Shown here: one piece after another, positions 1 through 64,000 of the stretch
Layout of the letters: each line of letters starts with the position of its first letter
Numbering within the stretch: the stretch's first letter is position 1
Assembly: GCF_000027125.1 (NCBI RefSeq)
Contig: NC_017626.1
Reading direction: 5' to 3' (one strand)
Length of the DNA stretch: 64,000 nt
DNA from: Escherichia coli 042
GTDB lineage: Bacteria > Pseudomonadota > Gammaproteobacteria > Enterobacterales > Enterobacteriaceae
Position numbers and translations under genes: made by a program
The notes under the pieces: model-generated
Databases searched by the model: none
Seen by the model: the letters and a program-made list of their open reading frames with translations, nothing else
Told to the model about the DNA's origin: nothing

Positions 1-2118
1 TATCTCGGCAAAGCAGTGTGGAGCGAATTGCAGGACGGTGAATGGATTGCTTATCCGGATACACTCGTTGGTACTGACTCGCACACCACCATGATCAACG
101 GCCTTGGCGTGCTGGGGTGGGGCGTTGGTGGGATCGAAGCCGAAGCCGCAATGTTAGGCCAGCCGGTTTCCATGCTTATCCCGGACGTAGTGGGCTTTAA
201 ACTCACCGGAAAATTACGTGAAGGTATTACCGCCACAGACCTGGTTCTCACCGTTACCCAAATGCTGCGCAAACATGGCGTGGTGGGGAAATTCGTCGAA
301 TTTTATGGTGATGGGCTGGATTCACTACCGCTGGCGGATCGCGCCACCATTGCCAATATGTCGCCAGAATATGGTGCCACCTGTGGCTTCTTCCCAATCG
401 ATGCTGTCACCCTCGATTACATGCGTTTAAGCGGGCGCAGTGAAGATCAGGTTGAGTTGGTCGAAATATATGCCAAAGCGCAGGGCATGTGGCGTAACCC
501 GGGCGATGAACCGATTTTTACCAGTACGTTAGAACTGGATATGAATGACGTTGAAGCGAGCCTGGCAGGGCCAAAACGCCCACAGGATCGCGTTGCACTG
601 CCCGATGTACCAAAAGCATTTGCCGCCAGTAACGAACTGGAAGTGAATGCCACGCATAAAGATCGCCAGCCGGTCGATTATGTTATGAACGGACATCAGT
701 ATCAGTTACCTGATGGCGCGGTGGTCATTGCTGCGATAACGTCGTGCACCAACACCTCTAACCCAAGTGTGCTGATGGCCGCAGGTTTGCTGGCGAAAAA
801 AGCTGTAACTCTGGGCCTCAAGCGGCAACCGTGGGTCAAAGCGTCGCTGGCACCAGGCTCGAAAGTCGTTTCTGATTATCTGGCAAAAGCGAAACTGACA
901 CCGTATCTCGATGAACTGGGATTTAACCTTGTGGGATACGGTTGTACCACCTGTATTGGTAACTCTGGTCCATTGCCCGATCCTATCGAAACGGCAATCA
1001 AAAAAGGCGATTTAACCGTCGGTGCGGTGCTGTCCGGCAACCGTAACTTTGAAGGCCGTATCCATCCGCTGGTTAAAACTAACTGGCTGGCCTCGCCGCC
1101 GCTGGTGGTTGCCTATGCGCTGGCGGGAAATATGAATATTAACCTCGCTTCTGAGCCTATTGGTCACGATCGTAAAGGCGACCCGGTATATCTGAAAGAT
1201 ATCTGGCCCTCGGCACAAGAAATTGCCCGTGCGGTAGAACAAGTCTCCACAGAAATGTTCCGCAAAGAGTACGCAGAAGTTTTTGAAGGCACAGCAGAGT
1301 GGAAGGAAATTAACGTCGCACGATCCGATACCTACGGTTGGCAGGAAGATTCAACCTATATTCGCTTATCGCCTTTCTTTGATGAAATGCAGGCAACACC
1401 AGCACCTGTGGAAGATATTCACGGTGCGCGGATCCTCGCAATGCTGGGGGATTCAGTCACCACTGACCATATCTCTCCGGCGGGCAGTATTAAGCCCGAC
1501 AGCCCGGCGGGTCGATATCTACAAGGTCGGGGTGTTGAGCGCAAAGACTTTAACTCCTACGGTTCGCGGCGTGGTAACCATGAAGTGATGATGCGCGGCA
1601 CCTTCGCCAATATTCGCATCCGTAATGAAATGGTGCCTGGCGTTGAAGGGGGGATGACGCGGCATTTACCTGACAGCGAGGTCATCTCTATTTATGATGC
1701 CGCGATGCGCTATAAGCAGGAGCAAACGCCGCTGGCGGTGATTGCCGGGAAAGAGTATGGATCAGGCTCCAGCCGTGACTGGGCGGCAAAAGGTCCGCGT
1801 CTGCTTGGTATTCGTGTTGTGATTGCCGAATCGTTTGAACGAATTCACCGCTCGAATTTAATTGGCATGGGCATCCTGCCGCTGGAATTTCCGCAAGGCG
1901 TGACGCGTAAAACGTTAGAGCTAACCGGGGAAGAGAAGATTGATATTGTCGATCTGCAAAATCTACAACCCGGCGCGACGGTTCCGGTGACGTTTACGCG
2001 CGCGGATGGTAGCCAGGAAGTCGTACCCTGCCGTTGTCGTATCGACACCGCGACGGAGTTGACCTACTACCAGAACGACGGCATTTTGCATTATGTCATT
2101 CGTAATATGTTGAAGTAA
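1..2118 (+). CDS. acnA: Aconitate hydratase A, 3' portion (gene starts upstream of window)
   Basis: ORF in frame from position 1; translation carries aconitase C-terminal motifs (e.g. [20 protein letters not shown]); about 700 of ~890 aa present. Confidence 0.93.
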
Positions 2119-2123
2119 CGAGT

Positions 2124-2160
2124 ATTTGCTTGCCGGTTATTTTGCTTCCGGCAAGCAAAT
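2124..2160. terminator. Bidirectional hairpin terminator between convergent acnA and ribA
   Basis: Perfect 13-bp inverted repeat atttgcttgccgg / ccggcaagcaaat with an 11-nt loop, flanked by T/A runs, directly after the acnA stop. Confidence 0.6.
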
Positions 2161-2181
2161 GAATTACACAATGCAAGAGGG

Positions 2182-2772
2182 TTATTTGTTCAGCAAATGA
2201 CCCATTTTCTCGGCTTTGGTATCGAGATAATGTTCGTTATTGGGGTTACGACCTACAATCAACGGTACGCGTTCAACAATATTAATCCCTGCTTCGGTCA
2301 GAATTTCGACTTTTTTCGGGTTGTTGGTTAACAAGCGGACTTCATTGACGCCAAGGAGTTTGAACATATCAGCGCAAAGAGTGAAGTCGCGCTCATCAGC
2401 GGCGAAGCCTAACTGGTGGTTAGCCTCTACAGTATCGTAACCTTGATCCTGCAGTGCATAAGCGCGGATTTTATTCAGCAGACCAATGTTACGACCTTCC
2501 TGACGGTGATACAGCAAAATACCACGGCCTTCTTCGGCAATTTGCGTCAGTGCCGCTTCGAGCTGGAAGCCACAATCGCAGCGCAAGCTGAACAGGGCGT
2601 CACCGGTCAGACATTCGGAATGGACGCGCGCAAGTACCGGGGTATGCCCGGAAATATCGCCATAGACTAGCGCGACATGATCGTGTCCGGTTGCCAGTTC
2701 TTCAAATCCCACCATCAGGAAATCGCCCCATGGGGTTGGCAGTTTGGCTTCTGCCACACGTTTAAGCTGCAT
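2182..2772 (-). CDS. ribA: GTP cyclohydrolase II
   Basis: 196-aa product from internal Met of the 217-aa ORF ([18 protein letters not shown]...); conserved CDCG zinc motif. Confidence 0.92.
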
Positions 2773-2941
2773 GAAATTCTCCAGATAATGCTGGTTCTGT
2801 ATTGGCTTATTTTGCCATAACGAGAAGGGGTTCACCTAATCACGACGCGTCGATCGTTCACGGAATGGCACAAATCTGTCAATTTTTCCTGGAACTGGCA
2901 TTTTCAGTTATGATTGTGGGACTTATCAAAAAGGAGAGGCC

Positions 2942-3706
2942 ATGCGTTCGATTGCCAGACGTACCGCAGTGGGAGCTGCACTATTGCTTGTTATGCCAGT
3001 AGCCGTATGGATTTCTGGCTGGCGTTGGCAACCTGGAGAACAAAGTTGGCTACTAAAAGCGGCTTTTTGGGTTACTGAAACTGTCACCCAGCCCTGGGGC
3101 GTCATTACACATTTGATTTTATTCGGTTGGTTTCTCTGGTGTCTGCGTTTTCGCATTAAGGCTGCCATTATGTTATTTGCCATTCTGGCGGCGGCAATCC
3201 TTGTGGGACAAGGCGTTAAATCCTGGATCAAAGACAAAGTCCAGGAACCACGACCTTTTGTTATCTGGCTGGAAAAAACACATCATATTCCGGTTGATGA
3301 GTTCTACACTTTAAAGCGAGCAGAACGCGGAAATTTAGTGAAAGAACAGTTGGCTGAAGAGAATAATATCCCACAATATTTGCGTTCACACTGGCAGAAA
3401 GAGACGGGGTTTGCCTTTCCTTCCGGTCACACGATGTTTGCTGCCAGTTGGGCGCTGCTGGCCGTTGGTTTGCTGTGGCCGCGTCGGCGAACGTTAACTA
3501 TTGCTATCTTGCTGGTCTGGGCAACCGGAGTCATGGGAAGCCGCCTGCTGCTCGGGATGCATTGGCCACGCGATCTGGTGGTAGCTACGTTAATTTCGTG
3601 GGCGCTGGTGGCGGTGGCAACGTGGCTTGCGCAACGAGTTTGTGGGCCATTAACACCACCTGCGGAAGAAAATCGCGAAATTGCACAACGAGAACAAGAA
3701 AGTTAA
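2942..3706 (+). CDS. pgpB: Phosphatidylglycerophosphatase B (PAP2 family)
   Basis: 254-aa membrane protein with PAP2 motifs (PSGH, SRLLLGMHWPRD); follows ribA as expected. Confidence 0.92.
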   Translation: MRSIARRTAVGAALLLVMPVAVWISGWRWQPGEQSWLLKAAFWVTETVTQPWGVITHLILFGWFLWCLRFRIKAAIMLFAILAAAILVGQGVKSWIKDKVQEPRPFVIWLEKTHHIPVDEFYTLKRAERGNLVKEQLAEENNIPQYLRSHWQKETGFAFPSGHTMFAASWALLAVGLLWPRRRTLTIAILLVWATGVMGSRLLLGMHWPRDLVVATLISWALVAVATWLAQRVCGPLTPPAEENREIAQREQES

Positions 3707-3854
3707 CGCTGGTTGATTTTCCGAATTTAGCCCTTAAATCATCAACAATGCGCGTGGATGCCATTTCGCAGACGGCGCGAAAATGGTACTTTAAAGGGCT
3801 ATTGCGGTAAGTTGACCATAATTTATTCGCTCTAACCACATAACGGGAAGTAAT

Positions 3855-4163
3855 GTGAAATATTTACTCATTTTCTTACTGGTGTTAGCGATCTTCGTGA
3901 TTTCGGTCACGTTGGGTGCGCAGAACGATCAACAGGTGACGTTTAATTATCTGTTAGCGCAAGGGGAGTACCGTATTTCCACATTGCTGGCGGTATTGTT
4001 TGCTGCGGGGTTTGCTATCGGTTGGCTGATTTGCGGCCTGTTCTGGCTGCGAGTTCGTGTTTCCCTGGCGCGCGCTGAACGTAAAATAAAGCGACTGGAA
4101 AACCAGCTTTCACCCGCGACTGACGTGGCTGTAGCGCCGCATTCGTCAGCGGCGAAGGAATAA
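3855..4163 (+). CDS. lapA: LPS assembly protein LapA (YciS)
   Basis: 102-aa small membrane protein, GTG start, directly upstream of lapB. Confidence 0.88.
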   Translation: MKYLLIFLLVLAIFVISVTLGAQNDQQVTFNYLLAQGEYRISTLLAVLFAAGFAIGWLICGLFWLRVRVSLARAERKIKRLENQLSPATDVAVAPHSSAAKE

Positions 4164-4169
4164 CTTTCT

Positions 4170-5339
4170 ATGCTGGAGTTGTTGTTTCTGCTTTTGCCTG
4201 TAGCCGCTGCTTATGGCTGGTATATGGGCCGCAGAAGTGCGCAACAAAACAAGCAAGATGAAGCCAACCGCTTGTCGCGTGATTACGTAGCGGGGGTTAA
4301 CTTCCTGCTTAGTAATCAACAGGATAAAGCGGTAGACCTGTTTCTCGATATGCTTAAAGAGGATACGGGTACCGTTGAAGCCCACCTTACGCTCGGAAAC
4401 CTGTTCCGTTCGCGTGGCGAAGTTGATCGCGCTATTCGCATCCATCAGACCCTAATGGAAAGCGCCTCGCTGACCTATGAACAGCGTCTGTTGGCGATTC
4501 AACAACTGGGGCGTGATTACATGGCCGCCGGGTTATACGACCGCGCGGAAGACATGTTCAATCAACTGACCGATGAAACTGACTTCCGCATTGGCGCGCT
4601 GCAACAGTTGCTACAAATCTACCAGGCTACCAGCGAGTGGCAGAAAGCAATTGATGTTGCCGAACGCCTGGTGAAGCTGGGTAAAGATAAGCAGCGCGTC
4701 GAAATTGCTCATTTCTACTGCGAGTTAGCCCTACAGCATATGGCCAGCGACGATCTCGATCGTGCCATGGCCTTGTTAAAAAAAGGTGCGGCGGCAGATA
4801 AAAACAGCGCCCGCGTATCCATCATGATGGGACGCGTATTTATGGCGAAAGGAGAATACGCCAAAGCCGTCGAAAGTTTGCAACGCGTGATATCCCAGGA
4901 CAGAGAACTGGTCAGCGAAACGCTGGAAATGCTGCAAACCTGCTACCAGCAGTTGGGTAAAACTGCCGAATGGGCAGAATTCCTGCAGCGCGCGGTGGAA
5001 GAGAACACCGGTGCCGATGCTGAACTAATGCTTGCGGACATCATCGAAGCGCGCGACGGTAGTGAGGCCGCACAGGTCTATATTACGCGTCAGCTTCAGC
5101 GTCATCCGACCATGCGTGTGTTCCATAAGCTAATGGATTACCACTTAAATGAAGCGGAAGAAGGGCGTGCCAAAGAGAGTCTGATGGTGCTGCGGGACAT
5201 GGTTGGCGAGAAGGTGCGTAGTAAGCCTCGTTATCGCTGCCAGAAATGTGGTTTTACCGCATATACCCTCTACTGGCATTGTCCGTCTTGTCGGGCCTGG
5301 TCAACCATTAAACCGATTCGCGGTCTTGATGGCCTGTAA
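4170..5339 (+). CDS. lapB: LPS assembly protein LapB (YciM), TPR and rubredoxin-like C-terminus
   Basis: 389 aa; TPR-like repeats and C-terminal CQKCG...CPSC metal-binding motif. Confidence 0.93.
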   Translation: MLELLFLLLPVAAAYGWYMGRRSAQQNKQDEANRLSRDYVAGVNFLLSNQQDKAVDLFLDMLKEDTGTVEAHLTLGNLFRSRGEVDRAIRIHQTLMESASLTYEQRLLAIQQLGRDYMAAGLYDRAEDMFNQLTDETDFRIGALQQLLQIYQATSEWQKAIDVAERLVKLGKDKQRVEIAHFYCELALQHMASDDLDRAMALLKKGAAADKNSARVSIMMGRVFMAKGEYAKAVESLQRVISQDRELVSETLEMLQTCYQQLGKTAEWAEFLQRAVEENTGADAELMLADIIEARDGSEAAQVYITRQLQRHPTMRVFHKLMDYHLNEAEEGRAKESLMVLRDMVGEKVRSKPRYRCQKCGFTAYTLYWHCPSCRAWSTIKPIRGLDGL

Positions 5340-5530
5340 TTTTTAAAAAAATCCGACTTTAGTTACAACATACTAATTATTGATGTTCCATTGTGCTCCG
5401 GTAACTCGGGCGCAGAAAAGCCTGCCAGGGGAGAAATCGCAACTGTTAATTTTTTATTTCCACGGGTAGAATGCTCGCCGTTTACCTGTTTCGCGCCACT
5501 TCCGGTGCCCATCATCAAGAAGGTCTGGTC

Positions 5531-6268
5531 ATGACGTTAACTGCTTCATCTTCTTCCCGCGCTGTTACGAATTCTCCTGTGGTTGTTGCCCTTGATTATC
5601 ATAATCGTGATGCCGCGCTGGCCTTTGTCGACAAGATCGACCCACGCGATTGTCGTCTGAAAGTCGGCAAAGAGATGTTTACGCTGTTTGGACCTCAATT
5701 TGTACGCGAACTTCAACAGCGTGGTTTTGATATCTTCCTCGACCTGAAATTTCACGATATTCCCAACACTGCAGCGCACGCTGTCGCTGCTGCAGCTGAC
5801 TTAGGCGTGTGGATGGTGAATGTTCACGCCTCCGGTGGGGCGCGTATGATGACCGCAGCGCGTGAGGCACTGGTTCCGTTTGGCAAAGATGCACCGCTTT
5901 TGATTGCTGTGACAGTATTGACCAGCATGGAAGCCAGCGACCTGGCCGATCTTGGCGTGACACTGTCACCTGCAGATTATGCAGAACGTCTGGCAGCACT
6001 GACGCAAAAATGTGGCCTTGATGGTGTGGTGTGTTCTGCTCAGGAAGCTGTGCGCTTTAAACAGGTATTTGGTCAGGAGTTCAAACTGGTTACACCGGGC
6101 ATTCGTCCGCAGGGGAGTGAAGCTGGTGACCAGCGCCGCATTATGACGCCAGAACAGGCGTTGGCGGCTGGTGTTGATTATATGGTGATTGGTCGCCCGG
6201 TAACGCAATCGGTAGATCCAGCGCAGACGCTGAAAGCGATCAACGCCTCTTTACAGCGGAGTGCATGA
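5531..6268 (+). CDS. pyrF: Orotidine-5'-phosphate decarboxylase
   Basis: 245 aa from internal Met ([22 protein letters not shown]...); ORF track start at 5471 is an upstream in-frame extension. Confidence 0.92.
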
Positions 6269-6594
6269 TGAGTGATTCCAACAGCCGTCTGGTCTACTCA
6301 ACGGAAACCGGACGTATTGATGAGCCAAAAGCGGCCCCTGTACGCCCTAAAGGCGACGGTGTGGTGCGTATTCAGCGTCAGACCAGTGGACGTAAAGGTA
6401 AGGGCGTTTGCTTGATTACCGGTGTCGATCTCGATGATGCCGAACTGACAAAACTGGCAGCGGAACTGAAGAAAAAATGCGGCTGCGGCGGAGCAGTTAA
6501 AGATGGAGTTATTGAAATCCAGGGCGATAAGCGTGATTTATTAAAATCACTGCTTGAAGCGAAAGGGATGAAGGTAAAACTCGCAGGCGGTTAA
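6265..6594 (+). CDS. yciH: SUI1/eIF1-family translation factor YciH
   Basis: 109-aa ORF overlapping the pyrF stop by 4 bp (translational coupling). Confidence 0.9.
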
Positions 6595-6597
6595 CAT

Positions 6598-6627
6598 AAA
6601 AAGCCACGGATATATCCGTGGCTTTCG
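6598..6627 (+). terminator. Rho-independent terminator after yciH
   Basis: Hairpin agccacgga-tata-tccgtggct followed by a T-run. Confidence 0.55.
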
Positions 6628-6719
6628 AATATTTTACTGTGTGTATTATTCAGTTATTTCGTACTGAACAGAATCAAGCGTATTATAATTGCGAGTCGAT
6701 AATCGACATTTATTTACGA

Positions 6720-6938
6720 TTATTTACCGACCTGGTGACCAATAACACCACCGACAGCTGCGCCACCTAATGTACCCAGCGTACTGCCATCGGTCAGTAC
6801 TGCACCGCCTAATGCACCTGCACCCGCGCCAATTGCGGTGTTACGGTCTCGTTTAGACCAGTTAGAACAGGCACTCAGAGACATTGCCAGGGTAATTGCC
6901 AGAACAGCTGCGGTCATTTTTTTGCTCGTTACAAACAT
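6720..6938 (-). CDS. osmB: Osmotically inducible lipoprotein B
   Basis: 72 aa; signal peptide with lipobox (LSAC) and Gly-rich repeats. Confidence 0.9.
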   Translation of the reverse strand: MFVTSKKMTAAVLAITLAMSLSACSNWSKRDRNTAIGAGAGALGGAVLTDGSTLGTLGGAAVGGVIGHQVGK

Positions 6939-7206
6939 AATACTCTCTCCTGAATTTATGATTCACGGAAGTAAGCTCTCTATAACTATAATAGCTAAGA
7001 ATAAGCCGGGTGAAATTATTCCGTGAAATCCGCTCGCGCGCAGGGTTATATCACGCAGGTGATAATGACTTCCTGTTATATCGCTGATAATAATTTTATA
7101 TCTTGAGAGTGTTAATAACAGGTAAATAGTCTTAATTATCAACCAGGAATCATCTTAGAGCGGATGATTTGCCAAAGTGCAAATCATCCATAGAGAAGGG
7201 AAATGG

Positions 7207-7956
7207 TTAAATGTCAACGACGTGAACGGTGAGTTTACTGTGCTCAAGATGCATCAGATCGCTGGCGCGTATTTTCGAATCGGTAATCACGCGATTGAAT
7301 CGCTCAACGGGGCCGATGGAGTATGAATGTACAGCACCAAATTTCGAGCTGTCAGTCAGGACTATCGCTTCGCACTCTTTTTCCAGCACGGCATTGACCA
7401 CATCGGTACGCATCATATCGCGACCGGTAAACCCAGTTTCAGGTTGCCAGCCATCAATACCAATAAATGCTTTGCTGAAATGCACCTGTTGGATGCACTG
7501 GCGTGTCAAAGGGCCAACCATACTTTCGCTTTTTTTCTGGTACACGCCACCGAGCAAAATAACTTCACAAGGCGCGTCTTTCAGCAAATGCGCGATGTAG
7601 CTGCTGACCGTGATGATAGTGACATTTTTCTTCTGCTCGCCCAGAGTCCGGGCGAGCAGGGCATTGCTGCTGCCATTTTCGATAAAGATGGTTTCGCCCG
7701 GTTGAACCAGTGACGCGGCAAACTCGGCGAGTTCACGCTTCAGCGTATAGTTGCTCATCATACGAGTTTCGACGTCATCACTATCAAGCGATACTGCAAA
7801 GCCATGTGCACGGCGGAGGTAACTCAGTTTTTCGAGGGTGTTGAGATCCTGGCGAATGGTAACTTCAGAAACTCCAGTGGCTTTTGCCAGATCGGTTACG
7901 CTAACCTGACCCTGGTCAATGACCATCTGTAGAATAGTTTGTTGTCGGGAATTCAT
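7207..7956 (-). CDS. yciT: DeoR-family transcriptional regulator
   Basis: 249 aa; N-terminal HTH ([20 protein letters not shown]) plus DeoR C-terminal domain. Confidence 0.88.
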
Positions 7957-8045
7957 CGCTGTAATTCTTATAACGTTATAATACTAAATAAAAAAATACT
8001 GACGCGCCGGGCATCCTCAAATAGGAAAACCTGAAGGCACGATTG

Positions 8046-8219
8046 TTAAATCTCCCACGGTGCCTTCGGGATGTCTGGCGTAGATTCAGCAACCTGGCGC
8101 AAGAGTTCTGCTTTAAGTATCTCGAGATTATGGATCGCAGAGTGGTAATCGCCTGCCACAAGGATATCTAACACAATATCAATACGTTCGGCAACGCGCT
8201 GGGCATCAAATTCAGACAT
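8046..8219 (-). CDS. yciZ: Small UPF0509-family protein YciZ
   Basis: Roughly 57-aa ORF at the expected position between yciT and pdeR; start codon uncertain. Confidence 0.6.
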
Positions 8220-8366
8220 CAAGGACATCCTTATAGCAAAAGGGGGAAAATGAATAATGCAAAAATTGCCGCTAAAAGAGAAGTGTTTAACAGCAACGGC
8301 TAATTATCATCCGGGAATACGATATATAATTACGGAATATATCGCTAAGTATATATATTCATCTAC

Positions 8367-10352
8367 TTATGCGCGCTTCAGATAGCGTTTATACCAACGT
8401 TCGAAGGCGACGGCGGGCATCGGTTTGGCAAACAAAAATCCTTGCCGCTCATTGATCCCGTTCTTGGTTAAAAAAGCATCTTCCTTTTTACTCTCCACTC
8501 CTTCAGCGATCACCTGAAGATTCAATGCCTGGGCCACAGCGACGATCGCCCGGACCAGCGACTGCGATACAGGTTGTTTGTGAATATCTCGAACAAAAAC
8601 CTGGTCAAGTTTAATCGCATCGATCGGAAAGCGCGCCAGTTGCGAAAGTGAAGAGTAGCCGGTACCAAAATCGTCCAGATGCACTTGCGCACCTAGTTGG
8701 CTAAATTGTTGAATAACAGAAAGTGCCAGTTCATCATTCTCAATCAGGCAGCTCTCCGTCAGTTCAACATCAATAGGGCAGTATTCAAAATTGAGTTCCT
8801 GGAGAACCTGTTTCAGGGCGGTGAAAATGGTTTGATCGGCGAGCTGACGTGCAGAAATGTTTACCGCCACTCGCAGGTTAATACCTTTATCCCGCCACTT
8901 TGCCACCTGGCGTACGACATCGAGAATCACCCAACGGCCTAAAGGCACAATTAGCCCTGACTCTTCGGCGTAGGAAATGAAGTCCAACGGTGGAATCAAC
9001 CCACGTTCAGGTGACTGCCAACGTACTAGTGCTTCCAGACTGCGCACTTCGCCACGCCAGGTGATTTTCGGTTGATAGTGAATAACCAACTGATCGTTTT
9101 CCAGTGCTTTACGCAAGTTGGTATCCAGCCAGAGATATTCAAATACCCGCTGATTCATTTCTGGAGTAAAAACGCAAAATTGTCCTCGTCCGCCTTCCTT
9201 CGCTGTGTACATTGCTGTGTCGGCGTGACGAATAATAGCCGCGCTGTCCGAACCATGTTCGGGAGAGAGTGAAATACCCACTGAACAGCTGGTATAAACT
9301 TCAATTAAACCAATGCGGAAGGGGAGTCGTAAGCGGGTCAAAATTCGTGATGCCATTGCTTCCAGCGCGCTTTGTGAGGTATTGGATGCCAGTACCAGAA
9401 ACTCATCGCCACCTGGACGCGCCAACACCTGATCATGTTCGAGACAGCTTAAAATGGCCAATGACACGTCGCGTAATAGCTGGTCACCAAACAAATGCCC
9501 ATAGGCGTCGTTGACCTTTTTAAAATTATCCAAATCAAGATACACAACCCCAACTTTATTGTTATCTGCCTGATTAATAGCGTGATCGATTAACTCCTGC
9601 ATTGCGTTACGATTCGGCAGTCCGGTGATACTGTCGGTATTTGCCAGAATGCGCAGTCGCTCCTGAGCGCGGCGCTCTTCGGTAATGTCGGTGCCGGAAC
9701 AGATTAAAAAAATCTCGTTTTTGCCACTGCCGCTGTGGACAAATTTATTGCGAAACAGAAACAGCCGCTGGCCTTTACGTGTTGGTATCCACAGTTCGAC
9801 TTCATATGCATTGCCGCTTCGAAAAAATACACGGTTATTGCGCCTGGATGCCGCAGCTTCACGACGGCTCATAAACAGTTTAAACACGCTTTGCCCAATG
9901 ACGTCGTGTTCTTTCAACCCTGTGTAATCTTCACATAACCGATTGAAGCGCTGGATATTCCCCCGACTGTCGAGAATCACTATTGCGGAATGTGCTTCAG
10001 AAACTACCTGCTCAGCAAAGGAAAGCCCGTGTGATAAATCACGAGCAACCGCCGGTGTGTCATGCCATGCCGACGCGTTGCCAGCCCATTCCCGTTTATT
10101 GATTTTTCGTCCTACCAGATGCACAGAAAGATCGCTTTCATCGACGGTCAGACTCATCATCAGACTGGAAGTGATGACTGTCATTTCCCTGATGCGAGCA
10201 GCCTGTTCGGCAGATAACTGCAACGTACGTTCAGGTTCTGTGGTTTCGGTGGTAGAAAAGCGCAAAACATCGCTGCTTTCCGTTAACCGCCAGTATGGAT
10301 TGTGCGATCCGAGAAAGTTGTACAACGTTGTGGACTCCCTAACGGTTTTCAT
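8367..10352 (-). CDS. pdeR: c-di-GMP phosphodiesterase PdeR (YciR/Gmr), PAS-GGDEF-EAL
   Basis: 661 aa; degenerate GGDEF region followed by EAL domain motifs. Confidence 0.92.
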   Translation of the reverse strand: MKTVRESTTLYNFLGSHNPYWRLTESSDVLRFSTTETTEPERTLQLSAEQAARIREMTVITSSLMMSLTVDESDLSVHLVGRKINKREWAGNASAWHDTPAVARDLSHGLSFAEQVVSEAHSAIVILDSRGNIQRFNRLCEDYTGLKEHDVIGQSVFKLFMSRREAAASRRNNRVFFRSGNAYEVELWIPTRKGQRLFLFRNKFVHSGSGKNEIFLICSGTDITEERRAQERLRILANTDSITGLPNRNAMQELIDHAINQADNNKVGVVYLDLDNFKKVNDAYGHLFGDQLLRDVSLAILSCLEHDQVLARPGGDEFLVLASNTSQSALEAMASRILTRLRLPFRIGLIEVYTSCSVGISLSPEHGSDSAAIIRHADTAMYTAKEGGRGQFCVFTPEMNQRVFEYLWLDTNLRKALENDQLVIHYQPKITWRGEVRSLEALVRWQSPERGLIPPLDFISYAEESGLIVPLGRWVILDVVRQVAKWRDKGINLRVAVNISARQLADQTIFTALKQVLQELNFEYCPIDVELTESCLIENDELALSVIQQFSQLGAQVHLDDFGTGYSSLSQLARFPIDAIKLDQVFVRDIHKQPVSQSLVRAIVAVAQALNLQVIAEGVESKKEDAFLTKNGINERQGFLFAKPMPAVAFERWYKRYLKRA

Positions 10353-10586
10353 GATGCATATCCTCCGGTTAACAGCGGAGTCCGCGGTTAAATAAAAGGA
10401 ACAACATGACTTACATGAAATTAACGGCGGCTAAACGCATTGTTTTTTTTATATATTTATTTGTAATCCAGTTTTGGAAAAACGCCAGTTTTCAAACGAA
10501 AGTCAGTTAAAAATCTGCCGGGATATGACGAAGGTGGAGCGGGGAAATAAACGGCCCATTCATGAGGAATGGGCCGTGAAAGGAGA

Positions 10587-12521
10587 TTACGCGACCGGGC
10601 GCGCAATAATGCTGCGGGTTTCCATGCGGACTTCGGCAATGGTGACGTCAATAACGTCAGTCACTTTGTAAGCCGTTTCACCTTTAATTTGTACAGTGCC
10701 GTTTTCCTGGCTGCAAACCAGTTCATCGCGCACAGCGTGTAAGAAAGGTGCCGGAATAAAGGCGATAGCGCCGTTATCAACCAAACGCACACGCATGCCG
10801 CCACGGCTGATATCGACAATTTCCGCCGCGAAACGGGTGTCGGTCCCGGCTTTGTCTTTCAGGAAGCGTGCGTATAACCAGTCGCCAACATCACGTTCTG
10901 CCATTCGGTTGAGACGGCGACGCTCGGCCATTTGGACAGTGATTTCATCCTGCGGACGCGTCGCAGTTTCGCCTTTGATAACCGCTTTCAGCAGACGGTG
11001 GTTGATCATGTCGCCATATTTACGGATCGGCGAAGTCCAGGTGGCGTATGCCTCCAGACCGAGGCCAAAGTGAGGACCGGGTTCAGTGCTAATTTCAGCA
11101 AATGACTGGAAGCGACGAATGCGGCTGTCGAGGAAACCAGTTGGTTGCGCATCCAGTTCACGACGCAGTTTGCAGAAACCGTCCAGCGTGAGCACTTCTT
11201 CGGCATCGACATGCAGACCGTGGGTTTTCAGCAACGCTGCCAGCGCGTCGGCATTCGCCGGATCAAAGCCCATATGCACGTTATAGATGCCAAAACCGAG
11301 CTTATCGCGCAGTACGCGGGCCGCACAAATGTTAGCGGCAATCATCGCTTCTTCGACGATACGGTTGGCAATGCGACGAGGCTCGGCGACGATATCCAGC
11401 ACTTCACCTTTTTCACCGAGAATAAAGCGGTAATCCGGGCGATCTTTAAATACTAGTGCGTGGTTATGACGCCACTCGCCACGGCGTTGGCAAATTTGCG
11501 CTAACAAACGGACTTGTTCGGCAATTGCTTCACTTTCAGGCTGCCAGTCACCGGTATTTTCCAGCCAGTCAGAAACCTGGTCATACACCAGCTTCGCTTT
11601 GGATTCGATGGTGGCGGCAAAGAATTCGATATTATCTTCAATGGTACCATCAGCGGAGAGCGTCATGCGGCATGCCAGTACCGGGCGGACTTCATTGGCG
11701 CGCAGTGAGCAGAGATCGTCAGAAAGCTCGCGAGGAAGCATAGGGATGTTGAAGCCAGGCAGATAGTTGGTGAATGCGCGAATTTTCGCGGCTTTGTCCA
11801 GCTTGCTGCCTTCAGCAATCCACGCGGTTGGATCGGCAATCGCCACAATCAGCTGAAGTTTGTCATCCGGCAACGCCTTAGCGAAAAGGGCGTCATCCAT
11901 ATCTTCTGTGCTGGCACTGTCGATGGTGACAAAATCCAGCGCGGTCAGATCTTCACGAACCAGACCTTCATCGAGCATTTCGGTAGCGACGCCGTCTGGT
12001 GCTTCTTTTTCCAGATTATGGCGCGCAAGGGTAACCCACCACGGTACAAAGTGATCGTCACCAAAAGTGATGTATTGTGTCAGTTCAGCATAGAAAGAAC
12101 GATCGCCTTTCAGCGGATGACGGCGCATTTCGGCAACCGCCCAGTCGCCTTCTTTAAACTCGTGGTTCAGGCCACGGGCTGCGCGGCAAGGAATGGCGTC
12201 TTTTAAGAGTGGATGATCAGGAACGATGGCCAGACGGTCATTTTTGCCCTGAACTTTACCCACGAAACGAGTCAGAAACGGTTCAACCAGTTCTTCTGGC
12301 TCTGCGGATTCACGTTCTTTTTCACTGTGGATAACCGCGATAATTCGGTCGCCATGCATGACTTTTTTCATCTGCGGCGGCGGAATGAAATAACTTTTTT
12401 GCGCGTCGACTTCCAGGAAGCCAAAGCCTTTTTCTGTGGCTTTTACCACCCCTTCAGCGCGTGGCGTCTGGGAATGCAGTTGCTGTTTAAGCTGCGCTAG
12501 CAGCGGGTTGTCCTGAAACAT
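10587..12521 (-). CDS. rnb: Exoribonuclease II
   Basis: 644 aa; RNB catalytic domain and C-terminal S1 domain. Confidence 0.95.
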
Positions 12522-12588
12522 AATTGTCTATTTTGGTGGCCATTAGAGCGGCTGACAGTTTTACGCGAATCTGTCTGACGCGGCAAGG

Positions 12589-13716
12589 TTAATATGTCTC
12601 ACCCAACGCGATTTTTAAGCGATTTATCCAGCCACACAGCCCGCTCCATACCAGCAGATTAATAATCTGCGTTGATGATTTTTCGTGTTCGAGTAATGGG
12701 CTGAACTGGGCGGCGCTAAAGCGATCGGGTGCTCGGGTCAGCCATTGTATCGCCTGAACGGTAGCGCGCTCAACAGAATGACGGTCAGCCCATTGGTTAA
12801 TTTCATTTTCGCCCTTGCGCAGAAGGGCGCTGATTTTTTTATATTCATTTGATGAATCCATACAGATGGCAAAACAAGCAGGACTGCCATTTATCCGCGC
12901 GCATAACAACGCCGCAAGCTGATTATCCGGCTGTGTATTGACCCGTGTGCTGTTTAGCAACTTTTCGAGAAGGGAAAGTGAAATAGGGTGGAGAGAGAGT
13001 GTTTCGGCCAGTTGGCAAAGTTCTGCAGTTGAACTTTTTGTGTGCTCTTCAGGTAGTTTTTCCACCTCATAGCTGCTTCGCCAGCGTATTGACTCATCAG
13101 CAAACAGTGACGCGTCGGCATAGTTTTGTATCTCCAGACCGGGTAACCAGCGTACCGGATGCCCGAGATAAGCCTGAAATGTCGCAATGGTCCGCGCCTG
13201 AAAGCCAATAAAACCAATGATTTGATTAATGATCACACAGTCCCAGACAGTAAGACCGACGTCATTCAGATGCTGGCGCGATCGGTTGTCGATAATAGAA
13301 GGCGAGCTAGCCAGTTGGCGGGCATATTGCGTGATTTGTGCTAACCGATGATTACTTTCCCTGGAGGAATCAGGCCCGGGGAGCGGCGTAAGTCGCGCCG
13401 AATAGTAGTTACATAACCGCTGGACGCCGCAAACCTGAGCAACCGTCAGGGCCGTCGACAAGCGTTCATAAGCGGTGAAGGTCTGTGAACGGGTCACGGT
13501 AAGCTGGTCAGGGAACAACTCCACTGCAAGAACGCGCGCAGGGACCAGCCATGAAAGGAAGGGTGACAGCGTTTCTTCATCAAGGATCACGTCGAGCAGA
13601 AAGGGATCGCTGACCTTTGCGGCTTCCGGGACCAGAGGCAGAACGTCATATTCCGCAGTACTGGATTGCGTTTCATGATACCAGTGGCTTTTGCCGGTGA
13701 TGTGGCGTTGTTCCAT
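12589..13716 (-). CDS. yciW: Uncharacterised protein YciW
   Basis: About 375 aa from internal Met ([15 protein letters not shown]...); start assignment uncertain, ORF extends to 13794. Confidence 0.8.
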
Positions 13717-13859
13717 GGGCGCTCCTTGGTCGTAAAGGAAATCGTTATCCTGACGCAAGGCGGGAAGGGGAGAAAGACGGATCGGCGATAACAAATATCA
13801 GAAAGGTATAACAGAGATAACGGGCGGCAGAACGCCGCCCGTCTTGACCAACAGAACGA

Positions 13860-14648
13860 TTATTTCAGTTCGAGTTCGTTCATTGCAGCGATGCTGAAAC
13901 CGCCGTCAACGTGGACCACTTCACCGGAGATACCGGCAGAGAGATCGGAGCACAGGAATGCCGCAGAGTTACCCACATCTTCAATGGTAACGGTACGGCG
14001 AATCGGGGTAACGGCTTCGCAATGAGCCAGCATTTTGCGGAAGTCTTTGATACCGGAAGCCGCCAGAGTACGGATCGGACCCGCAGAGATGGCGTTAACA
14101 CGCACACCTTCCGGACCCATCGCGTTCGCCATATAGCGCACGTTTGCTTCCAGAGACGCTTTTGCCAGACCCATAACGTTGTAGTTCGGGATAGCGCGCT
14201 CAGCGCCAAGGTAGGAAAGGGTCAGCAGGGCAGAACCCGGATTCAGCATGGAGCGGCAAGCTTTTGCCATTGCAACGAAGCTGTAGGAGCTGATGTCGTG
14301 GGCAATTTTGAAGCCTTCACGGGTAACGGCGTTAACATAGTCACCATCCAGCTGATCGCCAGGTGCAAAACCAATAGAGTGTACGAAACCGTCAAATTTC
14401 GGCCAAACTTTCCCCAGTTCAGCGAACATGGTGTCGATGCTGGCATCTTCTGCAACATCGCACTGCAGAACGATGTCAGAACCCAATTGAGCGGCAAATT
14501 CTTCTACGCGGCCTTTCAGTTTGTCGTTCTGGTAGGTGAATGCCAGTTCAGCTCCTTCGCGGTGCATCGCCTGAGCGATACCGTAGGCGATGGACAGTTT
14601 GCTGGCAACACCGGTTACCAGAATGCGCTTACCGGAAAGAAAACCCAT
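13860..14648 (-). CDS. fabI: Enoyl-ACP reductase (NADH)
   Basis: 262 aa; [28 protein letters not shown]... is the classic FabI N-terminus. Confidence 0.96.
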
Positions 14649-14812
14649 AGCTTTAATCCTTATTGTTGATGCTTGTTGTGCCTGAAAATCAGGCGATTCG
14701 TCGTTTTAGTAAACAGTACGAACAGATAAACGGTTATTATAATCAACCTGGCTGTGAGTGGCTATAGTTGCCAGGTCCGACCGGAGCAGGGTGCGGGCAG
14801 GGTGGGCGCTTT

Positions 14813-15070
14813 TCCCCTCACCCTAACCCTCTCCCCAGAGGGGCGAGGGGACCGTATTGTGCAAATATTGTCACCCCAGCAACAAACAGGCTTATACAGC
14901 CCCCTAACCCTTTCAGGGCGATGGCTGGGGTGAGAGTGAATGGTGGTTCAGACCTTGCCGAATATTCTTCATCATCCGCCTCCATGTTTTCACCACAACA
15001 GCTATTCGGCTCGGTCGGCCCCCTCGCCCTTTCAGGGAGAGGGTTGGGGTGAGGGTGACAGGCGGTTCAG
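14813..15070. repeat. Cluster of three GC-rich imperfect palindromic intergenic repeat units
   Basis: Three related units (cccctcaccctaaccctctccccagaggggcgagggg; ccccctaaccctttcagggcgatggctggggtgagagtg; ccccctcgccctttcagggagagggttggggtgagggtg) between fabI and ycjD. Confidence 0.7.
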
Positions 15071-15397
15071 TTCCTGCAGAATAATCTCCAGCACCGCCTC
15101 CTCATTACAATCAATCTCGTTATTCCAGAAACGCAGCACGGTCCAGCCCTGCGACTCAAGCCAGCTAGTGCGCCTGGAATCATAGGCAACTGCCAAATCA
15201 TGCTGCCCACCATCCAGCTCAACTACTACACGCGCCGAGCAGCAAGCAAAATCGAGAATGTAGCTCCCCACCGGATGTTGACGGCGAAATTTGAAATCAC
15301 CAAAACGTCGGCTGCGAAGATATCGCCAGAGCTTTCGTTCCTGCGAAGTGAGATTGCGTCTTAAATCACGCGCATTTGATTTTATTTTATCCATCAC
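15032..15397 (-). CDS. ycjD: DUF559-family protein YcjD
   Basis: About 120-aa ORF; its 3' end runs into the repeat cluster. Confidence 0.75.
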   Translation of the reverse strand: MMDKIKSNARDLRRNLTSQERKLWRYLRSRRFGDFKFRRQHPVGSYILDFACCSARVVVELDGGQHDLAVAYDSRRTSWLESQGWTVLRFWNNEIDCNEEAVLEIILQELNRLSPSPQPSP

Positions 15398-15464
15398 CTC
15401 ATTCTGACAAGATTTAATCTCTTGTCAGAATGAGGTGAATAATCTGGAAGGAGGATTCAGAAAA

Positions 15465-16271
15465 TTAACGATCTTTACGCCACGCATCCGCCGTCAATGC
15501 CTCGCCAAAATGACCGGCAATAAGCCGTTTGGTGAGTTCATGCAGCGGCGATGCCAGCACATCGGCGGTGCTGCCTCGCTCGACAACCTCGCCCTGATGC
15601 ATCACCAGCACCTGGTCGCTAATGTGCTTCATCATTCCGATATGCTGGGTAACATAAATATACGAAATGCCCTGTTTTTCCTGTAACTCAAGCATCAGAT
15701 TAATCAACTGCGAACGCATCGACATATCCAGTGAGGCGAGGGCTTCATCGGCAATAATGACTTTTGGGCGCAATATCAGCGCGCGTGCCAGACCCAGACG
15801 CTGTTTTTGCCCGGGTGCCAACATATGCGGATAGTAACTGACGTGATCCGGTAGCAGCCCAACCATACGCATCGTTTCAATAATCTGTTTGCGACGCTGT
15901 TCCGGTTCCAGGTCGGTGTTCAGACGCAGTGGAAAATCCAGAATTTGCGAGATACGTTGACGGGGATTCAACGAGGTCGAAGGATCCTGAAAAATCATGC
16001 GAATACGCTGACTGCGGAAGGAATAATCGCCAAAATGCAGCGGATGATCGTCAATCAATAACTCGCCGCTGGTAGGTTCTATCATTCCCGCCAGCATTTT
16101 TGCCAGCGTGGATTTACCCGAACCATTCTCGCCAATAATCGCCAGTGTCTGGCCTTCACGTAGCGTAAAGCTCAAGGGTTTTACCGCTTCTACGGTCTGA
16201 CGACGAAACCAGCCGGTTCGATAGCGGAACGTTTTACTTAAATTACGCACTTCAAGCAGCGTTTCGATCAT
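15465..16271 (-). CDS. sapF: Peptide/putrescine ABC transporter ATPase SapF
   Basis: 268 aa; Walker A (GENGSGKST) and ABC signature. Confidence 0.92.
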   Translation of the reverse strand: MIETLLEVRNLSKTFRYRTGWFRRQTVEAVKPLSFTLREGQTLAIIGENGSGKSTLAKMLAGMIEPTSGELLIDDHPLHFGDYSFRSQRIRMIFQDPSTSLNPRQRISQILDFPLRLNTDLEPEQRRKQIIETMRMVGLLPDHVSYYPHMLAPGQKQRLGLARALILRPKVIIADEALASLDMSMRSQLINLMLELQEKQGISYIYVTQHIGMMKHISDQVLVMHQGEVVERGSTADVLASPLHELTKRLIAGHFGEALTADAWRKDR

Positions 16272-16272
16272 C

Positions 16273-17265
16273 TCACTCTTTCTCCATGTTCAGCGGGAAA
16301 TGACAGGCATAGAGATGATTTTTCGCCCCCGTCAAACGTGGCGTCACAATGCATTCTCGTTGTGCATACGGGCAACGCGGCCCCAGACGACACCCAATCG
16401 GTAACTGTTCCAGCAGTGGGATAGCGCCGGGCAGCGTATTGAGGCGACTTTTATGCGGCATCGCGCTGCCGAAGTCTGGTATCGCGCGGATCAGCGCCTG
16501 GGTATAAGGATGATGTGGCATCGTCACCAACTCCTTACTTGGCGCGGTTTCCACCGTTTGACCGCAGTAAAGCACGTTAATTTTATCCGCCCATTGGCTA
16601 AGCATTTGTAAGTCATGGCTGATAAGCAAAATAGTGGTATTGCTGTTTTGGTTGAGACGCGTCAGCAGGCGAAAGATTTGCGCCTGGGTTGTTGGCTCCA
16701 TTGAGTTTGTCGGTTCGTCAGCAATCAGCAGACGCGGTTGATTCGCCAGTGCAATGGCTATCATCACTTTCTGACATTCACCTTCGGTCAACTCATAGGG
16801 AAAACTGCGCATTGCATCTTTGTGATCTTTAATCCCCACGCGGTGCAGCAGTTCAATGGCACGGCGTTTGCGCCAGCCAAAACGCTGCCACCAACGGCCT
16901 TTATAGGTCCAGGCTGGGATGTTTTGCATCAACTGGCGACCCACACGTTCTGAAGGGTCAAGACACGACTGCGGTTCCTGGAAAATCATCGACACGTTGT
17001 GACCAACCAGCTTGCGCCGTTCGCGTGCGGAGAGACGCAGCAAATCGATATCATCAAAACGCATACGATCAGCTGTAACACGCCAGTTATCTTTATTCAC
17101 CCCACAAATTGCTTTCGCAATCAAACTTTTGCCGGAACCGGATTCGCCAACAAGACCGCGGATTTCACCTTCGGTTAAGGTCATACTTACGCGGTCGACG
17201 GCTTTAACCCACTCATCACCGGTTTTAAATTCAATGGTCAGGTTACGAATATCGAGTAATGGCAT
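16273..17265 (-). CDS. sapD: ABC transporter ATPase SapD
   Basis: 330 aa; Walker A (GESGSGKS); immediately upstream of sapF. Confidence 0.92.
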
Positions 17266-18155
17266 TATTCCACCCCCGCAATAATTGCACGACGGACACC
17301 GTCGCCAAGGAGGTTAACCAACAGCACGCTAATCATAATTGCCGCACCTGGCAGCATGACAGTCCACGGGGCGACATAAATCAGTTCCAGCGCATCACCG
17401 AGCATCGCTCCCCATTCAGGCGAGGGGAGTTGTGCGCCGAGATCGAGAAAGCCCAGCGCGGCGATATCGAGAATTGCCATCGACAGTGCGCGGGTGATCT
17501 CGGTGACCAGCCCGGCGGTGATGTTTGGCATCACAGCAAACCAGAGAATATTCAGCGTTGATGCGCCATCCAGACGGGCGGCGATAACGTACTCTTTTTC
17601 CAGTTCGTCATGCACCATGCTGTAAATCGAACGTACCATACGCGGCAGTAGCGCCAGCCAGACGGCAAACATGGCGTGAGACAAACTCGGTCCGGCAAAC
17701 GCTACAACGATAATTGCCAGCAGCAGGGAAGGGATCGCCAGTAAGGTATCCAGAATATGGTTAAGCACCGCTGAGCGTAGGCCGTGCGTCGCCCCGGCGA
17801 AGGTGCCCAGTACCAGGCCACAGATCGTCGCGGCAAGCGTCACCACAAATGCGCCGCCTACGGTTGGCGCAGCTCCGCTCAGTAAACGGCTTAAAACATC
17901 GCGTCCGAGGTCGTCAGTCCCAAGGAAGAAAGAAACTTCGCCATAGCGCGACCATGACGGCGGCAATAATTGATAACCGAGAAATTGCTGATCGATGCCG
18001 TAAGGCGCAAACCAGCCGCCAAAAATACACAGTACAGCCAGCCCCGCGCAGCCGTACAGGCCGACCATCGCAGAGGCGTCACTATAAAATTTGCGCCAGG
18101 CGGTACGCAGCGTGCCCGGCGGGCGCTTTTCGCTGTATACGCTATCGTAAGGCAT
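17265..18155 (-). CDS. sapC: ABC transporter permease SapC
   Basis: 296-aa polytopic permease; start overlaps the sapD-proximal end by 1 bp. Confidence 0.92.
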
Positions 18156-19107
18156 ACCATTCCTTATTTTTCAGAGGGTTAGCCATGGCACCCAAAATAT
18201 CAGAAATCACGTTAACAATAATGACCAGTGAACCACACACCATCACTCCGGCGGAAATGGCTGCGTAATCCTGCTGGCGGATGGCGTTAATTAACCAGCG
18301 GCCTAAACCCGGCCAGCTAAAAACCATTTCGGTGATCATCGCCAGCGTCAGCATGGTAGAAAACTGTAAGCCCAGGCGAGGAATAACCGGAGGTAACGCG
18401 TTATGCAGAACGTGGCGACGCAAAATAGTAAAGCGCGACAAACCGCGGGTCGCCGCTGCTTTAACATAGTTCTGGTCATACACTTCGATAGTGCTGATAC
18501 GCATCAGTCGGATCACTTCAGTTGTTGGCGCAACCGACAGGGTGATCACGGGCAATATCATATGGCGGATTGCGCTCATGATCATTTCATCCCGCCATGA
18601 TGAGTCCGAAAGCCAGGCATCAATCAACGCAAAACCGGTAATCGGTTTCACTTCGTAGAGCAGATCGAAACGCCCTGAAACGGGCAACCAACCTAGCGTG
18701 AGTGAACAAAACAGCGTCAACAGAAGCGCCAGCCAGAACACCGGGATTGAAAAGCCCAGTAAGGCGATGGCGTTGATCAAGTTATCCTGCCACTTATGGC
18801 GCGTAATCCCGGCAATCATCCCCACGGGGATGCCAACAATCAGCGCAAAACCGAAGGCGAGGATGCACAGTTCCATCGTTGCCGGGAAGACCTCTTTTAA
18901 CTGTTCGGCAATCGGTTGACCGTTAATGCTGGAAACACCAAAATCCCAGTGGATCAGGCCATTAAACCAGAACACCCAGGCATTCCACAGTGACGCGCCT
19001 TGTAACGGCGCATGTGGGGTGAAATAGCTCAAGCTGAAGCCAACGAAGGTCAGCAGGAACAAGGTGACAATCAATAACAAAATGCGGCGTAAGGTGAAGA
19101 TAATCAT
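18142..19107 (-). CDS. sapB: ABC transporter permease SapB
   Basis: 321-aa permease overlapping sapC by 14 bp. Confidence 0.92.
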
Positions 19108-20747
19108 GGTTTTTTCACCTCATCCTGTTTCTCGCGATACACCCCAGCAAAGGAGGCGTTACCGAACGGGCTAAGTACCAGACCTTTGATATCGTACCGA
19201 TAGGCCTGCAAGCGCAATGACGAGGCCAGCGGCAATATTGGTAATTCCTGCGCCAGAATACTTTGCGCTTCGTCATAGGCTTCAATACGCGCCGCCAGCT
19301 GCTGCGAGGAGAGCGCCTTACGCAACACGCTGTCGAATTTCGGATCGCACCAGTGGGCGAGGTTGGTCTGCGAATGAATTGCTGCGCAGCTCAGTAACGG
19401 ACGGAAGAAACTGTCCGGGTCGTTACTGTCCGTCGCCCAACCGGATAACGTCAGATCATGGCTCATATCCATCAACCGCGCCTCCTGAAAACGACCTTCT
19501 ACCGGCACAATCACCACTTTTACGCCAACCTGCGCCATATCCGCCTGAATCAGTTCGGCGGTTTTCAGTGGACTGGGGTTCCACGCCTGCGAACGTGTTG
19601 GCACCCACAGTTTGAGCGTTAAGTTTTCCAGCCCCAACGCCTTTAACTGTTCGCGCGATTTCGCCGGATTGTATTCAGTAATTTTAGCCTCGTTGTCATA
19701 GGCCCACGAGGCGCGCGGTAAAATAGAGGCTGCCGTTTCAGCCGTACCATAATAGATGGATTGCATCAGACGCTGGTTATTGATCGCCAGTGCCAGCGCA
19801 TGGCGGACAGCGGGATTATTTAGCGGCGGTTTAGCGGTGTTAAATGCCAGATAGGCGACATTCATCCCTGGACGCAGCGTTAAACGCAAGCGTGGGTCGT
19901 CACGCAAAATGGATAGCTGACTGGCAGCAGGCCAGGCCAGAACGTCGCACTCCCCGGTCAGGAGTTTCGACAGACGTCCGGTACCGCCGGAGCCTAAATC
20001 CACCACCACCTGCGGCATTAACGGTTTGCCGCGCCAGAAGTCATCATGACGTTGTAGGCGAATAAATTGCCCGGCGCGGTATTCCGACAACTGATACGGT
20101 CCAGTGCCGACCGGCTGACGGTCGAGTTGTTCCTGACGATCTTCTTTCTCTAACTTCCGGGCATATTCTGCCGACATGACCGATGCATAATGGGTCGCCA
20201 GGTGCCACAAAAAAGAAGCATCCGGCTGGGCGAGTCGGAACTCAACGGTATGATTATCCAGTTTGCGGACGCTTTTCACGTTATCGGCAAATTGCAGGCT
20301 GTCGAAGTAGGGGAAGTTGCTGCCGTTGACGTTATGCCACGGGTTGTTGCGGTCAAAAATTCGCTGGAAGGTAAACACCACATCGTCGGCATTCATTTTA
20401 CGAGTGGGAGTAAACCAGTCGGTTTTTTGAAACGGAACATCGCGACGCAGGTGGAAGCGATAGGTCGCGCCGTTATCGAGAACTTCCCAGCTTTCGGCAA
20501 GTTCCGGCATCAGGCGATAGGTATAGGGATCGACATCCAGCAGTCGATCATAAAACTGGGCGGCAAGGGTATCGACAATTAACCCACTGCTCGCTTTGGA
20601 TGGGTTAAAGGTGTTGACTTGCCCGCTGACGCAATAGACAAAACCGCTGTCGCGGATATCAGCATGCGGGGGGGATTCAGGCGCGGCGATTGCCTGACCA
20701 CTCACAAGTCCAGCAATCACCAAAAGAGACGATAATACCTGGCGCAT
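19104..20747 (-). CDS. sapA: Periplasmic substrate-binding protein SapA (family 5 SBP)
   Basis: 547 aa with signal peptide; overlaps sapB by 4 bp. Confidence 0.92.
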
Positions 20748-20994
20748 AATATTAATGGATTTTATGTAAAGAGGCTATCTTACTAATATTTAATGACATT
20801 TGCCATTACCGTTTGTGTTCAGGGGTCGTAATGAGGGCCGTGTGGTTGGTCGTTGAACAGGTGACGTCGCCATCTGTTCAACATTCGTACCCGTGATTTC
20901 TCTATAACTATAACTCACAGAACAACTTAGCGAGGAGCAGAGCGGTACGATCGTGAGAACCCCATTAAAGCACGCTGCAGTGCGTGTCATTTTT

Positions 20995-21030
20995 AGCCGG
21001 ATGCGGCGTGAACGCTTTATCCGGGCAACG
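20995..21030. repeat. REP (palindromic unit) element
   Basis: gccggatgcggcgtgaacgctttatccgggc matches the canonical E. coli REP consensus. Confidence 0.6.
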
Positions 21031-21059
21031 ATACTGACCGAGCGTCTGCAATGAAATAA

Positions 21060-21305
21060 TTACTCATTACCCCATTGATTCAAAAACTCTGCGATCTCAT
21101 CAATGCGTACGGGATTAATCCCCGCTTCAGCAGCCATTTCATGTTGGGCTTCTTCGCTGATCTCTTCATTGTTCATCAAACGGGTGAGCAGTAACTGGAA
21201 GTAGTGGGCCAGCGGTGTGCGTTCAGCGTCTGCGACAGGCTCTGCGCATTCGGTCGCGTACTCATCGGCAATATCAAAATATTTTAGCGGGATATCGTGG
21301 TTCAT
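21060..21305 (-). CDS. ymjA: Small protein YmjA
   Basis: 81-aa acidic ORF at the expected position between sapA and puuP. Confidence 0.8.
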
Positions 21306-21438
21306 TATTTGCCCCTGGGGTTAATGCGCTAAGCATAAGGGCGGATGATAGCACTCGTGATCCGGGTCATACATCTTTTTATAGTTAATGGCGCGGTGCA
21401 TTACCCTCAGGCAGGATAATGCGCCGCGCATCCGACTA

Positions 21439-22824
21439 TTACGTTTCGCTCACCGGCGTTCTGTCACCATCATACAACGGCACTTTGCGATAGCGGCGGA
21501 TCAGATACCACAAATATGCGCCGCCTAACGAAGCCCATACCAGACCGAGTGTCAGTGACGTTGACTCGAGGTTAACCCACAGCACACCCACCGTCAGCGC
21601 GCCAACCAGCGGCATCAGCAAATAGTGGAAGTGATCCTTCCAGCTTTTATTCATTCCTTTACGCCGCCAGAAATGATTAAACACCGACAGATTTACGAAG
21701 GTAAATGCCACCAGAGCACCGAAGTTAATCAATGCTGTCGCGGTGACTAAATCAAAGAACAGCGCTGACAACGCGACAATCCCGACCATAATGACGTTCA
21801 GTGCCGGAGTCCGCCATTTCGGGTGCACATAGCCAAACACGCGCTCCGGAAACACATTGTCACGCCCCATCACATACAGCAGACGCGACACGCTGGCGTG
21901 CGACGCCAGGCCAGACGCTAACGTGTTCACAAACGTGGTACAGAGGAAAATCGACTGGAAGAGCTTGCCGCCGACGTATAGCGCAATTTCAGGCAGTGCG
22001 GCGTCCGGGTCTTTAAAGCGGCTGATATCGGGAAAGAACAGCTGCATAAAGAACGACGCAGCGATAAAGATAACGCCGCCGTATACCGCCGTCAGGAAGA
22101 TGGCTTTCGGGATCACGCGTGCGGCGTCCGGCGTCTCTTCCGAAAGCGTGGTCACCGCATCGAAACCGAGGAAGGAGAAACAGACAATCGTCGCCCCGGT
22201 AATAATCGGGATCAGGTGCGCGTTCTCGCTGATAAACGGCTGAAGTGACCAGACGGTGCCAACGCCTTCTCCTTTATGCAGTCCCTGAACCACCAGGAAG
22301 ATAAACACCACCATGATGGAGATTTGCACCAGTACAAACAGGGTATTGAAGTTAGCAACCAGGTTGACGCTCTTCAGATTCGCGGCGGTTAAAATGGCGA
22401 CGAAGGTTACCACCCACACCCACGGCGGCACTTCCGGGAAGAGGGCGGAGAGATAGATTTTCGCCAATAAAACGTTGATCATTGGCAAAAAGAGATAATC
22501 CAGCAGTGATGACCATCCGACCATAAATCCGACGTGCGGGTTAATCGACTTTTGCGCGTAGGTATAGGCCGAACCGGCTTCCGGAAACTGGCGAACCAGT
22601 TTGCCGTAGCTGATAGCGGTAAACAGCACGCCCGCCAGCGCCAGCAAATAGGACGCCGGAACGTGACCGTCGCTAATGCCGGAGACAATACCAAAAGTAT
22701 CAAATACGGTCATCGGCGTGAGATAGGCCAGACCCATCATCACCACCTGCCACAATTTCAGTGATTTTCGCAGACGGGTTTTGCCAGATTGCGCAGCAAT
22801 AGTCAGTGGTGAATTAATAGCCAT
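21439..22824 (-). CDS. puuP: Putrescine importer PuuP (APC family)
   Basis: 461 aa from internal Met ([15 protein letters not shown]...); 12-TM amino-acid/polyamine permease. Confidence 0.9.
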
Positions 22825-23126
22825 AATTGCTGCCTCCCCTGCGTAATAAGGTTTGCGGTCGTGTCGACCTGAAATCAAACCTGTTTAGCAAGGGAAGCAA
22901 AGGGGGCAGAGTCCAGTCAGTCGCAGGAGGGGCGCATACGCAGCCTCCCTCGCCATGCGGGGATTTAATCATCGGCATCATCTCATTTCCTCGTCACAGT
23001 CTTAATCGTTAACGGAAGCCCGTTGCCGCCTGCGCTCCATAACGCGACATCCGGAAAATGTCTGGATTACCAGCAAATGTCAGGCCTGGCTCCGCTCAGG
23101 CCGATGAAACAACCCCGCAAGGGGTA

Positions 23127-24545
23127 TTACGCGTTTTTCAACATCCACTCAATTTCTGTTTCTGTGATGAGGCGCTCAAACTGCAACAGCTCATCATTTT
23201 TACAGGCGTGATAGACATGGCAGAAGCGTTCGCCTAAATAGCGGCGCAGGTGATCATTCTCGATAAACTCACCCAGGGCATCGCTCTGACGAATCGGGAA
23301 GGGTAAGCCTTCCTGTTCCAGCCCGTTACCTTCGACTTCTTCCTGTAATGGCAGTTCGTTATCAAGGCCATGCAAAATACCGGCAAAAATCGCCGCCATC
23401 ACCAGATACGGGTTGGCATCGGCACCCGCCACGCGATATTCCACGCGGTGATTATGGCGATCGCCGCACGGAATACGCAGGGCGACGGTGCGGTTGTTAT
23501 GGCCCCACGACGCCTGCGTCGGTACATACATACCTGGCTGGAAGCGGCGATACGAGTTCACGTTTGGTGCCAGCAACGCCATTGATGACGGCATCAGGTC
23601 AATCATCCCGGCAAGCATCTTTTTCAGCAGCGGCGAATCTTCGCCTTCCGCGTCAGAAAGCACGTTCTCGCCACGGTTATTTTGCATACTGATATGGATA
23701 TGCATCCCGCTGCCCGCGTGCTCTTCATACGGCTTCGCCATAAAAGTGGCGTGCATCTTATGCTTTTCTGCCATCAGACGCACCAGGCGTTTTAGTGCCA
23801 GCGCATCATCGCAAGCTTCCAGCACGTTATCAGTATGGTAAAGATTGATTTCAAACTGACCTGGCGAGGCCTCGGCGACCGCGCCATCTGCCGGAATCAG
23901 CTGTAACTGCGCCAGCTCATCAATATCATTAAGCACGTCGGCGAAGTGGTTGAGGTTATCAACGGAGTAAACCTGGCTTTGTGTATTGCGGTCATCGGTG
24001 CCGGGCGCGCAGGGCGGTTGCAGATATCCTTCAGCGTCGCGCTGGCGATCCAGTAAATAGAACTCCAGCTCTACCGCTACGACCGGGAACAATCCGCGCT
24101 GGCGCAGCTGCTGCCACAGGCGGTTAAGAACGTTCCGCGGCTCAACGTCAAAGGGAGCGCCATCTTCATCGACCATGGTCAGGAGCATCTGACCGATAAA
24201 CTCTGGATCGGCGGCAGAAGGGGTTAAGGAACCGAGAACAGGAACACAGGTACGATCCGGCTCGCCCATTTCCTGACCCAGGCCCGCTTCTTCTACTACA
24301 TTACCCAGAATATCCATTGCAAACACCGAGGCCGGGAAATAACACCCTTTCTCGAGCTTCTTCAGGCTTGAAACAGGAATACGTTTTCCACGGAAGCAAC
24401 CATTCAAATCGGTAAGTAAAACATCAACATATTGCGTATTCGGGTAGCGCTCCAGGTAGCGTTTCACTTCCTGCGTAAAGGCGCTACCCCGCCTCTCTTC
24501 TGACTGCTGAACAAAGTTCTCTACTTCAACGATATTGGTTTCCAT
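23127..24545 (-). CDS. puuA: Gamma-glutamylputrescine synthetase (glutamine synthetase family)
   Basis: 472 aa from internal Met (METNIVEVENFVQQ...); GS catalytic-domain motifs. Confidence 0.92.
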   Translation of the reverse strand: METNIVEVENFVQQSEERRGSAFTQEVKRYLERYPNTQYVDVLLTDLNGCFRGKRIPVSSLKKLEKGCYFPASVFAMDILGNVVEEAGLGQEMGEPDRTCVPVLGSLTPSAADPEFIGQMLLTMVDEDGAPFDVEPRNVLNRLWQQLRQRGLFPVVAVELEFYLLDRQRDAEGYLQPPCAPGTDDRNTQSQVYSVDNLNHFADVLNDIDELAQLQLIPADGAVAEASPGQFEINLYHTDNVLEACDDALALKRLVRLMAEKHKMHATFMAKPYEEHAGSGMHIHISMQNNRGENVLSDAEGEDSPLLKKMLAGMIDLMPSSMALLAPNVNSYRRFQPGMYVPTQASWGHNNRTVALRIPCGDRHNHRVEYRVAGADANPYLVMAAIFAGILHGLDNELPLQEEVEGNGLEQEGLPFPIRQSDALGEFIENDHLRRYLGERFCHVYHACKNDELLQFERLITETEIEWMLKNA

Positions 24546-24756
24546 GATTCTTCGCCTTTGGTTTGTTTTCCGCTCGTTATCAAAGCGTAAAATATAATGA
24601 CCACCATTCGAATCTGTATGCAAACTAAATGTTTGTCAAATGTTAAATTGAGTTTGCAAAAATGAAAACCCACTGCTAGATTGAAAAAATATTGAACATA
24701 AAGGTCATTTAAAGCGCAGTAATGGCGATAATTTAGTCCACTTTGTGAGATTGAGC
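24546..24756. promoter_or_regulatory. Divergent puuA / puuD control region with candidate PuuR operator
   Basis: AT-rich divergent intergenic region; inverted repeat atgcaaact...agtttgcaa and tandem aaatgtt motifs. Confidence 0.5.
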
Positions 24757-25521
24757 ATGGAAAATATAATGAACAATCCGGTTATCGGTGTCGTAATGTG
24801 CAGGAACAGGCTTAAGGGTCATGCGACCCAGACTCTGCAAGAAAAGTACCTGAATGCCATCATCCACGCAGGCGGCTTGCCAATTGCGCTGCCACATGCG
24901 CTGGCGGAACCGTCATTACTTGAACAACTTTTGCCGAAACTCGATGGCATTTATCTTCCTGGTAGTCCCAGCAATGTGCAGCCGCACCTATATGGTGAAA
25001 ACGGCGATGAGCCTGACGCCGATCCCGGGCGTGATCTTCTGAGCATGGCGTTAATTAATGCCGCACTCGAAAGGCGCATCCCCATTTTCGCCATCTGCCG
25101 GGGTTTACAGGAACTGGTGGTGGCAACCGGTGGTTCGTTGCATCGCAAGCTGTGCGAACAGCCTGAATTGCTGGAACATCGGGAAGATCCCGAACTGCCG
25201 GTGGAGCAGCAATATGCGCCGTCGCATGAAGTTCAGGTTGACGAGGGGGGATTACTGTCTGCGTTGTTACCTGAATGTAGCAACTTTTGGGTAAACTCTC
25301 TGCATGGACAAGGGGCGAAGGTCGTTAGCCCACGGTTGCGTGTTGAAGCTCGCTCGCCGGATGGCTTAGTTGAGGCGGTTAGCGTCATCAATCATCCTTT
25401 TGCGCTGGGCGTACAGTGGCACCCGGAATGGAACAGTAGCGAGTACGCGCTTTCGCGTATATTGTTCGAGGGCTTTATCACCGCTTGTCAGCACCATATC
25501 GCTGAAAAACAGCGACTCTGA
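24757..25521 (+). CDS. puuD: Gamma-glutamyl-GABA hydrolase (class I glutamine amidotransferase)
   Basis: 254 aa from MENIMNNPVIGVVMC...; catalytic Cys in AICRGLQ. Confidence 0.9.
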   Translation: MENIMNNPVIGVVMCRNRLKGHATQTLQEKYLNAIIHAGGLPIALPHALAEPSLLEQLLPKLDGIYLPGSPSNVQPHLYGENGDEPDADPGRDLLSMALINAALERRIPIFAICRGLQELVVATGGSLHRKLCEQPELLEHREDPELPVEQQYAPSHEVQVDEGGLLSALLPECSNFWVNSLHGQGAKVVSPRLRVEARSPDGLVEAVSVINHPFALGVQWHPEWNSSEYALSRILFEGFITACQHHIAEKQRL

Positions 25522-25547
25522 CCACTACAGTTTAAGGAAATGCAAAT

Positions 25548-26105
25548 ATGAGTGATGAGGGACTGGCGCCAGGAAAACGCTTGTCGGAAATCCGCCAGCA
25601 GCAGGGGCTTTCACAACGTCGTGCCGCCGAACTCTCCGGGCTGACTCACAGTGCTATCAGTACGATAGAACAAGATAAAGTCAGCCCTGCCATCAGTACG
25701 CTGCAAAAGCTGCTGAAGGTGTATGGTCTGTCACTCTCGGAATTCTTTTCCGAGCCGGAAAAACCTGATGAGCCGCAGGTCGTCATTAATCAGGACGACT
25801 TAATTGAGATGGGCAGTCAGGGTGTGTCAATGAAGCTGGTTCATAACGGTAACCCGAATCGCACGCTGGCGATGATCTTTGAAACGTACCAGCCGGGCAC
25901 AACCACTGGGGAAAGAATTAAGCATCAGGGTGAGGAAATAGGCACTGTACTGGAAGGTGAAATTGTTCTGACGATTAATGGTCAGGATTACCACCTCGTC
26001 GCGGGGCAAAGTTATGCCATTAATACCGGCATCCCGCACAGTTTCAGTAATACGTCGGCAGGTATTTGCCGAATTATCAGCGCCCATACGCCCACCACGT
26101 TTTAA
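25548..26105 (+). CDS. puuR: HTH-type repressor PuuR (XRE HTH plus cupin)
   Basis: 185 aa; N-terminal HTH (LSQRRAAELSGLTHSAISTIEQDK) and C-terminal cupin. Confidence 0.9.
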   Translation: MSDEGLAPGKRLSEIRQQQGLSQRRAAELSGLTHSAISTIEQDKVSPAISTLQKLLKVYGLSLSEFFSEPEKPDEPQVVINQDDLIEMGSQGVSMKLVHNGNPNRTLAMIFETYQPGTTTGERIKHQGEEIGTVLEGEIVLTINGQDYHLVAGQSYAINTGIPHSFSNTSAGICRIISAHTPTTF

Positions 26106-26254
26106 TCTTTTTGTTCTGTAAGCCGGGTAAGCGCAATGCGCCCGGCAATCTATAAAGAATGTCGCCAGAAATAAACGGGCATACGGCCCGGGGATCTCTG
26201 CGCCCTGACGTTCACAAACTGCATATATCTGATAGACGTGAAACAGGAGTCATA

Positions 26255-27742
26255 ATGAATTTTCATCATCTGGCTTACTGGCAGGATAAAGCGTTAAGTC
26301 TCGCCATTGAAACCCGCTTATTTATTAACGGTGAATATACTGCTGCGGCGGAAAATGAAACTTTTGAAACCGTTGATCCGGTCACCCAGGCACCGCTGGC
26401 GAAAATTGCCCGCGGCAAGAGCGTCGATATCGACCGTGCAGTGAGCGCAGCACGCGGCGTATTTGAACGCGGCGACTGGTCACTCTCTTCTCCGGCTAAA
26501 CGTAAAGCGGTACTGAATAAACTCGCCGATTTAATGGAAGCCAACGCCGAAGAGTTGGCACTGCTGGAAACGCTCGACACCGGCAAACCGATTCGTCACA
26601 GTCTGCGTGATGATATTCCCGGCGCGGCGCGCGCCATTCGCTGGTACGCCGAAGCGATCGACAAAGTGTATGGCGAAGTGGCGACCACCAGTAGCCATGA
26701 GCTGGCGATGATCGTGCGTGAACCGGTCGGCGTGATTGCCGCCATCGTGCCGTGGAACTTCCCGCTGCTGCTGACTTGCTGGAAACTCGGCCCGGCGCTG
26801 GCGGCGGGAAACAGCGTGATTCTAAAACCGTCTGAAAAATCACCGCTTAGTGCGATTCGTCTCGCGGGGCTGGCGAAAGAAGCAGGTCTGCCGGATGGCG
26901 TGTTGAACGTGGTGACGGGTTTTGGTCATGAAGCGGGGCAGGCGCTGTCGCGTCATAACGATATCGATGCCATCGCCTTTACCGGTTCGACCCGTACCGG
27001 GAAACAGCTGCTGAAAGATGCAGGCGACAGCAACATGAAACGCGTCTGGCTGGAAGCGGGCGGCAAAAGCGCCAACATCGTTTTCGCCGACTGTCCGGAT
27101 TTACAACAGGCAGCAAGCGCCACCGCAGCAGGCATCTTCTACAACCAGGGGCAGGTGTGTATCGCCGGAACGCGCCTGTTGCTGGAAGAGAGCATCGCCG
27201 ATGAATTCTTAGACCTGTTAAAACAGCAGGCGCAAAACTGGCAGCCGGGCCATCCACTTGATCCCGCAACCACCATGGGCACCTTAATCGACTGCGCCCA
27301 CGCCGACTCGGTCCATAGCTTTATTCGGGAAGGCGAAAGCAAAGGGCAACTGCTGCTGGATGGCCGTAACGCCGAGCTGGCTGCCGCCATCGGCCCGACC
27401 ATCTTTGTGGAGGTAGATCCGAATGCGTCCTTAAGCCGCGAAGAGATTTTCGGTCCGGTGCTGGTGGTCACGCGTTTCACATCAGAAGAACAGGCGCTAC
27501 AGCTTGCCAACGACAGCCAGTACGGACTTGGCGCGGCGGTATGGACGCGCGACCTCTCCCGCGCGCACCGCATGAGTCGCCGCCTGAAAGCCGGCTCCGT
27601 CTTCGTCAATAACTACAACGACGGCGATATGACCGTGCCGTTTGGCGGCTATAAGCAGAGCGGCAACGGGCGCGACAAATCCCTGCATGCCCTTGAAAAA
27701 TTCACCGAACTGAAAACCATCTGGATAAGCCTGGAGGCCTGA
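26255..27742 (+). CDS. puuC: Gamma-glutamyl-gamma-aminobutyraldehyde dehydrogenase (aldehyde dehydrogenase family)
   Basis: 495 aa from MNFHHLAYWQDK...; ALDH motifs (ELGGKSA-like, catalytic Cys in GQVCIAGTR). Confidence 0.9.
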   Translation: MNFHHLAYWQDKALSLAIETRLFINGEYTAAAENETFETVDPVTQAPLAKIARGKSVDIDRAVSAARGVFERGDWSLSSPAKRKAVLNKLADLMEANAEELALLETLDTGKPIRHSLRDDIPGAARAIRWYAEAIDKVYGEVATTSSHELAMIVREPVGVIAAIVPWNFPLLLTCWKLGPALAAGNSVILKPSEKSPLSAIRLAGLAKEAGLPDGVLNVVTGFGHEAGQALSRHNDIDAIAFTGSTRTGKQLLKDAGDSNMKRVWLEAGGKSANIVFADCPDLQQAASATAAGIFYNQGQVCIAGTRLLLEESIADEFLDLLKQQAQNWQPGHPLDPATTMGTLIDCAHADSVHSFIREGESKGQLLLDGRNAELAAAIGPTIFVEVDPNASLSREEIFGPVLVVTRFTSEEQALQLANDSQYGLGAAVWTRDLSRAHRMSRRLKAGSVFVNNYNDGDMTVPFGGYKQSGNGRDKSLHALEKFTELKTIWISLEA

Positions 27743-27743
27743 A

Positions 27744-29024
27744 ATGACCGAACATACCAGCAGTTACTACGCCGCCAGTGCGAATAAATACGCGCCATTC
27801 GACACGCTGAATGAGTCGATTTCCTGCGACGTTTGCGTGGTCGGTGGCGGCTATACCGGGCTGTCTTCCGCGCTGCATCTGGCGGAAGCGGGCTTTGACG
27901 TGGTGGTTCTTGAAGCCTCACGCATCGGCTTCGGCGCAAGCGGACGCAACGGCGGGCAGCTTGTGAACTCCTACAGCCGCGACATCGACGTCATTGAAAA
28001 AAGCTACGGCATGGACACCGCCCGTATGCTCGGCAGCATGATGTTCGAAGGTGGCGAGATCATCCGCGAACGTATCAAACGTTATCAGATTGACTGCGAC
28101 TACCGCCCCGGCGGCCTGTTTGTGGCGATGAATGATAAACAGCTCGCGACTCTGGAAGAGCAGAAAGAGAACTGGGAACGCTACGGCAATAAACAGCTGG
28201 AATTGCTGGACGCCAACGCCATTCGCCGCGAGGTCGCCAGCGATCGCTACACTGGTGCGCTGCTGGATCACAGCGGTGGGCATATTCACCCGCTAAACCT
28301 CGCCATTGGTGAAGCCGATGCCATCCGCCTGAACGGCGGGCGCGTGTATGAGCTTTCCGCCGTGACGCAGATCCAGCACACCACGCCAGCCGTGGTGCGG
28401 ACTGCCAATGGTCAGGTGACGGCGAAGTATGTGATTGTCGCCGGGAATGCGTATCTGGGCGATAAAGTAGAGCCGGAACTAGCGAAACGCAGCATGCCGT
28501 GCGGCACGCAGGTGATCACCACCGAACGGCTGTCGGAAGATTTAGCCCGTTCGCTGATCCCGAAAAACTACTGCGTTGAAGACTGTAACTATCTGCTTGA
28601 TTACTACCGTCTTACCGCCGATAACCGCCTGCTGTACGGCGGCGGCGTGGTCTACGGCGCGCGCGACCCGGATGACGTTGAGCGCCTTGTGGTGCCGAAA
28701 CTGCTGAAAACCTTCCCGCAGCTGAAGGGCGTGAAAATTGATTACCGCTGGACGGGCAACTTCCTGCTGACCTTGTCGCGCATGCCGCAGTTCGGTCGCC
28801 TTGATACCAACATCTATTACATGCAGGGTTACAGCGGCCACGGCGTCACCTGTACCCATCTTGCCGGGCGTTTGATTGCCGAACTGCTGCGCGGCGACGC
28901 CGAACGTTTCGATGCCTTCGCCAATCTGCCGCATTACCCGTTCCCCGGCGGGCGCACGCTGCGCGTGCCATTTACCGCGATGGGCGCGGCTTATTACAGC
29001 CTGCGCGATCGTCTGGGCGTTTAA
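27744..29024 (+). CDS. puuB: Gamma-glutamylputrescine oxidase (FAD-dependent)
   Basis: 426 aa; N-terminal FAD-binding fold VCVVGGGYTGLSSALHLAEAG. Confidence 0.9.
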   Translation: MTEHTSSYYAASANKYAPFDTLNESISCDVCVVGGGYTGLSSALHLAEAGFDVVVLEASRIGFGASGRNGGQLVNSYSRDIDVIEKSYGMDTARMLGSMMFEGGEIIRERIKRYQIDCDYRPGGLFVAMNDKQLATLEEQKENWERYGNKQLELLDANAIRREVASDRYTGALLDHSGGHIHPLNLAIGEADAIRLNGGRVYELSAVTQIQHTTPAVVRTANGQVTAKYVIVAGNAYLGDKVEPELAKRSMPCGTQVITTERLSEDLARSLIPKNYCVEDCNYLLDYYRLTADNRLLYGGGVVYGARDPDDVERLVVPKLLKTFPQLKGVKIDYRWTGNFLLTLSRMPQFGRLDTNIYYMQGYSGHGVTCTHLAGRLIAELLRGDAERFDAFANLPHYPFPGGRTLRVPFTAMGAAYYSLRDRLGV

Positions 29025-29061
29025 TTTCCGATTAACAGTGAAGAGTCAAAAGGTGTGAAAC

Positions 29062-30327
29062 ATGAGCAACAATGAATTCCATCAGCGTCGTCTTTCTGCT
29101 ACCCCACGCGGGGTTGGCGTGATGTGTAACTTCTTCGCCCAGTCGGCAGAAAACGCTACGCTGAAGGACGTAGAGGGCAACGAATACATCGATTTCGCCG
29201 CAGGCATTGCGGTGCTGAATACCGGGCATCGCCACCCTGATCTGGTCGCGGCGGTGGAGCAGCAATTGCAACAGTTTACCCACACGGCGTATCAGATTGT
29301 GCCGTACGAAAGCTACGTCACCCTGGCGGAGAAAATTAACGCCCTTGCCCCGGTGAGCGGGCAGGCTAAAACTGCGTTCTTCACCACCGGTGCGGAAGCG
29401 GTTGAGAACGCGGTGAAAATCGCCCGCGCCCATACCGGACGCCCTGGCGTGATTGCGTTTAGCGGCGGCTTCCACGGTCGTACATATATGACCATGGCGC
29501 TGACCGGAAAGGTCGCGCCATACAAAATCGGCTTCGGCCCGTTCCCCGGTTCGGTATATCACGTACCTTATCCGTCAGATTTACATGGCGTTTCAACGCA
29601 GGACTCTCTCGACGCCATCGAACGCTTGTTTAAATCGGACATTGAAGCGAAGCAGGTGGCGGCGATTATTTTCGAACCGGTGCAGGGCGAAGGCGGTTTC
29701 AACGTTGCACCAAAAGAGCTGGTTGCCGCCATTCGCCGCCTGTGCGACGAGCACGGCATTGTGATGATTGCCGATGAAGTGCAAAGCGGCTTTGCGCGTA
29801 CCGGTAAACTGTTTGCCATGGATCACTACGCCGATAAGCCGGACTTAATGACGATGGCGAAAAGCCTCGCAGGCGGCATGCCGCTTTCGGGCGTGGTCGG
29901 TAACGCGAATATTATGGACGCGCCCGCGCCGGGCGGGTTGGGTGGTACTTACGCCGGGAACCCGCTGGCGGTGGCTGCCGCGCACGCTGTGCTCAACATT
30001 ATCGACAAAGAATCACTCTGTGAACGCGCGAATCAACTGGGCCAGCGCCTGACAAACACGTTGATTGATGCCAAAGAAAGCGTTCCGGCCATCGCGGCGG
30101 TACGCGGTCTGGGGTCTATGATTGCGGCAGAGTTTAACGATCCGCAAACGGGCGAGCCGTCAGCGGCGATTGCACAGAAAATCCAGCAACGCGCGCTGGC
30201 GCAGGGGCTGCTTCTGCTGACCTGTGGCGCATACGGCAACGTGATTCGTTTCCTGTATCCGCTGACCATCCCGGATGCGCAATTCGATGCGGCAATGAAA
30301 ATTTTGCAGGATGCGCTGAACGATTAA
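29062..30327 (+). CDS. puuE: 4-aminobutyrate aminotransferase (class III PLP aminotransferase)
   Basis: 421 aa; class III aminotransferase motifs including the PLP-lysine region (FAMDHY...MTMAKSLAGG). Confidence 0.92.
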   Translation: MSNNEFHQRRLSATPRGVGVMCNFFAQSAENATLKDVEGNEYIDFAAGIAVLNTGHRHPDLVAAVEQQLQQFTHTAYQIVPYESYVTLAEKINALAPVSGQAKTAFFTTGAEAVENAVKIARAHTGRPGVIAFSGGFHGRTYMTMALTGKVAPYKIGFGPFPGSVYHVPYPSDLHGVSTQDSLDAIERLFKSDIEAKQVAAIIFEPVQGEGGFNVAPKELVAAIRRLCDEHGIVMIADEVQSGFARTGKLFAMDHYADKPDLMTMAKSLAGGMPLSGVVGNANIMDAPAPGGLGGTYAGNPLAVAAAHAVLNIIDKESLCERANQLGQRLTNTLIDAKESVPAIAAVRGLGSMIAAEFNDPQTGEPSAAIAQKIQQRALAQGLLLLTCGAYGNVIRFLYPLTIPDAQFDAAMKILQDALND

Positions 30328-30343
30328 TAGCCCAACGCAATAA

Positions 30344-30428
30344 TGTCTGATGCGCTGCGCTTATCAGGCCTGCAAACGACGTATTGATTATGTATGCCGG
30401 ACAAAGCATTCACGCCGCATCCGGCAAG
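30344..30428. repeat. Pair of REP elements in opposite orientation (BIME-like)
   Basis: tgatgcgctgcgcttatcaggcctgc and gccggacaaagcattcacgccgcatccggca, both canonical REP-type sequences. Confidence 0.65.
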
Positions 30429-30446
30429 TTGTATTGCCCAACTTCG

Positions 30447-31424
30447 CTAAATCTGGTGCTTTTTCAACAACGCGCGGAACTGATGATAGGTTAACCCCAG
30501 TAATTCAGCCGCGCGCTTCTGGTTATATTTCCCTTGTTGCAAACTGAGTTGCAGCAACTCTTTTTCCTGCTGCATCTGAAACTCACGTAAATCCAGCGGC
30601 AGTGTTGGAAGCGAGGTGGTTTCTGAAACGGCGATAGCGTCTTCAGGCGGACGCCGTTTAAAGGGATCAATAATAATGTCATCAAGCGGATAATCGCTGG
30701 TGCCGTGGCGATATACTGAACGTTCCACCACGTTTTTCAATTCACGAATATTTCCCGGCCAGCGATAATTCAGCAATGTTTCTCTGGCGCGCTCCGTAAA
30801 CCCCGGGAACAGAGGCAGCTTGATTTCCCGACACATCTGAATGGCAAAGTGTTCTGCCATCAGCATAATGTCGCTTTCGCGCTCGCGCAGGGGCGGCAGT
30901 TGCACTACATCGAAAGCCAGCCGGTCGAGCAGGTCAGCGCGAAAATTACCTTCATTGACCATCGCCGGGAGATCGGCATTCGTCGCGCATACCAACCGCA
31001 CATTCACCTGCAATGGCTGGCTGCCGCCAACGCGCTCCAGTTCACCGTACTCAATCACACGCAATAATTTCTCCTGCACCATCATCGGTGCCGTAGCGAG
31101 TTCATCAAGAAATAGCGTACCGCCGTCGGCACGTTCAAATCTCCCTGGATGACGTTTTTGCGCACCGGTAAACGCGCCCGCTTCGTGACCAAACAGTTCG
31201 GAATCCAGCAGATTTTCATTTAACGCCGCGCAGTTAAGGGAAATAAACGGCCCCTGCCAACGGGAGGAGAGATAATGCAGACGGCTGGCAATCAGCTCTT
31301 TACCTGTGCCGCGCTCGCCGATGATGAGCACCGGTTTGTCCAGCGGTGCGAGATGCGAAACCTGTTCCAGCACTTCGAGAAAGCTGTTCGCCTCACCGAG
31401 TAAATTATCTTTGTATTCTGCCAT
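30447..31424 (-). CDS. pspF: Sigma54-dependent activator PspF (AAA+ enhancer-binding protein)
   Basis: 325 aa; Walker A (GERGTGKE), GAFTGA motif, C-terminal HTH. Confidence 0.93.
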   Translation of the reverse strand: MAEYKDNLLGEANSFLEVLEQVSHLAPLDKPVLIIGERGTGKELIASRLHYLSSRWQGPFISLNCAALNENLLDSELFGHEAGAFTGAQKRHPGRFERADGGTLFLDELATAPMMVQEKLLRVIEYGELERVGGSQPLQVNVRLVCATNADLPAMVNEGNFRADLLDRLAFDVVQLPPLRERESDIMLMAEHFAIQMCREIKLPLFPGFTERARETLLNYRWPGNIRELKNVVERSVYRHGTSDYPLDDIIIDPFKRRPPEDAIAVSETTSLPTLPLDLREFQMQQEKELLQLSLQQGKYNQKRAAELLGLTYHQFRALLKKHQI

Positions 31425-31518
31425 GATGAAATTCGCTACTTGTTAGTGTAATTCGCTAACTCATCCTGGCATGTTGCTGTTGATTCTTCAATCAGATCTT
31501 TATAAATCAAAAAGATAA

Positions 31519-32259
<741 letters not shown>

Positions 32260-32312
32260 TAACATCCAGGCGGCGTCCGAACGCGCCGCCGCTCATCGTC
32301 TAAGGAGTACTT

Positions 32313-32537
32313 ATGAGCGCGCTATTTCTGGCTATTCCGTTAACCATTTTTGTGCTGTTTGTTTTACCGATCTGGTTATGGCTGCATTACAGCAATCGTT
32401 CTGGTCGCAGTGAATTGTCGCAAAGTGAGCAGCAGCGATTAGCGCAACTGGCTGATGAAGCAAAACGGATGCGCGAACGTATTCAGGCGCTGGAATCTAT
32501 TCTTGATGCAGAACATCCGAACTGGAGGGATCGCTAA
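32313..32537 (+). CDS. pspB: Phage shock protein B
   Basis: 74-aa single-TM protein. Confidence 0.9.
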   Translation: MSALFLAIPLTIFVLFVLPIWLWLHYSNRSGRSELSQSEQQRLAQLADEAKRMRERIQALESILDAEHPNWRDR

Positions 32538-32896
32538 TGGCGGGCATTAATCTCAATAAAAAATTATGGCGTATTCCACAGCAGGGCATGGTCCGTGGCG
32601 TCTGCGCCGGGATTGCCAACTATTTTGATGTACCAGTAAAACTGGTGCGTATCCTGGTGGTGCTGTCGATTTTCTTCGGTCTGGCGCTGTTTACCCTGGT
32701 TGCTTACATCATTTTGTCATTTGCGCTTGATCCAATGCCGGACAACATGGCCTTTGGTGAGCAGCTACCTTCCAGCAGTGAATTGCTGGATGAAGTCGAC
32801 CGTGAACTGGCGGCAAGTGAAACGCGTTTACGCGAGATGGAACGTTATGTCACTTCCGATACTTTCACGTTACGTAGCCGTTTCCGTCAACTGTGA
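32537..32896 (+). CDS. pspC: Phage shock protein C
   Basis: 119 aa; start overlaps the pspB stop. Confidence 0.9.
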
Positions 32897-32904
32897 GGGA
32901 AGTT

Positions 32905-33126
32905 ATGAATACTCGCTGGCAACAGGCCGGGCAAAAGGTGAAGCCTGGTTTCAAATTAGCAGGCAAGCTGGTACTTCTTACCGCACTGCGCTATGGCCCG
33001 GCGGGTGTAGCTGGCTGGGCGATAAAATCAGTTGCTCGCCGACCACTGAAAATGTTGCTGGCCGTGGCGCTGGAACCGCTGTTAAGCCGGGCAGCCAATA
33101 AACTGGCGCAGCGTTATAAAAGGTGA
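32905..33126 (+). CDS. pspD: Phage shock protein D
   Basis: 73 aa from [12 protein letters not shown]... Confidence 0.85.
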
Positions 33127-33200
33127 GGGGAGTTTCGCAAAAATTGTTAAAGCTAAGGCATATTATGGATGGCAATTTTCATCCATAGAAGGACGCTTAC

Positions 33201-33515
33201 ATGTTTAAAAAAGGCTTACTTGCTCTGACACTGGTGTTTTCACTGCCCGTTTTCGCCGCTGAACACTGGATCGATGTTCGTGTTCCAGAGCAGTATCAGC
33301 AAGAGCACGTTCAGGGAGCCATCAATATTCCCCTGAAGGAAGTGAAAGAGCGCATTGCCACCGCCGTTCCGGATAAAAACGACACCGTGAAAGTGTATTG
33401 CAATGCCGGACGCCAGTCAGGGCAGGCAAAAGAGATCCTTAGCGAGATGGGATATACCCACGTTGAGAACGCCGGCGGCCTGAAAGACATCGCAATGCCG
33501 AAGGTCAAAGGTTAA
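33201..33515 (+). CDS. pspE: Thiosulfate sulfurtransferase PspE (rhodanese)
   Basis: 104 aa; signal peptide and rhodanese active-site Cys in VYCNAGRQS. Confidence 0.9.
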   Translation: MFKKGLLALTLVFSLPVFAAEHWIDVRVPEQYQQEHVQGAINIPLKEVKERIATAVPDKNDTVKVYCNAGRQSGQAKEILSEMGYTHVENAGGLKDIAMPKVKG

Positions 33516-33633
33516 CAAATTACTTATTGAGCGGTGTAAACAACGCCGCTTATTCATTTGATAAATCAAAATTAACCCACATTATTATCTCCAGTATCTA
33601 ATCCTTTCTACAGCTTTCTGGCACAGGACAGCA

Positions 33634-35031
33634 ATGAAGCGACTTAAAAATGAACTCAATGCGCTGGTGAATCGGGGTGTCGACAGACATCTGCGCCTCG
33701 CTGTAACCGGACTTAGCCGCAGCGGCAAAACAGCGTTTATCACCGCGATGGTTAATCAGTTGCTCAATATTCATGCCGGAGCACGTTTGCCGCTTTTAAG
33801 TGCGGTGCGTGAAGAGCGCCTGCTGGGCGTAAAACGCATTCCCCAGCGTGACTTTGGCATTCCGCGCTTCACCTATGATGAAGGGCTGGCGCAGTTATAT
33901 GGCGATCCTCCCGCCTGGCCAACGCCAACGCGCGGCGTCAGTGAAATCCGCCTGGCGCTACGTTTTAAATCGAACGATTCGCTGCTACGCCACTTCAAGG
34001 ACACCTCCACGCTGTATCTGGAGATTGTGGATTATCCCGGCGAATGGCTGCTCGATCTGCCGATGCTGGCGCAGGACTATTTAAGCTGGTCGCGCCAGAT
34101 GACGGGCTTACTTAATGGTCAGCGCGGCGAATGGTCGGCGAAATGGCGAATGATGTGCGAAGGGCTGGATCCGCTAGCGCCTGCCGACGAAAACCGGCTG
34201 GCAGACATTGCCGCCGCGTGGACCGATTATCTCCACCACTGTAAACAGCAGGGGCTGCACTTTATTCAGCCTGGGCGCTTTGTCTTGCCGGGAGATATGG
34301 CAGGTGCGCCCGCGCTGCAATTCTTCCCGTGGCCGGATGTCGATGCCTGGGGTGAGTCCAAACTGGCGCAGGCCGATAAGCATACCAATGCCGGAATGCT
34401 GCGCGAGCGGTTTAATTATTACTGCGAGAAAGTGGTGAAGGGGTTCTATAAGAATCATTTTCTGCGCTTTGACCGCCAGATTGTGCTGGTGGATTGCCTG
34501 CAGCCTCTCAACAGTGGGCCACAGGCATTTAATGATATGCGTCTGGCGCTGACGCAGCTGATGCAAAGTTTCCACTACGGGCAGCGAACCCTGTTCCGGC
34601 GTTTGTTTTCGCCGGTTATCGATAAGCTATTGTTTGCTGCCACTAAAGCAGACCATGTGACCATCGATCAGCACGCCAATATGGTTTCATTACTGCAACA
34701 ACTAATTCAGGATGCCTGGCAAAATGCGGCGTTCGAAGGGATCAGCATGGACTGCCTGGGGCTGGCGTCAGTTCAGGCGACCACCAGCGGCATTATTGAT
34801 GTTAACGGTGAGAAAATCCCGGCGCTGCGCGGTAATCGACTCAGTGATGGCGCACCGCTCACTGTTTATCCTGGCGAAGTTCCCGCACGTTTGCCTGGTC
34901 AGGCGTTCTGGGATAAGCAAGGCTTCCAGTTTGAGGCGTTTCGTCCGCAGGTGATGGATGTCGACAAACCGCTGCCGCATATTCGTCTTGATGCTGCGCT
35001 GGAATTTTTAATAGGAGATAAATTGCGATGA
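33634..35031 (+). CDS. ycjX: YcjX, predicted P-loop NTPase (DUF463)
   Basis: 465 aa; Walker A-like [10 protein letters not shown]. Confidence 0.9.
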
Positions 35032-36089
35032 CCGAACCGTTAAAACCACGTATTGATTTCGACGGTCCACTGGAGGTTGATCAGAATTCAAAATTCAGGG
35101 CGCAACAGACCTTTGACGAAAATCAGGCGCAAAATTTTGCCCCGGCCACGCTCGACGAAGCGCAGGAAGAAGAGGGGCAAGTTGAAGCGGTGATGGACGC
35201 AGCGTTACGTCCGAAACGCAGCCTGTGGCGCAAAATGGTGATGGGCGGGTTGGCTCTGTTTGGCGCAAGCGTTGTCGGGCAGGGCGTGCAGTGGACAATG
35301 AACGCCTGGCAAACTCAGGATTGGGTAGCGCTGGGTGGATGTGCCGCTGGGGCATTGATTATCGGCGCTGGCGTAGGTTCTGTGGTAACAGAGTGGCGGC
35401 GCTTATGGCGCTTGCGACAGCGCGCCCATGAACGCGACGAAGCGCGCGATTTGTTGCACAGTCACGGCACGGGTAAAGGCCGCGCATTTTGCGAAAAACT
35501 GGCGCAGCAGGCGGGCATCGACCAGTCGCATCCGGCACTGCAACGCTGGTATGCCTCAATCCATGAAACGCAGAACGATCGTGAAGTGGTCAGCCTGTAT
35601 GCTCATCTGGTCCAGCCGGTTTTAGATGCCCAGGCGCGGCGCGAAATCAGCCGTTCGGCAGCGGAATCAACGTTAATGATCGCCGTTAGCCCGCTGGCGC
35701 TGGTGGATATGGCATTTATCGCCTGGCGCAATCTGCGTTTGATCAATCGCATCGCCACGCTGTATGGCATTGAACTGGGATATTACAGCCGTTTGCGCCT
35801 GTTTAAGCTGGTATTGCTGAATATCGCTTTCGCCGGAGCCAGCGAATTGGTGCGCGAAGTGGGGATGGACTGGATGTCGCAAGATCTCGCTGCGCGTTTG
35901 TCTACCCGGGCAGCTCAGGGGATTGGTGCAGGACTTCTGACGGCACGACTGGGGATTAAAGCTATGGAGCTTTGCCGCCCTCTGCCGTGGATTGACGATG
36001 ACAAACCTCGCCTCGGGGATTTCCGTCGTCGGCTTATCGGTCAGGTGAAAGAGACGCTGCAAAAAGGCAAAACGCCCAGCGAAAAATAA
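35028..36089 (+). CDS. ycjF: YcjF, inner-membrane protein (DUF697/UPF0283)
   Basis: 353 aa; overlaps the ycjX stop by 4 bp. Confidence 0.9.
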
Positions 36090-36148
36090 TGCAATATCGG
36101 GTGCTGACCGGATATCTTTACGCCGAAGTGCCCGTTTTTCCGTCTTTG

Positions 36149-36166
36149 TGTCAATGATTGTTGACA
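36149..36166. promoter_or_regulatory. TyrR box upstream of tyrR (autoregulation)
   Basis: TGTCAA-N6-TTGACA palindrome, matching the TGTAAA-N6-TTTACA TyrR box consensus, about 70 bp upstream of the tyrR start. Confidence 0.55.
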
Positions 36167-36236
36167 GAAACCTTCCTGCTATCCAAATAGTGTCATATCA
36201 TCATATTAATTGTTCTTTTTTCAGGTGAAGGTTCCC

Positions 36237-37778
36237 ATGCGTCTGGAAGTCTTTTGTGAAGACCGACTCGGTCTGACCCGCGAATTACTCGATCTACTCG
36301 TGCTAAGAGGCATTGATTTACGCGGTATTGAGATTGACCCCATTGGGCGAATCTACCTCAATTTTGCTGAACTGGAGTTTGAGAGTTTCAGCAGTCTGAT
36401 GGCCGAAATACGCCGTATTGCAGGTGTTACCGATGTGCGTACTGTCCCGTGGATGCCTTCTGAACGTGAGCATCTGGCGTTGAGCGCGTTACTGGAAGCG
36501 TTGCCTGAACCTGTGCTCTCTGTCGATATGAAAAGCAAAGTGGATATGGCGAACCCGGCGAGCTGTCAGCTTTTTGGGCAAAAATTGGATCGCCTGCGCA
36601 ACCATACCGCCGCACAATTGATTAACGGCTTTAATTTTTTACGCTGGCTGGAAAGCGAACCGCAGGATTCCCATAACGAGCATGTCGTTATTAATGGACA
36701 GAATTTCCTGATGGAGATTACGCCTGTTTATCTTCAGGATGAAAATGATCAACACGTCCTGACCGGTGCGGTGGTGATGCTGCGATCAACGATTCGTATG
36801 GGCCGTCAGTTGCAAAATGTCGCCGCCCAGGACGTCAGCGCCTTTAGTCAAATTGTCGCCGTCAGCCCGAAAATGAAGCATGTTGTCGAACAGGCGCAGA
36901 AACTGGCGATGCTAAGCGCGCCGCTGCTGATAACCGGTGATACCGGCACCGGAAAAGATCTCTTTGCGTATGCCTGTCATCAGGCAAGCCCACGCGCGGG
37001 CAAACCCTATCTGGCGCTGAACTGTGCTTCTATCCCGGAAGATGCGGTCGAGAGTGAATTGTTTGGTCATGCCCCGGAAGGGAAGAAAGGGTTCTTTGAG
37101 CAGGCGAACGGTGGTTCGGTACTGCTGGATGAAATAGGTGAGATGTCACCACGGATGCAGGCGAAATTACTGCGTTTCCTTAATGATGGCACTTTCCGTC
37201 GGGTTGGCGAAGACCATGAGGTGCATGTCGATGTGCGGGTGATTTGCGCTACGCAGAAGAATCTTGTCGAACTGGTGCAAAAAGGCGTGTTCCGTGAAGA
37301 TCTCTATTATCGTCTGAACGTGTTGACGCTCAATCTGCCGCCGCTACGTGACTGTCCGCAGGACATCATGCCGTTAACCGAGCTGTTCGTCGCCCGCTTT
37401 GCCGACGAGCAGGGCGTGCCGCGTCCGAAACTGGCCGCTGACCTGAATACTGTACTTACGCGTTATGCGTGGCCGGGAAATGTGCGGCAGTTAAAGAACG
37501 CTATTTATCGCGCACTGACACAACTGGACGGTTATGAGCTGCGTCCACAGGATATTTTGTTACCGGATTATGACGCCGCAACGGTAGCCGTGGGCGAAGA
37601 TGCGATGGAAGGTTCGCTGGACGAAATCACCAGCCGTTTTGAACGCTCGGTATTAACCCAGCTTTATCGCAATTATCCCAGCACGCGCAAACTGGCAAAA
37701 CGCCTGGGCGTTTCGCATACCGCGATTGCCAATAAGTTGCGGGAATATGGTCTGAGTCAGAAGAAGAACGAAGAGTAA
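36237..37778 (+). CDS. tyrR: Transcriptional regulator TyrR (ACT-PAS-AAA+-HTH)
   Basis: 513 aa from MRLEVFCEDRLGLTRELLDLL...; sigma54-interaction-like AAA+ core. Confidence 0.95.
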   Translation: MRLEVFCEDRLGLTRELLDLLVLRGIDLRGIEIDPIGRIYLNFAELEFESFSSLMAEIRRIAGVTDVRTVPWMPSEREHLALSALLEALPEPVLSVDMKSKVDMANPASCQLFGQKLDRLRNHTAAQLINGFNFLRWLESEPQDSHNEHVVINGQNFLMEITPVYLQDENDQHVLTGAVVMLRSTIRMGRQLQNVAAQDVSAFSQIVAVSPKMKHVVEQAQKLAMLSAPLLITGDTGTGKDLFAYACHQASPRAGKPYLALNCASIPEDAVESELFGHAPEGKKGFFEQANGGSVLLDEIGEMSPRMQAKLLRFLNDGTFRRVGEDHEVHVDVRVICATQKNLVELVQKGVFREDLYYRLNVLTLNLPPLRDCPQDIMPLTELFVARFADEQGVPRPKLAADLNTVLTRYAWPGNVRQLKNAIYRALTQLDGYELRPQDILLPDYDAATVAVGEDAMEGSLDEITSRFERSVLTQLYRNYPSTRKLAKRLGVSHTAIANKLREYGLSQKKNEE

Positions 37779-37784
37779 GCGCGA

Positions 37785-37818
37785 ATATGCCTGATGGTGC
37801 AACACCATCAGGCATATT
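37785..37818. terminator. Bidirectional terminator between convergent tyrR and tpx
   Basis: Long perfect hairpin aatatgcctgatggtg-caa-caccatcaggcatatt. Confidence 0.65.
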
Positions 37819-37821
37819 AAC

Positions 37822-38328
37822 TTATGCTTTCAGTACAGCCAGAGCTGCTTCGTAATCCGGCTCGGTGGTGATTTCATCCACCAGCTGGCTGAAAATCACA
37901 TTGTCATTTTCATCAATAACCACAACGGCACGCGCTGCCAGACCTTTCAGTGGGCCATCAGCAATTGCCACACCGTAGGCTTGCAGGAATTCAGCGTTAC
38001 GGAAAGTGGAGAGGGTGATAACGTTGTTCAGACCTTCTGCGCCGCAGAAACGAGACTGGGCGAACGGCAGATCGGCAGAGATACACAGCACAACGGTGTT
38101 GTCGATCTCGGTTGCCAGTTGGTTAAACTTACGTACTGATGCGGCGCAAACACCGGTATCAATACTCGGGAAAATGTTCAGCACTTTGCGTTTACCCGCA
38201 AACTGACCGAGGGTGACGTCAGACAGATCTTTTGCCACGAGAGTAAAAGTCTGCGCTTTGCTACCCGCCTGCGGGATGGAATTGGCGACTGTAACCGAGT
38301 TGCCCTGGAAATGAACGGTTTGTGACAT
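37822..38328 (-). CDS. tpx: Thiol peroxidase
   Basis: 168 aa; peroxiredoxin catalytic Cys region (IDTGVCAAS). Confidence 0.95.
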
Positions 38329-38436
38329 GATTATCTTTCCTGTTTACATATAGTTAACGTCACACCTAGTTTATGCTAACTGTCAATAACACAGCAAACG
38401 CTATTTGCGCTTAATCCGCAGACCACCGCGACAACA

Positions 38437-39386
<950 letters not shown>

Positions 39387-39412
<26 letters not shown>

Positions 39413-40115
39413 GATGCCAGCGCAGCAAGTTTGCCATCGCAAAGATATATTTTTCGCTGGCTTCGTCGGAGGAGATGGGCGGAAACTCTGCGGTGATGCA
39501 ATGCAGGTTGAGATCCGCACACCAACTACCGAAAGAGCCAGGCGTTTCATAACCGACGCTGGTTACCAGAGGCAATTCAAACGCCTGGGCCAGCCATTCA
39601 CCTAATTCGCTGTGTCTGGGATCTTCAATACAGGCCAGCGGATCGTGGAATGAGACCACCCAGGCAGGTTGAATGCGGTGTATAAGCTGGCACAGCGCCT
39701 GGGTTTCAGGTTCGGAGCCAGGTTTGTCACCTGTCAGCAATACGACATCACGTTCTTCAGCGGCGCTGTTCCAGCGATAAACGGTTTCACCTTCCTTCCA
39801 GTTCGCCGCCGGAAAGTTTCTGTTTAAATCCACACCATTAGCATTGGCCCGTAACCCCAACTGGCAGCCGTCAGGATTCACACACAGCACCACATGATGA
39901 CGGCGCAAAGAAGGTGTCAACGTCCGCAGAGCACAGGAGAGCGTGACGACCGAAGAGTTTTCATCACCGTGAGTGCCAGCCAGAATCAAACCACTTTCGC
40001 GGCTGGCTGCAGGGGCAGGAAACCAGATTAACGGCGCGCCCAATAATGAACGTCCGTAATGTTCTGTTCCGGGCGGAAATGCGCCGCGTTCGGCGCGTGG
40101 GCGAGTTACGGTCAT
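39387..40115 (-). CDS. mpaA: Murein peptide amidase A (zinc carboxypeptidase family)
   Basis: 242 aa from MTVTRPRAERGAFPPG...; convergent with ycjG and overlapping its 3' end. Confidence 0.88.
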
Positions 40116-40405
40116 GATCGTCTCTGGTTCAGGAAGTATTACAGGCAGTGTTGTGCAAATTTTGCGGATTATCAAATCCTTTTCTTCAACGCTATGTCAT
40201 CGATCTTGTATCACTTTTTTGCCGGAAGTTGTTTGCATTTTCATTGATGTGCAGATATTAGAATTGTCGTAATGTTATATACATGGCGTATTTTATTCTT
40301 ACTGGTTCTACACATGTTAATCGCATCTGATTGATCAGTTCACCTTAATAAGTTTAATAAATCGTACTGCACATAGTACAGTACGATGGTAGCTATATAA
40401 TTGAT

Positions 40406-41044
40406 TTACATGAAGAATGGCTTATCGCCATCAGTCCCGGGTTGATTGATGCCTATATTCTCACCAATGTGTTTCTCAGGTTTATCGATGATATCTGTAA
40501 TTAATGCTGCGACACTCTTACGTGATACGATCGTACCTTTGAATGGTTCATTGCGTGAGGTAAGCTCATAATCAATAATATCTTCATCAGTCAGCCAGGC
40601 AGGGCGAAGAATTGTATATTCCAGTCCAGAAGCCTCAATTGCATCCGCAGCCCTGCGGAATGGTTTTAGGGGCTCACCAATAACTGCATTATTCCATTCG
40701 CCAAATTTTCCTGGAACTTCATCATAAATACCGAGGGAAAGAACAAAGATCAGACGTTTAACATCACAGGCTTTCATCGCAGCGATCACTGAATTTGCCT
40801 GAATATCTAAATCTTCCCCCGTAAGGTTGGCATACACAACATCCTGTCCCTGCATGGCCTGCTTCAGTGCTGCATGATTCAGTACATCCCCCATAATAAT
40901 CTTGCTATTAGTTGGATAGGGTTTGTGGATTTTTGCTGGCTGACGGGCAAATAAAGTTTGTTTAATGGTTTGTTTATCTGCCAGTTGATTAATCACATGG
41001 CGGGCTATCTGACCGCCAGCACCAAGAATCAGTACATTTTTCAT
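40406..41044 (-). CDS. ymjC: NAD(P)-binding (NmrA/SDR-like) protein, apparently intact
   Basis: 212-aa ORF with N-terminal Rossmann motif (ILGAGGQIARHV); assigned by position between mpaA and ycjY. Confidence 0.7.
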   Translation of the reverse strand: MKNVLILGAGGQIARHVINQLADKQTIKQTLFARQPAKIHKPYPTNSKIIMGDVLNHAALKQAMQGQDVVYANLTGEDLDIQANSVIAAMKACDVKRLIFVLSLGIYDEVPGKFGEWNNAVIGEPLKPFRRAADAIEASGLEYTILRPAWLTDEDIIDYELTSRNEPFKGTIVSRKSVAALITDIIDKPEKHIGENIGINQPGTDGDKPFFM

Positions 41045-41114
41045 GAAACTTTTCCCAGATTATTGGCAGCAATATGCCAGGCCATATCACTATTACGGAT
41101 TTGAATATGTTTCA

Positions 41115-42047
41115 TTACAGAGTTTCCTCAAAGAACGGCGCTAATACTGAAATTGCTTCAGCCACATAGACTTTGCCGTCATAAAGAACCATATGGTTTG
41201 CGCCTTCAACAATGTGATAGCGTTTATCCTGGCTTGATGCTCGATCGTACAGGTCGTCACTCATCCATTTGCTCCCTGCCTGGCTGCCCGCCACAATCTG
41301 TATCGGCTGAGTCAGGTACACTTCCGCCATATGGTAAGCATCATAGGTAATAATCTGGTTAAGGCTGCGCAAAGTAGCGTAACCCGGTGCTGTTGGATAC
41401 TGCGCGCGAGGGGTGTGGTAATACTCCCAGGCCTGACGCAGTTCTTCGTTCGGCGCATCGGACTCCTTCATTGGTGCCAGTGGCATGGTGGCGTATTCTC
41501 CGCTGCTAATATCGCTGGTTCGGGCGTTTGAACCCGCGTCAACGTATGGTAGGGCATCAATAGATTTCACATTGTTTTCCCAACCATTACGGAACATCGA
41601 ACCAATATTGACCGCACTAACAGTACCGATGGCCTTGATGCGGCGATCCTGAATTGCAGCATTGGCTGTATATCCTGCACCGGCACAAATTCCCATCGCA
41701 CCAATTCGGCTATTGTCGACATAAGAAAGCGTTGTCAGATAATCAATCACGGCACTGACGTCTTCAGTACGAATGTATGGGTTTTCTAACTGACGCGGCT
41801 CGCCGCCGCTTTCACCTTGATAAGATGCGTCATAAGCAATAGTGACAAATCCCTTTTCCGCCAGTTTTTCGGCATAGGTTCCAGCCGTTTGCTCTTTAAC
41901 GCCCCCACCTGGGTGAGATACCACAATTGCCGGATACTGACGGGTTTCATCAAATTTTGGAGGGAAATAGATCACTGCAGACAAAGAGATGGTTGGATTA
42001 TTGCTGTTAGTGAAGCTGACTTTATTATTCATCATTCCGTTCCTCAT
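41115..42047 (-). CDS. ycjY: Alpha/beta hydrolase
   Basis: 310-aa ORF (true start may be a few codons downstream); nucleophile-elbow-like GICAGAG. Confidence 0.85.
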   Translation of the reverse strand: MRNGMMNNKVSFTNSNNPTISLSAVIYFPPKFDETRQYPAIVVSHPGGGVKEQTAGTYAEKLAEKGFVTIAYDASYQGESGGEPRQLENPYIRTEDVSAVIDYLTTLSYVDNSRIGAMGICAGAGYTANAAIQDRRIKAIGTVSAVNIGSMFRNGWENNVKSIDALPYVDAGSNARTSDISSGEYATMPLAPMKESDAPNEELRQAWEYYHTPRAQYPTAPGYATLRSLNQIITYDAYHMAEVYLTQPIQIVAGSQAGSKWMSDDLYDRASSQDKRYHIVEGANHMVLYDGKVYVAEAISVLAPFFEETL

Positions 42048-42172
42048 GGAGTTGTCGGTTCGTTTTAACGGTTGGTGATATCACTATAGATATTGATCAT
42101 TAAGTTGATTAGACCCAAAATCATGATTAGACCTATCATTTAAATGATTAATAGATTGTATGGAGATACTGA

Positions 42173-43072
42173 ATGAAGCGTGAAGAAATCGCTGATCTGA
42201 TGGCGTTTGTCGTCGTTGCAGAGGAGCGTAGCTTCACTCGCGCAGCAGCCCGCCTGAGCATGGCGCAGTCAGCTTTAAGCCAGATAGTGCGCCGTATAGA
42301 AGAACGATTGGGATTGCGGCTTCTGACACGAACCACGCGCAGCGTTGTACCCACTGAAGCGGGCGAGCATCTTTTGTCTGTTCTTGGCCCTATGTTGCAT
42401 GACATAGATTCTGCCCTGACATCCCTGAGCGATCTGCAGAACCGCCCATCCGGGACAATACGTATTACTACTGTAGAACATGCAGCAAAAACGATATTGT
42501 TACCAGCTATGCGCACATTCCTGAAATCGCATCCTGAAATTGATATCCAGCTTACCATTGATTATGGTTTGACCGATGTCGTTTCTGAACGTTTTGATGC
42601 AGGCGTCCGTCTGGGTGGGGAGATGGATAAAGATATGATCGCCATTCGAATCGGGCCAGATATACCAATGGCTATTGTTGGCTCACCGGATTATTTTTCT
42701 CGTCGAAGTGCTCCAACGTCAGTGTCACAATTAATAGATCATCAGGCAATTAATTTGTATCTTCCCACATCGGGTACAGCAAATCGCTGGAGATTAATAC
42801 GCGGTGGACGTGAAGTTCGTGTTCGCATGGAAGGTCAGCTTTTACTGAATACGATAGACCTGATCATTGATGCTGCAATTGATGGGCATGGATTGGCGTA
42901 TCTACCTTATGATCAGGTTGAGCGGGCTATTAAAGAAAAAAAACTGATACGTGTTTTGGATAAATTCACACCAGATTTACCCGGTTATCACCTGTACTAT
43001 CCACACCGTCGACATGCTGGCTCGGCATTCTCATTATTTATAGATAGGCTGAAGTATAAAGGTGCTGTTTAG
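42173..43072 (+). CDS. pgrR: LysR-type regulator PgrR (YcjZ)
   Basis: 299 aa; LysR HTH (FTRAAARLSMAQSALSQIVRRIE), divergent from ycjY. Confidence 0.9.
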   Translation: MKREEIADLMAFVVVAEERSFTRAAARLSMAQSALSQIVRRIEERLGLRLLTRTTRSVVPTEAGEHLLSVLGPMLHDIDSALTSLSDLQNRPSGTIRITTVEHAAKTILLPAMRTFLKSHPEIDIQLTIDYGLTDVVSERFDAGVRLGGEMDKDMIAIRIGPDIPMAIVGSPDYFSRRSAPTSVSQLIDHQAINLYLPTSGTANRWRLIRGGREVRVRMEGQLLLNTIDLIIDAAIDGHGLAYLPYDQVERAIKEKKLIRVLDKFTPDLPGYHLYYPHRRHAGSAFSLFIDRLKYKGAV

Positions 43073-43408
43073 CACTACTTGCTGATACATTAATTTAATT
43101 CTTCTCTTAACGTATTCTCAGTTCCTTTCAACGTTTTGGTCATTTTTTATTCTTCGTACAATGGCGACAGATGCTGATTATGATACCGAAAACGGGTTTG
43201 AACGTGCGAAGCCCGAACGTAGTGTTCGGAGTTCTATGTGCTTTACCGCATTTTGGAGACTATTATTTACACTAAATCTGATTTGATATATTGATACTTA
43301 AAACATTTGATGCTTCCTTTGTCACTTTTTTGATGGAAGTTGTTTGCATTTCTTTAAGGCGAAACAAATAATTACGCATCAATTTTAATGTCGGTTAGAG
43401 GGAAACTT

Positions 43409-45022
43409 ATGAAGCACTCTGTTTCAGTCACGTGTTGTGCGCTGTTGGTCAGCAGCATTTCTCTTTCGTATGCTGCAGAAGTTCCGAGCGGCACAGTACT
43501 GGCAGAGAAGCAGGAGCTGGTGCGCCACATTAAAGATGAGCCTGCGTCGCTGGATCCCGCTAAAGCCGTGGGCCTGCCAGAGATTCAGGTCATTCGCGAT
43601 CTGTTTGAAGGACTGGTGAATCAGAACGAGAAAGGGGAGATTGTCCCCGGCGTTGCGACTCAGTGGAAAAGTAATGACAACCGTATCTGGACATTTACCT
43701 TGCGCGATAACGCAAAATGGGCGGATGGCACACCGGTAACGGCGCAAGATTTTGTCTACAGCTGGCAACGTCTGGTGGCCCCAAAAACATTGTCGCCATT
43801 TGCATGGTTTGCCGCGCTGGCGGGAATCAACAACGCACAGGCGATTATTGATGGTAAAGCCACGCCTGACCAGCTTGGCGTCACCGCAGTTGATGCCCAT
43901 ACTTTGAAAATCCAGCTTGATAAACCGTTGCCGTGGTTTGTGAATTTAACCGCTAACTTTGCCTTCTTCCCGGTGCAAAAAGCCAACGTAGAAAGTAGTA
44001 AAGAGTGGACGAAACCCGGAAAACTGATCGGTAATGGCGCTTATGTTCTTAAAGAGCGCGTAGTCAATGAAAAACTGGTCGTGGTACCGAATACCCATTA
44101 TTGGGATAACGCCAAAACGGTGCTGCAAAAAGTGACCTTCCTGCCAATTAATCAGGAATCCGCAGCCACTAAGCGTTATCTCGCGGGGGATATTGATATC
44201 ACCGAATCCTTCCCGAAAAATATGTATCAGAAGCTGTTGAAGGATATTCCGGGGCAGGTTTATACGCCGCCGCAGCTCGGGACCTATTATTATGCGTTTA
44301 ACACGCAAAAAGGGCCGACGGCCGATCAGCGTGTTCGCCTGGCATTAAGTATGACGATAGATCGCCGCCTGATGACCGAAAAAGTGTTGGGGACGGGGGA
44401 AAAGCCAGCGTGGCATTTTACACCAGATGTTACTGCCGGTTTTACGCCGGAGCCTTCGCCGTTTGAACAAATGAGTCAGGAAGAACTGAATGCGCAGGCA
44501 AAAACTTTGTTGAGCGCAGCTGGTTATGGTCCGCAAAAACCGCTGAAGCTGACGCTTTTGTATAACACTTCAGAAAACCATCAAAAAATTGCGATTGCTG
44601 TAGCATCGATGTGGAAAAAGAACCTTGGCGTAGATGTTAAATTGCAGAATCAGGAATGGAAAACCTATATCGATAGCCGTAACACCGGCAATTTTGATGT
44701 TATCCGCGCCTCATGGGTAGGGGATTATAATGAACCCTCCACTTTCCTTACGTTGTTAACGTCAACGCATTCAGGGAATATTTCACGCTTTAACAATCCG
44801 GCATACGACAAAGTACTGGCCCAGGCATCAACGGAAAATACCGTTAAAGCGCGTAATGCCGATTACAATGCGGCAGAAAAAATCCTCATGGAGCAAGCAC
44901 CGATTGCACCAATTTATCAATATACCAATGGACGATTAATCAAGCCGTGGCTGAGAGGTTATCCCATTAATAACCCGGAAGATGTGGCGTACAGTCGGAC
45001 TATGTATATTGTGAAGCATTGA
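43409..45022 (+). CDS. mppA: Periplasmic murein tripeptide-binding protein
   Basis: 537 aa from MKHSVSVTCCALLVSSISLSYA; OppA-like family 5 SBP. Confidence 0.92.
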   Translation: MKHSVSVTCCALLVSSISLSYAAEVPSGTVLAEKQELVRHIKDEPASLDPAKAVGLPEIQVIRDLFEGLVNQNEKGEIVPGVATQWKSNDNRIWTFTLRDNAKWADGTPVTAQDFVYSWQRLVAPKTLSPFAWFAALAGINNAQAIIDGKATPDQLGVTAVDAHTLKIQLDKPLPWFVNLTANFAFFPVQKANVESSKEWTKPGKLIGNGAYVLKERVVNEKLVVVPNTHYWDNAKTVLQKVTFLPINQESAATKRYLAGDIDITESFPKNMYQKLLKDIPGQVYTPPQLGTYYYAFNTQKGPTADQRVRLALSMTIDRRLMTEKVLGTGEKPAWHFTPDVTAGFTPEPSPFEQMSQEELNAQAKTLLSAAGYGPQKPLKLTLLYNTSENHQKIAIAVASMWKKNLGVDVKLQNQEWKTYIDSRNTGNFDVIRASWVGDYNEPSTFLTLLTSTHSGNISRFNNPAYDKVLAQASTENTVKARNADYNAAEKILMEQAPIAPIYQYTNGRLIKPWLRGYPINNPEDVAYSRTMYIVKH

Positions 45023-45035
45023 TGTGATGGGAATT

Positions 45036-45059
45036 GGCGTTACCCTTGTGGATAACGCC
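45036..45059. terminator. Hairpin terminator between convergent mppA and ynaI
   Basis: ggcgtta-cccttgtgga-taacgcc inverted repeat. Confidence 0.5.
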
Positions 45060-45072
45060 AGTGATGTCTGAT

Positions 45073-46104
45073 TTAGCGACCCTGGTCCGGCGGTGTAATG
45101 TTATCCATATACAGCGTCTGGCTGGGGAAGGCAAAGTCCGCGCTGTGTGACTGTACAATATCGATAATCTTCAAATAAACGTCTTGCTGTGCAGCAAGCC
45201 ATTCAGCCCATACCGTGGTTTTGGTAAAGCAATAAACCATAATATTCAATGAGGAGTCAGCAAACTGGTTGAAATAAACCAGTAAGGTTTGTCGCTGGTC
45301 AATGGCCGGGTGATTTTTCAGCATCTCACGTACGGCTTCGACAATAACGCCCACTTTTGCCGCATCCTCATAACGTAAACCAATGGTCGTGGTAATGCGC
45401 CGGTTGGTCATTCGTCCTGGGTTTTCTACGCTGATTGACGAAAACAGCGAGTTCGGTACGTACAACGGACGATTATCAAAAGTCGTAATCTTGGTAATTC
45501 GCCAGCCAATTTCCGCTACTGTACCTTCGATATTTCTGTCCGGTGAACGGATCCAGTCGCCAATACTAAAAGGACGGTCGAAATAGAGCATAATCCCGGA
45601 AAAGAAGTTACTCAGAATATCTTTACCGGCCATACCGACAGCCAGACCACCAATACCACCAAAGGTCAACAAGCCAGAAAGGCTCATGCCGAAATGTTCG
45701 CCATAAAGCAGAACAAGCACAACAATAATGGTGATTTTGATGATACGCGACATAATCCGCGCACTGGTGATATCGCGACCTTTTTTAATCTGCTGTTTTT
45801 CAAACTGATTTATCAGCAGAAATAGTTTAATCGTCAGAATAACCGCAATCAGGGACGTACAGATAAAATCGATAACGCCTGGGGTGATAAATTTGAGTTT
45901 ATAGTTTTCTATAACATAATTAATGATGCTACCAACAGCACTGATAATTATGGTGTAGATTAAAAATTGCACCGCATGGAATAAAAATCCTTTTCTTTTA
46001 CGATTTCCGCGGCGAAACCAAAAGCTCATCAGAATCAATGCTGCGCAGCTACCGAAAATAATGACCAGATTAAGCGCATTATTTGTAAACAGTTCAGCGA
46101 TCAT
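45073..46104 (-). CDS. ynaI: MscS-family mechanosensitive channel
   Basis: 343 aa; MscS-like TM3 and beta domains. Confidence 0.9.
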
Positions 46105-46347
46105 TGTTTTATCAGGCTCCTCCAGATAATTGTCGTCATGCCGGAAACCCCTGGCGGGGCTATTTTACCGCGACAATTCATTCAGATCATCAATAGTCAG
46201 GGAAGGAAGTAGCAACATTAGCTAACTAATCAATGCGTTGATTGTAAATCCAGCTAAGAGGTGAGGTTTTCAGAGCAGACAACGGTAAAATGTCATGGTA
46301 TTGTTATGTTTAGGTAACAAGAAATTTGTCTGCACAAGGATTACATC

Positions 46348-46605
46348 ATGATTATGGCGAAACTGAAGTCAGCGAAAGGGAAGAAATTTCTCTTTGGTTT
46401 GTTGGCGGTTTTCATTATTGCGGCGTCGGTTGTGACTCGCGCGACCATCGGCGGCGTGATAGAACAGTACAATATTCCGCTGTCTGAGTGGACGACATCA
46501 ATGTATGTGATTCAGTCATCGATGATTTTTGTTTATAGCCTGGTCTTTACTGTGTTACTGGCAATCCCGTTGGGAATTTATTTCCTTGGCGGCGAAGAGC
46601 AGTAA
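46348..46605 (+). CDS. ynaJ: Small membrane protein YnaJ
   Basis: 85 aa, two predicted TM helices. Confidence 0.8.
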   Translation: MIMAKLKSAKGKKFLFGLLAVFIIAASVVTRATIGGVIEQYNIPLSEWTTSMYVIQSSMIFVYSLVFTVLLAIPLGIYFLGGEEQ

Positions 46606-46616
46606 GTAAATAAATA

Positions 46617-46641
46617 TCCTCCGGCATAGCCGGAGGTTTTT
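46617..46641 (+). terminator. Rho-independent terminator of ynaJ
   Basis: cctccggc-ata-gccggagg hairpin followed by tttttc. Confidence 0.65.
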
Positions 46642-47320
46642 CAAATGCGCCTATAAGGCTCTCTTACCAGCCGCGCCCTAACAGGCGCACACGATCTGAC
46701 ATTTGCATCCAACTTCGTTACTTACGGCCCGTAAACGGGCTGCCCGGATAGGGAATCGATAACTGCTCTCCCATTTTATCCTCTTCAAGCTGGTGCTTTA
46801 TGTAATCCTGTATCTTCGCCGTGTTCTTACCCACCGTATCGACGTAATACCCTCTGCACCAGAACTCCCTGTTCCTGTATTTGAATTTCAAATCACCAAA
46901 CTGCTCGTAAAGCATCAGACTGCTTTTCCCTTTCAGATATCCCATAAAGCCTGATACGCTCATTTTGGGCGGGATCTCCACAAGCATATGGATATGATCT
47001 GCACAGCATTCAGCTTCCAGAATCCGTACACTTTTCCACTCACACAGCTTTCTCAAAATACAGCCTATTGCTCTACGCTTCTCTCTGTAGAACACCTGTC
47101 TTCGGTATTTTGGCGCAAATACTATGTGATATTTACAGTTCCATCGGGTGTGCGCTAAGCTCTTTTCGTTCCCCATTGGGACCCCCTTTTGATTTCTTGT
47201 TTGACACTTGCAGTTGCCAGACCGCAAGGTGTTTTAACAAATCAAAAGGGGTTTTAATAACTGGCTCAAAGCTGAAAGCTTTCCGGAACCCCCAGCCTAG
47301 CTGGGGGTTTTCTGTGCACA
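46640..47320 (-). mobile_element. IS200-family (IS200/IS605) insertion sequence; boundaries approximate
   Basis: Contains an IS200-type tnpA; left-end hairpins on the IS strand (cccccagctaggctggggg at 47290-47308 and an RBS-sequestering inverted repeat ccccttttgattt / aaatcaaaagggg); lies between the ynaJ and uspE terminators. Confidence 0.8.
46718..47176 (-). CDS. tnpA: IS200-type Y1 (HUH) transposase TnpA
   Basis: 152 aa from MGNEKSLAHTRWNCKYHIVFAPKYRR...; HUH motif (ADHIHML) and catalytic Tyr region (RGYYVDTVG). Confidence 0.9.
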   Translation of the reverse strand: MGNEKSLAHTRWNCKYHIVFAPKYRRQVFYREKRRAIGCILRKLCEWKSVRILEAECCADHIHMLVEIPPKMSVSGFMGYLKGKSSLMLYEQFGDLKFKYRNREFWCRGYYVDTVGKNTAKIQDYIKHQLEEDKMGEQLSIPYPGSPFTGRK

Positions 47321-47346
47321 AAAAATAGGCCCGTTAACTCGGGCCT
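47321..47346 (-). terminator. Rho-independent terminator of uspE
   Basis: ggcccg-agttaa-cgggcc hairpin followed by a T-run on the minus strand, just downstream of the uspE stop. Confidence 0.6.
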
Positions 47347-47366
47347 TGTCAGTTATTGAAGAGTCG

Positions 47367-48317
47367 TTAATCGTCTTCTTCGTCATCCAGTTCAACGGGT
47401 GTCTGATATTGGTCAGGTTTAATGACCAGCAGGTCGCAGCGAAGATGATCAATCACCTGTTCCGCCGTGTTGCCGAGGAATGCTGCTGAAATACCGGTGC
47501 GTCCGACCGTGCCCAGAACCACAATCCCCGCCTGTAAATGCTCCGCCAAATCAGGAATCACCTCTTCTGGCAGACCTTTTTCTACGTGCGTCATGTTTTC
47601 ATTAATGCCGAATTTCTGCCGCAGGGCTTTCATTGCCAGCAAATGTTGCCCACGAATGGCATCGTTATAAACGCTCGGATCAAATTCCGGCAGTTCAATC
47701 GCGATATTAATTGGCGTTACCGGATAAGCGCCAACCAGATGAACTTCGGTATGGTTGACTTGTTCCGCCAGTTCGATCGTCTCTTTGACCAGTTTTTCAT
47801 TGAGCGCATTATGGTACGGCTCTTCACTGGCGAGATTCACCGCCACCAGCGCCTTACCCCCTTCCGGCCACGGCTGGTCTTTCACCATCCACACCGGGCT
47901 TGGGCATTTGCGTAACAGATGCCAGTCCGTTGGCGTAAAAATCACCGCTTCCAGACGGTCATGTTGGTGCGCCATTTTTAGCACCAAATCGTGCCCGCCG
48001 CTGATCACTTCCTGAATGATGGCTTCGAAAGGACGGTTATGCCAGACCACTTTAATTTCAATGGGAACGCCAGCATTGAGATAATATTTTGCCTGCTCGT
48101 GGATCCAGGCTGTACGCTGGCTGATGACGCCCTGACGCATAGCGGTACGTTCGTCCGGAGAGAGCAGGGTGGTCATTTCGTATGAGAAGTCATAGATCGG
48201 CAAAAAGGCTTTAATTTTGCCACCAATCCGTTGATGTAAATAAACAGCTCGCCGCAATGCTGGTTGGTCGTCCTGGTTAGGATCGATAACAACGAGCATG
48301 TTCTGATACATAGCCAT
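47367..48317 (-). CDS. uspE: Universal stress protein E (tandem Usp domains)
   Basis: 316 aa from [18 protein letters not shown]... Confidence 0.92.
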
Positions 48318-48468
48318 ACAGGGTCTCCTTACAACAACTGTCAACGCAGTTTGTAATTAAAAGATTAACCCATATCTGGTGAATGAAACAGTGATGAACC
48401 TTCTGTCAGATCAATAAATCAGAAAAATTTAATGATATGACAGAAGGATAGTGAGTTATGCGGAAAAA

Positions 48469-49221
48469 TCAGGCAACGTTACGCGTATGACCAGCAAGCT
48501 GGGCCAGCGCATCGTTATTTTCGATGGTGATGTATTTACCTTTGACTGCCAGCATACCGCTTTTCTGGAAGCGACCCAGCAGACGGCTGATGGTTTCTAC
48601 CGTCAGGCCCAGATAGTTACCGATATCGCCACGAGTCATCGTCAGGCGGAATTCACGAGGGGAGAAGCCGCGTTGGGCAAAACGACGGGACAGGTTGTAG
48701 ATGAATGCAGCCAGACGTTCCTCGGCATTTTTCTTCGACAACAGCAGGATCATGTCCTGATCGCCTTTGATTTCACCGCTCATCAGACGCATCATCTGCT
48801 GACGCAGATTCGGCATTTTACCAGACAAATCGTCCAGCGTTTCGAACGGGATTTCACATACCATCGAGGTTTCCAGCGCCTGCGCGAAGCTCGGGTGATG
48901 ACCGCTGCCGATAGCGTCAAATCCCACCAGGTCGCCTGCTAAATGGAAACCAGTGATTTGCTCGTCGCCTTGCTCAGTGATGGTATAACTTTTAATCGTA
49001 CCGGAGCGGATGGCATAAAGCGATTTAAGTTCATCTCCAGCCTTAAACAGCGTCTGGCCTTTCTGAATAGGCTTCTTCCGCTCAATGATATTATCAAGCT
49101 GATCAAGCTCATGTTCGTTGAGTGTGAACGGGATGCAAAGCTGGCTGATGCTGCAATCCTGGCAATGGATAGCACAACCGCCAGACTGAATGCGCCGTAT
49201 AATTCGCTTTTCCGGGATCAT
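48469..49221 (-). CDS. fnr: Anaerobic global regulator FNR (CRP/FNR family)
   Basis: 250 aa from [29 protein letters not shown]; N-terminal Fe-S cysteine cluster and C-terminal HTH. Confidence 0.96.
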
Positions 49222-49240
49222 AGGTCTGCTCAAGCCGTAA

Positions 49241-49254
49241 TTGATATTTGTCAA
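49241..49254. promoter_or_regulatory. FNR box at the fnr promoter (autoregulation)
   Basis: TTGATatttGTCAA, matching TTGAT-N4-ATCAA, about 20 bp upstream of the fnr start codon. Confidence 0.55.
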
Positions 49255-49415
49255 TTTTAACATCTTTTTAGGGAGCAAGTAAGTCTAAGCAAACCTTAAC
49301 AGCAGAGAATTCCGATATTAGATGTAAATATATGTCTATCTATTTGAAAACCCTTAAGTTGTTAAGGGTAACTTTACATAAAAGTGTGAACAAGCTGGCA
49401 CAAATTGTTTAATGT

Positions 49416-49931
49416 TTACAGCAAAAGATAACCTTCGTGGCGTAATAACCACTCTTTTCGCTGAACTCCGCCTGCATATCCGGTCATGGTACCGTTTCTG
49501 CCAATGACCCGATGACAAGGCACAACAATGCTGATGGGATTCGATCCGTTTGCCGCACCAACGGCACGCGCCGCACCAGGGCGGCCCAATTGTTCAGCCA
49601 GTTGGCCGTAATGCATTACCTGCCCGCAGGGGATTGTGCGTAATGTTTTCCAGACTTCGCGCTGAAATGGCGTCCCCCCCGTGGCAGTGGGAAGCGTATC
49701 AATAATGCTAAGATTACCGGCAAAATATTCACGAAGCTTGTCGCTTAAACCACCTGGGTTGGTGGCAGAAATGCGTTCATAGCCTTCTTTGCGGTAATGG
49801 ATGTCCAGCAGCTGCACCATGCGTTCGCTGTACTCTTCCCATTCAACCGCCCGCAGGCGAAATTGCTCATCGCAAATCACCCACAGTGGACCCAGTGGCG
49901 TGACAATTTTTTCTTCAAGTAATCTCAGCAT
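49416..49931 (-). CDS. ogt: O6-methylguanine-DNA methyltransferase
   Basis: 171 aa; active-site PCHRV motif. Confidence 0.93.
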
Positions 49932-49941
49932 CCGTTCTCTC

Positions 49942-51468
49942 TTAAGACAAACGTGGGTAAATCCCCGGACCTATCGGCAGACCGACAAGATACCACGCCA
50001 GCAACATCAGCAGCCATACCACCAAAAAGATAAGTGGATAGGGCAAAACTAACGAATAGTAAGTACCCAGTTTCGCGTCTGGTTTGTAACGTTGCAGGAA
50101 TCCAAGAAACAGTGGAACAAAAGGAGATACCGGCGCTAAAGGCAATACGGATGAGTCGGCAATACGAAAGAGGATTTGCGCAAATGCCGGGTGAAAGCCA
50201 AGTAGCATAAACATCGGTACGAAAATGGGGGCCAGAATCGACCAGATTGCGGAACCGCTGGCGATAAACATGCATAAGAAAGAGGAAAGCAACGCCAGAC
50301 CGACAAACGCCGGGATGCCGCTAAGCCCTGAACTTTCCAGTATATCGGTCAGCCCCACGGCGATGAATTTCCCCATGTTGCTCCAGTTAAACATGGCGAC
50401 AAACTGGGCGAGGGGAAAAACCATCACGATAAATCCCGCCATCTCTTTCATCGGTTCAATCATTAAATGCGGTAAATCCGCCTGACGTCGAATTGTGCGG
50501 GTAGCGATGCCATAAGCCAGCGAGACCACAAAGAAAAAAAGAATGATCAGTGGCACGATACCTTTAATAAAGGGGGATGGCATCACGGTGTGATTAATCG
50601 GATCGCGCAATATCCCGTTTTCCGGGATCACCATCAGCGCAATCGCAGCAATAAAAAGTAGCGATACGACACCTGCTATGCGTAAACCAAAACGCTGACT
50701 TTCGGTTAATGTCTGCAGTTTCTCATCGCTGTTTCCCTGCCATTGACCTAAACGTGGCTCAATGATTTTGTCGGTTATCAGGCCGCCAACAATCGTCAGT
50801 ACGACTACGGAGCTGGCCATAAAATACCAGTTATCAATTACACTGACGTGCATTTGCGGATTGAACGCAGCCGCAGCCTCCGTGCTGATCCCCGACAGCA
50901 ACACGTCGGTTGTGACAATCAGTAAATTAGCCGTAAAGCCGCAACCTACGCCTGCAATGGCGGCCAGTAAACCTGCAACTGGATGCCTGCCCACCGCCAG
51001 AAAAATCAGCGCACCCATCGGTGGCATGATCACTAACGCCGCATCGGAAGAAATGTGGCTAAAAAAAGCAATAAACAGCACCATATAACTGGCGTAGCGG
51101 GCATTCACATGCGATGCCATTTTAACCATCAACGCTGGCAGTAAGCCGACGCGCTCCGCCAGACCGGCACCTAAAACCAGCGCCAGGATCGCTCCAAGTG
51201 GAGCAAAACCGCTAAAGTTTTTAATAACATTGGGTAAAAACCAGTGTAATACTTCCACACTGAGCAGGTTTTTCACGACCACCGGCGTACCATCGGTCGG
51301 GTTTTTCGCACTGACGCCAAAGGCCGACAAAATTGCTGTCGTCACCATGAGTACGATAATCAAATAGATAAAGAGCAAAAAAGGATGGGGCACCTTGTTA
51401 CCAATTCTTTCGACCCAGCCATAGAGCTTCCCGGATTGGGAGGACGACGGTATGGATGACATACTCAT
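49942..51468 (-). CDS. abgT: p-Aminobenzoyl-glutamate transporter (AbgT family)
   Basis: 508-aa polytopic membrane protein. Confidence 0.9.
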
Positions 51469-51504
51469 GGGCATTCCTCGTTTGTTGTGTTTGCGTTGTT
51501 GTTG

Positions 51505-52950
51505 TTATTTTAAAGGTGACGGTGTCACGTTTTTCGGGATAGGGCAGTGATACGGTTGCGTGTCCGTAACTTGCTGATGCTCTTGTTGGCATTCTTGCAA
51601 TAGCCCTGAATCAATGAAGAGATTAAGTGTGGTTGCTGCTATAGTTTTCGCCGCCAGCAGCATTCCTTTATGAGCAATAGATGTTCGCCCCTGGCTAACC
51701 AGTTGCCATGTATGTAGCGGGGTACCGACGGCAAAACAGGGACTGAAACACTGGGCAACAGGCAGTTTCCAACTGACGTCGCCGACATCAGTTGATGCCG
51801 CAAGCACGTTATCGGTGGCGGCATATGGAGCGACTTCATTCGCCAGTACCGTTTCACGATGACGTAGTGCAAAAGCCTTGCCGTTTTCGCCACCGGTTGC
51901 AGCGATATTATTCAGACTGTTTTGACGATCGTTGAGGGTGAGCGTAGCCTGAATTTGTTTCGCAAAAGCCAGTTCTTCGCAGTTCCATTCCGGGGTACCA
52001 AAATGGGATAGGGCTCGGTACATGGCATTTTCTAAGGTGCGATTCGGGAGATAACTGGAACAGGCTTTGTCGAAGCGGCATTCAACCGTGGTTTCGGTCA
52101 TCAATGCCGCACCTTCGGCGATTTTGGCGACCCGATCATAAATTTGCTGCACATCGGTCATTTCGGGGGCGCGGATAAGATAAAGCACTTCTGCCTGCGC
52201 CTGGACCACGTTGGGCGAGATCCCGCCGCTATCTGTGATGGCATAGTGTACGCGCGCTTTTTCAATAATATGTTCGTTGAGGAAGTTGGTGCCAGTGGTC
52301 ATCAACGTTACGGCATCAAGGGCGCTGCGTCCCAAATGAGGGGAATTCGCGGCATGTGCTGCGATCCCTTTAAAGCACCATGATGCCTGAATGTTTGCCA
52401 GCGTGCGGGTATTGAACATACCGGCAAAGGCTTCCGGGTGCCAGGTGAGTGCCGCATCCACATCATCAAATACCCCCTCGCGGACCATGAACGTTTTACC
52501 CGAGCCGCCTTCTTCGCCAGGACAACCATAAAAGCGCACCGTGCCGCATTGCCCATATTGTTCCAGCCATTTCTTGACGGCTATTGCTGCGGCAAAGGCG
52601 GCGGTTCCCAGCAAATTGTGTCCGCAACCGTGACCATTTTCACCGGGCGTCGCGGATGTAGGTTGCGCGCAACCTGCTTGCTGACTTAAACCTGCCAGGG
52701 CGTCATATTCCCCCAGCAGGGCGATAACCGGTTTGCCTTGACCAAACGAAGCAATAAAGGCATTTGGGATATTGCCTACGTTGCGGGTAACGGTGAAGCC
52801 TGCAGACTCCAGCGCCGAAGCCAGATGCTCCGCTGACCAGAACTCTTCAAAACGTGTTTCTGGATGATCCCAGATTTGATCGGCAATATCGGTATAACGT
52901 TGGCGATCGGCTTCAATCGCATCGTCGATAAAACGATAGATTTCCTGCAT
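51505..52950 (-). CDS. abgB: p-Aminobenzoyl-glutamate hydrolase subunit B (M20 peptidase)
   Basis: 481 aa; M20 metal-ligand motifs. Confidence 0.9.
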   Translation of the reverse strand: MQEIYRFIDDAIEADRQRYTDIADQIWDHPETRFEEFWSAEHLASALESAGFTVTRNVGNIPNAFIASFGQGKPVIALLGEYDALAGLSQQAGCAQPTSATPGENGHGCGHNLLGTAAFAAAIAVKKWLEQYGQCGTVRFYGCPGEEGGSGKTFMVREGVFDDVDAALTWHPEAFAGMFNTRTLANIQASWCFKGIAAHAANSPHLGRSALDAVTLMTTGTNFLNEHIIEKARVHYAITDSGGISPNVVQAQAEVLYLIRAPEMTDVQQIYDRVAKIAEGAALMTETTVECRFDKACSSYLPNRTLENAMYRALSHFGTPEWNCEELAFAKQIQATLTLNDRQNSLNNIAATGGENGKAFALRHRETVLANEVAPYAATDNVLAASTDVGDVSWKLPVAQCFSPCFAVGTPLHTWQLVSQGRTSIAHKGMLLAAKTIAATTLNLFIDSGLLQECQQEHQQVTDTQPYHCPIPKNVTPSPLK

Positions 52951-54260
52951 CAGATACCTCGCGTCCAGGGAAAATTGAGCGCGGTGCGCGCCAGCGTTTC
53001 GACGGCAATAGCGAGAACCTGCTCGTCAAAATCGAATTTTTCGTTGTGATGACCTGCCGCCAGCTGTGTGCCAAACACCATATAGGAGGCTTGCCCTTGA
53101 TGTTGCTGCACGCGGGCCATCATTAATGTGGCATCTTCGGAACCCGCAGGCGCTTCAACACGTTCAATGGCTTGATTGACCCCCGGGACCTGAGCTGCCT
53201 GACTTTGCAACCATGCGACCCATTGCGGCGAAGGAGAACTGGCGGTAGCTGCACCCATCAGACGAGTTTCAACGCCGACACCATACATGGTTGCTGCGCC
53301 CTGAATCGCTTGTTGTGCACGTTCAAAAACATATTGATTAATGACGTCGCTGGCCCCGCGTGTTTCCACTTTCAGCAACGCTGAGGCGGGAACAACATTA
53401 CGACCGCTTCCTGCCTGCATAACGCCCACGTTTACTCTGGAAGCGCCTTCGCTGTGCGGGGCGATTGCATGCAGTGCAAGAGTTGCTTGTGCTGCCGCCA
53501 ACAAGGCATTGTGACCGTCTTCTGGTTTTGCGCCTGCGTGAGCGGCGGTCCCGGTGAAGTGCGCGTCAAATTTGGTGGTTGCCATAAAATTATCACTGCC
53601 GCACACCACGGTGCCCGCAGGTACGCCAGTGCCAATGTGCACGGCAGTAAAATAATCAACATCATCCACTACACCTGCATCGACCATCGCCCGCGCGCCA
53701 CGCGTACCTTCTTCTGCAGGTTGAAAAATCAGTTTGATGACGCCATGTAGTCCGGACTCGAACTGTTTAAGGGTATGCGCCAGCCCAAGTCCAATGGCGG
53801 TATGTCCATCATGACCACAGGCATGCATCATTCCGGCGTTACATGACGCAAAACCGTCGCGGTAGGGGCGATGGCTGACATCCCGTTCTTCACTGAGATC
53901 CAGCGCGTCCATATCGACACGGAAAGCCATCACCGGACCGGGGCGACCGGTATCCAGGGTAGCGACGATGCCAGTGAAACCGCCTTCAAAAGCCGCAATC
54001 CATTGTTCTAGCGCACCCTGTTGACGAGCGCGCTCGAATTCGCGTTGTAGAGTGAATTCATCAGGTAATCCCATCCGGCTACTTTCATTAACTACTTCGC
54101 GGCCCAGCGCCAGTGAATAACCGAGCTGGTGCAATTCTTCCGCAACAAGGGTGGCAGTGCGGAATTCCACCCAGCCAGACTCTGCATAGTGGTGAAAATC
54201 ACGTCGCCAGTGCGATAATTTTGGGGCAAGCGAATTAATAAATTGATTCAAAGACTCCAT
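52950..54260 (-). CDS. abgA: p-Aminobenzoyl-glutamate hydrolase subunit A (M20 peptidase)
   Basis: 436 aa from MESLNQFINSL...; upstream of and coupled to abgB. Confidence 0.9.
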   Translation of the reverse strand: MESLNQFINSLAPKLSHWRRDFHHYAESGWVEFRTATLVAEELHQLGYSLALGREVVNESSRMGLPDEFTLQREFERARQQGALEQWIAAFEGGFTGIVATLDTGRPGPVMAFRVDMDALDLSEERDVSHRPYRDGFASCNAGMMHACGHDGHTAIGLGLAHTLKQFESGLHGVIKLIFQPAEEGTRGARAMVDAGVVDDVDYFTAVHIGTGVPAGTVVCGSDNFMATTKFDAHFTGTAAHAGAKPEDGHNALLAAAQATLALHAIAPHSEGASRVNVGVMQAGSGRNVVPASALLKVETRGASDVINQYVFERAQQAIQGAATMYGVGVETRLMGAATASSPSPQWVAWLQSQAAQVPGVNQAIERVEAPAGSEDATLMMARVQQHQGQASYMVFGTQLAAGHHNEKFDFDEQVLAIAVETLARTALNFPWTRGI

Positions 54261-54435
54261 AACCTTTCCCGTCATCAGTAAAAAGTGTGACCCGGTTCAC
54301 GTAGCGATAGTTTTTACTTATCACTAACTGATTTTTCACAGTTTTAACCGTTCATAAATTACCCTGACACAATCATCTGCATTAAAGTAGATGCCAGTTT
54401 CTTTGGTCTGATAAATAACGGTTATCGGTGGCGTC

Positions 54436-55344
54436 ATGGCTTTTCAGGTAAAAATTCATCAAATTCGGGCTTTTGTTGAAGTGGCTCGTCAGGGCAGCAT
54501 TCGCGGAGCGAGCCGAATGTTGAATATGTCGCAACCGGCACTGAGTAAATCTATTCAGGAGCTGGAAGAAGGGTTGGCGGCACAACTCTTTTTTCGCCGT
54601 AGTAAAGGCGTGACGTTAACTGATGCCGGTGAAAGTTTTTATCAGCACGCCAGTCTTATTCTTGAAGAGCTGCGCGCAGCGCAAGAGGATATTCGCCAAC
54701 GACAAGGGCAACTGGCAGGGCAAATTAATATCGGCATGGGGGCCAGTATTTCCCGCAGTCTGATGCCAGCTGTCATATCTCGTTTTCATCAGCAGCATCC
54801 GCAGGTAAAAGTACGCATTATGGAAGGGCAACTGGTATCGATGATTAATGAATTGCGCCAGGGGGAACTGGATTTCACCATCAATACCTATTATCAGGGA
54901 CCCTACGACCACGAATTTACTTTTGAGAAATTACTGGAAAAGCAATTCGCGATCTTTTGCCGCCCGGGACATCCCGCCATTGGTGCCCGTTCGATCAAAC
55001 AGTTACTGGACTACAGCTGGACAATGCCGACGCCACACGGCAGCTACTACAAACACTTGAGTGAATTGCTTGACGATCAGGCGCAAACGCCACAGGTCGG
55101 CGTAGTCTGCGAGACGTTCTCAGCCTGTATCAGTCTGGTGGCAAAAAGCGATTTTCTCAGCATACTACCTGAAGAAATGGGCTGCGATCCCTTGCACGGA
55201 CAGGGGCTGGTGATGTTGCCGGTTAGCGAAATTTTACCGAAAGCGACCTATTATTTGATTCAGCGGCGTGATAGTCGCCAGACACCACTGACCGCGTCAT
55301 TAATCACGCAATTTCGGCGAGAATGCGGCTATCTGCAAAGTTAA
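54436..55344 (+). CDS. abgR: LysR-type regulator AbgR
   Basis: 302 aa; LysR HTH; divergent from abgA. Confidence 0.9.
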   Translation: MAFQVKIHQIRAFVEVARQGSIRGASRMLNMSQPALSKSIQELEEGLAAQLFFRRSKGVTLTDAGESFYQHASLILEELRAAQEDIRQRQGQLAGQINIGMGASISRSLMPAVISRFHQQHPQVKVRIMEGQLVSMINELRQGELDFTINTYYQGPYDHEFTFEKLLEKQFAIFCRPGHPAIGARSIKQLLDYSWTMPTPHGSYYKHLSELLDDQAQTPQVGVVCETFSACISLVAKSDFLSILPEEMGCDPLHGQGLVMLPVSEILPKATYYLIQRRDSRQTPLTASLITQFRRECGYLQS

Positions 55345-55673
55345 AACTGCATAAAAAAATAGAGTCTGTCGACATCCGCCAGACTCTACAGTACACACAG
55401 CAGTGCATCCGCGTCTTAAATCCGGCATGGTCTCCTCTGCGCCGGTGACTGTGTTATAACGGTTTTAACCTTTAGTTGCCAATTTTCTTCAGTGACAGAT
55501 TTCACGAAAATATAAGTTACATTATTAATATCGTGAATGAATAATCATGCATAAGCATTTTGCTTAAAATATCGGCAATATTTGGAACTTATTACTGGAA
55601 ATTTGGGTAATACGTTGTTGGACCGACCCGGTCTGGTTATCATATCGCGCTCTTAATTGCGGGAGGATGTAAC

Positions 55674-56237
55674 ATGAACCTTGACGACAAATCGCTGTTT
55701 CTTGACGCCATGGAAGATGTCCAGCCGCTGAAACGTGCTACAGATGTCCACTGGCATCCAACGCGTAACCAACGTGCGCCGCAGCGTATCGACACGCTGC
55801 AACTTGATAATTTCCTCACCACTGGATTTCTCGACATCATCCCGCTAAGTCAGCCGCTGGAGTTTCGGCGGGAAGGGTTGCAACATGGGGTGCTGGATAA
55901 GCTGCGCAGTGGTAAATATCCGCAACAGGCGAGCCTGAATCTTTTGCGCCAGCCGGTGGAAGAGTGCCGCAAAATGATGTTCAGTTTCATTCAACAAGCC
56001 ATGGCGGATGGTTTGCGTAATGTGCTGATTATTCATGGTAAAGGGCGGGAAGATAAATCGCATGCCAATATTGTCCGCAGCTATGTGGCGCGCTGGCTGA
56101 CCGAATTTGATGATGTTCAGGCATATTGCACCGCGCTACCGCATCATGGCGGCAGCGGGGCGTGTTACGTCGCACTACGTAAAACGGCGCAGGCGAAGCA
56201 AGAAAACTGGGAGCGCCACGCTAAGCGCAGTCGTTGA
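55674..56237 (+). CDS. smrA: Smr-domain DNA endonuclease SmrA (YdaL)
   Basis: 187 aa with C-terminal Smr domain (LIIHGKG). Confidence 0.88.
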   Translation: MNLDDKSLFLDAMEDVQPLKRATDVHWHPTRNQRAPQRIDTLQLDNFLTTGFLDIIPLSQPLEFRREGLQHGVLDKLRSGKYPQQASLNLLRQPVEECRKMMFSFIQQAMADGLRNVLIIHGKGREDKSHANIVRSYVARWLTEFDDVQAYCTALPHHGGSGACYVALRKTAQAKQENWERHAKRSR

Positions 56238-56257
56238 TCTCGAGACGCATCCGCGGC

Positions 56258-57490
56258 TTATGCCGCCAGCACGCGGTTGCGTCCATCATTTTTCGCCCGA
56301 TACAAAGCATCATCAACGCGTTTAAACAGTTCATCGATGCTTTCATTTCCTTCGTGATGCGCCACACCAATGCTGACGGTAAAGCGTGGTAAGCCCGAAA
56401 TACTCACTTTTGCCACGCTTACGCGGATAGTTTCAGCCAGCGAAAGCGCGGTATCCAGTGGGGTTCTTGGTAGCAATAAGACAAACTCTTCGCCTCCCCA
56501 ACGAAACACCAAATCGCCTTTGCGAGCGCAACTTTCGAGGGGGCGGGCGAGGGCGCATAACACCTCATCACCTTTAGAATGCCCATAGAGATCGTTAATG
56601 TGTTTAAAACGATCGGTGTCGATGAGCAATAAGCTGTAATCCTGAGCGATGGCGAGGTGCTGCATTTGGCCTGGCTCGGTAATGTGGTAAAACTGTCGCC
56701 GATTCAGTAATCCGGTCATCGCGTCATGGTGGGCAGCATGTTCCAGCTGCTCCTCCAGCCGTTTTTGCTCAGTAATATCATGCACAATACATAACATGAG
56801 CTTGTCGCCATAAATTTCAATCGGCCCGGCATAGGTCTGCACATGACGAGTCGAACCATCCGCCAGTTTATGAACAAAATTCAAAGGCTTATGGCCACCG
56901 GGTAAATGCGAAATTTCATGCATGATAGGCATGACGCGTCGCCCGAGCATATTTATTTCCCAGGTATGTTTCTGGCACATCGTTTCATGGTTATAACCAT
57001 AGAAATTGAGCGCGGCGAGGTTAGCATCGACGATTTGTCCATCTCGTGACGGGTCAATCAACAACATTGGTGCAGAGTTAGTCAGAAAAAAGCGCGCATA
57101 AAAACCTTGTTTTTTGCGCTGATAATTTGCCGAGCGACTGGCTTTTAAACCCAGCGTTGCCGGTGCTTCGATACCTTCGAAAATAATCACCGGTTCTGCT
57201 TCTGTCAGCTTTCGCAAAACAAGCCGACAGCTCAATGCTGTTTCCTCTTCATTGCGCTGAACGGTGAGGATTTCGATAATATCGTGTTGGTTTTGCAGAT
57301 CGGAGAGGTATTTTGGCAGTTCTTTTTGTGAGGAGACGGAATAGGGACCGGTTCGTAGCTGACTAAACGTGAGGTCTTGCATCAACAGTCGCGCCGCGCT
57401 ATTGGCATAAATTAACTGTTCCTCAAAGGGCGAAACGATCCAGACAGGACTGGTGAGTAAGTCCAGGGTATTGAAGTTGTGCGTAATCAT
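56258..57490 (-). CDS. dgcM: Diguanylate cyclase DgcM (YdaM), PAS-PAS-GGDEF
   Basis: 410 aa from MITHNFNTLDLL...; GGEEF active-site motif (RWGGEEFVLL). Confidence 0.9.
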   Translation of the reverse strand: MITHNFNTLDLLTSPVWIVSPFEEQLIYANSAARLLMQDLTFSQLRTGPYSVSSQKELPKYLSDLQNQHDIIEILTVQRNEEETALSCRLVLRKLTEAEPVIIFEGIEAPATLGLKASRSANYQRKKQGFYARFFLTNSAPMLLIDPSRDGQIVDANLAALNFYGYNHETMCQKHTWEINMLGRRVMPIMHEISHLPGGHKPLNFVHKLADGSTRHVQTYAGPIEIYGDKLMLCIVHDITEQKRLEEQLEHAAHHDAMTGLLNRRQFYHITEPGQMQHLAIAQDYSLLLIDTDRFKHINDLYGHSKGDEVLCALARPLESCARKGDLVFRWGGEEFVLLLPRTPLDTALSLAETIRVSVAKVSISGLPRFTVSIGVAHHEGNESIDELFKRVDDALYRAKNDGRNRVLAA

Positions 57491-57723
57491 TGAGATCCCG
57501 TTATTTTTATCAATTTTTGTTGCTATCCGATCGCAAAAAAGCCACGTCATATGATCAGATAATTCTGATAATGATAGACGCTATTTAACACTTCACACGG
57601 TTTGTATACGGAAAAGCATTTTGCTTTTTGTATTCAATTTAGACAGAATTTTATTAATCATTTCAGGGTAATGGGGTGATGAGATGTTGCGTAACAGGGC
57701 CAGAAGGCTAGACTACAAAATAA

Positions 57724-58728
<1,005 letters not shown>

Positions 58729-58773
58729 CAAAAGCAATTTTCCCGGCTGTCTGTATACAAAAACGCCGCAAAG

Positions 58774-58787
58774 TTTGAGCGAAGTCA
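58774..58787. promoter_or_regulatory. FNR box driving fnrS
   Basis: TTGAGcgaaGTCAA about 40 bp upstream of the FnrS 5' end. Confidence 0.65.
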
Positions 58788-58823
58788 ATAAACTCTCTAC
58801 CCATTCAGGGCAATATCTCTCTT

Positions 58824-58950
58824 GCAGGTGAATGCAACGTCAAGCGATGGGCGTTGCGCTCCATATTGTCTTACTTCCTTTTTTGAATTACTGCATAGCA
58901 CAATTGATTCGTACGACGCCGACTTTGATGAGTCGGCTTTTTTTTGCCTG
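58824..58950 (+). ncRNA. fnrS: FNR-activated Hfq-dependent small RNA FnrS
   Basis: Sequence matches my recollection of FnrS (gcaggtgaatgcaacgtcaagcgatgggcgttgcgctccatattgtcttacttcc...) and ends in the terminator gacgccgactttgatgagtcggcttttttt; lies between zntB and dbpA. Confidence 0.85.
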
Positions 58951-59002
58951 TTATTTATCAGCGTCTACCCTTTAAGAGTCCACCCAATGACCGGAGGGAA
59001 AT

Positions 59003-59176
59003 ATGACGACACTTATTTATTTGCAAATTCCTGTCCCTGAACCGATTCCTGGCGATCCTGTTCCAGTGCCCGATCCGATCCCTCGCCCGCAACCCATGCC
59101 TGACCCACCACCCGACGAAGAACCGATTAAATTGTCGCATCGTGAGCGTAGATCTGCGAGGATACGCGCCTGCTAA
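59003..59176 (+). CDS. Short proline-rich ORF (57 aa), possible small protein
   Basis: ATG 7 bp after a GGAGGG Shine-Dalgarno; product MTTLIYLQIPVPEPIPGDPVPVPDPIPRPQPMPDPPPDEEPIKLSHRERRSARIRAC; too short to appear in the ORF track. Confidence 0.35.
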   Translation: MTTLIYLQIPVPEPIPGDPVPVPDPIPRPQPMPDPPPDEEPIKLSHRERRSARIRAC

Positions 59177-59205
59177 CTTTGCGTCGATGACCACGAGAAT
59201 AGATT

Positions 59206-60579
59206 GTGACCGCTTTTTCTACCCTGAATGTTTTGCCTCCTGCCCAACTCACGAACCTTAATGAGTTGGGTTATTTAACCATGACGCCGGTGCAGGCCGC
59301 CGCGCTTCCGGCGATCCTTGCCGGAAAAGATGTTCGCGTGCAGGCGAAAACCGGCAGCGGCAAAACGGCGGCTTTTGGCCTCGGCTTGTTACAGCAAATT
59401 GATGCGTCGCTATTTCAAACCCAGGCTTTAGTGCTGTGTCCTACGCGTGAACTGGCGGATCAGGTGGCAGGTGAATTGCGTCGGCTGGCGCGTTTTCTAC
59501 CAAATACCAAAATTTTGACGTTGTGCGGTGGTCAACCGTTCGGTATGCAGCGTGATTCGTTGCAACATGCGCCGCATATTATCGTGGCAACGCCGGGCCG
59601 TTTGTTGGATCATCTGCAAAAAGGCACGGTATCACTGGATGCGTTGAATACGCTGGTGATGGATGAGGCCGACCGCATGCTGGATATGGGATTTAGCGAT
59701 GCCATTGATGATGTCATCCGTTTTGCGCCAGCATCTCGACAGACGCTTCTGTTTTCGGCAACCTGGCCGGAAGCCATCGCCGCAATCAGCGGACGAGTGC
59801 AACGCGATCCTTTAGCGATTGAAATTGACTCAACAGATGCTCTGCCACCTATTGAACAACAATTTTATGAGACATCCAGCAAAGGCAAAATTCCGTTGTT
59901 GCAACGGTTATTAAGTTTGCATCAGCCATCCTCTTGCGTGGTGTTTTGCAATACCAAAAAAGATTGCCAGGCTGTCTGCGACGCGCTGAATGAAGTAGGG
60001 CAAAGTGCATTGTCGTTACACGGCAATCTGGAGCAACGTGATCGCGATCAGACCCTGGTACGTTTTGCTAACGGTAGCGCCCGTGTACTGGTTGCGACTG
60101 ATGTTGCTGCGCGAGGTCTGGATATTAAATCGCTTGAGCTGGTGGTGAACTTTGAGCTGGCGTGGGATCCTGAAGTTCATGTACATCGCATCGGTCGTAC
60201 AGCGCGTGCAGGAAATAGCGGTCTGGCGATCAGTTTCTGTGCTCCGGAAGAAGCACAGCGGGCCAATATCATTTCTGACATGTTGCAGATAAAACTTAAC
60301 TGGCAAACGCCGCCAGTTAATAGTTCCATTGTGCCGCTGGAAGCCGAAATGGCAACGTTATGTATCGATGGCGGGAAAAAAGCCAAAATGCGCCCGGGTG
60401 ATGTATTAGGTGCGCTGACAGGAGATATCGGGCTTGATGGCGCAGATATTGGCAAAATCGCCGTGCATCCGGCGCATGTCTATGTCGCGGTGCGTCAGGC
60501 TGTTGCTCATAAAGCATGGAAACAGTTACAGGGCGGGAAGATTAAAGGAAAAACGTGCCGGGTGCGGTTATTAAAATAA
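59206..60579 (+). CDS. dbpA: ATP-dependent RNA helicase DbpA (DEAD-box)
   Basis: 457 aa; Q-motif, Walker A (AKTGSGKTAAF), DEAD, SAT, HRIGRTAR. Confidence 0.95.
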   Translation: MTAFSTLNVLPPAQLTNLNELGYLTMTPVQAAALPAILAGKDVRVQAKTGSGKTAAFGLGLLQQIDASLFQTQALVLCPTRELADQVAGELRRLARFLPNTKILTLCGGQPFGMQRDSLQHAPHIIVATPGRLLDHLQKGTVSLDALNTLVMDEADRMLDMGFSDAIDDVIRFAPASRQTLLFSATWPEAIAAISGRVQRDPLAIEIDSTDALPPIEQQFYETSSKGKIPLLQRLLSLHQPSSCVVFCNTKKDCQAVCDALNEVGQSALSLHGNLEQRDRDQTLVRFANGSARVLVATDVAARGLDIKSLELVVNFELAWDPEVHVHRIGRTARAGNSGLAISFCAPEEAQRANIISDMLQIKLNWQTPPVNSSIVPLEAEMATLCIDGGKKAKMRPGDVLGALTGDIGLDGADIGKIAVHPAHVYVAVRQAVAHKAWKQLQGGKIKGKTCRVRLLK

Positions 60580-60707
60580 TGAAATGTTGAATCGCAGGGT
60601 GCAAGAGTAAACATCTTCTTCGGGATTGCCGGATGCGACGCTGGCCGCGTCTTCTCCGGCCTCCATAAGAGTAGCCCGATAAGCTTGCGCATCGGGCGCT
60701 ATCCGGG

Positions 60708-61643
60708 TTATTTCACTTCAACCACATTCAGTCGTAACTCATCCAACTGATTTTCATCTTCTTCAGGCTGCCAACCCGCCGGTTGTAGAGGGATCTCTTC
60801 GCGATCAAACGCCAGATCACCCCCGTTAACCACTTCAGAACCGTGGGTAATGCCTTTGAAATCGAACAGGTTGGTATCGCACAGATGCGACGGCACCACA
60901 TTCTGCATCGCGCTGAACATCGTCTCGATACGCCCCGGATAACGTTTATCCCAGTCACGCAACATGTCAGCAATCACCTGACGTTGCAGGTTAGGCTGTG
61001 AACCGCACAGGTTGCACGGAATAATCGGGAACGCTTTTGCATCGGCAAAGCGCTGAATATCTTTCTCGCGGCAGTAGGCCAGCGGGCGAATCACGATATG
61101 TTTGCCATCATCGCTCATCAGTTTCGGAGGCATACCTTTCATCTTGCCGCCGTAGAACATATTTAAGAACAACGTTTGCAGGATATCGTCACGATGGTGA
61201 CCCAGCGCGATCTTCGTCGCTCCCAGTTCCGTTGCGGTACGATAAAGGATACCGCGACGAAGACGAGAACACAGTGAGCAAGTGGTTTTGCCCTCCGGAA
61301 TCTTCTCTTTCACGATACCGTAAGTGTTCTCTTCCACAATCTTGTACTCAACGCCCAGCTTTTCAAGATACTCGGGCAGAACGTGTTCCGGGAAGCCCGG
61401 TTGTTTTTGATCGAGGTTGACAGCCACCAGCGAAAAATTGATTGGCGCGCTTTGCTGCAAATTGCGCAGAATTTCCAGCATGGTATAGCTGTCTTTACCC
61501 CCGGAGAGGCAAACCATGATGCGATCGCCTTCTTCAATCATATTGAAGTCAGCAATGGCTTCGCCCACGTTACGACGCAGACGTTTTTGTAATTTGTTCA
61601 GGTTGTATATCTCTTTCTTCGTATTCTTTTGATTTTCTTGCAT
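60708..61643 (-). CDS. ttcA: tRNA 2-thiocytidine synthase TtcA
   Basis: 311 aa; PP-loop (SGGKDS) and CxxC motifs. Confidence 0.92.
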
Positions 61644-61694
61644 TATTTCAGTTCTCTGGTACTAAATGGGGCAAATTGGGGGCAAACTTTGCAA

Positions 61695-62930
61695 CTACGA
61701 TAACCGCGCATTCAACATAGCTACCTGTTCGTCGTTCATGTCATCAATCCACATACCGTAAATTTCATACACCATCTGCGCAGTTTCATGCCCCATCTGG
61801 CTGGCTATAAATGCCGGGTTCGCTCCTGCCGTCAACAGCCAGCAGGCAAAAGTATGTCGCGTATGGTACGGATTACGGCGGCGAATACCAGCACGTTTTA
61901 CTGCTGCATTCCATCTCGCACCCAAACTGCTTACCGAGTAATAAGGTTTCTGTTTTCCGTTACACATCCTGGGCATGAAAACAAAATGCAGTTTGTGCTT
62001 TTCGGTTCTGCCGTACTCCCGATGATAAAAAGTGATTTCGCTTTTGCGATGATGCCCGGTCAGTTTGTATTGCTCCTTCAGTGCTTCAAGAGCTGGCTGT
62101 AGTAGTGTTACCGTCCGGATCCCCGCATTTGTTTTTGGGGGACCGAACATATCAAGTATCGTCAGGTTTCTTCTGACATTCACAATTCCCTTCTCGAAAT
62201 CCACATCCTCCCACGCCAGAGCTGCCAGTTCCCCGTGACGAAGCCCGGAGTAAACGGCAAATTTCCACAAGTTCTGGCTCTGTCCTTTTTCACTTTCCAT
62301 TAATGCATTGAATTCTGTTTTAGATAACGGATCAGGCTTTATTCTGTTTCGCTGTAATTTTTTTACTCCTTCAAATGGTTTGGTTGATATAAATCCCGAC
62401 TGATACGCAAAACGTAACAACGAACAGAGCAGGGCGATATAGTTATCAACTGTGCGCACGGTTCTTCCTTTTTTGTTGGATCTTGGATTATCTAGGTAAA
62501 GTGTTTCTCCATGCAGCAGTTCATTCCGGTAGTTTAAGATATCGCTATAACGAATATGTGATATTGGGGTACTCTCACAAATTATTATCCTGAGTGTTTT
62601 TAATTGTGATTTCGTTTTCTTCATTGTGTTTGTTGTTAACTCTGTCTCTTTAATTTTTGTCCAGATATCACAAAGCTCCCCGAACGTTTTTATGACCCTC
62701 GTTGTCACCATTTTTGCCCCAGTGCTGGACTGGGGAAAACGTCTTAAATACTCAAATTCACCGGAGTTGATTTCATGAACTATCAACGCTCTTAAATTCC
62801 CGGCCTTTTTAATGTTACTGTTAGTAACCTCCCAGCCTTTCAATGTTTCCCGACATCGTTTTCCTCGAAACATGAACCAGATGCGAATGTATTTACCTCG
62901 AATCTCGACACCTGTTGGTAATTTAGACAT
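61695..62930 (-). CDS. intR: Prophage tyrosine integrase
   Basis: 411 aa; tyrosine recombinase C-terminal catalytic region (HTRHTFACWLL...GHET); AT-rich codon usage. Confidence 0.9.
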   Translation of the reverse strand: MSKLPTGVEIRGKYIRIWFMFRGKRCRETLKGWEVTNSNIKKAGNLRALIVHEINSGEFEYLRRFPQSSTGAKMVTTRVIKTFGELCDIWTKIKETELTTNTMKKTKSQLKTLRIIICESTPISHIRYSDILNYRNELLHGETLYLDNPRSNKKGRTVRTVDNYIALLCSLLRFAYQSGFISTKPFEGVKKLQRNRIKPDPLSKTEFNALMESEKGQSQNLWKFAVYSGLRHGELAALAWEDVDFEKGIVNVRRNLTILDMFGPPKTNAGIRTVTLLQPALEALKEQYKLTGHHRKSEITFYHREYGRTEKHKLHFVFMPRMCNGKQKPYYSVSSLGARWNAAVKRAGIRRRNPYHTRHTFACWLLTAGANPAFIASQMGHETAQMVYEIYGMWIDDMNDEQVAMLNARLS

Positions 62931-62931
62931 A

Positions 62932-63147
62932 TCATGAGTCTTTGATAAACTGATTTATCTTTGGATAGTTGTACCAGATAATCCCTCGCTTACTGTCTGG
63001 TTTCCCTAAAGGAGATACTCGTTTGAAGTGGAAGCCTTCCTCCCAACAGTTCTGACGGTATGCTTCAATTTGTCTGGCCCCCAGACCAGTGCGAAGCATC
63101 AGGCCGTATTCAACCATCCACTCTTCATTAAAGATTACTTGTGCCAT
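62932..63147 (-). CDS. xisR: Prophage excisionase
   Basis: About 71 aa from [15 protein letters not shown]... directly upstream of the integrase; start uncertain (ORF extends to 63171). Confidence 0.75.
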
Positions 63148-63246
63148 CGCATCACCTCTGGCAGGCGCCAATGTTAGACTGAAATTGACGCCCGATGTTG
63201 ATTATTAATAATCAGCTATGAAGTTTTAATTTGAATACAATGCAAT

Positions 63247-63435
63247 TCACGACGACTGAAGTTTCTCGCAATTAAAATTTATCAGTTTTACTTTCTGCTC
63301 TCTGGAAACGCCTGCTTCTTTTTTACCTGAGAGCATTTTTTCGCATTCTGATTTGGTTAATTTTGTTTTTGAGTACCTTGTCCAGTTAGTAGGAGTGCCA
63401 CCTTCCTTTTCAATAGTGGCGGTAATTTTATACAT
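63247..63435 (-). CDS. ydaC: Rac prophage protein YdaC/RcbA-like
   Basis: 62 aa from MYKITATIEKEGGTPTNWTRYSK...; assigned by position. Confidence 0.6.
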   Translation of the reverse strand: MYKITATIEKEGGTPTNWTRYSKTKLTKSECEKMLSGKKEAGVSREQKVKLINFNCEKLQSS

Positions 63436-63622
63436 GAACACCTCCATTATTATTTCCAGTGGTTCGTTTATTCCATCGTTCGAGTGCTTCTTTTTCACTT
63501 CCACCATAGCCGGTTCGGGATTCGCATCCGTTACACTTCGCGCGGTAATATCCTGAAATGGCTTTCACCGTTACTGATGGACAACCACAAAAAGGGCATG
63601 GTTTGACTTTTTCATACCGCAT
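63428..63622 (-). CDS. ralR: Restriction-alleviation / type I toxin protein RalR (Lar family)
   Basis: 64 aa from MRYEKVKPCPFCGCPSVTV...; zinc-ribbon CPFCG...CNGC typical of the Lar family; overlaps ydaC by 8 bp. Confidence 0.7.
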   Translation of the reverse strand: MRYEKVKPCPFCGCPSVTVKAISGYYRAKCNGCESRTGYGGSEKEALERWNKRTTGNNNGGVHV

Positions 63623-63685
63623 TGTCTTTTCTCTCATAAAATAAAATTTTGTGATGGCGGTGAGGCTACACCGCCAAAGTCAATA

Positions 63686-63999
63686 TCAGGAGCCGATATA
63701 TTCTGGTTTCATATCTGTCAGTGTCGTTTTATACGCCTCATATAATTCACCCAGATGTGGCCGGGCAGCATTCAGCGTATTTTCCAGAGCAGTAAATTTT
63801 TGTTCTGCTTCTGGATCACCTGATGAAGGAAGGTCATTTATCATCTTCTCGATACTGGCAATAGCATTGAGACGGTGATGACGCCGAACCACTTTTCCTT
63901 TAAGCTCGGCAAAGAATTCGCCGATCTGGTTTTTCTGATCCTCTATCTCTTGGCGTAATGCAGTGGTTTCCTCAGTCGTGGCCGCGCTTTCGACACGCT
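63686..63999 (-). CDS. 3' end of a prophage gene, probably recT-like recombinase (truncated by window end)
   Basis: Minus-strand frame open to the window edge, ending ...TLTDMKPEYIGS; identity inferred only from position after ralR. Confidence 0.4.
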   Translation of the reverse strand, partial: RVESAATTEETTALRQEIEDQKNQIGEFFAELKGKVVRRHHRLNAIASIEKMINDLPSSGDPEAEQKFTALENTLNAARPHLGELYEAYKTTLTDMKPEYIGS

Positions 64000-64000
64000 G

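What the first reader, a model, noticed from the sequence alone, without database searches (positions are those of the whole stretch)
14813..15070. GC-rich palindromic repeat cluster between fabI and ycjD, overlapping the ycjD 3' end
Three related units of about 40-50 bp (cores CCCTCACCCTAACCCTCTCCCC...GGGG and ...GGGAGAGGGTTGGGGTGAGGGTG) sit in alternating orientation between convergent fabI and ycjD. The last unit overlaps the final codons of ycjD, so the ycjD C-terminus (…SPSPQPSP) is encoded by repeat sequence. Such repeats can form strong secondary structures acting as mRNA stabilisers or terminators.
Basis: seen in the sequence. Interest (0 to 1): 0.3.

Follow-up and report, generated by a model that had tools for sequence, protein, structure and literature searches.

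The report
BoxC repeats ending nuclease gene ycjD
These are three copies of E. coli's long-known "BoxC" triplex-forming repeat, at the locus cited as its first description. Comparison with 80 other bacteria shows that such repeats are the inverted end-pieces of the small nuclease gene ycjD, which gives this orphan repeat family a candidate partner enzyme that can be tested.

Summary
Three related GC-rich units lie at 14815-14849 (A), 14902-14936 (B, degenerate) and 15021-15055 (C). Unit C supplies the last 7 codons and the stop of ycjD. One detail is wrong: fabI and ycjD are not convergent, both are on the minus strand.

The units are BoxC repeats (also called PIT or TMECO). Unit A is identical to published TMECO #9, and this fabI (envM) region is where BoxC was first reported. 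The repeat-encoded tail varies between strains: 121 aa here, 117 aa in K-12-type alleles, through a 12-nt deletion inside unit C. Published tests found no terminator or promoter activity for these elements.

The new result came from 80 loci in many phyla, retrieved with the YcjD (DUF559, Vsr-like nuclease) domain alone:
- 61 carry BoxC-like three-block repeats within 150 nt of the gene.
- They lie G-rich upstream and C-rich downstream, as inverted flanks.
- 64 of 79 have flanking inverted repeats above shifted controls.
- The blocks co-vary in a way that keeps the hairpin and the mirror (triplex) symmetry.

I read the cluster as one ycjD unit plus decayed copies, and BoxC as a REP/RAYT-like partner of this nuclease. 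The association is shown. The nuclease acting on the repeats is inferred.

The parts
14815..14849 (-). Unit A: an intact BoxC/TMECO of type A-mm (loop 2 = TTA). Read on the minus strand it is CCCTCGCCCCTCTGGGGAGAGGGTTAGGGTGAGGG.
   Evidence: It is identical to TMECO #9 of Holder 2015 Table 1 (MG1655 1351239-1351204). A 55-nt query around it finds a median of 19 places per E. coli genome.
14902..14936 (+). Unit B: a degenerate BoxC, CCCTAACCCTTTCAGGGCGATGGCTGGGGTGAGAG, with 3 substitutions from the pattern. K-12-type alleles carry a 13-nt deletion relative to this allele at the unit's 3' edge (about 14930-14942), which removes most of the third block.
15021..15055 (+). Unit C: an intact BoxC/TMECO variant (loop 2 = TTG). 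On the ycjD coding strand it reads CCC TCA CCC CAA CCC TCT CCC TGA, which is PSPQPSP followed by the stop.
   Evidence: It matches the strict published pattern. It overlaps the annotated ycjD CDS by 24 nt.
15039..15050 (+). A 12-nt segment (GAGGGTTGGGGT) that is absent from K-12-type alleles. It is bounded by direct GAGGGT repeats. Its loss turns the three-block motif into a plain hairpin and shortens YcjD from 121 to 117 aa.
   Evidence: The long form is also present in E. ruysiae (P0006). The long allele occurs in about 180 of 3326 ycjD-bearing genomes.
15032..15397 (-). ycjD, a 121-aa DUF559 protein (Vsr-like PD-(D/E)XK nuclease fold). The domain ends at residue 111 and the tail is encoded by the repeat.
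   Evidence: Pfam DUF559 E=1e-48 over residues 4-111. NCBIfam PRK09767. PDB 3HRL E=1e-27. The family profile also hits homing endonuclease 3R3P at E=0.004.
14937..14983 (-). A remnant copy of the last ~47 nt of ycjD coding sequence, lying directly 5' (on the minus strand) of unit B. It is part of the 119-nt tandem duplication.
   Evidence: Direct repeat 14865-14983 versus 14984-15102, about 73% identical. The similarity to the ycjD 3' end is clearer in K-12-type alleles.
14736..14764 (-). A sigma-70 promoter-like site for fabI (TAGCCA, 17 nt, TATAAT; 10 of 12 matches), about 50 nt downstream of unit A on the minus strand.
   Evidence: a consensus match only. It lies inside the segment conserved in all E. 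coli, up to 14771.
14772..15396 (.). A strain-variable cassette (ycjD plus the three BoxC units). About 2080 of 5426 E. coli genomes carry the 7.9-kb eefRABCD efflux operon here instead.
   Evidence: PMC12817139
15399..15433 (.). A perfect 13-bp-stem hairpin downstream of sapF that abuts the ycjD ribosome-binding site and start codon. A diverged version is present in eef-type strains, so it belongs to sapF and not to ycjD.
   Evidence: The Rfam 'miRNA' hits here are hairpin noise.

Best explanation
The three units are BoxC repeats (the same family as PIT elements and TMECO). Each has a pyrimidine block, a complementary purine block and a mirror-image second purine block, which can form a hairpin or an intrastrand triplex.

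They are not independent intergenic structures. They are the end repeats of the ycjD gene unit. Across bacteria, a YcjD-type DUF559 nuclease gene of about 100-120 codons is bracketed by inverted copies of such repeats. The hairpins face outward, with the G-rich reading upstream and the C-rich reading starting about 20 nt after the domain.

In this window, unit C is the 3' end repeat of an intact ycjD, and the ORF simply runs into it until it meets a stop in the hairpin loop. Unit B, with 47 nt of duplicated ycjD 3' end, is a decayed partial second copy. Unit A is the inverted type-A partner, as seen downstream of the gene in other Enterobacteriaceae.

Inferred mechanism: the repeats act at the DNA level as structured recognition ends for the Vsr-like nuclease. 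The nuclease propagates or maintains them and their gene-less singlet and doublet derivatives, which are the dispersed BoxCs of E. coli. This is analogous to REP/REPIN elements and their RAYT transposase. The PSPQPSP protein tail is incidental. In E. coli the system may be largely decayed.
For: SHOWN - identity of the units.
- Unit A equals published TMECO #9, and C fits the published pattern.
- The family has a median of 19 places per E. coli genome.
- There is no REP core at the locus.

SHOWN - link between the gene and the repeats.
- YcjD homologues at 55-69% identity from many genera end in PSPRPSP or PSPQPSP, or in read-through ...KGEG, which is the translation of BoxC.
- 80 loci were retrieved with a domain-only profile (tail removed; patterns ELDGGQH and KFRRQHPVG). 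61 have a three-block motif within 150 nt of the gene, and block-shuffled sequence gives 0 hits.
- Near the 5' end, 49 of 59 hits are G-rich. Near the 3' end, 48 of 67 are C-rich. Density is about 56-fold higher than in the flanks.
- A test that ignores the motif gives the same answer: 64 of 79 loci have flanking inverted repeats above the 95th percentile of shifted controls (median score 23 versus 8, p=3e-27).
- Loci that miss the regex have the same design with different block sequences.
- The third block mirrors the second in 51 of 73 asymmetric units and is better matched as a direct copy in 7.
- Reverse test: of 120 metagenome loci chosen only by the motif, 4 carry a YcjD-type gene whose 3' end lies 12-50 nt from the motif.

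SHOWN - the constraint is on DNA, not protein.
- The 3' repeat has 0.92 column identity against about 0.7 in the gene across Enterobacteriaceae. L013 has its stop before the repeat.
- The repeat sits in all three reading frames (20, 15 and 9 loci), with the stop before, inside or after it.

SHOWN - mobility and family ties.
- One Omnitrophota genome has a roughly 500-bp unit (502-bp alignment), 99.8% identical, in two unrelated contexts. Each copy is flanked by its own 10-bp direct repeat.
- Homologues occupy different contexts in E. coli, Enterobacter and Phytobacter.
- Dispersed copies resemble the gene-flanking copies of the same locus (0.82 versus 0.70, p=4e-9).
- E. coli doublets read [type A, G-rich]-spacer-[type B, C-rich]. 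Type B and its flanks match the 3' ends of Enterobacter-type genes.
- The family profile hits a mobile-intron homing endonuclease (3R3P, E=0.004).

INFERRED: that the nuclease binds or cleaves the repeats.
Against: - There are no biochemical data for any YcjD protein.
- E. coli ycjD has no recognisable upstream repeat.
- E. coli genomes whose best match is not at the fabI locus, and which therefore presumably lack ycjD, still carry BoxCs. O157:H7 has about 15. Others, including B2 strain 536, have 2-7. Copy number is therefore not simply tied to the gene.
- Only about 3% of motif occurrences in metagenomes are attached to a gene. The gene-less copies show no detectable DUF559 fragments.
- Holder et al. 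reported the motif as always intergenic, not associated with mobile elements and without a gene-class link. In vivo tests by the Maher group found no effect.
- dN/dS among E. coli alleles is 0.35-2 on very few sites, and pseudogenes exist.
- The evidence for target-site duplication rests on a single pair of copies.
They are not a random sample of all DUF559 genes.
Confidence: 0.55

Rival explanations
1. The gene is the parasite of the repeats. BoxC doublets exist for another reason, and the YcjD-type gene is a free-standing homing-endonuclease-like gene that inserts into the spacer of a doublet. That would produce [G-rich]-gene-[C-rich], and the nuclease would cut empty doublets.
For: Gene-less G-rich-to-C-rich doublets with 13-53-nt spacers are common. 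They have the same polarity as the gene flanks. The family profile weakly matches homing endonuclease I-Bth0305I. No gene remnants are found in doublets.
Against: This does not explain who spreads the doublets. In Enterobacteriaceae the gene is followed by a C-rich-then-G-rich pair and is not enclosed by a doublet. The duplicated Omnitrophota unit extends 59 nt and 32 nt beyond the repeats and carries flanking 10-bp direct repeats. That pattern fits insertion of a whole unit better than homing into a doublet.
Confidence: 0.15
2. RNA-level role. The repeats fold in the ycjD transcript as a 3' stabiliser, terminator or insulator that separates ycjD read-through from the fabI promoter.
For: The predicted long C:A stem has a z-score of -6.6. 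The cluster sits between the ycjD stop and a promoter-like site for essential fabI. A weak terminator-like hairpin lies just after unit B.
Against: PIT/BoxC elements showed no terminator or promoter activity in published tests, as summarised in PMC4666352. None of the three units is itself called terminator-like in the scan. The same repeats also flank the 5' side of the gene in most taxa, and in the inverted orientation. An RNA 3'-end role does not predict that. Dispersed copies show no bias in orientation or distance relative to genes.
Confidence: 0.1
3. Inert relics. The association with DUF559 genes is real but ancient. In E. coli the three units and ycjD are decaying leftovers with no present activity, and they matter only as slippage-prone, instability-promoting DNA.
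For: Two in-frame or near-frame deletions lie inside B and C in most strains. An IS421 insertion abuts unit A, and one strain has an internal stop in ycjD. The whole cassette is swapped for eef in other phylogroups. dN/dS is not clearly below 1. Holder 2015 links these motifs to local genome variability.
Against: ycjD is intact and conserved in thousands of genomes of phylogroups A, B1 and C. Unit A is 96-100% conserved in most of them. This reading is compatible with, and not exclusive of, the main explanation.
Confidence: 0.15
4. The proline/serine-rich tail (PSPxPSP) is a selected protein feature, and the DNA repeat similarity is secondary.
For: The tail is present in most Enterobacteriaceae homologues.
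Against: The 7 tail codons of the type-B copies (L010-L014) are identical across genera except in the variable loop codon. Column identity over the repeat is 0.92, against about 0.7 in the gene. One homologue has its stop before the repeat yet keeps the repeat. The repeat occurs in all three frames, giving unrelated tails such as PLPQAGEG and HPNPLP. K-12 loses 4 residues. The Pfam domain and the PDB homologue end before the tail.
Confidence: 0.02

Closest known systems
BoxC / PIT elements / TMECO. Sources as cited in PMC4666352: Bergler et al. 1992 (envM paper), the Maher laboratory 2000 (PIT elements), and Holder et al. 2015 (NAR 43:10126).
   Same: This is the same element. Unit A is sequence-identical to TMECO #9 and unit C fits the published pattern CCCTCNCCC-N3-6-GGGNGAGGG-N3-GGGNGAGGG. 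The family is dispersed at about 20 copies per genome. The fabI (envM) upstream region is the locus of the paper cited for the first BoxC description.
   Different: The published accounts call the motif always intergenic, unlinked to any gene class and unlinked to mobile elements. Here, unit C encodes the end of ycjD in the long allele. The family also turns out to bracket YcjD-type nuclease genes in many phyla. K-12, the strain studied before, carries the deleted form of unit C, which hides the link.
REP/BIME/REPIN elements and their RAYT (TnpA-REP) transposases
   Same: Both are short structured GC-rich palindromic repeats, dispersed as singlets and inverted doublets. In both, a usually single-copy chromosomal gene is flanked by inverted copies of the same repeat, and repeat variants are genome-specific.
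   Different: The protein is a DUF559 Vsr-like PD-(D/E)XK nuclease, not an HUH/Y1 transposase. The repeat has three blocks (a hairpin plus a mirror purine block, which can form a triplex), not a simple REP hairpin with a GTAG head. There is no REP core at this locus. Nothing has been shown about activity.
IS200/IS605-type elements and MITEs
   Same: These are compact units with structured (hairpin) ends that are recognised as DNA structure, and they have gene-less short derivatives. One recently duplicated unit here has flanking direct repeats of about 10 bp.
   Different: There is no known transposase fold. The repeats are subterminal in the one unit whose boundaries could be mapped. Gene-less copies carry no gene remnants.
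Vsr endonuclease and the Vsr-like homing endonuclease I-Bth0305I (PDB 1CW0, 3R3P); uncharacterised N. gonorrhoeae protein 3HRL
   Same: YcjD shares the nuclease fold family. Matches are 3HRL at E=6e-38, 3R3P at 0.004 and Vsr at 0.5 with the family profile. The ELDGGQH motif is invariant.
   Different: YcjD-type genes are free-standing. They are not inside introns and are not paired with a cytosine methyltransferase at this locus. The substrate is unknown.

Membership tests
BoxC / TMECO / PIT repeat family | Sequence pattern CCCTCNCCC-N3-6-GGGNGAGGG-N3-GGGNGAGGG (Holder 2015) | tested here: met
   Units A and C match exactly, and A is identical to TMECO #9. Unit B fails by 3 substitutions and is a degenerate copy.
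BoxC / TMECO / PIT repeat family | Dispersed in multiple copies in E. coli chromosomes | tested here: met
   96,226 places in 5425 genomes, with a median of 19 per genome.
BoxC / TMECO / PIT repeat family | Formation of a stable intrastrand triplex by the G-rich strand | not testable with these tools
   Holder 2015 showed this in vitro for type A-mm oligonucleotides. The only support here is indirect: the third block co-varies as the mirror of the second (51 versus 7 units).
REP / BIME | REP (PU) core consensus GCC[G/T]GATGCG[G/A]CG | tested here: not met
   There is no match, even with up to 2 mismatches, between 14780 and 15080. Exact REP cores occur elsewhere in the window at 20996, 30413 and 60628.
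REP-RAYT-type system (repeat family plus dedicated flanked gene) | Gene flanked by inverted copies of the dispersed repeat | tested here: met
   61 of 80 loci by motif and 64 of 79 by the motif-agnostic test. In E. coli itself only the 3' side is met.
REP-RAYT-type system (repeat family plus dedicated flanked gene) | Encoded protein is an HUH/Y1 (IS200-like) transposase | tested here: not met
   The protein is Pfam DUF559 / MTES_1575, a Vsr-like PD-(D/E)XK fold. It is therefore not a member of this family, only analogous in architecture.
REP-RAYT-type system (repeat family plus dedicated flanked gene) | Protein binds and cleaves the repeat | not testable with these tools
   This needs biochemistry.
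Intrinsic (Rho-independent) terminator | GC-rich hairpin immediately followed by a T-run | tested here: not met
   The scan finds no terminator-like site at units A, B or C. There is only a weak 5-bp-stem site at 14902-14888 (minus strand), and the count is not above shuffles. Published assays were negative.
Pfam DUF559 (YcjD) | Score above the Pfam gathering threshold | tested here: met
   164 bits against a cutoff of 20.6, residues 4-111.
Known anti-phage defence systems (PADLOC) | Match to a defence-system protein model | tested here: not met
   0 families.
Rfam RNA families | Match at the gathering score | tested here: not met
   There are only sub-threshold eukaryotic miRNA/snoRNA noise hits, mostly on the sapF hairpin.

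The most novel reading that the evidence does not exclude
BoxC/PIT/TMECO triplex-forming repeats have been orphan elements for over 30 years. The most novel reading not excluded is that they are the cis-acting ends of a previously unrecognised family of ~0.45-0.5-kb units that spans many phyla. Each unit would encode a YcjD/DUF559 Vsr-like nuclease that recognises a hairpin-plus-third-strand DNA structure. The units would be either still mobile or domesticated in the way RAYTs are. The dispersed BoxC singlets and type A + type B doublets of E. coli and other bacteria would be its non-autonomous derivatives. The genome instability reported around them would follow from nuclease action.
Probability: 0.4. 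Interest if true: 0.85.

Novelty: new variant of a known kind. Interest (0 to 1): 0.72.

Why it matters
BoxC (PIT, TMECO) is one of the classic E. coli repeat families, and it has had no known origin, partner protein or function. DUF559/YcjD is a very widespread nuclease-fold family with a solved structure (3HRL) and no known substrate.

Linking the two gives each a concrete, testable hypothesis: does YcjD cut or bind BoxC DNA? It would add a second repeat-plus-dedicated-enzyme system alongside REP/RAYT, built on a different nuclease fold and possibly on recognition of triplex DNA. It would also give an evolutionary argument, through mirror-block covariation, that intrastrand triplexes are biologically relevant structures.

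Locally, it explains three things:
- why the YcjD C-terminus differs between E. coli lineages;
- why K-12 hid the connection;
- why type A and type B BoxCs always pair.

Tried and rejected
- Rfam scan of the locus: only sub-threshold miRNA/snoRNA noise on hairpins.
- PADLOC: no defence-system match.
- REP/BIME classification: rejected, no REP core at the locus.
- Protein-level function of the tail: rejected because of the DNA-level conservation, a stop before the repeat in L013, and the repeat occurring in all three frames.
- Search for DUF559 gene fragments next to gene-less repeats in 163 metagenome regions against 240 controls: no enrichment of weak hits, so the internal-deletion (MITE) model gets no direct support.
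- Generic scan for target-site duplications around the 80 units: uninformative, because the palindromic repeats themselves dominate the direct-repeat hits.
- dN/dS among E. coli ycjD alleles: too few substitutions to be conclusive.
- BoxC copy number against ycjD presence in E. coli: no simple dependence. Low counts (2-7) were seen only in genomes that lack the locus copy, but O157 has about 15. Phylogroup could not be assigned for each row.
- Plasmid carriage: rare, 43 of 72,556 records, many of them chromids or mislabelled chromosomes.
- The Bergler 1992 paper could not be read. Its role as the first BoxC report rests on its citation in PMC4666352 and on my own recollection.
- Two literature searches returned only off-topic 'box C/D snoRNA' papers.
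- No upstream BoxC could be found for E. coli or other Enterobacteriaceae ycjD genes. The hairpin upstream of ycjD also exists in eef-type strains, so it belongs to sapF.

Full report
**What is in the window**

The window is E. coli and is 100% identical to strain 118UI. The local genes are all on the minus strand: sapD, sapF (15465-16271), ycjD (15032-15397), fabI (13860-14648) and yciW. The repeats lie downstream of ycjD and upstream of a promoter-like site for fabI at 14764-14736.

Three related units are present:
- A at 14815-14849.
- B at 14902-14936.
- C at 15021-15055.

They align at 81% mean column identity. The shared 21-mer is expected 0.01 times by chance in the window. A and C form a 40-nt inverted repeat. 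B and C share one orientation because they belong to a ~119-nt tandem duplication, 14865-14983 versus 14984-15102, about 73% identical. That duplication also copies the last ~47 nt of ycjD coding sequence. Unit C overlaps the annotated CDS by 24 nt. On the coding strand it reads CCC TCA CCC CAA CCC TCT CCC TGA, which is PSPQPSP followed by the stop.

**Which repeat family**

The units are BoxC, also published as PIT elements and TMECO. Read on the minus strand, unit A is letter-for-letter TMECO #9 of Holder et al. 2015 (Table 1, MG1655 1351239-1351204), which their supplement places between fabI and ycjD. Unit C fits their pattern with an unusual TTG second loop. Unit B is degenerate.

Holder et al. 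cite the 1992 envM (= fabI) sequence paper for the first description of BoxC. From my own recollection, this is the type locus. A 55-nt query around unit A finds a median of 19 places per genome in 5425 E. coli genomes. The locus has no REP core, no Rfam family, and none of the units is called terminator-like.

**Variation between strains**

Most ycjD-bearing E. coli genomes differ from this window in three ways:
- K-12, W and others lack 12 nt inside unit C (15039-15050). The segment is bounded by direct GAGGGT repeats.
- They lack 13 nt at the 3' edge of unit B.
- Their YcjD ends ...NRRSPSP (117 aa) instead of ...NRLSPSPQPSP (121 aa).

The long allele is found in about 180 of 3326 ycjD-bearing genomes. 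E. ruysiae and all other genera have the two-block form, so the long form is ancestral and the K-12 form is a slippage deletion. PMC12817139 describes the same 12-nt difference as an insertion, without linking it to BoxC.

That paper and my searches also show that the whole 14772-15396 cassette (ycjD plus BoxCs) is replaced by the eefRABCD efflux operon in about 38% of genomes. In one strain an IS421 abuts unit A and ycjD carries an internal stop.

**The unexpected result**

YcjD homologues only 55-69% identical, from Enterobacter, Kluyvera, Klebsiella, Phytobacter, Lelliottia and others, nearly all end in PSPRPSP or PSPQPSP. Some read through into ...KGEGE or ...GRGS. These tails are the translation of a whole BoxC.

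To avoid circularity I removed the tail and built a domain-only profile (A3). With it I fetched 80 loci from species-representative genomes. The search patterns used were ELDGGQH and KFRRQHPVG.

Results with a three-block regex allowing up to 3 substitutions:
- 200 hits in 836 kb, against 0 in block-shuffled sequence.
- 61 of 80 loci have a hit within 150 nt of the domain.
- Near the 5' end, 49 of 59 hits read G-rich on the coding strand.
- Near the 3' end, 48 of 67 read C-rich.

The canonical architecture is therefore [hairpin-G block]-gene-[C block-hairpin]: inverted repeats with the hairpins facing outward. The 3' repeat starts 8-39 nt after the domain end in 42 of 44 loci.

Further tests:
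- A motif-agnostic test finds flanking inverted repeats above the 95th percentile of shifted controls in 64 of 79 loci. The median score is 23 versus 8, the control maximum is 15, and p=3e-27.
- The loci that missed the regex (Legionella, Gastranaerophilales, Xanthomonadaceae and others) have the same three-block design with other block sequences, sometimes with an extra small hairpin in loop 2.
- Across block variants, the third block matches the mirror image of the second better than a direct copy in 51 of 73 asymmetric units, and the direct copy better in 7. A fold-back purine-motif triplex requires exactly this.
- Taxa include alpha-, beta-, gamma- and delta-proteobacteria, Nitrospira, Chloroflexi, Omnitrophota, Planctomycetes, Cyanobacteria and Melainabacteria.
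- Reverse test: of 120 metagenome loci chosen only by the strict motif, 4 contain a YcjD-type gene whose 3' end lies 12-50 nt from the motif.

**The constraint is on DNA, not protein**
- Across Enterobacteriaceae the 3' repeat has 0.92 column identity against about 0.7 in the gene.
- One homologue has its stop just before the repeat and still keeps it.
- A type-A loop (TAA) terminates another after PSP.
- Family-wide, the repeat is met in all three reading frames (20, 15 and 9 loci), with the stop before, inside or after it. This gives unrelated tails such as PLPQAGEG.

The YcjD tail is therefore incidental read-in.

**Mobility and the link to dispersed copies**
- In one Omnitrophota genome a roughly 500-bp unit (502-bp alignment) is 99.8% identical in two otherwise unrelated contexts. 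Each copy is flanked by its own 10-bp direct repeat: CAGTTCAAAA in one, and CGTGAATATT/CCTGAATATT in the other.
- Homologues in E. coli, Enterobacter-type and Phytobacter-type genomes sit in different neighbourhoods.
- Dispersed copies in the flanks resemble the gene-flanking copies of the same locus more than those of other loci (0.82 versus 0.70, p=4e-9).
- In K-12, doublets read [type A, G-rich]-spacer-[type B, C-rich]. This is the polarity of the gene flanks.
- Type B elements with their immediate flanks (TTT|ACCCTCACCCCGG...GGG|AGAAAAC) match the 3' ends of Enterobacter and Phytobacter genes. This gives a reason for the published rule that doublets always pair type A with type B.

**The protein**

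YcjD is Pfam DUF559 and matches the uncharacterised N. gonorrhoeae structure 3HRL at E=1e-27. The family profile also reaches the mobile-intron homing endonuclease I-Bth0305I (3R3P, E=0.004) and, weakly, Vsr. It matches no known defence system.

**Interpretation**

Shown:
- The units are BoxC.
- Unit C ends ycjD.
- The tail varies between strains.
- YcjD-type genes are bracketed by BoxC-like inverted three-block repeats across phyla.

Inferred:
- The nuclease acts on these structured ends.
- The dispersed BoxCs are its non-autonomous derivatives, by analogy with REP/RAYT.

In this window I read C as the 3' end repeat of an intact unit. B plus the duplicated ycjD 3' end is a decayed partial second copy. 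A is the inverted type-A partner that follows the gene in all Enterobacteriaceae examined.

**Caveats**
- There is no biochemistry for any YcjD protein.
- E. coli ycjD has no upstream repeat.
- Genomes that appear to lack the locus keep 2-24 BoxC places.
- Gene-less copies carry no gene fragments.
- The target-duplication evidence is one pair of copies.
- Selection on E. coli ycjD is unclear.

**Prior art**

Full-text searches for DUF559, ycjD, TMECO/intrastrand triplex and RAYT/Vsr found no paper linking the gene family to the repeats. Holder et al. state that the motif is always intergenic and not associated with mobile elements or any gene class. K-12, the strain they analysed, has the deleted unit C.

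**Verdict**

Following the overlap with ycjD leads to a well-supported and apparently undescribed association, which makes the origin and function of BoxC directly testable.

Noticed in passing
window 14772-15396; L003, L004, L009: The whole ycjD + BoxC cassette is an alternative to the 7.9-kb eefRABCD (TetR / RND efflux / MFS) operon between fabI and sapF. About 3345 genomes carry ycjD and about 2080 carry eef. The left breakpoint is at 14771/14772 and the right one at the sapF terminator hairpin. This is already described in PMC12817139.
   Followed up: partly
L007 (strain PSS-16) 335-1500, next to the unit A equivalent: An IS4-like IS421 is inserted immediately beside unit A, replacing the fabI-proximal sequence. 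ycjD in that strain has an internal stop.
   Followed up: no
window 15399-15433: A perfect 13-bp-stem hairpin lies between sapF and ycjD and abuts the ycjD Shine-Dalgarno sequence and GTG/ATG start. It drew all the top Rfam 'miRNA' noise hits. A diverged version exists in eef-type strains.
   Followed up: partly
proteins P0001-P0004, P0009-P0016, P0018, P0024: Database YcjD variants of 129-160 aa carry long tails such as ...GCMSLFVAGVTIFAQYGPLAPLGRGLG or ...KGRGGRPSRIAVVVKTW. These are frameshifted or read-through translations across units C, B and A, so gene callers often extend ycjD through the repeat cluster.
   Followed up: no
L023, L078, L054, L035: In Legionella, Gastranaerophilales and a gammaproteobacterial MAG, the flanking repeats carry an extra small hairpin (for example GCCCGATAGGGC or GGAAATCTTTGATTTCC) inserted in the loop between the two purine blocks.
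   Followed up: no
L041 (Variovorax) 5965-6001: The third block of the upstream repeat (GGGTGAGGG) contains an in-frame GTG just before the conserved N-terminus, with GGAGAGGG about 10 nt upstream. The 5' repeat may therefore supply the ribosome-binding site and start codon of the nuclease gene.
   Followed up: no
L064 and L065 5887-6388 (one Omnitrophota MAG): Two 99.8% identical ~500-bp nuclease units sit in unrelated contexts, each bounded by a different 10-bp direct repeat that looks like a target-site duplication. The duplicated segment extends 59 nt and 32 nt beyond the three-block repeats.
   Followed up: partly
E. coli genomes: BoxC-like places per genome fall into groups: 16-31 in genomes with the fabI-locus copy, about 15 in O157:H7, and only 2-7 in a set that includes B2 strain 536.
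   Followed up: partly
window 20996, 30413, 60628: Exact REP (PU) cores GCCGGATGCG[G/A]CG occur elsewhere in the window. These are ordinary REP/BIME elements unrelated to this finding.
   Followed up: no

Follow-up and report, generated by a model that had tools for sequence, protein, structure and literature searches.

The inverted repeat and the tandem AAATGTT motifs in the divergent puuA–puuD control region of Escherichia coli 042 very probably form the ArcA-P operator of the puuA and puuD promoters, with PuuR most likely acting on four separate boxes. A sequence-only reading had proposed both repeats as candidate PuuR operators. The region that it singled out holds up as a control region, carrying PuuR-type boxes as well as mapped promoters, whereas the specific repeats that it proposed are those of the ArcA site.

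The puuA–puuD spacer and its repeats

We analysed a stretch of 64,000 nucleotides of the E. coli 042 chromosome (hereafter the window), in which the gene order is sapDCBA-ymjA-puuP-ymjE-puuA and, on the other side of a divergent spacer, puuD-puuR-puuC-puuB-puuE-pspF. The interval flagged in the sequence-only reading, 24546–24756, coincides exactly with this spacer, and its description as a divergent puuA/puuD control region was accurate: the bounds are exact, and the spacer carries PuuR-type boxes and all mapped promoters of puuAP and puuDR. The gene boundaries are as follows.

24546–24756: puuA–puuD intergenic control region, a divergent spacer of 211 bp with 34% GC
23127–24545, minus strand: puuA coding sequence, its start codon ending at 24545
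24757–25521, plus strand: puuD coding sequence, with the ATG at 24757

Positions 24536–24786 are 100% identical to the corresponding sequence of K-12 MG1655, and experiments carried out in K-12 therefore transfer to this spacer base for base (window coordinates equal those of NC_000913.3 minus 1336363, or those of U00096.2 minus 1334387). The puuA–puuD segment (24300–25000) found a megablast match in 4371 of 5426 complete E. coli genomes, with six of the matches sitting on plasmids; approximately one-fifth of the complete genomes appear either to lack the segment or to carry a diverged copy.

Both repeats are real features of the sequence. As originally flagged, the inverted repeat consists of ATGCAAACT (24618–24626) and AGTTTGCAA (24651–24659), which are complementary at eight of nine positions; the repeat finder delimits 12-nt arms at 24619–24630 and 24647–24658, complementary at 11 of 12 positions and separated by a 16-nt gap. 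The AAATGTT copies start at 24627 and 24638, with a spacing of 11 bp. An inverted repeat of equal or better quality arose in 40 of 1000 dinucleotide-preserving shuffles of the 211-bp spacer (p ~0.04), and an exact short-range direct repeat of at least 7 nt in 343 of 1000 (p ~0.34). By sequence statistics, the inverted repeat is weakly unusual and the AAATGTT pair is not unusual; these repeats owe their weight to published binding data and conservation, not to sequence statistics. The strongest repeat in the spacer, which went unmentioned in the sequence-only reading, is a three-copy 15-mer family, AAAATATAATGA[A/C]CA / AAAAAATATTGAACA, represented by AAAATATAATGACCA at 24589, AAAAAATATTGAACA at 24684 and AAAATATAATGAACA at 24761. 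Its best pair was matched in none of 500 shuffles and the triple in one of 500.

The ArcA-P site and the promoters around it

Park et al. (2013) mapped ArcA genome-wide, and ArcA occupancy of this region is experimentally established (PMC3798270). Their Table S4 gives a puuD site with four direct repeats, ATGCAAACTAAATGTTTGTCAAATGTTAAATTGAGTTTGCAAA, at 1359005–1359047, in which DR1–DR4 score 2.6, 2.7, 11.7 and 1.4 bits, respectively. This 43-mer has a single exact match in the window, at 24618–24660, that is, the flagged interval base for base. The elements of the site, whose direct repeats are of the OmpR/PhoB type, are listed below.

24618–24660, plus strand: published ArcA-P binding site of 43 bp, four direct repeats DR1–DR4; contains the inverted repeat and both AAATGTT copies
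24629–24646, plus strand: ArcA box core, DR2 and DR3, ATGTTTGTCAAATGTTAA, with TGTTT and TGTTA 11 bp apart; corresponds to the AAATGTT pair
24619–24630: left arm of the inverted repeat, corresponding to ArcA DR1; the minus-strand TTGCAT (24623 to 24618) is the proposed −35 element of puuA P3
24647–24658: right arm of the inverted repeat, corresponding to ArcA DR4; contains TTGCAA (24654–24659), the assigned −35 element of puuD

ArcA ChIP peaks lie at 1359011 and 1359020 (window 24624 and 24633), an 18-bp ArcA box of 14 bits, atgtttgtcaaatgttaa, is recorded in the puuA/puuD spacer (Table S3), and the site is placed at −70 to −28 of the puuD start (Table S6) (PMC3798270). Within the core, TGTTTGTCAAATGTTA at 24630–24645 differs from TGTTA-N6-TGTTA by a single mismatch. 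ArcA-dependent repression has likewise been demonstrated: an arcA mutant shows 15.3-fold higher puuA and 10.6-fold higher puuDR expression, and a reduced anaerobic sigma70 occupancy is also reported (PMC3798270, Tables S5 and S6). Compared with the ArcA-P multi-direct-repeat operators of carbon-oxidation promoters described in that study (Park et al., 2013; PMC3798270), the flagged interval is the same locus with an identical sequence and shows no difference. The puuD site shares with these operators its two strong-register TGTTA-type repeats 11 bp apart, accompanied by two weaker flanking repeats, as well as its overlap with promoter elements and its anaerobic repression. Our literature search found no DNase I footprint of ArcA on the puuA/puuD promoter. 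A second, weaker ArcA-like pair, TGTTTTCCGCTCGTTA, with two mismatches to TGTTA-N6-TGTTA, is present at 24564–24579 in the puuA leader; it is probably a chance match because this stretch is poorly conserved (0.60).

The transcription start sites (TSSs) around the site have been mapped experimentally by SMRT-Cappable-seq (Yan et al., 2018; PMC6131387). Supplementary Data 2 of that study lists a forward TSS at 1361051 for b1298 and b1299 (puuD-puuR), that is, window 24688, in agreement with the puuD start implied by the −70 to −28 placement of the ArcA site (PMC3798270, Table S6). Three reverse TSSs are given for puuA (b1297) at 1360995, 1360967 and 1360951, corresponding to window 24632, 24604 and 24588 (PMC6131387). 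The −35 and −10 hexamers proposed for these starts in the list below are our own assignments.

24674–24688, plus strand: puuD promoter, TSS 24688; −35 TTGCAA at 24654–59; extended −10 TGcTAGATT at 24674–82
puuA P1, minus strand: TSS 24632; −35 TTTTCA, 24668 to 63; −10 TAACAT, 24645 to 40
puuA P2, minus strand: TSS 24604; −35 TTGACA, 24639 to 34; −10 CAGATT, 24616 to 11
puuA P3, minus strand: TSS 24588; −35 TTGCAT, 24623 to 18; −10 CATTAT, 24599 to 94

Together, the three puuA promoters span 24588–24668 on the minus strand. The assigned sigma70 hexamers are appropriately spaced and match the consensus at 7–9 of 12 positions. When a −35 element is defined as TTGACA-like and located 16–18 bp upstream of a −10 element, which in turn lies 5–8 bp upstream of a mapped TSS, both arms of the inverted repeat qualify on the proposed hexamers: for puuD, TTGCAA is followed after 17 bp by TAGATT and after a further 5 bp by the TSS at 24688, and for puuA P3, TTGCAT is followed after 18 bp by CATTAT and after 5 bp by the TSS at 24588. 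Relative to the puuD TSS, the ArcA site occupies −70 to −28, consistent with repression by occlusion, and relative to the puuA TSSs it covers −28 to +15 (P1), −56 to −14 (P2) and −72 to −30 (P3), so that, on the assigned hexamers, the 43-bp site would touch a core element in all four promoters.

Myers et al. (2013) independently report a sigma70 ChIP peak at 1359070 (window 24683), with values of 251 under aerobic and 30 under anaerobic conditions (PMC3688515, Table S2), and in genomic SELEX the RpoS holoenzyme also picks out the spacer, the peak lying at window 24653 (PMC5493296). For the puuA–puuD locus, there is no entry in the Cappable-seq supplements of PMC4782308. A generic promoter scan returned only TTGTGA-16-TATAAT at 24743–24770 (10 of 12 matches), where no TSS is recorded and where the TATAAT belongs to the PuuR-type box S4 described below. 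A perfect TATAAT is found in the PuuR box core both here and at 24592–24597, that is, PuuR boxes mimic −10 elements. Separately, two independent data sets point to an internal promoter in puuD driving puuR-puuC at window ~25278–25303: a TSS at 1361666 (window 25303), assigned to b1299 and b1300 and labelled ‘novel’ (PMC6131387, SMRT-Cappable-seq), and a sigma70 ChIP peak ‘within puuD’ at 1359665 in U00096.2 (window 25278; PMC3688515).

Conservation of the spacer across Enterobacterales

Searching representative genomes with PuuR yielded 80 loci, and the conservation footprint is based on 45 distinct Enterobacteriaceae spacers and 14 spacers from Serratia, Hafnia, Erwinia and Pantoea. The arrangement of puuA diverging from puuD-puuR, with a spacer of ~212 bp, is shared by genera from Escherichia to Franconibacter; the spacers are slightly longer in the latter four genera, which possess the same conserved blocks, including an equivalent of the ArcA core. 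Across the 45 Enterobacteriaceae spacers, mean column identity reaches 0.98 in the ArcA core (24629–46), 0.96 in the puuD −35 element TTGCAA and 0.98 in the extended −10 element, and is 0.56–0.65 in the stretches separating the conserved elements.

The arms of the inverted repeat are unequal in this respect, with identities of 0.74–0.80 for the left and 0.91 for the right arm; over 50 Enterobacterales sequences, the ArcA core and the right arm are nearly invariant. Arm-to-arm complementarity amounts to at least 10 of 12 positions in 12 of 44 Enterobacteriaceae spacers and to 7 of 12 or fewer in 19 of 44. It is lost in many genera, with 10–11 of 12 pairs kept in Escherichia, Pseudocitrobacter and Raoultella. 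In 50 distinct sequences, 63.8% of the arm cells are paired, against a shuffled mean of 65.4%, indicating that the symmetry is not conserved, and no covariation between the arms was found: double changes affect two pairs, against 4.8 expected, and 498 of 500 shuffles did equally well or better. We conclude from this alignment that selection maintains the direct repeats together with the promoter hexamers rather than the palindrome.

These patterns bear directly on the possibility that a further dimeric regulator, such as FNR, uses the inverted repeat as its operator and brackets the ArcA box, a reading which we consider improbable. The review PMC9397018 credits Partridge et al. (2006) with the description of FNR and ArcA sites in the spacer, the shuffle statistics make the inverted repeat slightly unusual (40/1000), and its pairing is preserved in the three genera named above. 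However, changes accumulate freely in the left arm, the right arm stays fixed and compensatory changes are absent; the best match to the FNR consensus TTGAT-N4-ATCAA in 24500–24800 has mismatches at 3 of 10 positions, with none centred on the inverted repeat; and the FNR peak and predicted-site tables of PMC3688515 contain no puuA/puuD row, the two names appearing only in the sigma70 table. Consensus scans of 24500–24800 for FNR, CRP, sigma54, NtrC and Nac produced no convincing match within the inverted repeat.

One of the loci recovered, on contig CACSKA010000001.1 (L025; labelled Chryseobacterium sp. 18061), carries puuA-puuD-puuR with a PuuR 95% identical to that of E. coli. Its spacer is almost the same as the one in Citrobacter sp. 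18056, which belongs to the same project, and mislabelling or contamination of the assembly is the probable cause.

PuuR-type boxes, proposed control and significance

The 15-mer AAAATATAATGAACA, which we take to be the 15-bp recognition motif of PuuR from Nemoto et al. 2012, a work in which DNase I footprints of PuuR are said to have been obtained, occurs with at most two mismatches at only three places in the 64-kb window, 24589, 24684 and 24761. These copies lie in three of four PuuR-type boxes, S1 (one mismatch), S2 (two mismatches) and S4 (an exact match), all of which fall outside the inverted repeat, as does the fourth.

S1, 24585–24604, minus strand: GTGGTCATTATATTTTACGC, score 15.6; the plus strand contains the 15-mer family member AAAATATAATGACCA
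S2, 24680–24699, plus strand: ATTGAAAAAATATTGAACAT, score 20.0
S3, 24721–24741, plus strand: AATGGCGATAATTTAGTCCAC, score 13.3; a weaker fourth box
S4, 24757–24776, plus strand: ATGGAAAATATAATGAACAA, score 20.9; overlaps the ATG and first six codons of puuD

S1 runs in the opposite orientation to S2 and S4, thus facing puuA, and covers −16 to +4 of puuA P3 and +1 to +20 of P2; relative to the puuD TSS, S2 lies at −8 to +12, S3 at +34 to +54 and S4 at +70 to +89. The boxes are thus located on or downstream of promoters, as expected of repressor sites such as PuuR operators. PMC9951944, a secondary source, reports that the puuA–puuD spacer holds four PuuR DNA-binding motifs, a number that the four boxes fit, and three of them carry the 15-bp motif attributed to Nemoto et al. 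(2012). From this motif and our independent computation, PuuR most likely binds S1–S4, although the box coordinates given here, above all those of S3, should be regarded as predictions. The coordinates of PuuR sites are absent from PMC9397018, PMC10100776, PMC12645834, PMC9283627 and bioRxiv 2020.04.27.065417, and a literature search for the PuuR motif sequence returned no relevant report.

Aligned in one register, the four blocks yield a common 20-bp box, ATGGACAATATATTGAACAG, self-complementary at 14 of 20 positions, and the consensus can be written approximately as ATGGaCAATATATTGaaCAg, a roughly palindromic sequence of 20 bp. In comparison with the 15-mer, the cross-genus consensus is thus a 20-bp imperfect palindrome, with S1 inverted; this is at odds with a published description of the PuuR site as not palindromic (PMC12645834). 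In 58 related loci, matrix matches of at least 15 bits number 178 inside the spacers and none in 476 kb of flanking DNA, and as the matrix was trained on the same four boxes, the scores inside the spacers are partly circular, whereas the zero outside and the conservation are independent of it. Upstream of puuP, puuC and puuE no extra PuuR boxes were found, the scores there being 11.0 or lower compared with a maximum of 12.9 elsewhere in the window.

Mean column identity in the 45 Enterobacteriaceae spacers is 0.95 for S1, 0.95 for S2, 0.88 for S3 and 0.87 for S4. S3, whose score just exceeds the background maximum of the window (12.9), is conserved across genera as TTGGCAATAATTTAGTCCA (0.88); it is the least certain of the boxes and is supported mainly by this conservation. 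S4 is conserved across Enterobacterales: the N-terminus of PuuD reads MENIMN in E. coli and MGNIFD in most other genera, with the AATATA core of the box invariant, so the operator appears to constrain the N-terminal coding sequence of puuD.

A number of Serratia loci (L058, L059, L062, L064–L066, L068 and L070–L075) contain a second pair of divergent puuA-like and puuR-like genes, without puuD. The puuD-less spacer, ~395 bp long and located at about 3600–4000 in each locus, keeps an S1-like box, an ArcA-like box TGGTTTGCAAATGTTACAAT, CTGCTAAATT, an S2 box and an invariant ATGGGCAATATATTT. The latter corresponds to the old puuD start codon with the S4 box, a relic retained after the loss of the gene. 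In L058, ATGGGCAATATATTT opens an ORF which, judged by eye, has ~41 codons and a stop overlapping the ATG of the second puuR-like gene (ATGA). In our literature search, we found no report of either the embedding of S4 in the first puuD codons or the Serratia relic.

With its HTH_3 and Cupin_2 domains, the PuuR encoded in the window resembles the Pseudomonas regulators PauR, PsdR and ErfA (Trouillon et al., 2021; PMC7901475). XRE-cupin repressors of this type bind palindromes in core promoters as dimers, and, as in the case of PuuR, the neighbouring metabolic genes are repressed from core-promoter palindromes and released by a pathway metabolite (PMC7901475). By contrast, the sequence of the PuuR box is different from theirs, and four boxes are accommodated in a single 211-bp divergent spacer shared with a global redox regulator.

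Against this background, the proposal that the inverted repeat and AAATGTT are themselves PuuR operators, through which putrescine would control both operons, is very improbable, even though PuuR does act within the spacer, where PMC9951944 reports four PuuR motifs, palindromes are favoured by XRE-cupin repressors (PMC7901475) and the inverted repeat sits between the divergent promoters. The interval is the published ArcA-P site base for base (PMC3798270) and is unlike the conserved PuuR-type box, from which both the inverted repeat and AAATGTT differ: the best matrix score in 24606–24660 is 5.6 bits, at background level, as opposed to 13.3–20.9 for S1–S4, and no match to AAAATATAATGAACA with three or fewer mismatches is found there. 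Moreover, four better candidate boxes match the reported number of sites, and the complementarity of the arms is not conserved. A nucleic-acid hairpin, be it an RNA stem-loop (leader or terminator) or a DNA cruciform, can practically be dismissed: the RNA of 24612–24665 folds at −10.5 kcal/mol (z −2.1), a modest value that 5 of 200 shuffles equal, but no mapped transcript holds both arms. Transcription of puuD begins at 24688, downstream of the repeat, and that of puuA at 24632, 24604 and 24588, either within the left arm or beyond it. A search for terminator-like sites was negative, and the arms do not covary.

Returning to the ArcA-P operator, we propose that at low oxygen an ArcA-P dimer binds the core box, that is, the AAATGTT pair, while the arms are the weak outer repeats DR1 and DR4, doubling as the assigned −35 elements of puuA P3 and puuD. 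Full occupancy of the 43 bp would cover the puuD −35 element, the −10 element and start of puuA P1 and the −35 elements of P2 and P3, so that a single ArcA-P array would exclude RNA polymerase in both directions under anaerobic conditions. The complementarity of the arms has a simple potential explanation. Exactly 100 bp separate the puuD start at 24688 from the puuA P3 start at 24588, the midpoint between them falls at the centre of the repeat (24638.5), and the corresponding assigned −35 regions, gtTTGCAa for puuD and gtTTGCAt for puuA P3, are the two arms. We thus infer that the symmetry would arise incidentally, from a pair of similar −35 regions that point outward on either side of the ArcA core, with no palindromic operator involved. 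A more speculative and, in our estimate, rather unlikely extension is a mirror-symmetric switch, in which ArcA-P would spread from the central box symmetrically onto both −35 elements, with graded ArcA-P titrating both operons.

Putrescine control would be exerted separately. Repression by PuuR and its release by putrescine are established in published work, according to secondary sources. PuuR would most likely be positioned on S1 over the −10 element and start of P3, just downstream of P2, and on S2 over the puuD start, whereas S3 and S4 would lie downstream of that start, S4 within the first puuD codons, an arrangement that fits a combination of occlusion and roadblock. PuuR would thereby occlude or block RNA polymerase and depart on binding putrescine.

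Everything important at the puuA–puuD spacer has already been published, and the biology involved is ordinary and known; the spacer is among the better-mapped control regions of E. coli, and outside its correct annotation the present result matters little. Our analysis adds the cross-genus map, including the near invariance of the 18-bp ArcA core across Enterobacterales, the coincidence of the outer ArcA repeats with the proposed opposed −35 elements and the location of S4 in the coding start of puuD. In practical terms, the design of PuuR-based putrescine biosensors, or the mutation of the ‘operator’, should target S1–S4 rather than the palindrome, and the use of the native spacer in such designs brings along ArcA repression. 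What the analysis usefully corrects is the meaning of the palindrome and the tandem motif, which reflect ArcA regulation in response to oxygen and redox state together with promoter geometry, and not the sensing of putrescine. The cross-genus footprint provides a compact, testable map of the constrained bases of the spacer.

Follow-up and report, generated by a model that had tools for sequence, protein, structure and literature searches.

The closest described counterpart of the locus studied here is the ycjMNOPQRSTUV-ompG/ycjW cluster of Escherichia coli K-12, which lies between pspE on its left and ycjX on its right. In K-12, YcjW represses the ycjM operon, and loss of YcjW raises both the expression of pspE and PspE-dependent H2S production (PMC6599011). 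On the other side of the cluster, ycjXF are reported to be Psp-associated in some species and were co-induced with the psp genes during phiX174 infection (PMC8125068). Presence or absence of ycjM has been proposed as a marker separating 'enteric' from 'environmental' Escherichia (Deng et al. 2014, Water Res 61:224); the passage of PMC13118800 that cites this work gives ycjM as present in most E. coli and as missing or inconsistent in environmental and cryptic Escherichia.

Here we analyse the same locus in a 64,000-nt stretch of DNA from E. coli 042 (the window). It shares with K-12 the left and right neighbours, pspE and ycjX, but holds none of the 12 genes of the K-12 cluster, and the non-coding edges of that cluster are only 55–67% identical to the spacer found in the window. 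We compare this island-free allele with complete E. coli genomes and with other species, and weigh the histories by which the empty locus could have arisen.

pspE directly adjoins ycjX in the window

A preliminary description of this DNA, made from its letters alone, placed pspE about 118 bp from ycjX and took the intervening K-12 block to be absent. Open reading frame coordinates, a profile match for PspE and the RefSeq name of ycjX all agree with that placement: a 104-aa reading frame (33201–33515, + strand) is followed by one of 465 aa (33634–35031, + strand), with 118 bp between them (33516–33633). The features of the locus are as follows.

30447–31424, − strand: pspF, sigma-54 activator of the psp operon (NCBIfam NF008622, 680 bits; annotation of the near relative H1)
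31591–33126, + strand: pspA-pspB-pspC-pspD (NCBIfam equivalog matches, each above its cut-off; annotation)
33201–33515, + strand: pspE, thiosulfate sulfurtransferase (rhodanese), the last gene before the junction (NCBIfam NF007627, 213 bits against a cut-off of 102)
33516–33633, + strand: pspE–ycjX spacer of 118 bp, the island-free allele of the ycjM-ycjW/ompG locus (372 of 5,426 genomes)
33528–33552, + strand: terminator-like hairpin after pspE (terminator scan; fold)
33553–33557, no strand: approximate empty site, the place of the ~14-kb island in K-12-type genomes (alignments of the K-12 edges)
33558–33585, + strand: candidate ycjX promoter (promoter scan)
33615–33633, + strand: ycjX-proximal leader, TTTCTGG CACAGGACAGCA (pairwise alignments; megablast breakpoints)
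33634–35031, + strand: ycjX, YcjX-family GTP-binding protein (RefSeq annotation of matching genomes; orthologues beside the psp operon)
35028–36089, + strand: ycjF, TIGR01620 family (NCBIfam TIGR01620, 430 bits), overlapping ycjX by 4 bp

A tblastn search of the 64-kb window with 11 island proteins gave no match, and blastn with the island DNA gave a single match of 33 bp (E = 0.005); the block is therefore absent from the window rather than moved within it. With a spacer that is non-coding throughout and none of the tested island genes in the 64 kb, the window represents the island-free state, as had been proposed. The PspE protein allele WP_000473128.1 is common to most of the island-free genomes that we sampled. 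One island-free soil isolate, VCSW7, has an internal stop in ycjX, and its annotation lists the gene as a pseudogene (L091:6119-7516).

Elements of the spacer

The hairpin quoted in the preliminary description, gcggtgtaaacaacgccgc, occupies 33531–33549 and sits inside a 10-bp stem (33528–33552) with a 5-nt loop, followed by TTCATTTGAT. It folds at −14.7/−14.8 kcal/mol, with z = −4.5 to −5.1 relative to shuffled sequences, none of which was equally stable. This strong stem, supported by both the fold and the terminator scan, confirms the hairpin after pspE as real and terminator-like. In its tail, UUAUUCAUUU, the U-tract is interrupted (TTCATTT) and there is no clean run of U; the island-bearing allele has U9. 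Equivalent hairpins occur in E. albertii, in strain SCPM-O-B-8794 (L004) and in island-bearing strains. Given the interrupted U-tract and the 118-bp spacing of the two genes on the same strand, some read-through from the psp operon into ycjXF past this weak tract is plausible, as the ancestral arrangement discussed below would predict.

Downstream of the hairpin, the candidate ycjX promoter can be read in two ways. The promoter scan gives a sigma-70-like element, TTGATA-16 nt-CATTAT (9 of 12 positions, 33558–33585), and the same stretch contains a sigma-32-like element, TTGATAA...CCCACAT (33558–33582), which resembles the sigma-32 (RpoH) consensus that we used (−35 CTTGAAA, −10 CCCCATNT, spacing 13–15 bp). 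The two readings are equally possible from the sequence, and any assignment of promoter type would be tentative. The TTGATAA motif is kept upstream of ycjX in Escherichia, Citrobacter and Enterobacter. We also considered a widely conserved sigma-32 promoter and set it aside as a low-confidence suggestion at most, the strict sigma-32 pattern occurring in just 5 of 80 species loci among the matches listed; a search of the accessible literature found no support for a sigma-32 promoter at ycjX.

When the left and right edges of the K-12 island are aligned to the window spacer, the empty site falls at 33553–33557, between the terminator and the TTGATAA motif, a position that is only approximate because the island edges are just 55–67% identical to the spacer. 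Close identity to island-bearing E. coli restarts in the ycjX-proximal leader (33615–33633), with megablast breakpoints at query position 522, that is, window position 33621.

The island in K-12-type genomes

In a K-12-like chromosome, RefSeq annotation places 14,113 bp between the pspE stop codon and the ycjX ATG, encoding ycjM, N, O, P, Q, R, S, T, pgmB (ycjU), a frameshifted ycjV, ompG and, on the minus strand, ycjW. The preliminary description had given this block (ycjM-ycjV, ompG and ycjW between pspE and ycjX) correctly, and its claim of absence presupposed that pspE does not adjoin ycjX in the reference itself, which is the case. The island occupies the same position in CFT073, IAI39 and Z0117EC0005. 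Its products are glucosylglycerate and kojibiose phosphorylases, an ABC sugar importer, dehydrogenases, a beta-phosphoglucomutase, the OmpG porin and the LacI-type repressor YcjW.

Like integrase- or tRNA-associated islands, this is a multi-kilobase accessory block that is present or absent at one fixed site. Unlike them, it lacks any annotated integrase, IS element or tRNA, its genes being only metabolic, transport, porin and regulatory, and at 51.0% its GC content hardly departs from the 52.3% of its flanks. Nor did we find the junction repeats for which the preliminary description had proposed to look: in island-bearing strains, no repeats at the island boundaries rose above chance.

The island varies among the strains that carry it. 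In a four-strain comparison (the K-12-like L001:18629-32374 against L002, L084 and L086), island genes show 3–11% nucleotide divergence, reaching 10.9% in ycjT and pgmB, against 1–4% in the psp genes. Island-edge identity among island-bearing E. coli ranges from 79 to 97%, and the edges are mosaic: on the left CFT073, IAI39 and Z0117EC0005 are alike, and on the right K-12 is close to CFT073. This pattern suggests that several island alleles, or repeated imports, may exist within E. coli. We infer that the ycj island acts as a 'metabolic island' exchanged through homologous recombination.

The island-free allele is a minority allele, apparently of phylogroup D

The junction query matches 5,423 of 5,426 complete E. 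coli genomes and is continuous in only 372 of them; elsewhere its pspE and ycjX portions match separately, as they do in every island-bearing genome examined. That the locus varies between strains, as first proposed, is thus plain. Searching the same 5,426 genomes at low stringency with the 118-bp spacer alone recovered exactly those 372 (~7%), with one copy in each, all chromosomal and all at least 99% identical; the search found no diverged copy among the other complete E. coli genomes. The island-free isolates come from sources that include humans, poultry, dog, cat, cattle and pig. One of them, BEC1-S17-ESBL-09, shares its gene order and 99.5% identity with the window along 61.6 kb.

The window and six sampled island-free genomes (from human, chicken, soil and egret) form one clade in neighbour-joining trees of both flanks. 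Diversity inside this clade is 0.4–0.9% in the left flank and 0.9–3.2% in the right flank, which argues for an old lineage rather than a recent sweep. In these local flank trees the clade does not branch off at the base but falls among the island-bearing lineages.

Under the Clermont scheme, genomes positive for both arpA and chuA belong to phylogroups D and E. We counted these markers by inclusion–exclusion on record counts; the window does not include the arpA locus. An arpA fragment matches 4,088 genomes and arpA or the spacer matches 4,093, so that 367 of the 372 island-free genomes carry arpA; a chuA fragment matches 2,236 genomes and chuA or the spacer also matches 2,236, so that all 372 carry chuA. 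The two markers occur together in 931 genomes. Island-bearing strains include K-12 and HS (phylogroup A), O157:H7 (E), CFT073 (B2) and IAI39 (F). The marker counts correspond to the D/E signature and O157:H7, of phylogroup E, carries the island; we therefore take the island-free allele to be essentially a phylogroup D trait, a label that would probably apply to all 372 genomes. ST2747, which has been placed by MLST and ANI in group D proper, alongside UMN026 and 042 (PMC4765171), is among the six sampled island-free genomes and has a spacer identical to that of the window. Phylogroup F was ruled out for the clade, since IAI39 carries the island. We found no statement of the phylogroup D association, or of an ancestral-type spacer, in the searchable literature, and the pangenome and clade II literature held nothing specific on the ycj genes.

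The spacer matches uninterrupted loci of other Escherichia

A YcjX search of species contigs with 10-kb flanks listed at least 80 species loci, a set without E. fergusonii, Salmonella and the named cryptic clades (I–V). Among the matches listed, 64 of 80 loci have under 400 bp between ycjX and the nearest psp gene, the last of its operon; they comprise most Enterobacterales loci and also Vibrionaceae and Aeromonas, and mark psp beside ycjXF as an ancient arrangement. In most listed Enterobacterales, pspD (or pspC) leads straight to ycjX. pspE itself is accessory: among 82 loci listed it was detected only in Escherichia, Citrobacter and Phytobacter, which thus differ from the ancestral pspF-pspABC(D)-ycjXF synteny of Enterobacterales and Vibrionaceae in having an extra pspE between pspD and ycjX. 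Four listed loci (L026, L040, L049 and L056) have other insertions of 1–3 kb between psp and ycjX, and the psp–ycjX gap is a recurrent site of gene gain. The ycj island itself also occupies this locus in some members of Enterobacter, Superficieibacter and Siccibacter, where the identity of its proteins to those of K-12 declines roughly in parallel with that of the flanking genes.

Among the listed loci, pspE is followed directly by ycjX in E. albertii, in Citrobacter youngae and in 'E. coli SCPM-O-B-8794' (NZ_JAATUR010000011.1). The last of these is about 90–92% identical to the window over 17 kb of core genes, roughly the distance of E. albertii; on the basis of this ~90% identity we treat it as a separate Escherichia species, probably a cryptic Escherichia clade whose record bears an incorrect species name.

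The window spacer aligns end to end with those of both outgroups, E. albertii (103 of 120 positions identical, z = 19) and SCPM-O-B-8794 (107 of 118, z = 20), and both alignments cover the hairpin and a central stretch that is missing from K-12. For comparison of the edges we confined ourselves to the shared core, as the 110 bp upstream of ycjX are confounded by ycjW leader sequence. Over the core, which runs from TTGATAA to the ycjX ATG, the window shares 89% identity with each outgroup and 62–67% with K-12, CFT073, IAI39 and Z0117EC0005; the same core is 62–64% identical between the window and Citrobacter and 58–62% between the window and Enterobacter, so that island-bearing E. coli do no better than other genera. 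Over the 45 bp past the pspE stop, the window is 78–93% identical to the outgroups against 55–61% to island-bearing E. coli.

The coding flanks behave differently from the spacer. Between the window and island-bearing strains they differ by 1–4% overall and by 1–3% close to the junction, the figure being 1.0% for pspE and 2.9% for the opening 200 bp of ycjX. The right flank holds no fixed differences, and both haplotypes are equidistant from the outgroups. Neither haplotype has, in the coding flanks near the junction, a divergence spike or a foreign tract that would betray the direction of an import.

In two Citrobacter, sp. FP75 (L030:8321-10001) and C. werkmanii (L058:8318-10001), the island is found on the upstream side of pspE, with the gene order ...ompG, ycjW (−), pspE (+), ycjX (+). 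There ycjW is divergently adjacent to pspE, a classic regulator–target layout that may bear on the reported effect of YcjW on pspE in K-12. The pspE–ycjX spacer of these two genomes matches that of the island-free C. youngae, with 83–86% identity on the core.

Origin of the empty locus

The preliminary description left undecided whether the island-free state is ancestral or a deletion. Collinearity with the outgroups, together with the divergent island edges, favours an ancestral-type spacer. We consider it probable, though far from certain, that the island-free clade kept the ancestral empty locus and that other E. coli gained the island as a block with edges of its own. A deletion from an island-bearing chromosome would leave E. 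coli-type edges, and these are absent here; the alignments thus favour the view that the window holds a native, uninterrupted Escherichia locus with no deletion scar. The island-bearing haplotype, for its part, looks like a block imported with its own terminator and promoter-proximal sequence. The ancestral order would have been the pspE stop, the hairpin terminator, the ycjX promoter region and ycjX. This empty arrangement would have been kept in E. albertii, in the second Escherichia species and in one old chuA+ arpA+ E. coli clade, with other E. coli lineages gaining the island and its non-coding edges, presumably by a homologous replacement that used the conserved flanks, psp and ycjX, and involved no mobile element.

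That the spacer is simply the scar of a deletion in place is what one might expect from the presence of the island in 93% of E. coli, and the terminator-like and promoter-like elements of the spacer do also flank the K-12 island. This history is nevertheless very improbable: it does not sit with a spacer that is collinear from end to end with the uninterrupted spacers of two Escherichia species, nor with one that shares 55–67% identity with the island edges when the genes beside it reach 97–99%, and the island ends offer no direct repeats for precise excision. Fast in-place divergence of the island edges is possible, given the 79–97% identity found among island-bearing E. coli. A misassembled or collapsed junction, or some other artefact of assembly or sampling, has a negligible probability, since each of 372 independent complete chromosomes, drawn from many hosts, countries and laboratories, shows the identical junction a single time.

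Secondary loss by allelic replacement deserves more weight, although we judge it unlikely. Here an island-bearing ancestor would have received the empty-site allele from an island-free Escherichia relative through recombination in pspE and ycjX. The nesting of the island-free clade among island-bearing lineages in the flank trees and the presence of the island in phylogroups A, B2, E and F speak for such a replacement, as does a spacer of outgroup type; E. coli recombines readily, and the junction mosaicism of island-bearing strains shows recombination at this very locus. Against it, the spacer is 11–14% diverged from both outgroups, as are the flanks, so that neither outgroup is a recent donor; the coding sequence at the junction has neither raised divergence nor an outgroup-like tract; and no other complete E. 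coli genome holds a divergent version of the spacer. A spacer-to-outgroup distance equal to that of the flanks, with no foreign tract, likewise leads us to infer retention of the empty allele rather than its re-acquisition.

Some observations sit less well with retention. In most genome phylogenies phylogroup D does not branch first, which, like the nested position of the clade in the flank trees, speaks for re-acquisition; a single gain after the split of D is therefore not the most parsimonious course without later spread of the island within the species by recombination. An old presence of the island with losses across the family would also fit, as the island at the same locus in Enterobacter, Superficieibacter and Siccibacter may indicate.

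Other variable segments in the region

Several other segments of the window differ between strains or species. An IS200C transposase gene lies between ynaJ and uspE (46718–47176, from the annotation of the near-identical strain H1); alignments with E. albertii (L003) break over 46610–47367, and the alignment with SCPM-O-B-8794 ends sooner, at 45029. A segment of ~3 kb (40240–43315), carrying an SDR-family oxidoreductase gene, ycjY and pgrR according to the H1 annotation, is missing from the alignments with both. At 60700–63600, uspF and ompN come straight after dbpA-ttcA; K-12 carries the Rac prophage beside ttcA, and the window thus appears to be Rac-free, a second empty site.

The fabI-sapF interval holds ycjD alone in the window (15032–15397) and in K-12. 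In CFT073, IAI39 and Z0117EC0005 (in the last, at least the final gene) it holds an ~8-kb efflux cluster (L084:2434-13509, L085:35808-43300) of genes for a TetR regulator, an RND adaptor, an RND pump, an outer-membrane factor and an MFS transporter. In CFT073 (L086:1-1592), ymjA is followed by a short puuP remnant and then pspF, and the whole puuP-puuA-puuDRCBE putrescine cluster, which occupies ~21400–30330 in the window, is absent.

Functional consequences

Variable presence of ycjM is already published, and the allele described here is annotated in hundreds of RefSeq genomes; the phylogroup D association and the ancestral-type spacer are refinements of an ordinary gene-content polymorphism. 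For pan-genome annotation the result is mainly a matter of bookkeeping: the allele of the window is normal and intact, with no lesion. In evolutionary terms, the locus illustrates well how a metabolic island can be exchanged at a site between two conserved operons with no help from mobile-element machinery. It concerns the same polymorphism as the proposed ycjM marker, as that marker is presented in the part of PMC13118800 that cites it, but differs from that presentation in placing the ycjM-negative state in 372 complete E. coli genomes of a chuA+ arpA+ clade, human and animal isolates included, a distribution at odds with a marker of environmental strains alone. With ~7% of complete genomes lacking ycjM, among them isolates from humans, poultry and companion animals, a PCR marker based on this gene would miss a whole clade.

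Strains with the empty allele should lack the kojibiose/glucosylglycerate pathway, its ABC importer, OmpG and YcjW. As ycjW is absent, the YcjW–pspE circuit should be impossible in the allele of the window, and results obtained in K-12 on the YcjW/pspE/H2S circuit would not be transferable to island-free strains.

A bolder reading, which we regard as quite unlikely, is that E. coli maintains two old, non-recombining haplotypes: phylogroup D with the ancestral psp–ycjXF coupling, a leaky terminator and no YcjW, and the other lineages with an imported island that uncouples ycjXF and puts pspE under YcjW. Were this true, phylogroup D would be set apart systematically from other E. coli by the wiring of its Psp/YcjXF envelope-stress response, by the H2S that it makes through PspE and by how it uses kojibiose and glucosylglycerate.

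Follow-up and report, generated by a model that had tools for sequence, protein, structure and literature searches.

The 30-bp box that stands upstream of both mpaA and mppA in Escherichia coli 042 is very probably a junction duplication, which arose when foreign DNA was inserted into the divergent promoter region shared by the two genes. All positions given below, unless another record is named, refer to the window, that is the whole stretch of 64,000 nucleotides of contig NC_017626.1 that was analysed. The comparison of genomes establishes that the ancestral spacer had a single copy, where exactly the junctions lie, that the insert is foreign and mobile and that precise empty sites exist within E. 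coli; the event itself is an ordinary insertion scar with a regulatory twist.

Box A (TCACTTTTTTGCCGGAAGTTGTTTGCATTT, positions 40211-40240) lies 96-125 nt upstream of the annotated ATG of mpaA (40115, minus strand), the gene of murein tripeptide amidase (39387-40115, minus strand), and box B (TCACTTTTTTGATGGAAGTTGTTTGCATTT, positions 43322-43351) lies 58-87 nt upstream of the ATG of mppA (43409), the gene of the murein tripeptide binding protein (43409-45022, plus strand). They form direct repeats whose starts are separated by 3,111 bp and are identical at 28 of 30 positions, with the two mismatches side by side (GCCGG in box A and GATGG in box B, the latter being the derived dinucleotide change). 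The sequences and coordinates reported in the first-pass annotation were confirmed exactly, and its approximate distances were right. The similarity reaches 7 nt further to the left in a weaker form, giving 37 nt at 86 %, while the right edge is sharp after GCATTT. The stretch immediately left of box A (40204-40210), with its weak resemblance to 43315-43321 (4 of 7 positions), is probably the degraded outer part of an original duplication of ~34-37 bp. With up to 3 mismatches allowed, boxes A and B were the only sites in the 64-kb window, and the same search in 100 dinucleotide-preserving shuffles gave none; among 5,419 complete E. coli genomes, the box was found at a median of 2 and a maximum of 4 places per genome. 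A dispersed repeat family (REP/BIME, ERIC and the like), which the first-pass annotation had named as a finding that would refute its reading, is rejected on these copy numbers in the window and per genome. No internal inverted repeat or dyad symmetry was listed by the repeat searches in 40211-40240 or 43322-43351, and Rfam at a permissive threshold returned nothing at the boxes, its sole hit being a sub-threshold RAGATH-10 inside pgrR.

The origin of the two copies is visible in the relatives of E. coli. An MpaA-anchored scan of the genome collection yielded 80 loci, in each of which the neighbouring genes and the box-like sequences were mapped. The genes mpaA and mppA are divergent neighbours in about 70 other Enterobacteriaceae species, with a gap of 182-190 bp in most of them; these taxa comprise E. 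albertii, E. whittamii and three further Escherichia lineages, as well as Citrobacter, Enterobacter, Leclercia, Lelliottia, Kluyvera, Kosakonia, Raoultella, Pluralibacter and Trabulsiella. Every adjacent-pair spacer similar enough to be scored contains exactly one box, at a constant offset from mpaA, so that the search in other Enterobacteriaceae suggested by the first-pass annotation found the box in these genera as a single copy in the mpaA-mppA spacer. The sister taxa have an intact single-copy target site and no insert. In the window, the 125 bp of 40116-40240 and the 57 bp of 43352-43408 add up to 182 bp, which is exactly the length of the empty site. Compared base by base, the mpaA-side junction tracks the empty site as far as 40240 and diverges completely beyond it, and the mppA-side junction tracks it from mppA leftwards to about 43322; in Escherichia sp. 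E1V33 (locus L006) the left and right junction matches overlap by 34 bp.

Read from these alignments, the boxes are one ancestral spacer segment that would have been duplicated when foreign DNA was inserted between mpaA and mppA. Box A and box B are alike because both descend from this one segment, and they are oppositely oriented relative to mpaA and mppA, as had been noted at the first reading, because the single ancestral box lay between divergent genes. The divergence between the copies, at two positions of 30, is no lower than the orthologous divergence of the adjacent spacer; being not below the neutral expectation, the likeness need not be attributed to selection. The first-pass annotation had taken the shared box for a cis-element indicating co-regulation of the two genes by a common factor. 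The box does consist of cis-regulatory promoter DNA, as set out below, but its likeness reflects duplication rather than independent occurrences of a motif, and co-regulation by a common factor is not supported by two copies that derive from one duplicated ancestral segment.

Other lineages have also acquired DNA in the mpaA-mppA spacer. In Salmonella enterica subsp. arizonae (locus L025, 7449-9677), a different insert of ~3.2 kb takes the place of the mppA-proximal part of the spacer, with no duplication of the box; it carries the gene of a B subunit of cytolethal distending toxin (NF011787, 378.9 bits) between two ORFs that lack an NCBIfam match and may be cdtA and cdtC. The equivalent spacer of S. 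enterica subsp. diarizonae (L026) holds ~3.4 kb. At locus L061 (811-10000), an insertion of 9.2 kb occupies the middle of the spacer, where conservation is poor, and no long junction duplication was found; the record bears the label Citrobacter sp., and its spacer is matched most closely by that of Pluralibacter sp. (L063). The insertions of E. coli, Salmonella and L061 are three independent events. In a further record (L003, NZ_CP169309.1, 5850-6000), a lambdoid prophage with a tail-fibre gene and cor abuts mppA and replaces its 5' end, so that MppA has an altered N-terminal signal-peptide region and the upstream region, box B included, is absent.

The insert between the boxes (40241-43321; 3,081 bp) is a decayed copy of an insert of 3,960 bp. 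Its GC content is 44.0 % versus 52.1 % in the left flank and falls to 32-36 % in the non-coding ends. The full form is seen in E. coli 33F4, where pgrR is divergent from hydrolase-1 (ycjY), followed by hydrolase-2 and an SDR gene; it comprises a four-gene module of 3.6 kb with 94 bp and 248 bp of orphan donor flank. In the window, the SDR/NmrA-type oxidoreductase gene ymjC (40406-41044, minus strand) is intact, in contrast to its truncated state in K-12; the deletion scar at 41045-41057 marks the loss of 892 bp, including the second alpha/beta-hydrolase gene (hydrolase-2), which is retained in E. coli 33F4, the Klebsiella plasmids and Rhizobium; ycjY, the alpha/beta hydrolase gene designated hydrolase-1, occupies 41115-42035 on the minus strand; and pgrR (ycjZ), encoding a LysR-type regulator, lies divergent from ycjY at 42173-43072 on the plus strand as part of the acquired module. 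Another deletion, of 665 bp and common to K-12 and Escherichia sp. E1V33, removed the first part of the insert (window 40241-40906; L095 4539-4676 in K-12). Its breakpoints, which show TTGC microhomology, lie 1-2 bp beyond the right edge of box A and within the SDR gene; ymjC is a pseudogene in K-12 because of this deletion.

The same four-gene module, with 79 % DNA identity, was found on conjugative IncF plasmids of Klebsiella aerogenes, K. variicola and K. pneumoniae, where it forms a discrete 3.6-kb unit in two unrelated contexts that is 91.6 % identical between them. On a Rhizobium replicon (a 216,610-bp record, plasmid of Rhizobium tropici CIAT 899), the module adjoins IS21, three tyrosine recombinase genes and IS66, and it occurs in yet other contexts in Pluralibacter and two metagenomic genomes. 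The cargo is therefore found on mobile replicons and in unrelated surroundings, and is of atypical composition. The YcjY protein shares 84 % identity with a protein of Pluralibacter and 81-85 % with proteins from Rhizobiales, Sphingobium and Burkholderia, these latter relatives being alpha/beta hydrolases of Rhizobium, Mesorhizobium, Agrobacterium, Sphingobium and Burkholderia; such an identity is unusually high across proteobacterial classes and, at the level of protein comparison, indicates a wide horizontal spread of the module. The pgrR gene arrived within the insert.

The ends of the insert point to a piece of donor DNA rather than to the termini of an element. For the orphan AT-rich right end (43074-43321, 35.5 % GC), no homology to the copies of the module elsewhere was found, and within it, at about 43170-43244, PGAP annotates in the 33F4 insert an internal fragment of ~25 codons of queH (epoxyqueuosine reductase); the segment is probably a relic of the donor's flanking gene. 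Among the closest YcjY homologues (84-89 %), whose genes stand near nuo genes, an RND pump or glyoxalase/GSHPx, none adjoins queH. No flanking repeats were detected around the module on the Klebsiella plasmids, no box-like sequence with up to 8 mismatches was detected at the plasmid or other module loci, and no terminal inverted repeats, transposase, or integrase/recombinase were detected in the E. coli insert, in which the only annotated genes between the boxes are those of the SDR, one or two hydrolases and pgrR. Thus, the insert looks like a chunk of donor DNA and not like a self-contained element. The target-site duplication of an IS or transposon was considered and rejected: with 30-37 bp, the duplication is longer than any standard transposition mechanism yields, and neither terminal inverted repeats nor a transposase accompany it. 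As recombinase and transposon features are absent, the original insertion was probably an illegitimate integration.

Within E. coli, the insert has been lost again. The reconstructed empty-site query gave one uninterrupted match in 174 of 5,418 E. coli genomes, so that the module is polymorphic for presence and absence, with precise empty sites. Four empty sites were inspected, each of a different flank haplotype; three have a chimeric box, which joins the flank of box A to the GATGG specific to box B, and one has GCCGG. In CP131_Sichuan, one of the chimeric three, the flanks of the empty site match K-12 with 0 mismatches over 1,100 bp on either side, against 12-37 differences in unrelated lineages; the site is therefore a precise deletion of very recent date, and the crossover fell within the leftmost 11 bp of the box. 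For the GCCGG-type empty site, no filled genome with a matching flank was found (the best reached 98.5 %), and this type may represent an old loss or a lineage that was never filled, so that not every empty site need be an excision. The occurrence of both GATGG and GCCGG suggests a variable crossover point, though the GCCGG type was perhaps never filled. In one empty-site E. coli genome (H60, NZ_CP148034.1, 4257916-4259842) the empty-site query matches in two pieces, with an IS1 family transposase annotated beneath. A separate mobile element was noted in the window itself at about 46700-47200 (L001 10339-10797), where an IS200C transposase gene stands between ynaJ and uspE; it is not annotated in the other loci that cover this interval.

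The segment that was duplicated is promoter DNA, most directly so on the side of mpaA. Two K-12 datasets place a transcription start of mpaA at NC_000913 1388705, minus strand (PMC3415461 supplement; PMC3923258 supplement). The values beside it, 20 and 37, are presumably read counts, and in PMC3923258 the start is given as a transcription unit of its own with sigma-factor entries D/S, on our interpretation of the columns. This start corresponds to window position 40198 (minus strand), so that box A spans -13 to -42, and the printed 51-nt sequence from -50 to +1 contains the box. The invariant TCA of the box reads as TGA on the mpaA strand and gives a TG at -15/-14 (40212-40213), which, in our own reading of the sequence, would form an extended -10 arrangement together with TACAAG (40205-40210), the putative -10 hexamer of mpaA. 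This hexamer is moderately conserved across the genera, and the K-12 start may not be the main mpaA promoter in every genus. Box A also carries what appears to be a relic of the mppA -35 element (TTGCAT, 40233-40238), which now has insert DNA on its 3' side.

Another mpaA promoter, read as TTGATA-17-AACACT on the reverse complement at 40147-40175, was rejected as unsupported by the mapped start; the conserved block at that place sits in the 5' UTR. This nearly invariant block of ~40 bp (40141-40180) has a majority fraction of 0.83-0.96 over 73 spacers, is thus better conserved than the box, lies downstream of the mapped mpaA start and, on the mpaA strand, contains two short palindromes, GGATT-TGAT-AATCC and GCAAA-A-TTTGC; its role may be that of an operator or of a second promoter. 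At its other end, mpaA is convergent with ycjG, the 3' ends overlapping by 26 bp (39387-39412); a published RNA-seq survey counts ycjG-mpaA among the convergent excludons and mpaA-ycjG-tpx among the non-contiguous operons (PMC12288877).

On the side of mppA, the promoter is predicted from TTGCAT (43344-43349) in box B, a 17-nt spacer and a nearly invariant AATAAT (43367-43372), and box B additionally contributes the T-tract upstream of the -35 element; a consensus scan also placed a sigma-70-like site (TTTGCA, 18 nt, AATAAT) overlapping box B. At this predicted promoter, no transcription start is recorded in the two K-12 datasets, where the sole start assigned to mppA is weak (value 6) and lies inside pgrR (PMC3415461, PMC3923258), and PMC2760140 has no start entry for these genes. 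A sigma-54 promoter with TTGCA as the -12 element was rejected by eye: the -24 GG that it needs would fall in the variable middle of the box and one base off register.

Conservation of the box was measured in an alignment of 73 distinct ancestral spacers, in which the mean majority fraction is 0.80 for the box versus 0.67 and 0.68 for its neighbours. The ends of the box are essentially invariant, with TCA at spacer positions 96-98 in 72 of 73 and TTGC at 118-121 in 73 of 73; variation is free in the middle (spacer positions 107-110), the part that distinguishes the two E. coli copies. On the ancestral spacer, some 70 bp would separate the mapped start of mpaA from the predicted start of mppA on the other strand, and the box would be the upstream region that they have in common. 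The description of the box as the overlap of two back-to-back divergent promoters seems largely right, the mppA promoter being the predicted member of the pair, and the suggestion of a divergent promoter module in the first-pass annotation is near the mark, box A lying at -13 to -42 of a mapped start and box B containing the predicted mppA -35. Neither the -35 nor the TG elements account for an invariant AAG (111-113) and a T-tract TTT (101-103) inside the box, which may belong to a site bound by a factor.

That reading has its strongest competitor in an operator of a conserved transcription factor co-regulating mpaA and mppA, with selection for binding keeping the copies alike, which we consider possible but unlikely. 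The better conservation of the box over its surroundings argues for it, as do the invariant AAG and TTT, which are not obviously parts of a -10 or -35 hexamer, and the position of mpaA and mppA as ancestrally divergent neighbours acting in one pathway; however, descent fully accounts for the likeness of the copies, at two differences in 30, the repeat searches gave no internal dyad symmetry, the genome has just two copies, and one E. coli genome (L002) carries a mutation within the TTGCAT of box A. Two specific regulators were also weighed. PgrR, which the first-pass annotation had named as a candidate, is located by published genomic SELEX at the ycjY/pgrR spacer and at neither box, according to the summary in PMC5934670; it is rejected on these data together with the evolutionary order, since the gene came with the insert and the box is older, predating pgrR in every genus examined. 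As for CRP, a ChIP-seq table lists the site CGTGAACCGGGTCACA under ycjZ/mppA (PMC4287617). The perfect match of this sequence in the window is at 54286-54301, 11 kb from mppA, which means that the stored text of the table has shifted rows or that the site is mislabelled; with the listed site so remote and no CRP-like site of up to 2 mismatches in or beside either box, a CRP operator was rejected as well.

Explanations that give the insert itself a different history or role fare worse. The boxes might be attL and attR of a small integrative element, recombined site-specifically in trans with the box as the core site, and the exact bracketing of the insert by direct repeats, the precise empty sites in 174 genomes, the three tyrosine recombinase genes beside the Rhizobium module and the independent hits of other inserts on the same spacer in Salmonella and L061 would be in keeping with this; but the E. 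coli insert neither contains nor adjoins an integrase or recombinase gene, the module has no box-like flank on plasmids or in other genomes at up to 8 mismatches, the orphan ends with the queH fragment fit a random donor chunk better than the terminus of an element, the crossover point would not be fixed if the GATGG and GCCGG empties are both excisions, and the other inserts of the spacer lack a comparable duplication, all of which makes an att origin very improbable. Slightly less remote, though still improbable in our estimate, is a role of the boxes as a reversible gain/loss switch for the PgrR module, with precise excision and possibly re-integration of the excised circle by way of the same 30 bp; if this were true, populations would continually yield PgrR-free cells with the ancestral back-to-back mpaA/mppA promoters, and the control of murein-peptide catabolism would vary at the population level. 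The least credible of all is that the filled two-box state is ancestral to Escherichia and that its sister species owe their single boxes to repeated precise deletion. Such deletions are indeed documented in E. coli, but independent precise losses would be needed in every other sampled Escherichia species, the single box of all the other genera would be left unexplained, the cassette is of low GC and plasmid-borne elsewhere, and the copies, differing at only two of 30 positions, are not older than the divergence between species.

According to the preferred reading, a junction duplication at the insertion of foreign DNA, the ancestor of E. coli would have had mpaA and mppA as divergent neighbours with a 182-bp spacer and back-to-back promoters overlapping in about 30 bp. 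Into this spacer, ~4 kb of foreign DNA would have been inserted, consisting of the plasmid-borne LysR/hydrolase/hydrolase/SDR module and a few hundred bp of donor flank, with the doubling of about 30-37 bp of the target at the junctions. Positions 1-125 of the spacer would have stayed with mpaA, among them the stretch from -13 to -42 of its promoter, and positions 96-182 with mppA, among them the -35 element and the upstream T-tract, so that both genes would have been left with complete promoters after the insertion; we infer that the duplication survived since both promoters were preserved. Box B would then be the working upstream half of the mppA promoter, and box A the working upstream part of the mpaA promoter along with a dead copy of the mppA -35. 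Being direct repeats, the two copies would serve as substrates for a homology-dependent deletion that takes the cassette out precisely and brings the ancestral spacer back.

Among the known systems, the locus comes close to genomic islets with direct repeats, as it has foreign low-GC plasmid-related cargo that is missing in the sister species, polymorphic within the species, bracketed by direct repeats of recipient sequence and precisely deleted through them. It is unlike them in having no integrase and no tRNA or tmRNA target, in insert ends made of orphan donor flank, and in a repeat that is the shared core of two divergent promoters and not an att core. The ancestral arrangement resembles other back-to-back divergent sigma-70 promoters, with starts about 70 bp apart and upstream regions sharing ~30 bp; in E. 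coli, however, the core is duplicated and the promoters stand 3-4 kb apart, and of the two starts that of mpaA alone is mapped. With the target-site duplications of transposons and IS elements it has in common the direct duplication of the target at both ends of the insert, in contrast to which its 30-37 bp exceed the typical 2-14 bp and terminal inverted repeats and a transposase are missing. The PgrR (YcjZ) regulon of E. coli K-12 was reportedly described by Shimada et al. in 2013, and it concerns the same locus, but the box lies outside the reported SELEX sites, is older than pgrR and is found in genera that lack pgrR. Control by PgrR has been reported for ycjY-ymjD-ymjC-mpaA and ycjG, as given in the summary of PMC5934670; most simply, the native target of PgrR is its own divergent hydrolase operon.

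Events of this kind are ordinary, and the specific case appears to be undescribed in the searchable literature. A conspicuous repeat in a well-studied locus of E. coli is explained by it with no new regulator. PgrR is accordingly to be viewed as part of a recently acquired, plasmid-borne LysR-hydrolase-SDR module that landed between mpaA and mppA and is decaying differently by strain, as seen in K-12, the window and 33F4. About 3 % of the complete E. coli genomes searched are without the module and may serve as natural controls for the effects of PgrR on mpaA and mppA, one empty-site strain matching K-12 exactly over 2.2 kb of compared flanks. The locus also suggests that an insertion into overlapping divergent promoters can be tolerable when their shared core is duplicated.

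Follow-up and report, generated by a model that had tools for sequence, protein, structure and literature searches.

Intact ymjC of Escherichia coli 042 as the probable last gene of an imported pgrR-ycjY-hyd1-ymjC cassette that is decaying in E. coli

INTRODUCTION

Is ymjC, a short fragment in the K-12 reference strain, an intact gene elsewhere in Escherichia coli and, if so, to which system does it belong? We addressed this question in E. coli 042, using a 64,000-nucleotide stretch of contig NC_017626.1 (the window). In this window, ymjC lies in the tyrR-tpx-ycjG-mpaA ... mppA region of the E. coli chromosome. The gene has already been recorded as a variable "putative oxidoreductase" in pan-genome work (PMC9602453). 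From sequence comparisons, we consider it likely that the open reading frame (ORF) is an intact, expressible ymjC that stands last in an imported cassette, in which pgrR is divergent from ycjY-hyd1-ymjC, and that this cassette is decaying in E. coli.

RESULTS

YmjC of strain 042 is a full-length, atypical SDR

The gene under study is as follows:

40406..41044, minus strand: ymjC, full-length orthologue encoding a 212-aa NAD(P)H-binding atypical SDR (ATG start, ORF, Pfam and PDB matches)

The original prediction, made from the DNA letters alone, of an intact 212-aa frame at this position was borne out. The frame opens with an ATG, and in a Pfam search residues 8 to 189 of its product matched positions 1 to 184 of the 184-position NAD_binding_10 profile (PF13460; E = 3e-54, 184.1 bits against a gathering cutoff of 27.2 bits). 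The protein had been described as NmrA/SDR-like with an N-terminal Rossmann motif, a description that fits the motif fully and the NmrA family only in part. A glycine-rich dinucleotide-binding motif, G8-A-G-G-Q-I-A14, occupies the N terminus, and in it G8, A9, G11, I13, and A14 reach a conservation of 95% or more among 81 homologues. NmrA (PF05368) scored above its cutoff (41.8 bits), but the match joined residues 2 to 100 of the 212-aa YmjC to profile positions 3 to 104 of 298; it covers the N-terminal Rossmann part only and not the whole ~300-residue profile. The Pfam profiles Epimerase and 3Beta_HSD likewise matched the N-terminal Rossmann part only.

YmjC keeps every residue with 95% or higher conservation in the 81-member family alignment, and the conserved features of the family include R34, a D-x-V-Y-A-N-L strand, a G-x-Y-x-E-V-x-G-K-F-G-E-W-N-N block, and R-P-x-W-L. 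Since none of the five tyrosines of YmjC (residues 42, 71, 107, 143, and 159) has a lysine at +4, the Tyr-x-x-x-Lys motif is missing, and YmjC is an atypical rather than a classical SDR. Its fold can be considered solved already, given that it is identical over its full length to the structural genomics entry PDB 3QVO ("NmrA family protein") at 209 of 212 residues (98.6%). We regard YmjC as a putative NAD(P)H-binding atypical short-chain reductase of ~23 kDa, and the conserved Arg34, which follows strand beta-2, suggests NADPH as the cofactor. The identical protein is encoded on at least 1000 public contigs, where it is named "SDR family oxidoreductase [Escherichia coli]." The dN/dS ratio was 0.14 between the window allele and the allele of O157-type strains (type A below), a value that derives from only nine differences (six synonymous and three nonsynonymous), and 0.04 between the window allele and the Pseudocitrobacter orthologue. 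These ratios indicate that ymjC, which is intact in 042, has been under purifying selection.

A 664-bp deletion accounts for the ymjC fragment of K-12

Alignment with the ymjC/ymjD region of K-12, which had been proposed as a way to find the lesion in the reference, mapped that lesion to the nucleotide. K-12 and the window are 97.9 to 98.5% identical on both flanks of a single gap:

40241/2-40904/5, no strand: segment missing in K-12, 664 bp (alignment to K-12; 1 nt of microhomology)

The deletion took ymjC codons 47 to 212, the hairpin downstream of the gene, and the rest of the cassette DNA as far as the left repeat (see below). In the RefSeq record of K-12 MG1655, ymjC (b4525) encodes 60 aa, compared to 212 aa in the window, and ymjD (b4673) encodes 21 aa. 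Residues 1 to 46 of K-12 YmjC are those of the window protein, and the last 14 residues come from ancestral intergenic DNA; both the 60-aa length and the 14 foreign residues are explained by the 664-bp deletion. An intact reference gene of the same length would have spoken against the original prediction, and K-12 does not have one. Judged by its position and by the collinear DNA on both sides of the deletion, the window gene is the orthologue of K-12 ymjC. The original prediction had taken the K-12 locus to be annotated as a pseudogene fragment. It is indeed a fragment, produced by the 664-bp deletion, but the current RefSeq MG1655 record carries ymjC as a 60-aa coding sequence (CDS) and not as a pseudogene; PGAP labels the same fragment an incomplete pseudogene in other genomes.

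Strain 042 has itself lost hyd1

Strain FORC_044 and strains of O157:H7, O111, and O145 have, between ycjY and the SDR gene, another alpha/beta hydrolase gene, hyd1, whose product has 309 aa. The window has a short remnant in this position:

41041..41115, minus strand: ymjD-like remnant ORF, 24 codons (MKHIQIRNSDMAWHIAANNLGKVS) (junction read against the type A strain FORC_044)

This ORF consists of the first 18 hyd1 codons joined in frame to the last hyd1 codons, and the deletion between them is ~0.88 kb and in frame. A further 12 bp are missing from the window immediately before the SDR start relative to type A. Read from this junction, 042 is itself a deletion derivative in which hyd1 has been lost. 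The remaining frames overlap, the ycjY stop and ymjD start in TAATG and the ymjD stop and SDR start in ATGA. K-12 ymjD is a remnant of the same hyd1 deletion, although it has 21 codons compared to 24 in the window because TAA changed to AAA. Since the same ymjD junction was found in every K-12-type genome sampled, the order of events runs from type A to the window type to the K-12 type. Recombination between the tandem paralogous hydrolase genes was considered as the cause of the hyd1 loss and rejected: the genes are only ~40% identical, and the in-frame deletion stays within hyd1, with ends that offer no useful homology.

Together with ycjY, ymjC had been described as an AT-richer two-gene unit. 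The composition is as described (42.9% GC for ymjC and 48.6% for ycjY, compared to 54.7% for mpaA and 50.4% for the whole window), but the unit is a pgrR-ycjY-hyd1-SDR cassette from which hyd1 has already gone in 042.

Intact ymjC is the majority state in E. coli

We surveyed 5426 complete E. coli genomes, scoring the SDR body as present when at least 80% of the segment deleted in K-12 was found. By this measure, 2900 genomes (~53%) have the SDR body; hyd1 is present in 1272, which leaves ~1630 genomes of the window type (2900 minus 1272). The K-12 deletion junction was found in 2293 genomes, and the site is empty in 174, with mpaA and mppA directly adjacent. The remaining ~60 genomes carry other lesions, examples of which are an IS2 insertion, an IS1-associated loss, a 567-bp and a 1216-bp deletion together, and a large deletion. 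In E. coli, the SDR gene has been damaged independently at least five times. The repeated SDR lesions and the loss of hyd1 suggest weak or conditional selection.

In the window-type genomes sampled, the gene is annotated as an intact CDS. YmjC homologues in other taxa are full length (208 to 216 aa), which implies that an intact ymjC is the ancestral form. The suggestion that 042 may have kept the ancestral gene thus survives as far as ancestry is concerned, but it has little strain-specific meaning: intact ymjC is the majority, ordinary state, and the polymorphism is already known and annotated. The polymorphism itself is minor, a common presence or absence of an accessory gene whose product has a structure in the PDB. 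More is learned from how the cassette is built and has decayed in steps. The finding also calls for caution with K-12 as a reference, since K-12 has the most degraded of the four locus states.

The cassette is inserted between mpaA and mppA

The cassette and its boundaries in the window comprise the following features:

40211..40240, no strand: left direct repeat, 30 bp, TCACTTTTTTGCCGGAAGTTGTTTGCATTT (ancestral mpaA-mppA intergenic sequence)

40241..43321, no strand: inserted cassette DNA between the repeats (comparison with the empty-site strains IMT16316 and HS-02 and with outgroup genera)

41115..42035, minus strand: ycjY, 306-aa alpha/beta hydrolase (counted from the K-12 start) whose nucleophile is the Cys of G-I-C-A-G (Pfam; PDB 5XB6)

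42110..42139, plus strand: promoter-like site of pgrR, TAGACC-18-TATCAT (promoter scan)

42173..43072, plus strand: pgrR, LysR-type regulator, divergent from ycjY and in the same cassette (Pfam HTH_1 and LysR_substrate)

43322..43351, no strand: right direct repeat, 28/30 identical, with GAT for GCC (repeat comparison)

In the empty-site strains IMT16316 and HS-02, mpaA and mppA are divergent neighbors ~180 bp apart, and in Citrobacter, Pseudocitrobacter faecalis, and Klebsiella oxytoca the two genes are likewise directly divergent without the cassette. Empty-site E. coli and Citrobacter have a single clear copy of the repeat, and Pseudocitrobacter and Klebsiella oxytoca have a more diverged counterpart. 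These comparisons show that the pgrR-ycjY-hyd1-SDR cassette entered the ancestral intergenic region between mpaA and mppA and duplicated a 30-bp target there. The insert plus the right repeat (40241-43351) measures 3111 bp with 43.8% GC and is ~0.88 kb longer in type A.

The hexamers of the pgrR promoter-like site are identical to those of the constitutive pgrR promoter reported for K-12 (PMC3946193). Promoter and terminator scans found site numbers not above those of shuffled sequences and no site between ycjY and ymjC, and they were neutral on a separate mpaA promoter. The ycjY frame is open as far as 42047.

An IS does not usually duplicate a target as long as this 30-bp repeat. A longer repeat, extended by a diverged donor flank, was rejected since 120 of 500 shuffles scored equally well. 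The cassette splits the ~180-bp mpaA-mppA control region into two parts (40116-40240 and 43352-43408). The insertion point lies inside sequence conserved across genera, directly upstream of the conserved block AAACAAATAAT, which may be the mppA -10 element, and the duplication leaves the upstream block adjoining mppA. Between the pgrR stop codon and the right repeat lie 250 bp with a 41-codon ORF (43161-43286, plus strand) whose status as a gene is unsupported; the Klebsiella plasmid copies of the cassette do not share this DNA.

A conserved hairpin follows ymjC

The original prediction of a hairpin after ymjC was confirmed:

40361..40387, minus strand: stem-loop with a 12-pair stem and a 3-nt loop, followed by UUAUUAAACUUAUU (18 nt past the ymjC stop)

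The arms ATCGTACTG/CAGTACGAT lengthen into the 12-pair stem, in which 5 of the 12 pairs are G-C. The 71-nt stretch with the hairpin has a minimum free energy of -17.2 kcal/mol (z = -3.0), a stability equaled in 2 of 200 shuffles. Its tail, UUAUUAAA, contains 4 U in 8. The hairpin at 40361-40387 went uncalled in the terminator scan because the T run is one short. A hairpin in this position is also present in type A E. coli, on two Klebsiella plasmids, and on one Pseudocitrobacter contig. Across these copies, 2 of 10 pairs are altered on both sides (compensatory changes); the tail in the Klebsiella copies is not U-rich. The hairpin is probably the 3' end of the operon, acting as a terminator or stabilizer.

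The canonical spacing of a LexA box is N10. The hairpin was considered as a LexA box and rejected, since its spacing is CTG-N9-CAG and since the stem but not the sequence is conserved in Klebsiella and Pseudocitrobacter. An Rfam scan of 39000-44000 returned a single subthreshold chance match, inside pgrR.

Expression of ymjC in 042 would begin at a PgrR-controlled ycjY promoter, and translation of ycjY, ymjD, and ymjC could be coupled through their overlapping stop and start codons. The transcript would end at, or be stabilized by, the hairpin, which would separate the cassette from mpaA in this strain.

The same gene set occurs across proteobacteria and on Klebsiella plasmids

We scanned one genome per species and then searched for neighboring genes with tblastn, which gave 80 listed loci, with no Escherichia among them. 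A LysR gene divergent from ycjY-hyd1-SDR was found in Pseudocitrobacter, Afipia, Mesorhizobium, Hyphomicrobium, Stenotrophomonas, Paraburkholderia, Caballeronia, and Achromobacter, and a LysR gene divergent from SDR-hyd1 was found in Paracoccus, Rhizobium, Shinella, and Pseudochrobactrum. The LysR-hydrolase-hydrolase-SDR order is kept across alpha-, beta-, and gammaproteobacteria. PgrR orthologues with 71 to 87% identity occupy the same divergent position in Pseudocitrobacter, Afipia, Mesorhizobium, and Hyphomicrobium; the Pseudocitrobacter proteins are 87% (PgrR), 93% (YcjY), 86% (Hyd1), and 83% (SDR) identical to those of E. coli. Bacteroidota have the SDR gene with a single hydrolase gene of either type, many beside an AraC-family regulator gene, and Lactobacillaceae have the SDR gene alone. 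Recurrent neighbors in other taxa include genes for Old Yellow Enzyme, flavodoxin-like reductases, and classical SDRs. No homologue of mpaA, ycjG, or mppA was found near the 80 related loci listed, which include 29 cassette-bearing loci.

Conjugative IncF plasmids from K. pneumoniae and K. aerogenes also carry the whole cassette, and the two contexts are unrelated:

Locus L099, 4092-7639: Klebsiella plasmid cassette, complete LysR / two-hydrolase / SDR

Locus L100, 4091-7639: Klebsiella plasmid cassette, complete LysR / two-hydrolase / SDR

One context is beside an IS110-family transposase gene, and the other is between betT and a galactonate-catabolism cluster; homologues of mpaA, ycjG, and mppA were absent beside both. 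The plasmid cassettes share ~79% nucleotide identity with E. coli over 3.56 to 3.63 kb, from the pgrR stop codon to 10 to 70 bp past the SDR stop codon, so that the divergent LysR gene is within the shared DNA.

The cassette hydrolases resemble dienelactone hydrolases

All 42 YcjY/Hyd1-type proteins compared, namely, YcjY (41115-42035), Hyd1 (locus L002, 3866-4795), and 40 homologues encoded beside SDR genes, have Cys in the nucleophile elbow (G-x-C-x-G) and share a conserved His. The Pfam DLH profile matched YcjY and Hyd1 above its cutoff (E = 1.9e-9 and 8.9e-9, respectively) over the N-terminal half of the profile only. Dienelactone hydrolase also uses Cys rather than Ser as its nucleophile, and by the Cys elbow and the DLH match YcjY and Hyd1 appear to be of the dienelactone hydrolase type, with lactone hydrolysis as their putative activity. 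An NCBIfam search with the three cassette enzymes gave no equivalog at cutoff, the best match being the UilS lactonase model at 83 versus 400 bits.

LysR-controlled lactone-catabolic modules of the clc/tfd type combine dienelactone hydrolase with maleylacetate reductase. The cassette shares with them a divergent LysR gene, Cys-nucleophile hydrolases that match DLH, and a following NAD(P)H-dependent reductase. However, the cassette reductase belongs to NAD_binding_10, whereas the maleylacetate reductase of clc/tfd modules belongs to the iron-type alcohol dehydrogenase family, and unlike those modules the cassette has no dioxygenase or cycloisomerase genes; the comparison is a working analogy and not a claim of membership. 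In our working model, the hydrolases might open a lactone or ester while YmjC reduces an oxo, enone, quinone, or electrophile group with NADPH, before or after that step and under the control of the LysR regulator, a chemistry that we offer as one plausible option rather than as the expected one.

Among solved structures, the closest homologue after 3QVO is a structural genomics protein of Veillonella parvula, "NAD-dependent epimerase/dehydratase" (3R6D, 4HNG, 4HNH, and 4IPT; E = 1.6e-19), which aligns with YmjC end to end, including a C-terminal G-x-P-G-T-x-x-D-K-P motif, although far below the identity level of 3QVO. BLVRB (PDB 1HDO) and ChuY/ShuY (5GUY and 5FFQ) have the NAD_binding_10 architecture and a size similar to that of YmjC but are distant from it (E = 4.5e-6 to 2.5e-5). 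BLVRB is of the biliverdin-IX-beta/flavin reductase type, and both BLVRB and ChuY are listed as reductases or as relatives of these. The gene contexts differ, being heme utilization for ChuY and hydrolases for YmjC.

DISCUSSION

The locus can be read as the product of one gain and two successive losses. The cassette inserted between mpaA and mppA with duplication of a 30-bp target, and type A has all three enzyme genes. The ~0.88-kb in-frame deletion within hyd1 then produced the window type, leaving ymjD, and the 664-bp deletion the K-12 type, with 46 ymjC codons kept and the hairpin gone. With hyd1 gone, 042 would at best have a shortened pathway, and the substrate of the cassette is best sought in type A strains (O157:H7) or with the Klebsiella plasmids.

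The loss of hyd1 also allows ymjC of 042 to be seen as an open but functionless relic of a broken pathway, awaiting inactivation as in K-12. The SDR gene has, after all, been destroyed repeatedly and independently, by the K-12 deletion, the 567-bp deletion, IS2, IS1-associated loss, and a large deletion, and the whole cassette is absent from 174 genomes. We nevertheless think a relic unlikely, since the ~1630 window-type genomes keep the gene body, annotated as an intact CDS in those sampled, every conserved residue is retained, and comparison of the type A allele with the window allele gives a low dN/dS, albeit from few differences; moreover, the pairing of the SDR with one hydrolase in Bacteroidota implies that such a pair can be a working unit. 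If ymjC is functional, its product could in principle act, without catalysis, as an NmrA-like sensor of NAD(P)(H) through which PgrR or another regulator is modulated. The missing YxxxK motif, the name of the 3QVO entry, and the above-cutoff Pfam NmrA match would all fit such a role, but that match is limited to the Rossmann part (residues 2 to 100), and the most conserved block of the family, G-x-Y-x-E-V-x-G-K-F-G-E-W-N-N, is in the substrate-side half. The strongest conserved partner is a hydrolase rather than a regulator, with AraC in place of LysR in Bacteroidota and a lone gene in Lactobacillaceae, and the small proteins of the same fold, BLVRB and ChuY, are listed as reductases or as relatives of reductases. 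A sensor thus seems quite improbable, and a reductase encoded by an intact gene remains our preferred reading.

A third proposal, that YmjC and YcjY take part in murein tripeptide recycling with MpaA, YcjG, and MppA, draws on the location of the genes, which adjoin mpaA and mppA, and on the literature. In PMC5934670, the K-12 unit is described as a ycjY-ymjDC-mpaA operon under PgrR, a regulator of peptidoglycan recycling; overexpression of ycjY causes filamentation (PMC3614548); and YcjY has been labeled "putative peptidoglycan degradation" (PMC12711010). The unit had likewise been placed next to the peptidoglycan recycling genes in the original prediction, and the adjacency is real, but what adjoins those genes is an inserted cassette that is not part of their system. 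That the cassette is an insertion into an otherwise conserved intergenic region counts against a recycling role, as does the lack of an mpaA, ycjG, or mppA homologue near the 29 cassette-bearing loci elsewhere or the Klebsiella plasmid copies. In addition, the Cys-nucleophile hydrolases match the dienelactone hydrolase family and not a known peptidoglycan hydrolase family. We consider this proposal very improbable, and we return to that of an imported cassette with its own function.

The K-12 deletion took the hairpin and 165 bp of cassette DNA between ymjC and the ancestral mpaA upstream region, and control of mpaA by PgrR may be a peculiarity of K-12 and its lineage. A broader reading would make PgrR the dedicated regulator of an imported cassette that detoxifies lactones or electrophiles, with no native role in regulating peptidoglycan recycling, attribute the K-12 ycjY-ymjDC-mpaA operon to the 664-bp deletion, which would have fused the shortened, hairpin-less operon to the ancestral mpaA upstream region, and have mpaA otherwise largely insulated. 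Taken as a whole, this reading is tentative and, in our judgment, doubtful. If it were true, mpaA would be largely insulated from PgrR in strains with intact ymjC and hairpin. The K-12-derived regulon name "peptidoglycan recycling regulator PgrR" and the labels given to YcjY may reflect a lineage-specific deletion rather than the biology of the cassette.

The positions of two deletions are also of interest. The K-12 deletion begins 0 to 1 nt from the cassette insertion junction (40240|40241). In strain DETEC-P881 (L088), a different deletion extends as far as the hairpin foot (40388/9). The junction and the hairpin foot may be preferred breakpoints, and the start of the K-12 deletion at the junction hints at site-specific or structure-directed breakage at the cassette end.

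Follow-up and report, generated by a model that had tools for sequence, protein, structure and literature searches.

The window, that is, the whole 64-kb stretch of DNA analyzed here, contains a divergent gene pair whose members are separated by a short shared spacer.

41115–42035, minus strand: ycjY, an alpha/beta hydrolase gene and the first gene of the divergent target operon (RefSeq start; Pfam alpha/beta-hydrolase families)
42173–43072, plus strand: pgrR (ycjZ), a LysR-type regulator gene (RefSeq annotation; Pfam HTH_1 and LysR_substrate)

The stretch showed 100% identity to E. coli strain 7/2 and was found in 5226 of 5426 complete genomes. The PgrR protein matched PF00126 (N-terminal HTH_1, E = 1.6e-21) and PF03466 (LysR substrate-binding domain, E = 1.5e-35). 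The spacer, with a G+C content of 34%, is 137 bp long (42036–42172) when measured from the RefSeq start of ycjY at 42035; the original prediction had given it about 125 bp, a length that holds when the start of the longest ORF, at 42047, is taken (125 bp). The K-12 spacer differs from that of the window by a single base, at 42159, and the divergent regulator/hydrolase layout is repeated in 24 other loci that we examined. Between ycjY and mpaA, the minus strand of the window carries an intact 212-aa ORF for an NAD(P)-binding SDR (40406–41044; PF13460, E = 3e-54); in K-12, this position holds only ymjC/ymjD fragments, or what is annotated as a partial 'NAD-dependent dehydratase' pseudogene.

The repeated and inverted elements of the spacer are as follows.

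42106–42115, plus strand: copy 1 of a direct repeat, TGATTAGACC, overlapping the predicted −35 elements of both promoters
42107–42114: GATTAGAC, the core of copy 1, proposed as a secondary, activation-site-like PgrR contact
42124–42133, plus strand: copy 2 of the direct repeat, TGATTAGACC, within the predicted pgrR promoter spacer and directly left of the dyad
42135–42148, either strand: a perfect 14-bp dyad, ATCATTTAAATGAT, proposed as the primary (recognition) PgrR site
42096–42109, either strand: a second ATCA-N6-TGAT element, ATCATTAAGTTGAT, an imperfect dyad centered 39 bp from the main dyad

A pattern search found exactly two occurrences of TGATTAGACC in the 64-kb window. Both of the exact 10-mers that had been claimed are therefore present, and copy 2 lies where it had been placed; copy 1, at 42106–42115, begins one base to the left of its claimed position, and the spacing from start to start is 18 bp rather than 17 bp. 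The 12-mer palindrome reported at 42136–42147, tcatttaaatga, was confirmed and extends to the perfect 14-mer ATCATTTAAATGAT, which is unique in the window (0.01 expected) and ends 24 nt upstream of the pgrR ATG at 42173, in agreement with the approximately 25 bp given before. On the MG1655 chromosome (U00096.3), the dyad corresponds to 1391953–1391966 and copy 1 to 1391924–1391933. Its description as a T-N11-A-like dyad was not borne out, as the palindrome is ATC-N8-GAT, i.e., T-N10-A and of even length. A search of the spacer for a T-N11-A box (LTTR box) yielded no candidate with more than 3 of 6 complementary pairs.

As a chance test for the repeat and the palindrome, we shuffled the 137-bp spacer 5000 times with dinucleotides preserved. 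Direct repeats of 10 nt or more arose in 1.2% of the shuffles and even palindromes of 14 nt or more in 1.4%, and the two features appeared together in none of the 5000. The TGAT/ATCA tetramers number 9 in the spacer as compared with 3.6 expected (P = 0.002). Two ATCA-N6-TGAT arrangements lie in the spacer (starting at 42096 and 42135), and the whole window has six, as compared with 1.29 expected. Copy 1 includes the right arm of ATCATTAAGTTGAT, which accounts for the invariance of that arm; the left arm of ATCATTAAGTTGAT reads only AT(C/T)A in enterics and is missing in alpha-proteobacteria.

The conservation of these elements was examined by phylogenetic footprinting, in an enterobacterial alignment of 11 sequences that included the window, a second Escherichia, Citrobacter, Kluyvera, Pseudocitrobacter, Shimwellia, Serratia and a MAG. 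The non-Escherichia regulators in this alignment showed 85–88% protein identity to PgrR. We found that positions 42083–42152 were almost invariant, and that the flanks (42048–42082 and 42153–42172) had diverged. The dyad was identical in 10 of the 11 sequences, and positions 42106–42112 of copy 1 were invariant. This 70-bp block was also identical in 4476 of 5220 E. coli genomes, with about 14% of them differing somewhere. Among the variants, the E. coli strain EC21Z-083 carries 42112 G>A, a change of an otherwise invariant base of copy 1, and the strain MLI106K3 carries A>T at 42117 together with C>T at 42122, inside the conserved block.

Among the top 120 protein homologues of E. coli PgrR, none fell below 87% identity, which left the comparison without depth; depth was gained from a plasmid tblastn search and from a second search seeded with the Kozakia protein. 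Twelve non-enteric lineages were compared, namely, Rhizobium, Agrobacterium (two), Kozakia, Swingsia, Sphingobium, Sphingopyxis, Caulobacter, Camelimonas, Labrys, a Nitrobacter-like contig and Paraburkholderia; the regulators of the four plasmid loci, for which it was measured, showed 60–74% identity to PgrR. Each of the twelve has its LysR gene divergent from one or two alpha/beta hydrolase genes, in many cases with an SDR gene after them. Anchored on the dyad, 18 representative sequences formed a gapless alignment over about 85 bp. In the 70 nt upstream of the dyad, 31–40 positions matched E. coli at shift 0 (21 in the A. pusense locus, L021), as compared with a mean of about 17.5 at shifts of ±1–12, and in all but one of the 12 non-enteric loci (11 of 12), GATTA[GT] preceded ATCA by exactly 28 bp. 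The block and the consensus elements in the register of the 18 sequences are listed below.

42083–42152, either strand: the 70-bp phylogenetically conserved control block (alignment; E. coli genome survey)
42074–42077: consensus gaTG
42083–42089: consensus A.T.TAG
42099–42101: consensus ATT
42107–42114: consensus GATTAGaC
42119–42121: consensus AAT
42127–42134: consensus TTGG.CcT
42135–42148: consensus ATCA.Tga..TGAT
42149–42152: consensus.AAT

In these 18 lineages of gamma-, alpha- and beta-proteobacteria, the arms ATCA and TGAT of the dyad were invariant and the central 6 bp were variable, reading TTTAAA in most enterics and TGAGG- or TGGAG-like sequences in others. A symmetric T/A to C/G covariation at dyad positions 5 and 10 was considered and dropped, as eight further lineages gave C/A, A/G, T/G and G/G. 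The recognition helix of the regulator, QSALSQIVRR, was invariant or nearly so in every dyad-bearing lineage. In these alignments, the control block travels together with a PgrR-type regulator across three proteobacterial classes. A Gammaproteobacteria MAG (L009, around 2930–2945; regulator 58% identical) has the same divergent hydrolase layout and a −10-like AATCTAG; it has lost the left arm of the dyad, its hydrolase −35 region is covered by another 14-bp palindrome, TTGTTAATTAACAA, and IVRR of its recognition helix is changed to IMQR.

The two copies of the direct repeat fared differently in the footprinting, so that the exact 10-mer pair, taken as a conserved unit, is upheld for copy 1, which is strongly conserved, and not for copy 2, which is weakly conserved. 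Among the loci compared, the exact 10-bp duplication was confined to Escherichia, since copy 2 reads TGATTGGACT in most other enterics. In alpha-proteobacteria, it reads TTATTAGGCC, CGCTTGGCCT or GTCATGGCCC, and only TTRGnC(C)T is kept across lineages. The bases that make the copies equal are Escherichia-specific, i.e., A at 42129 (G in other enterics) and C at 42133 (T in most). Copy 1 coincides with the conserved block GATTAGaC; the block under copy 2 is TTGG.CcT, directly adjoining the dyad, and the two blocks share only TTRGnC. Because the copies fall on different blocks and owe their identity to these two bases, the direct repeat is a degenerate ancestral feature sharpened in one genus, and not the conserved functional unit.

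Parts of the conserved block can be read as promoter elements, and two promoters were predicted.

42110–42139, plus strand: predicted sigma-70 promoter of pgrR, TAGACC-18-TATCAT, scoring 9/12 in a consensus scan, its −10 being the left arm of the dyad
42083–42088, minus strand: predicted −10 element of ycjY, TATAGT, with a predicted +1 near 42076

The A at position 2 of −10 elements is conserved. In the register of the predicted ycjY −10, ACTATAG (CTATAGT on the minus strand) was invariant in enterics, and most of the alpha- and beta-proteobacterial loci carried TAGATT, TACATT, TAAATT or TACCAT, all of which conform to TAnnnT. This pattern would represent the −10 signature of a sigma-70 promoter directed at ycjY. 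A conserved TG at 42076–42077 corresponds to CA at the predicted ycjY +1, 6–7 nt past the −10-like element, and we place the start near 42076 because TAnnnT is conserved and is followed at this distance by the conserved CA. Counted from this predicted start, the dyad center (42141.5) would lie at about −65.5 and GATTAG (center about 42110) at about −34. The two centers are 31 bp apart, which corresponds to three helical turns, and the sequence over the ycjY −35 at GATTAG is a poor one, TAATCA. For pgrR, the 18-bp spacing between TAGACC and TATCAT was kept in all lineages compared, and the predicted start lies near 42146.

The same RpoD promoter, TAGACC-18-TATCAT, has been predicted for pgrR by Shimada et al. 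2014 (PMC3946193), in which the ycjY promoter was predicted elsewhere, as ATGATA-19-TCTAAT. The TCTAAT of that prediction is copy 1 read on the minus strand, and it is less likely to be a sigma-70 −10 than the TATAGT register because it is without the conserved A at position 2. The Cappable-seq and SMRT-Cappable-seq supplements were searched for transcription start sites of pgrR and ycjY, and none was found there. Another promoter-like sequence on the minus strand, TTCACG-18-TACAAT (42184 to 42155, directed toward ycjY and inside the start of pgrR), was rejected, as other genera have not kept it and K-12 has a change in its −10 (42159 T>C). Since parts of the repeats coincide with predicted promoter elements, the conservation of the repeats is in itself no proof of contact by PgrR.

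With regard to PgrR itself, the genomic SELEX record, citing Shimada et al. 2013 (Genes Cells 18:123), gives ycjY/ycjZ as a PgrR target; the regulon listed there comprises ycjG, ycjXF-tyrR and ycjY-ymjDC-mpaA, with PgrR as the repressor of ycjY-ymjDC-mpaA. In the DAP-seq data of the PPTP-seq supplement, PgrR was enriched 5632-fold at the pgrR promoter, as compared with 4413 for LacI at lac in the same table. The RegulonDB evidence paper counts one classical PgrR site, which was recovered by both DAP-seq and gSELEX. PPTP-seq (CRISPRi) and a strain with tunable PgrR showed that PgrR is negatively autoregulated, consistent with the known site on its own promoter. When pgrR was knocked down, the pgrR promoter was significantly upregulated (log2FC 0.97), the ycjY promoter gave small, nonsignificant changes (log2FC 0.60, 0.28 and 0.34) and the ycjX promoter did not respond. 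PgrR has been reported as a repressor only. The suggestion that this spacer is a plausible PgrR operator for both ycjY and pgrR is thus supported at the level of the region by gSELEX, the DAP-seq enrichment, the RegulonDB site and autoregulation. Because the binding of PgrR to the spacer, the repression of ycjY and the autoregulation are published and curated (RegulonDB, EcoCyc), this much is already known.

Taken together, we consider it probable, at roughly two chances in three, that the repeats and the palindrome belong to one bidirectional LysR-type control region of PgrR, with the dyad as the primary and GATTAG as the secondary contact. In this model, PgrR would bind a compact region, 42083–42152, which includes both repeats and the palindrome. 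The dyad ATCA-N6-TGAT (42135–42148) would be the high-affinity recognition site, situated over the predicted −10 and start of pgrR, and PgrR bound to it would occlude RNA polymerase and shut off its own gene. Since the predicted pgrR −10 lies in the left arm of the dyad, such occlusion would fit the measured autorepression. The second pair of DNA-binding domains of the same PgrR tetramer would contact the GATTAGAC core of copy 1, centered 31 bp, or three helical turns, from the dyad center and over the weak −35 region of ycjY. The PgrR-bound state would keep ycjY-ymjDC-mpaA down, and a ligand would relieve the repression or turn it into activation. Copy 2 would be a loosely constrained gap filler beside the dyad, and its exact identity with copy 1 an Escherichia-specific accident or refinement. 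The bases touched by PgrR, both transcription starts and the geometry of the tetramer are what we infer here. Two overlaps weigh against the operator model: GATTAGAC overlaps the predicted pgrR −35, and TATCA is the predicted pgrR −10. Some of the conservation, and the constant distance of 28 bp, could be due to promoter function alone. Also against the model stand the T-N10-A form of the dyad, its lack of clean covariation at positions 5 and 10, the possible translational constraint on its right arm in alpha-proteobacteria, the different ycjY promoter predicted by Shimada et al. 2014 and the small, nonsignificant response of the ycjY promoter to pgrR knock-down.

Almost all of the remaining weight goes to a variant in which the dyad alone is contacted. 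The palindrome by itself would then be the PgrR operator, copy 1 would be the pgrR −35 (TAGACC), copy 2 would be promoter spacer and the identity of the two copies would be coincidental; we regard this as unlikely, yet as deserving a real share of belief. Its strength is that TAGACC-18-TATCAT scores 9/12 and was predicted independently (PMC3946193), that the strict 28-bp spacing from GATTAG to ATCA amounts to the 18-bp spacer between −35 and −10, and that copy 2 is poorly conserved outside Escherichia. However, the best-conserved bases of copy 1, GATTAG, include GAT, which is outside the −35 hexamer, and the ATT at 42099–42101 and the AAT at 42119–42121 are conserved one turn to either side. 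Furthermore, A. pusense has a second true dyad, CTATCATTCCATGATAG, centered at the GATTAG position. The size of LysR-type tetramers, which usually cover 50–60 bp, also counts against contact with the palindrome alone. The operator model with two contacts is preferred over three further explanations as well. It is improbable that the repeats are sigma-E promoter elements, a reading in which GGTCTAATCA on the minus strand contains a GTCTAA-type sigma-E −10. In the sigma-E consensus, about 16 nt separate a GGAACTT-like −35 from a TCTGA/TCTAA −10, and sigma-E −10 elements such as those of rpoE P2 and rpoH P3 resemble TCTAA. This reading would explain the SELEX peak of the RpoE holoenzyme at ycjY/ycjZ (intensity 17.2; RpoH 4.4), and pgrR and ycjY have been termed known RpoE-dependent promoters. 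However, the resolution of SELEX is hundreds of bp, and no GGAACTT-like −35 is present on the minus strand 15–17 nt upstream of either copy, where ATAGGTC and CTATTAA are found. The other enterics have not kept the sole AACTT of E. coli (42108 to 42102).

We see only a very slight chance that the motifs serve another regulator of the host, e.g., UlaR or H-NS, and not PgrR. For UlaR, the ycjY promoter shows a 57.5-fold DAP-seq peak and an LB-specific response (log2FC 2.19), and for H-NS, a knock-down response is on record together with a single line of evidence for binding. The DAP-seq signal of PgrR is, however, about 100-fold stronger than that of UlaR, and the block lies beside the regulator gene in three classes, on plasmids and near IS elements or integrases, with the LysR gene as its only constant partner; across hosts, the LysR protein is the only trans-acting partner that is always with the DNA block. 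UlaR and H-NS may also act at the spacer, though without explaining the cross-class conservation. The idea that the repeat and the palindrome are chance features of AT-rich intergenic DNA could appeal to the 34% G+C content of the spacer and to the occurrence of each feature alone in about 1% of the shuffles. It is effectively refuted by the complete lack of shuffles with both features and by a cross-class conservation that is register-specific.

The operator model with the dyad as primary and GATTAG as secondary contact resembles the canonical LysR-type divergent promoters, such as those of BenM/CatM (ATAC-N7-GTAT), CbnR, AtzR and OccR, in which the regulator is likewise divergent from its target and represses itself. 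Shared as well, given the starts predicted here, would be a strong dyad over the regulator's own promoter and a weaker element about three turns away over the target −35; the recognition and activation sites of LysR-type promoters lie at about −65 and −35, respectively, as compared with the predicted −65.5 and −34 in this spacer. The PgrR dyad, ATC-N8-GAT (T-N10-A), differs in being one bp shorter than the T-N11-A box, the nod box being ATC-N9-GAT. Another difference from the canonical systems is that PgrR has been reported only as a repressor, without a known inducer. The region behaves as a LysR-type divergent operator with most of the defining features, except for a strict T-N11-A box. The operators of AphB and CrgA are of T-N11-A types, unlike ATCA-N6-TGAT. 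These two proteins and 3mz1 are the nearest solved homologues of PgrR; AphB of V. cholerae (PDB 3szp/3t1b) and CrgA of N. meningitidis (3hhg) are full-length LysR-type structures that match PgrR with E = 1e-30, and they are distant paralogues.

As compared with the documented PgrR (YcjZ) site in the ycjY-pgrR spacer, the regulator, the spacer and the targets are the same, and the published site may coincide with the dyad, the repeats or both. The cross-class conservation of that site and its dyad/GATTAG anatomy were not met in the literature that could be checked. The ungapped cross-class comparison is new here, and the base-level operator model (ATCA-N6-TGAT with GATTAG 28 bp upstream) may be new. 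The discovery value is small, since the literature and RegulonDB already cover PgrR with its target spacer, its repression of ycjY and its autoregulation; the practical gain is an operator model that is precise and testable and gives a predicted start for each of the two promoters.

In a set of the other loci (L016 and L019–L030), the unit consists of a LysR gene divergent from one or two YcjY-type alpha/beta hydrolase genes, with or without an SDR gene. Transposases (IS21, IS110 or ISNCY) or integrases are its frequent neighbors, and some of the units are on plasmids. The genes mpaA, ycjG and mppA are outside the conserved cassette, and the second hydrolase of the Klebsiella plasmid version has been lost in E. 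coli. We tentatively raise the possibility, which we hold to be rather doubtful, that PgrR and its operator form a small, horizontally mobile cassette (LysR, one or two hydrolases and an SDR) moving among alpha-, beta- and gamma-proteobacteria on plasmids or islands. If so, the E. coli cassette would have landed beside the murein-peptide genes mpaA, ycjG and mppA, the ancestral signal or substrate of PgrR would be a small molecule handled by the hydrolase/SDR pair, and its name as a 'peptidoglycan recycling regulator' would stem from read-through into mpaA peculiar to E. coli. The exact duplication of the 10-mer, confined to Escherichia, could then be a local re-tuning of the activation-site region. 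It may also be new that the constant companion of the regulator is the cassette, and not the murein genes. With hydrolase and SDR genes rather than murein genes as the constant partners, the search for a PgrR ligand could be redirected.

The position of the dyad relative to the start codon varied among the lineages. In the alpha-proteobacteria (L016, L019–L021, L023, L024 and L026–L030), the dyad center is Shine-Dalgarno-like (GAGG/GGAG) and the regulator ATG follows 2 nt after TGAT, so that the operator overlaps the translation start, or else the mRNA is nearly leaderless. Because of this Shine-Dalgarno-like center and the nearby ATG, the right arm of the dyad may be doubly constrained in alpha-proteobacteria, i.e., also for translation. 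The enterics and Paraburkholderia have 24–30 extra nt between the dyad and the ATG, with a Shine-Dalgarno sequence of their own, and the dyad is conserved there too. An RNA element was also considered for the spacer, which gave no Rfam match.

The dyad arms, abutting in reversed order, form a perfect 10-bp palindrome, GTGATATCAC (42075–42084), at the start predicted for ycjY; GATTAG is 31 bp and the main dyad 62 bp away from its center. E. coli and Serratia PL17 carry this palindrome, the Citrobacter clade and the alpha-proteobacteria do not, and it could be a lineage-specific third PgrR site.

The upstream regions of the other listed PgrR targets in the window, ycjG and ycjX, contain no TGATTAGACC within 2 mismatches and no ATCA-N6-TGAT. 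The region upstream of ycjX bears only a weak resemblance to the motif; a near-palindrome there, TTTGATAAATCAAA (33557–33570), carries TGAT/ATCA arms in inverted order, and a 7-mer at 33597–33603, TCTAATC, is the reverse complement of the TGATTAGACC core.
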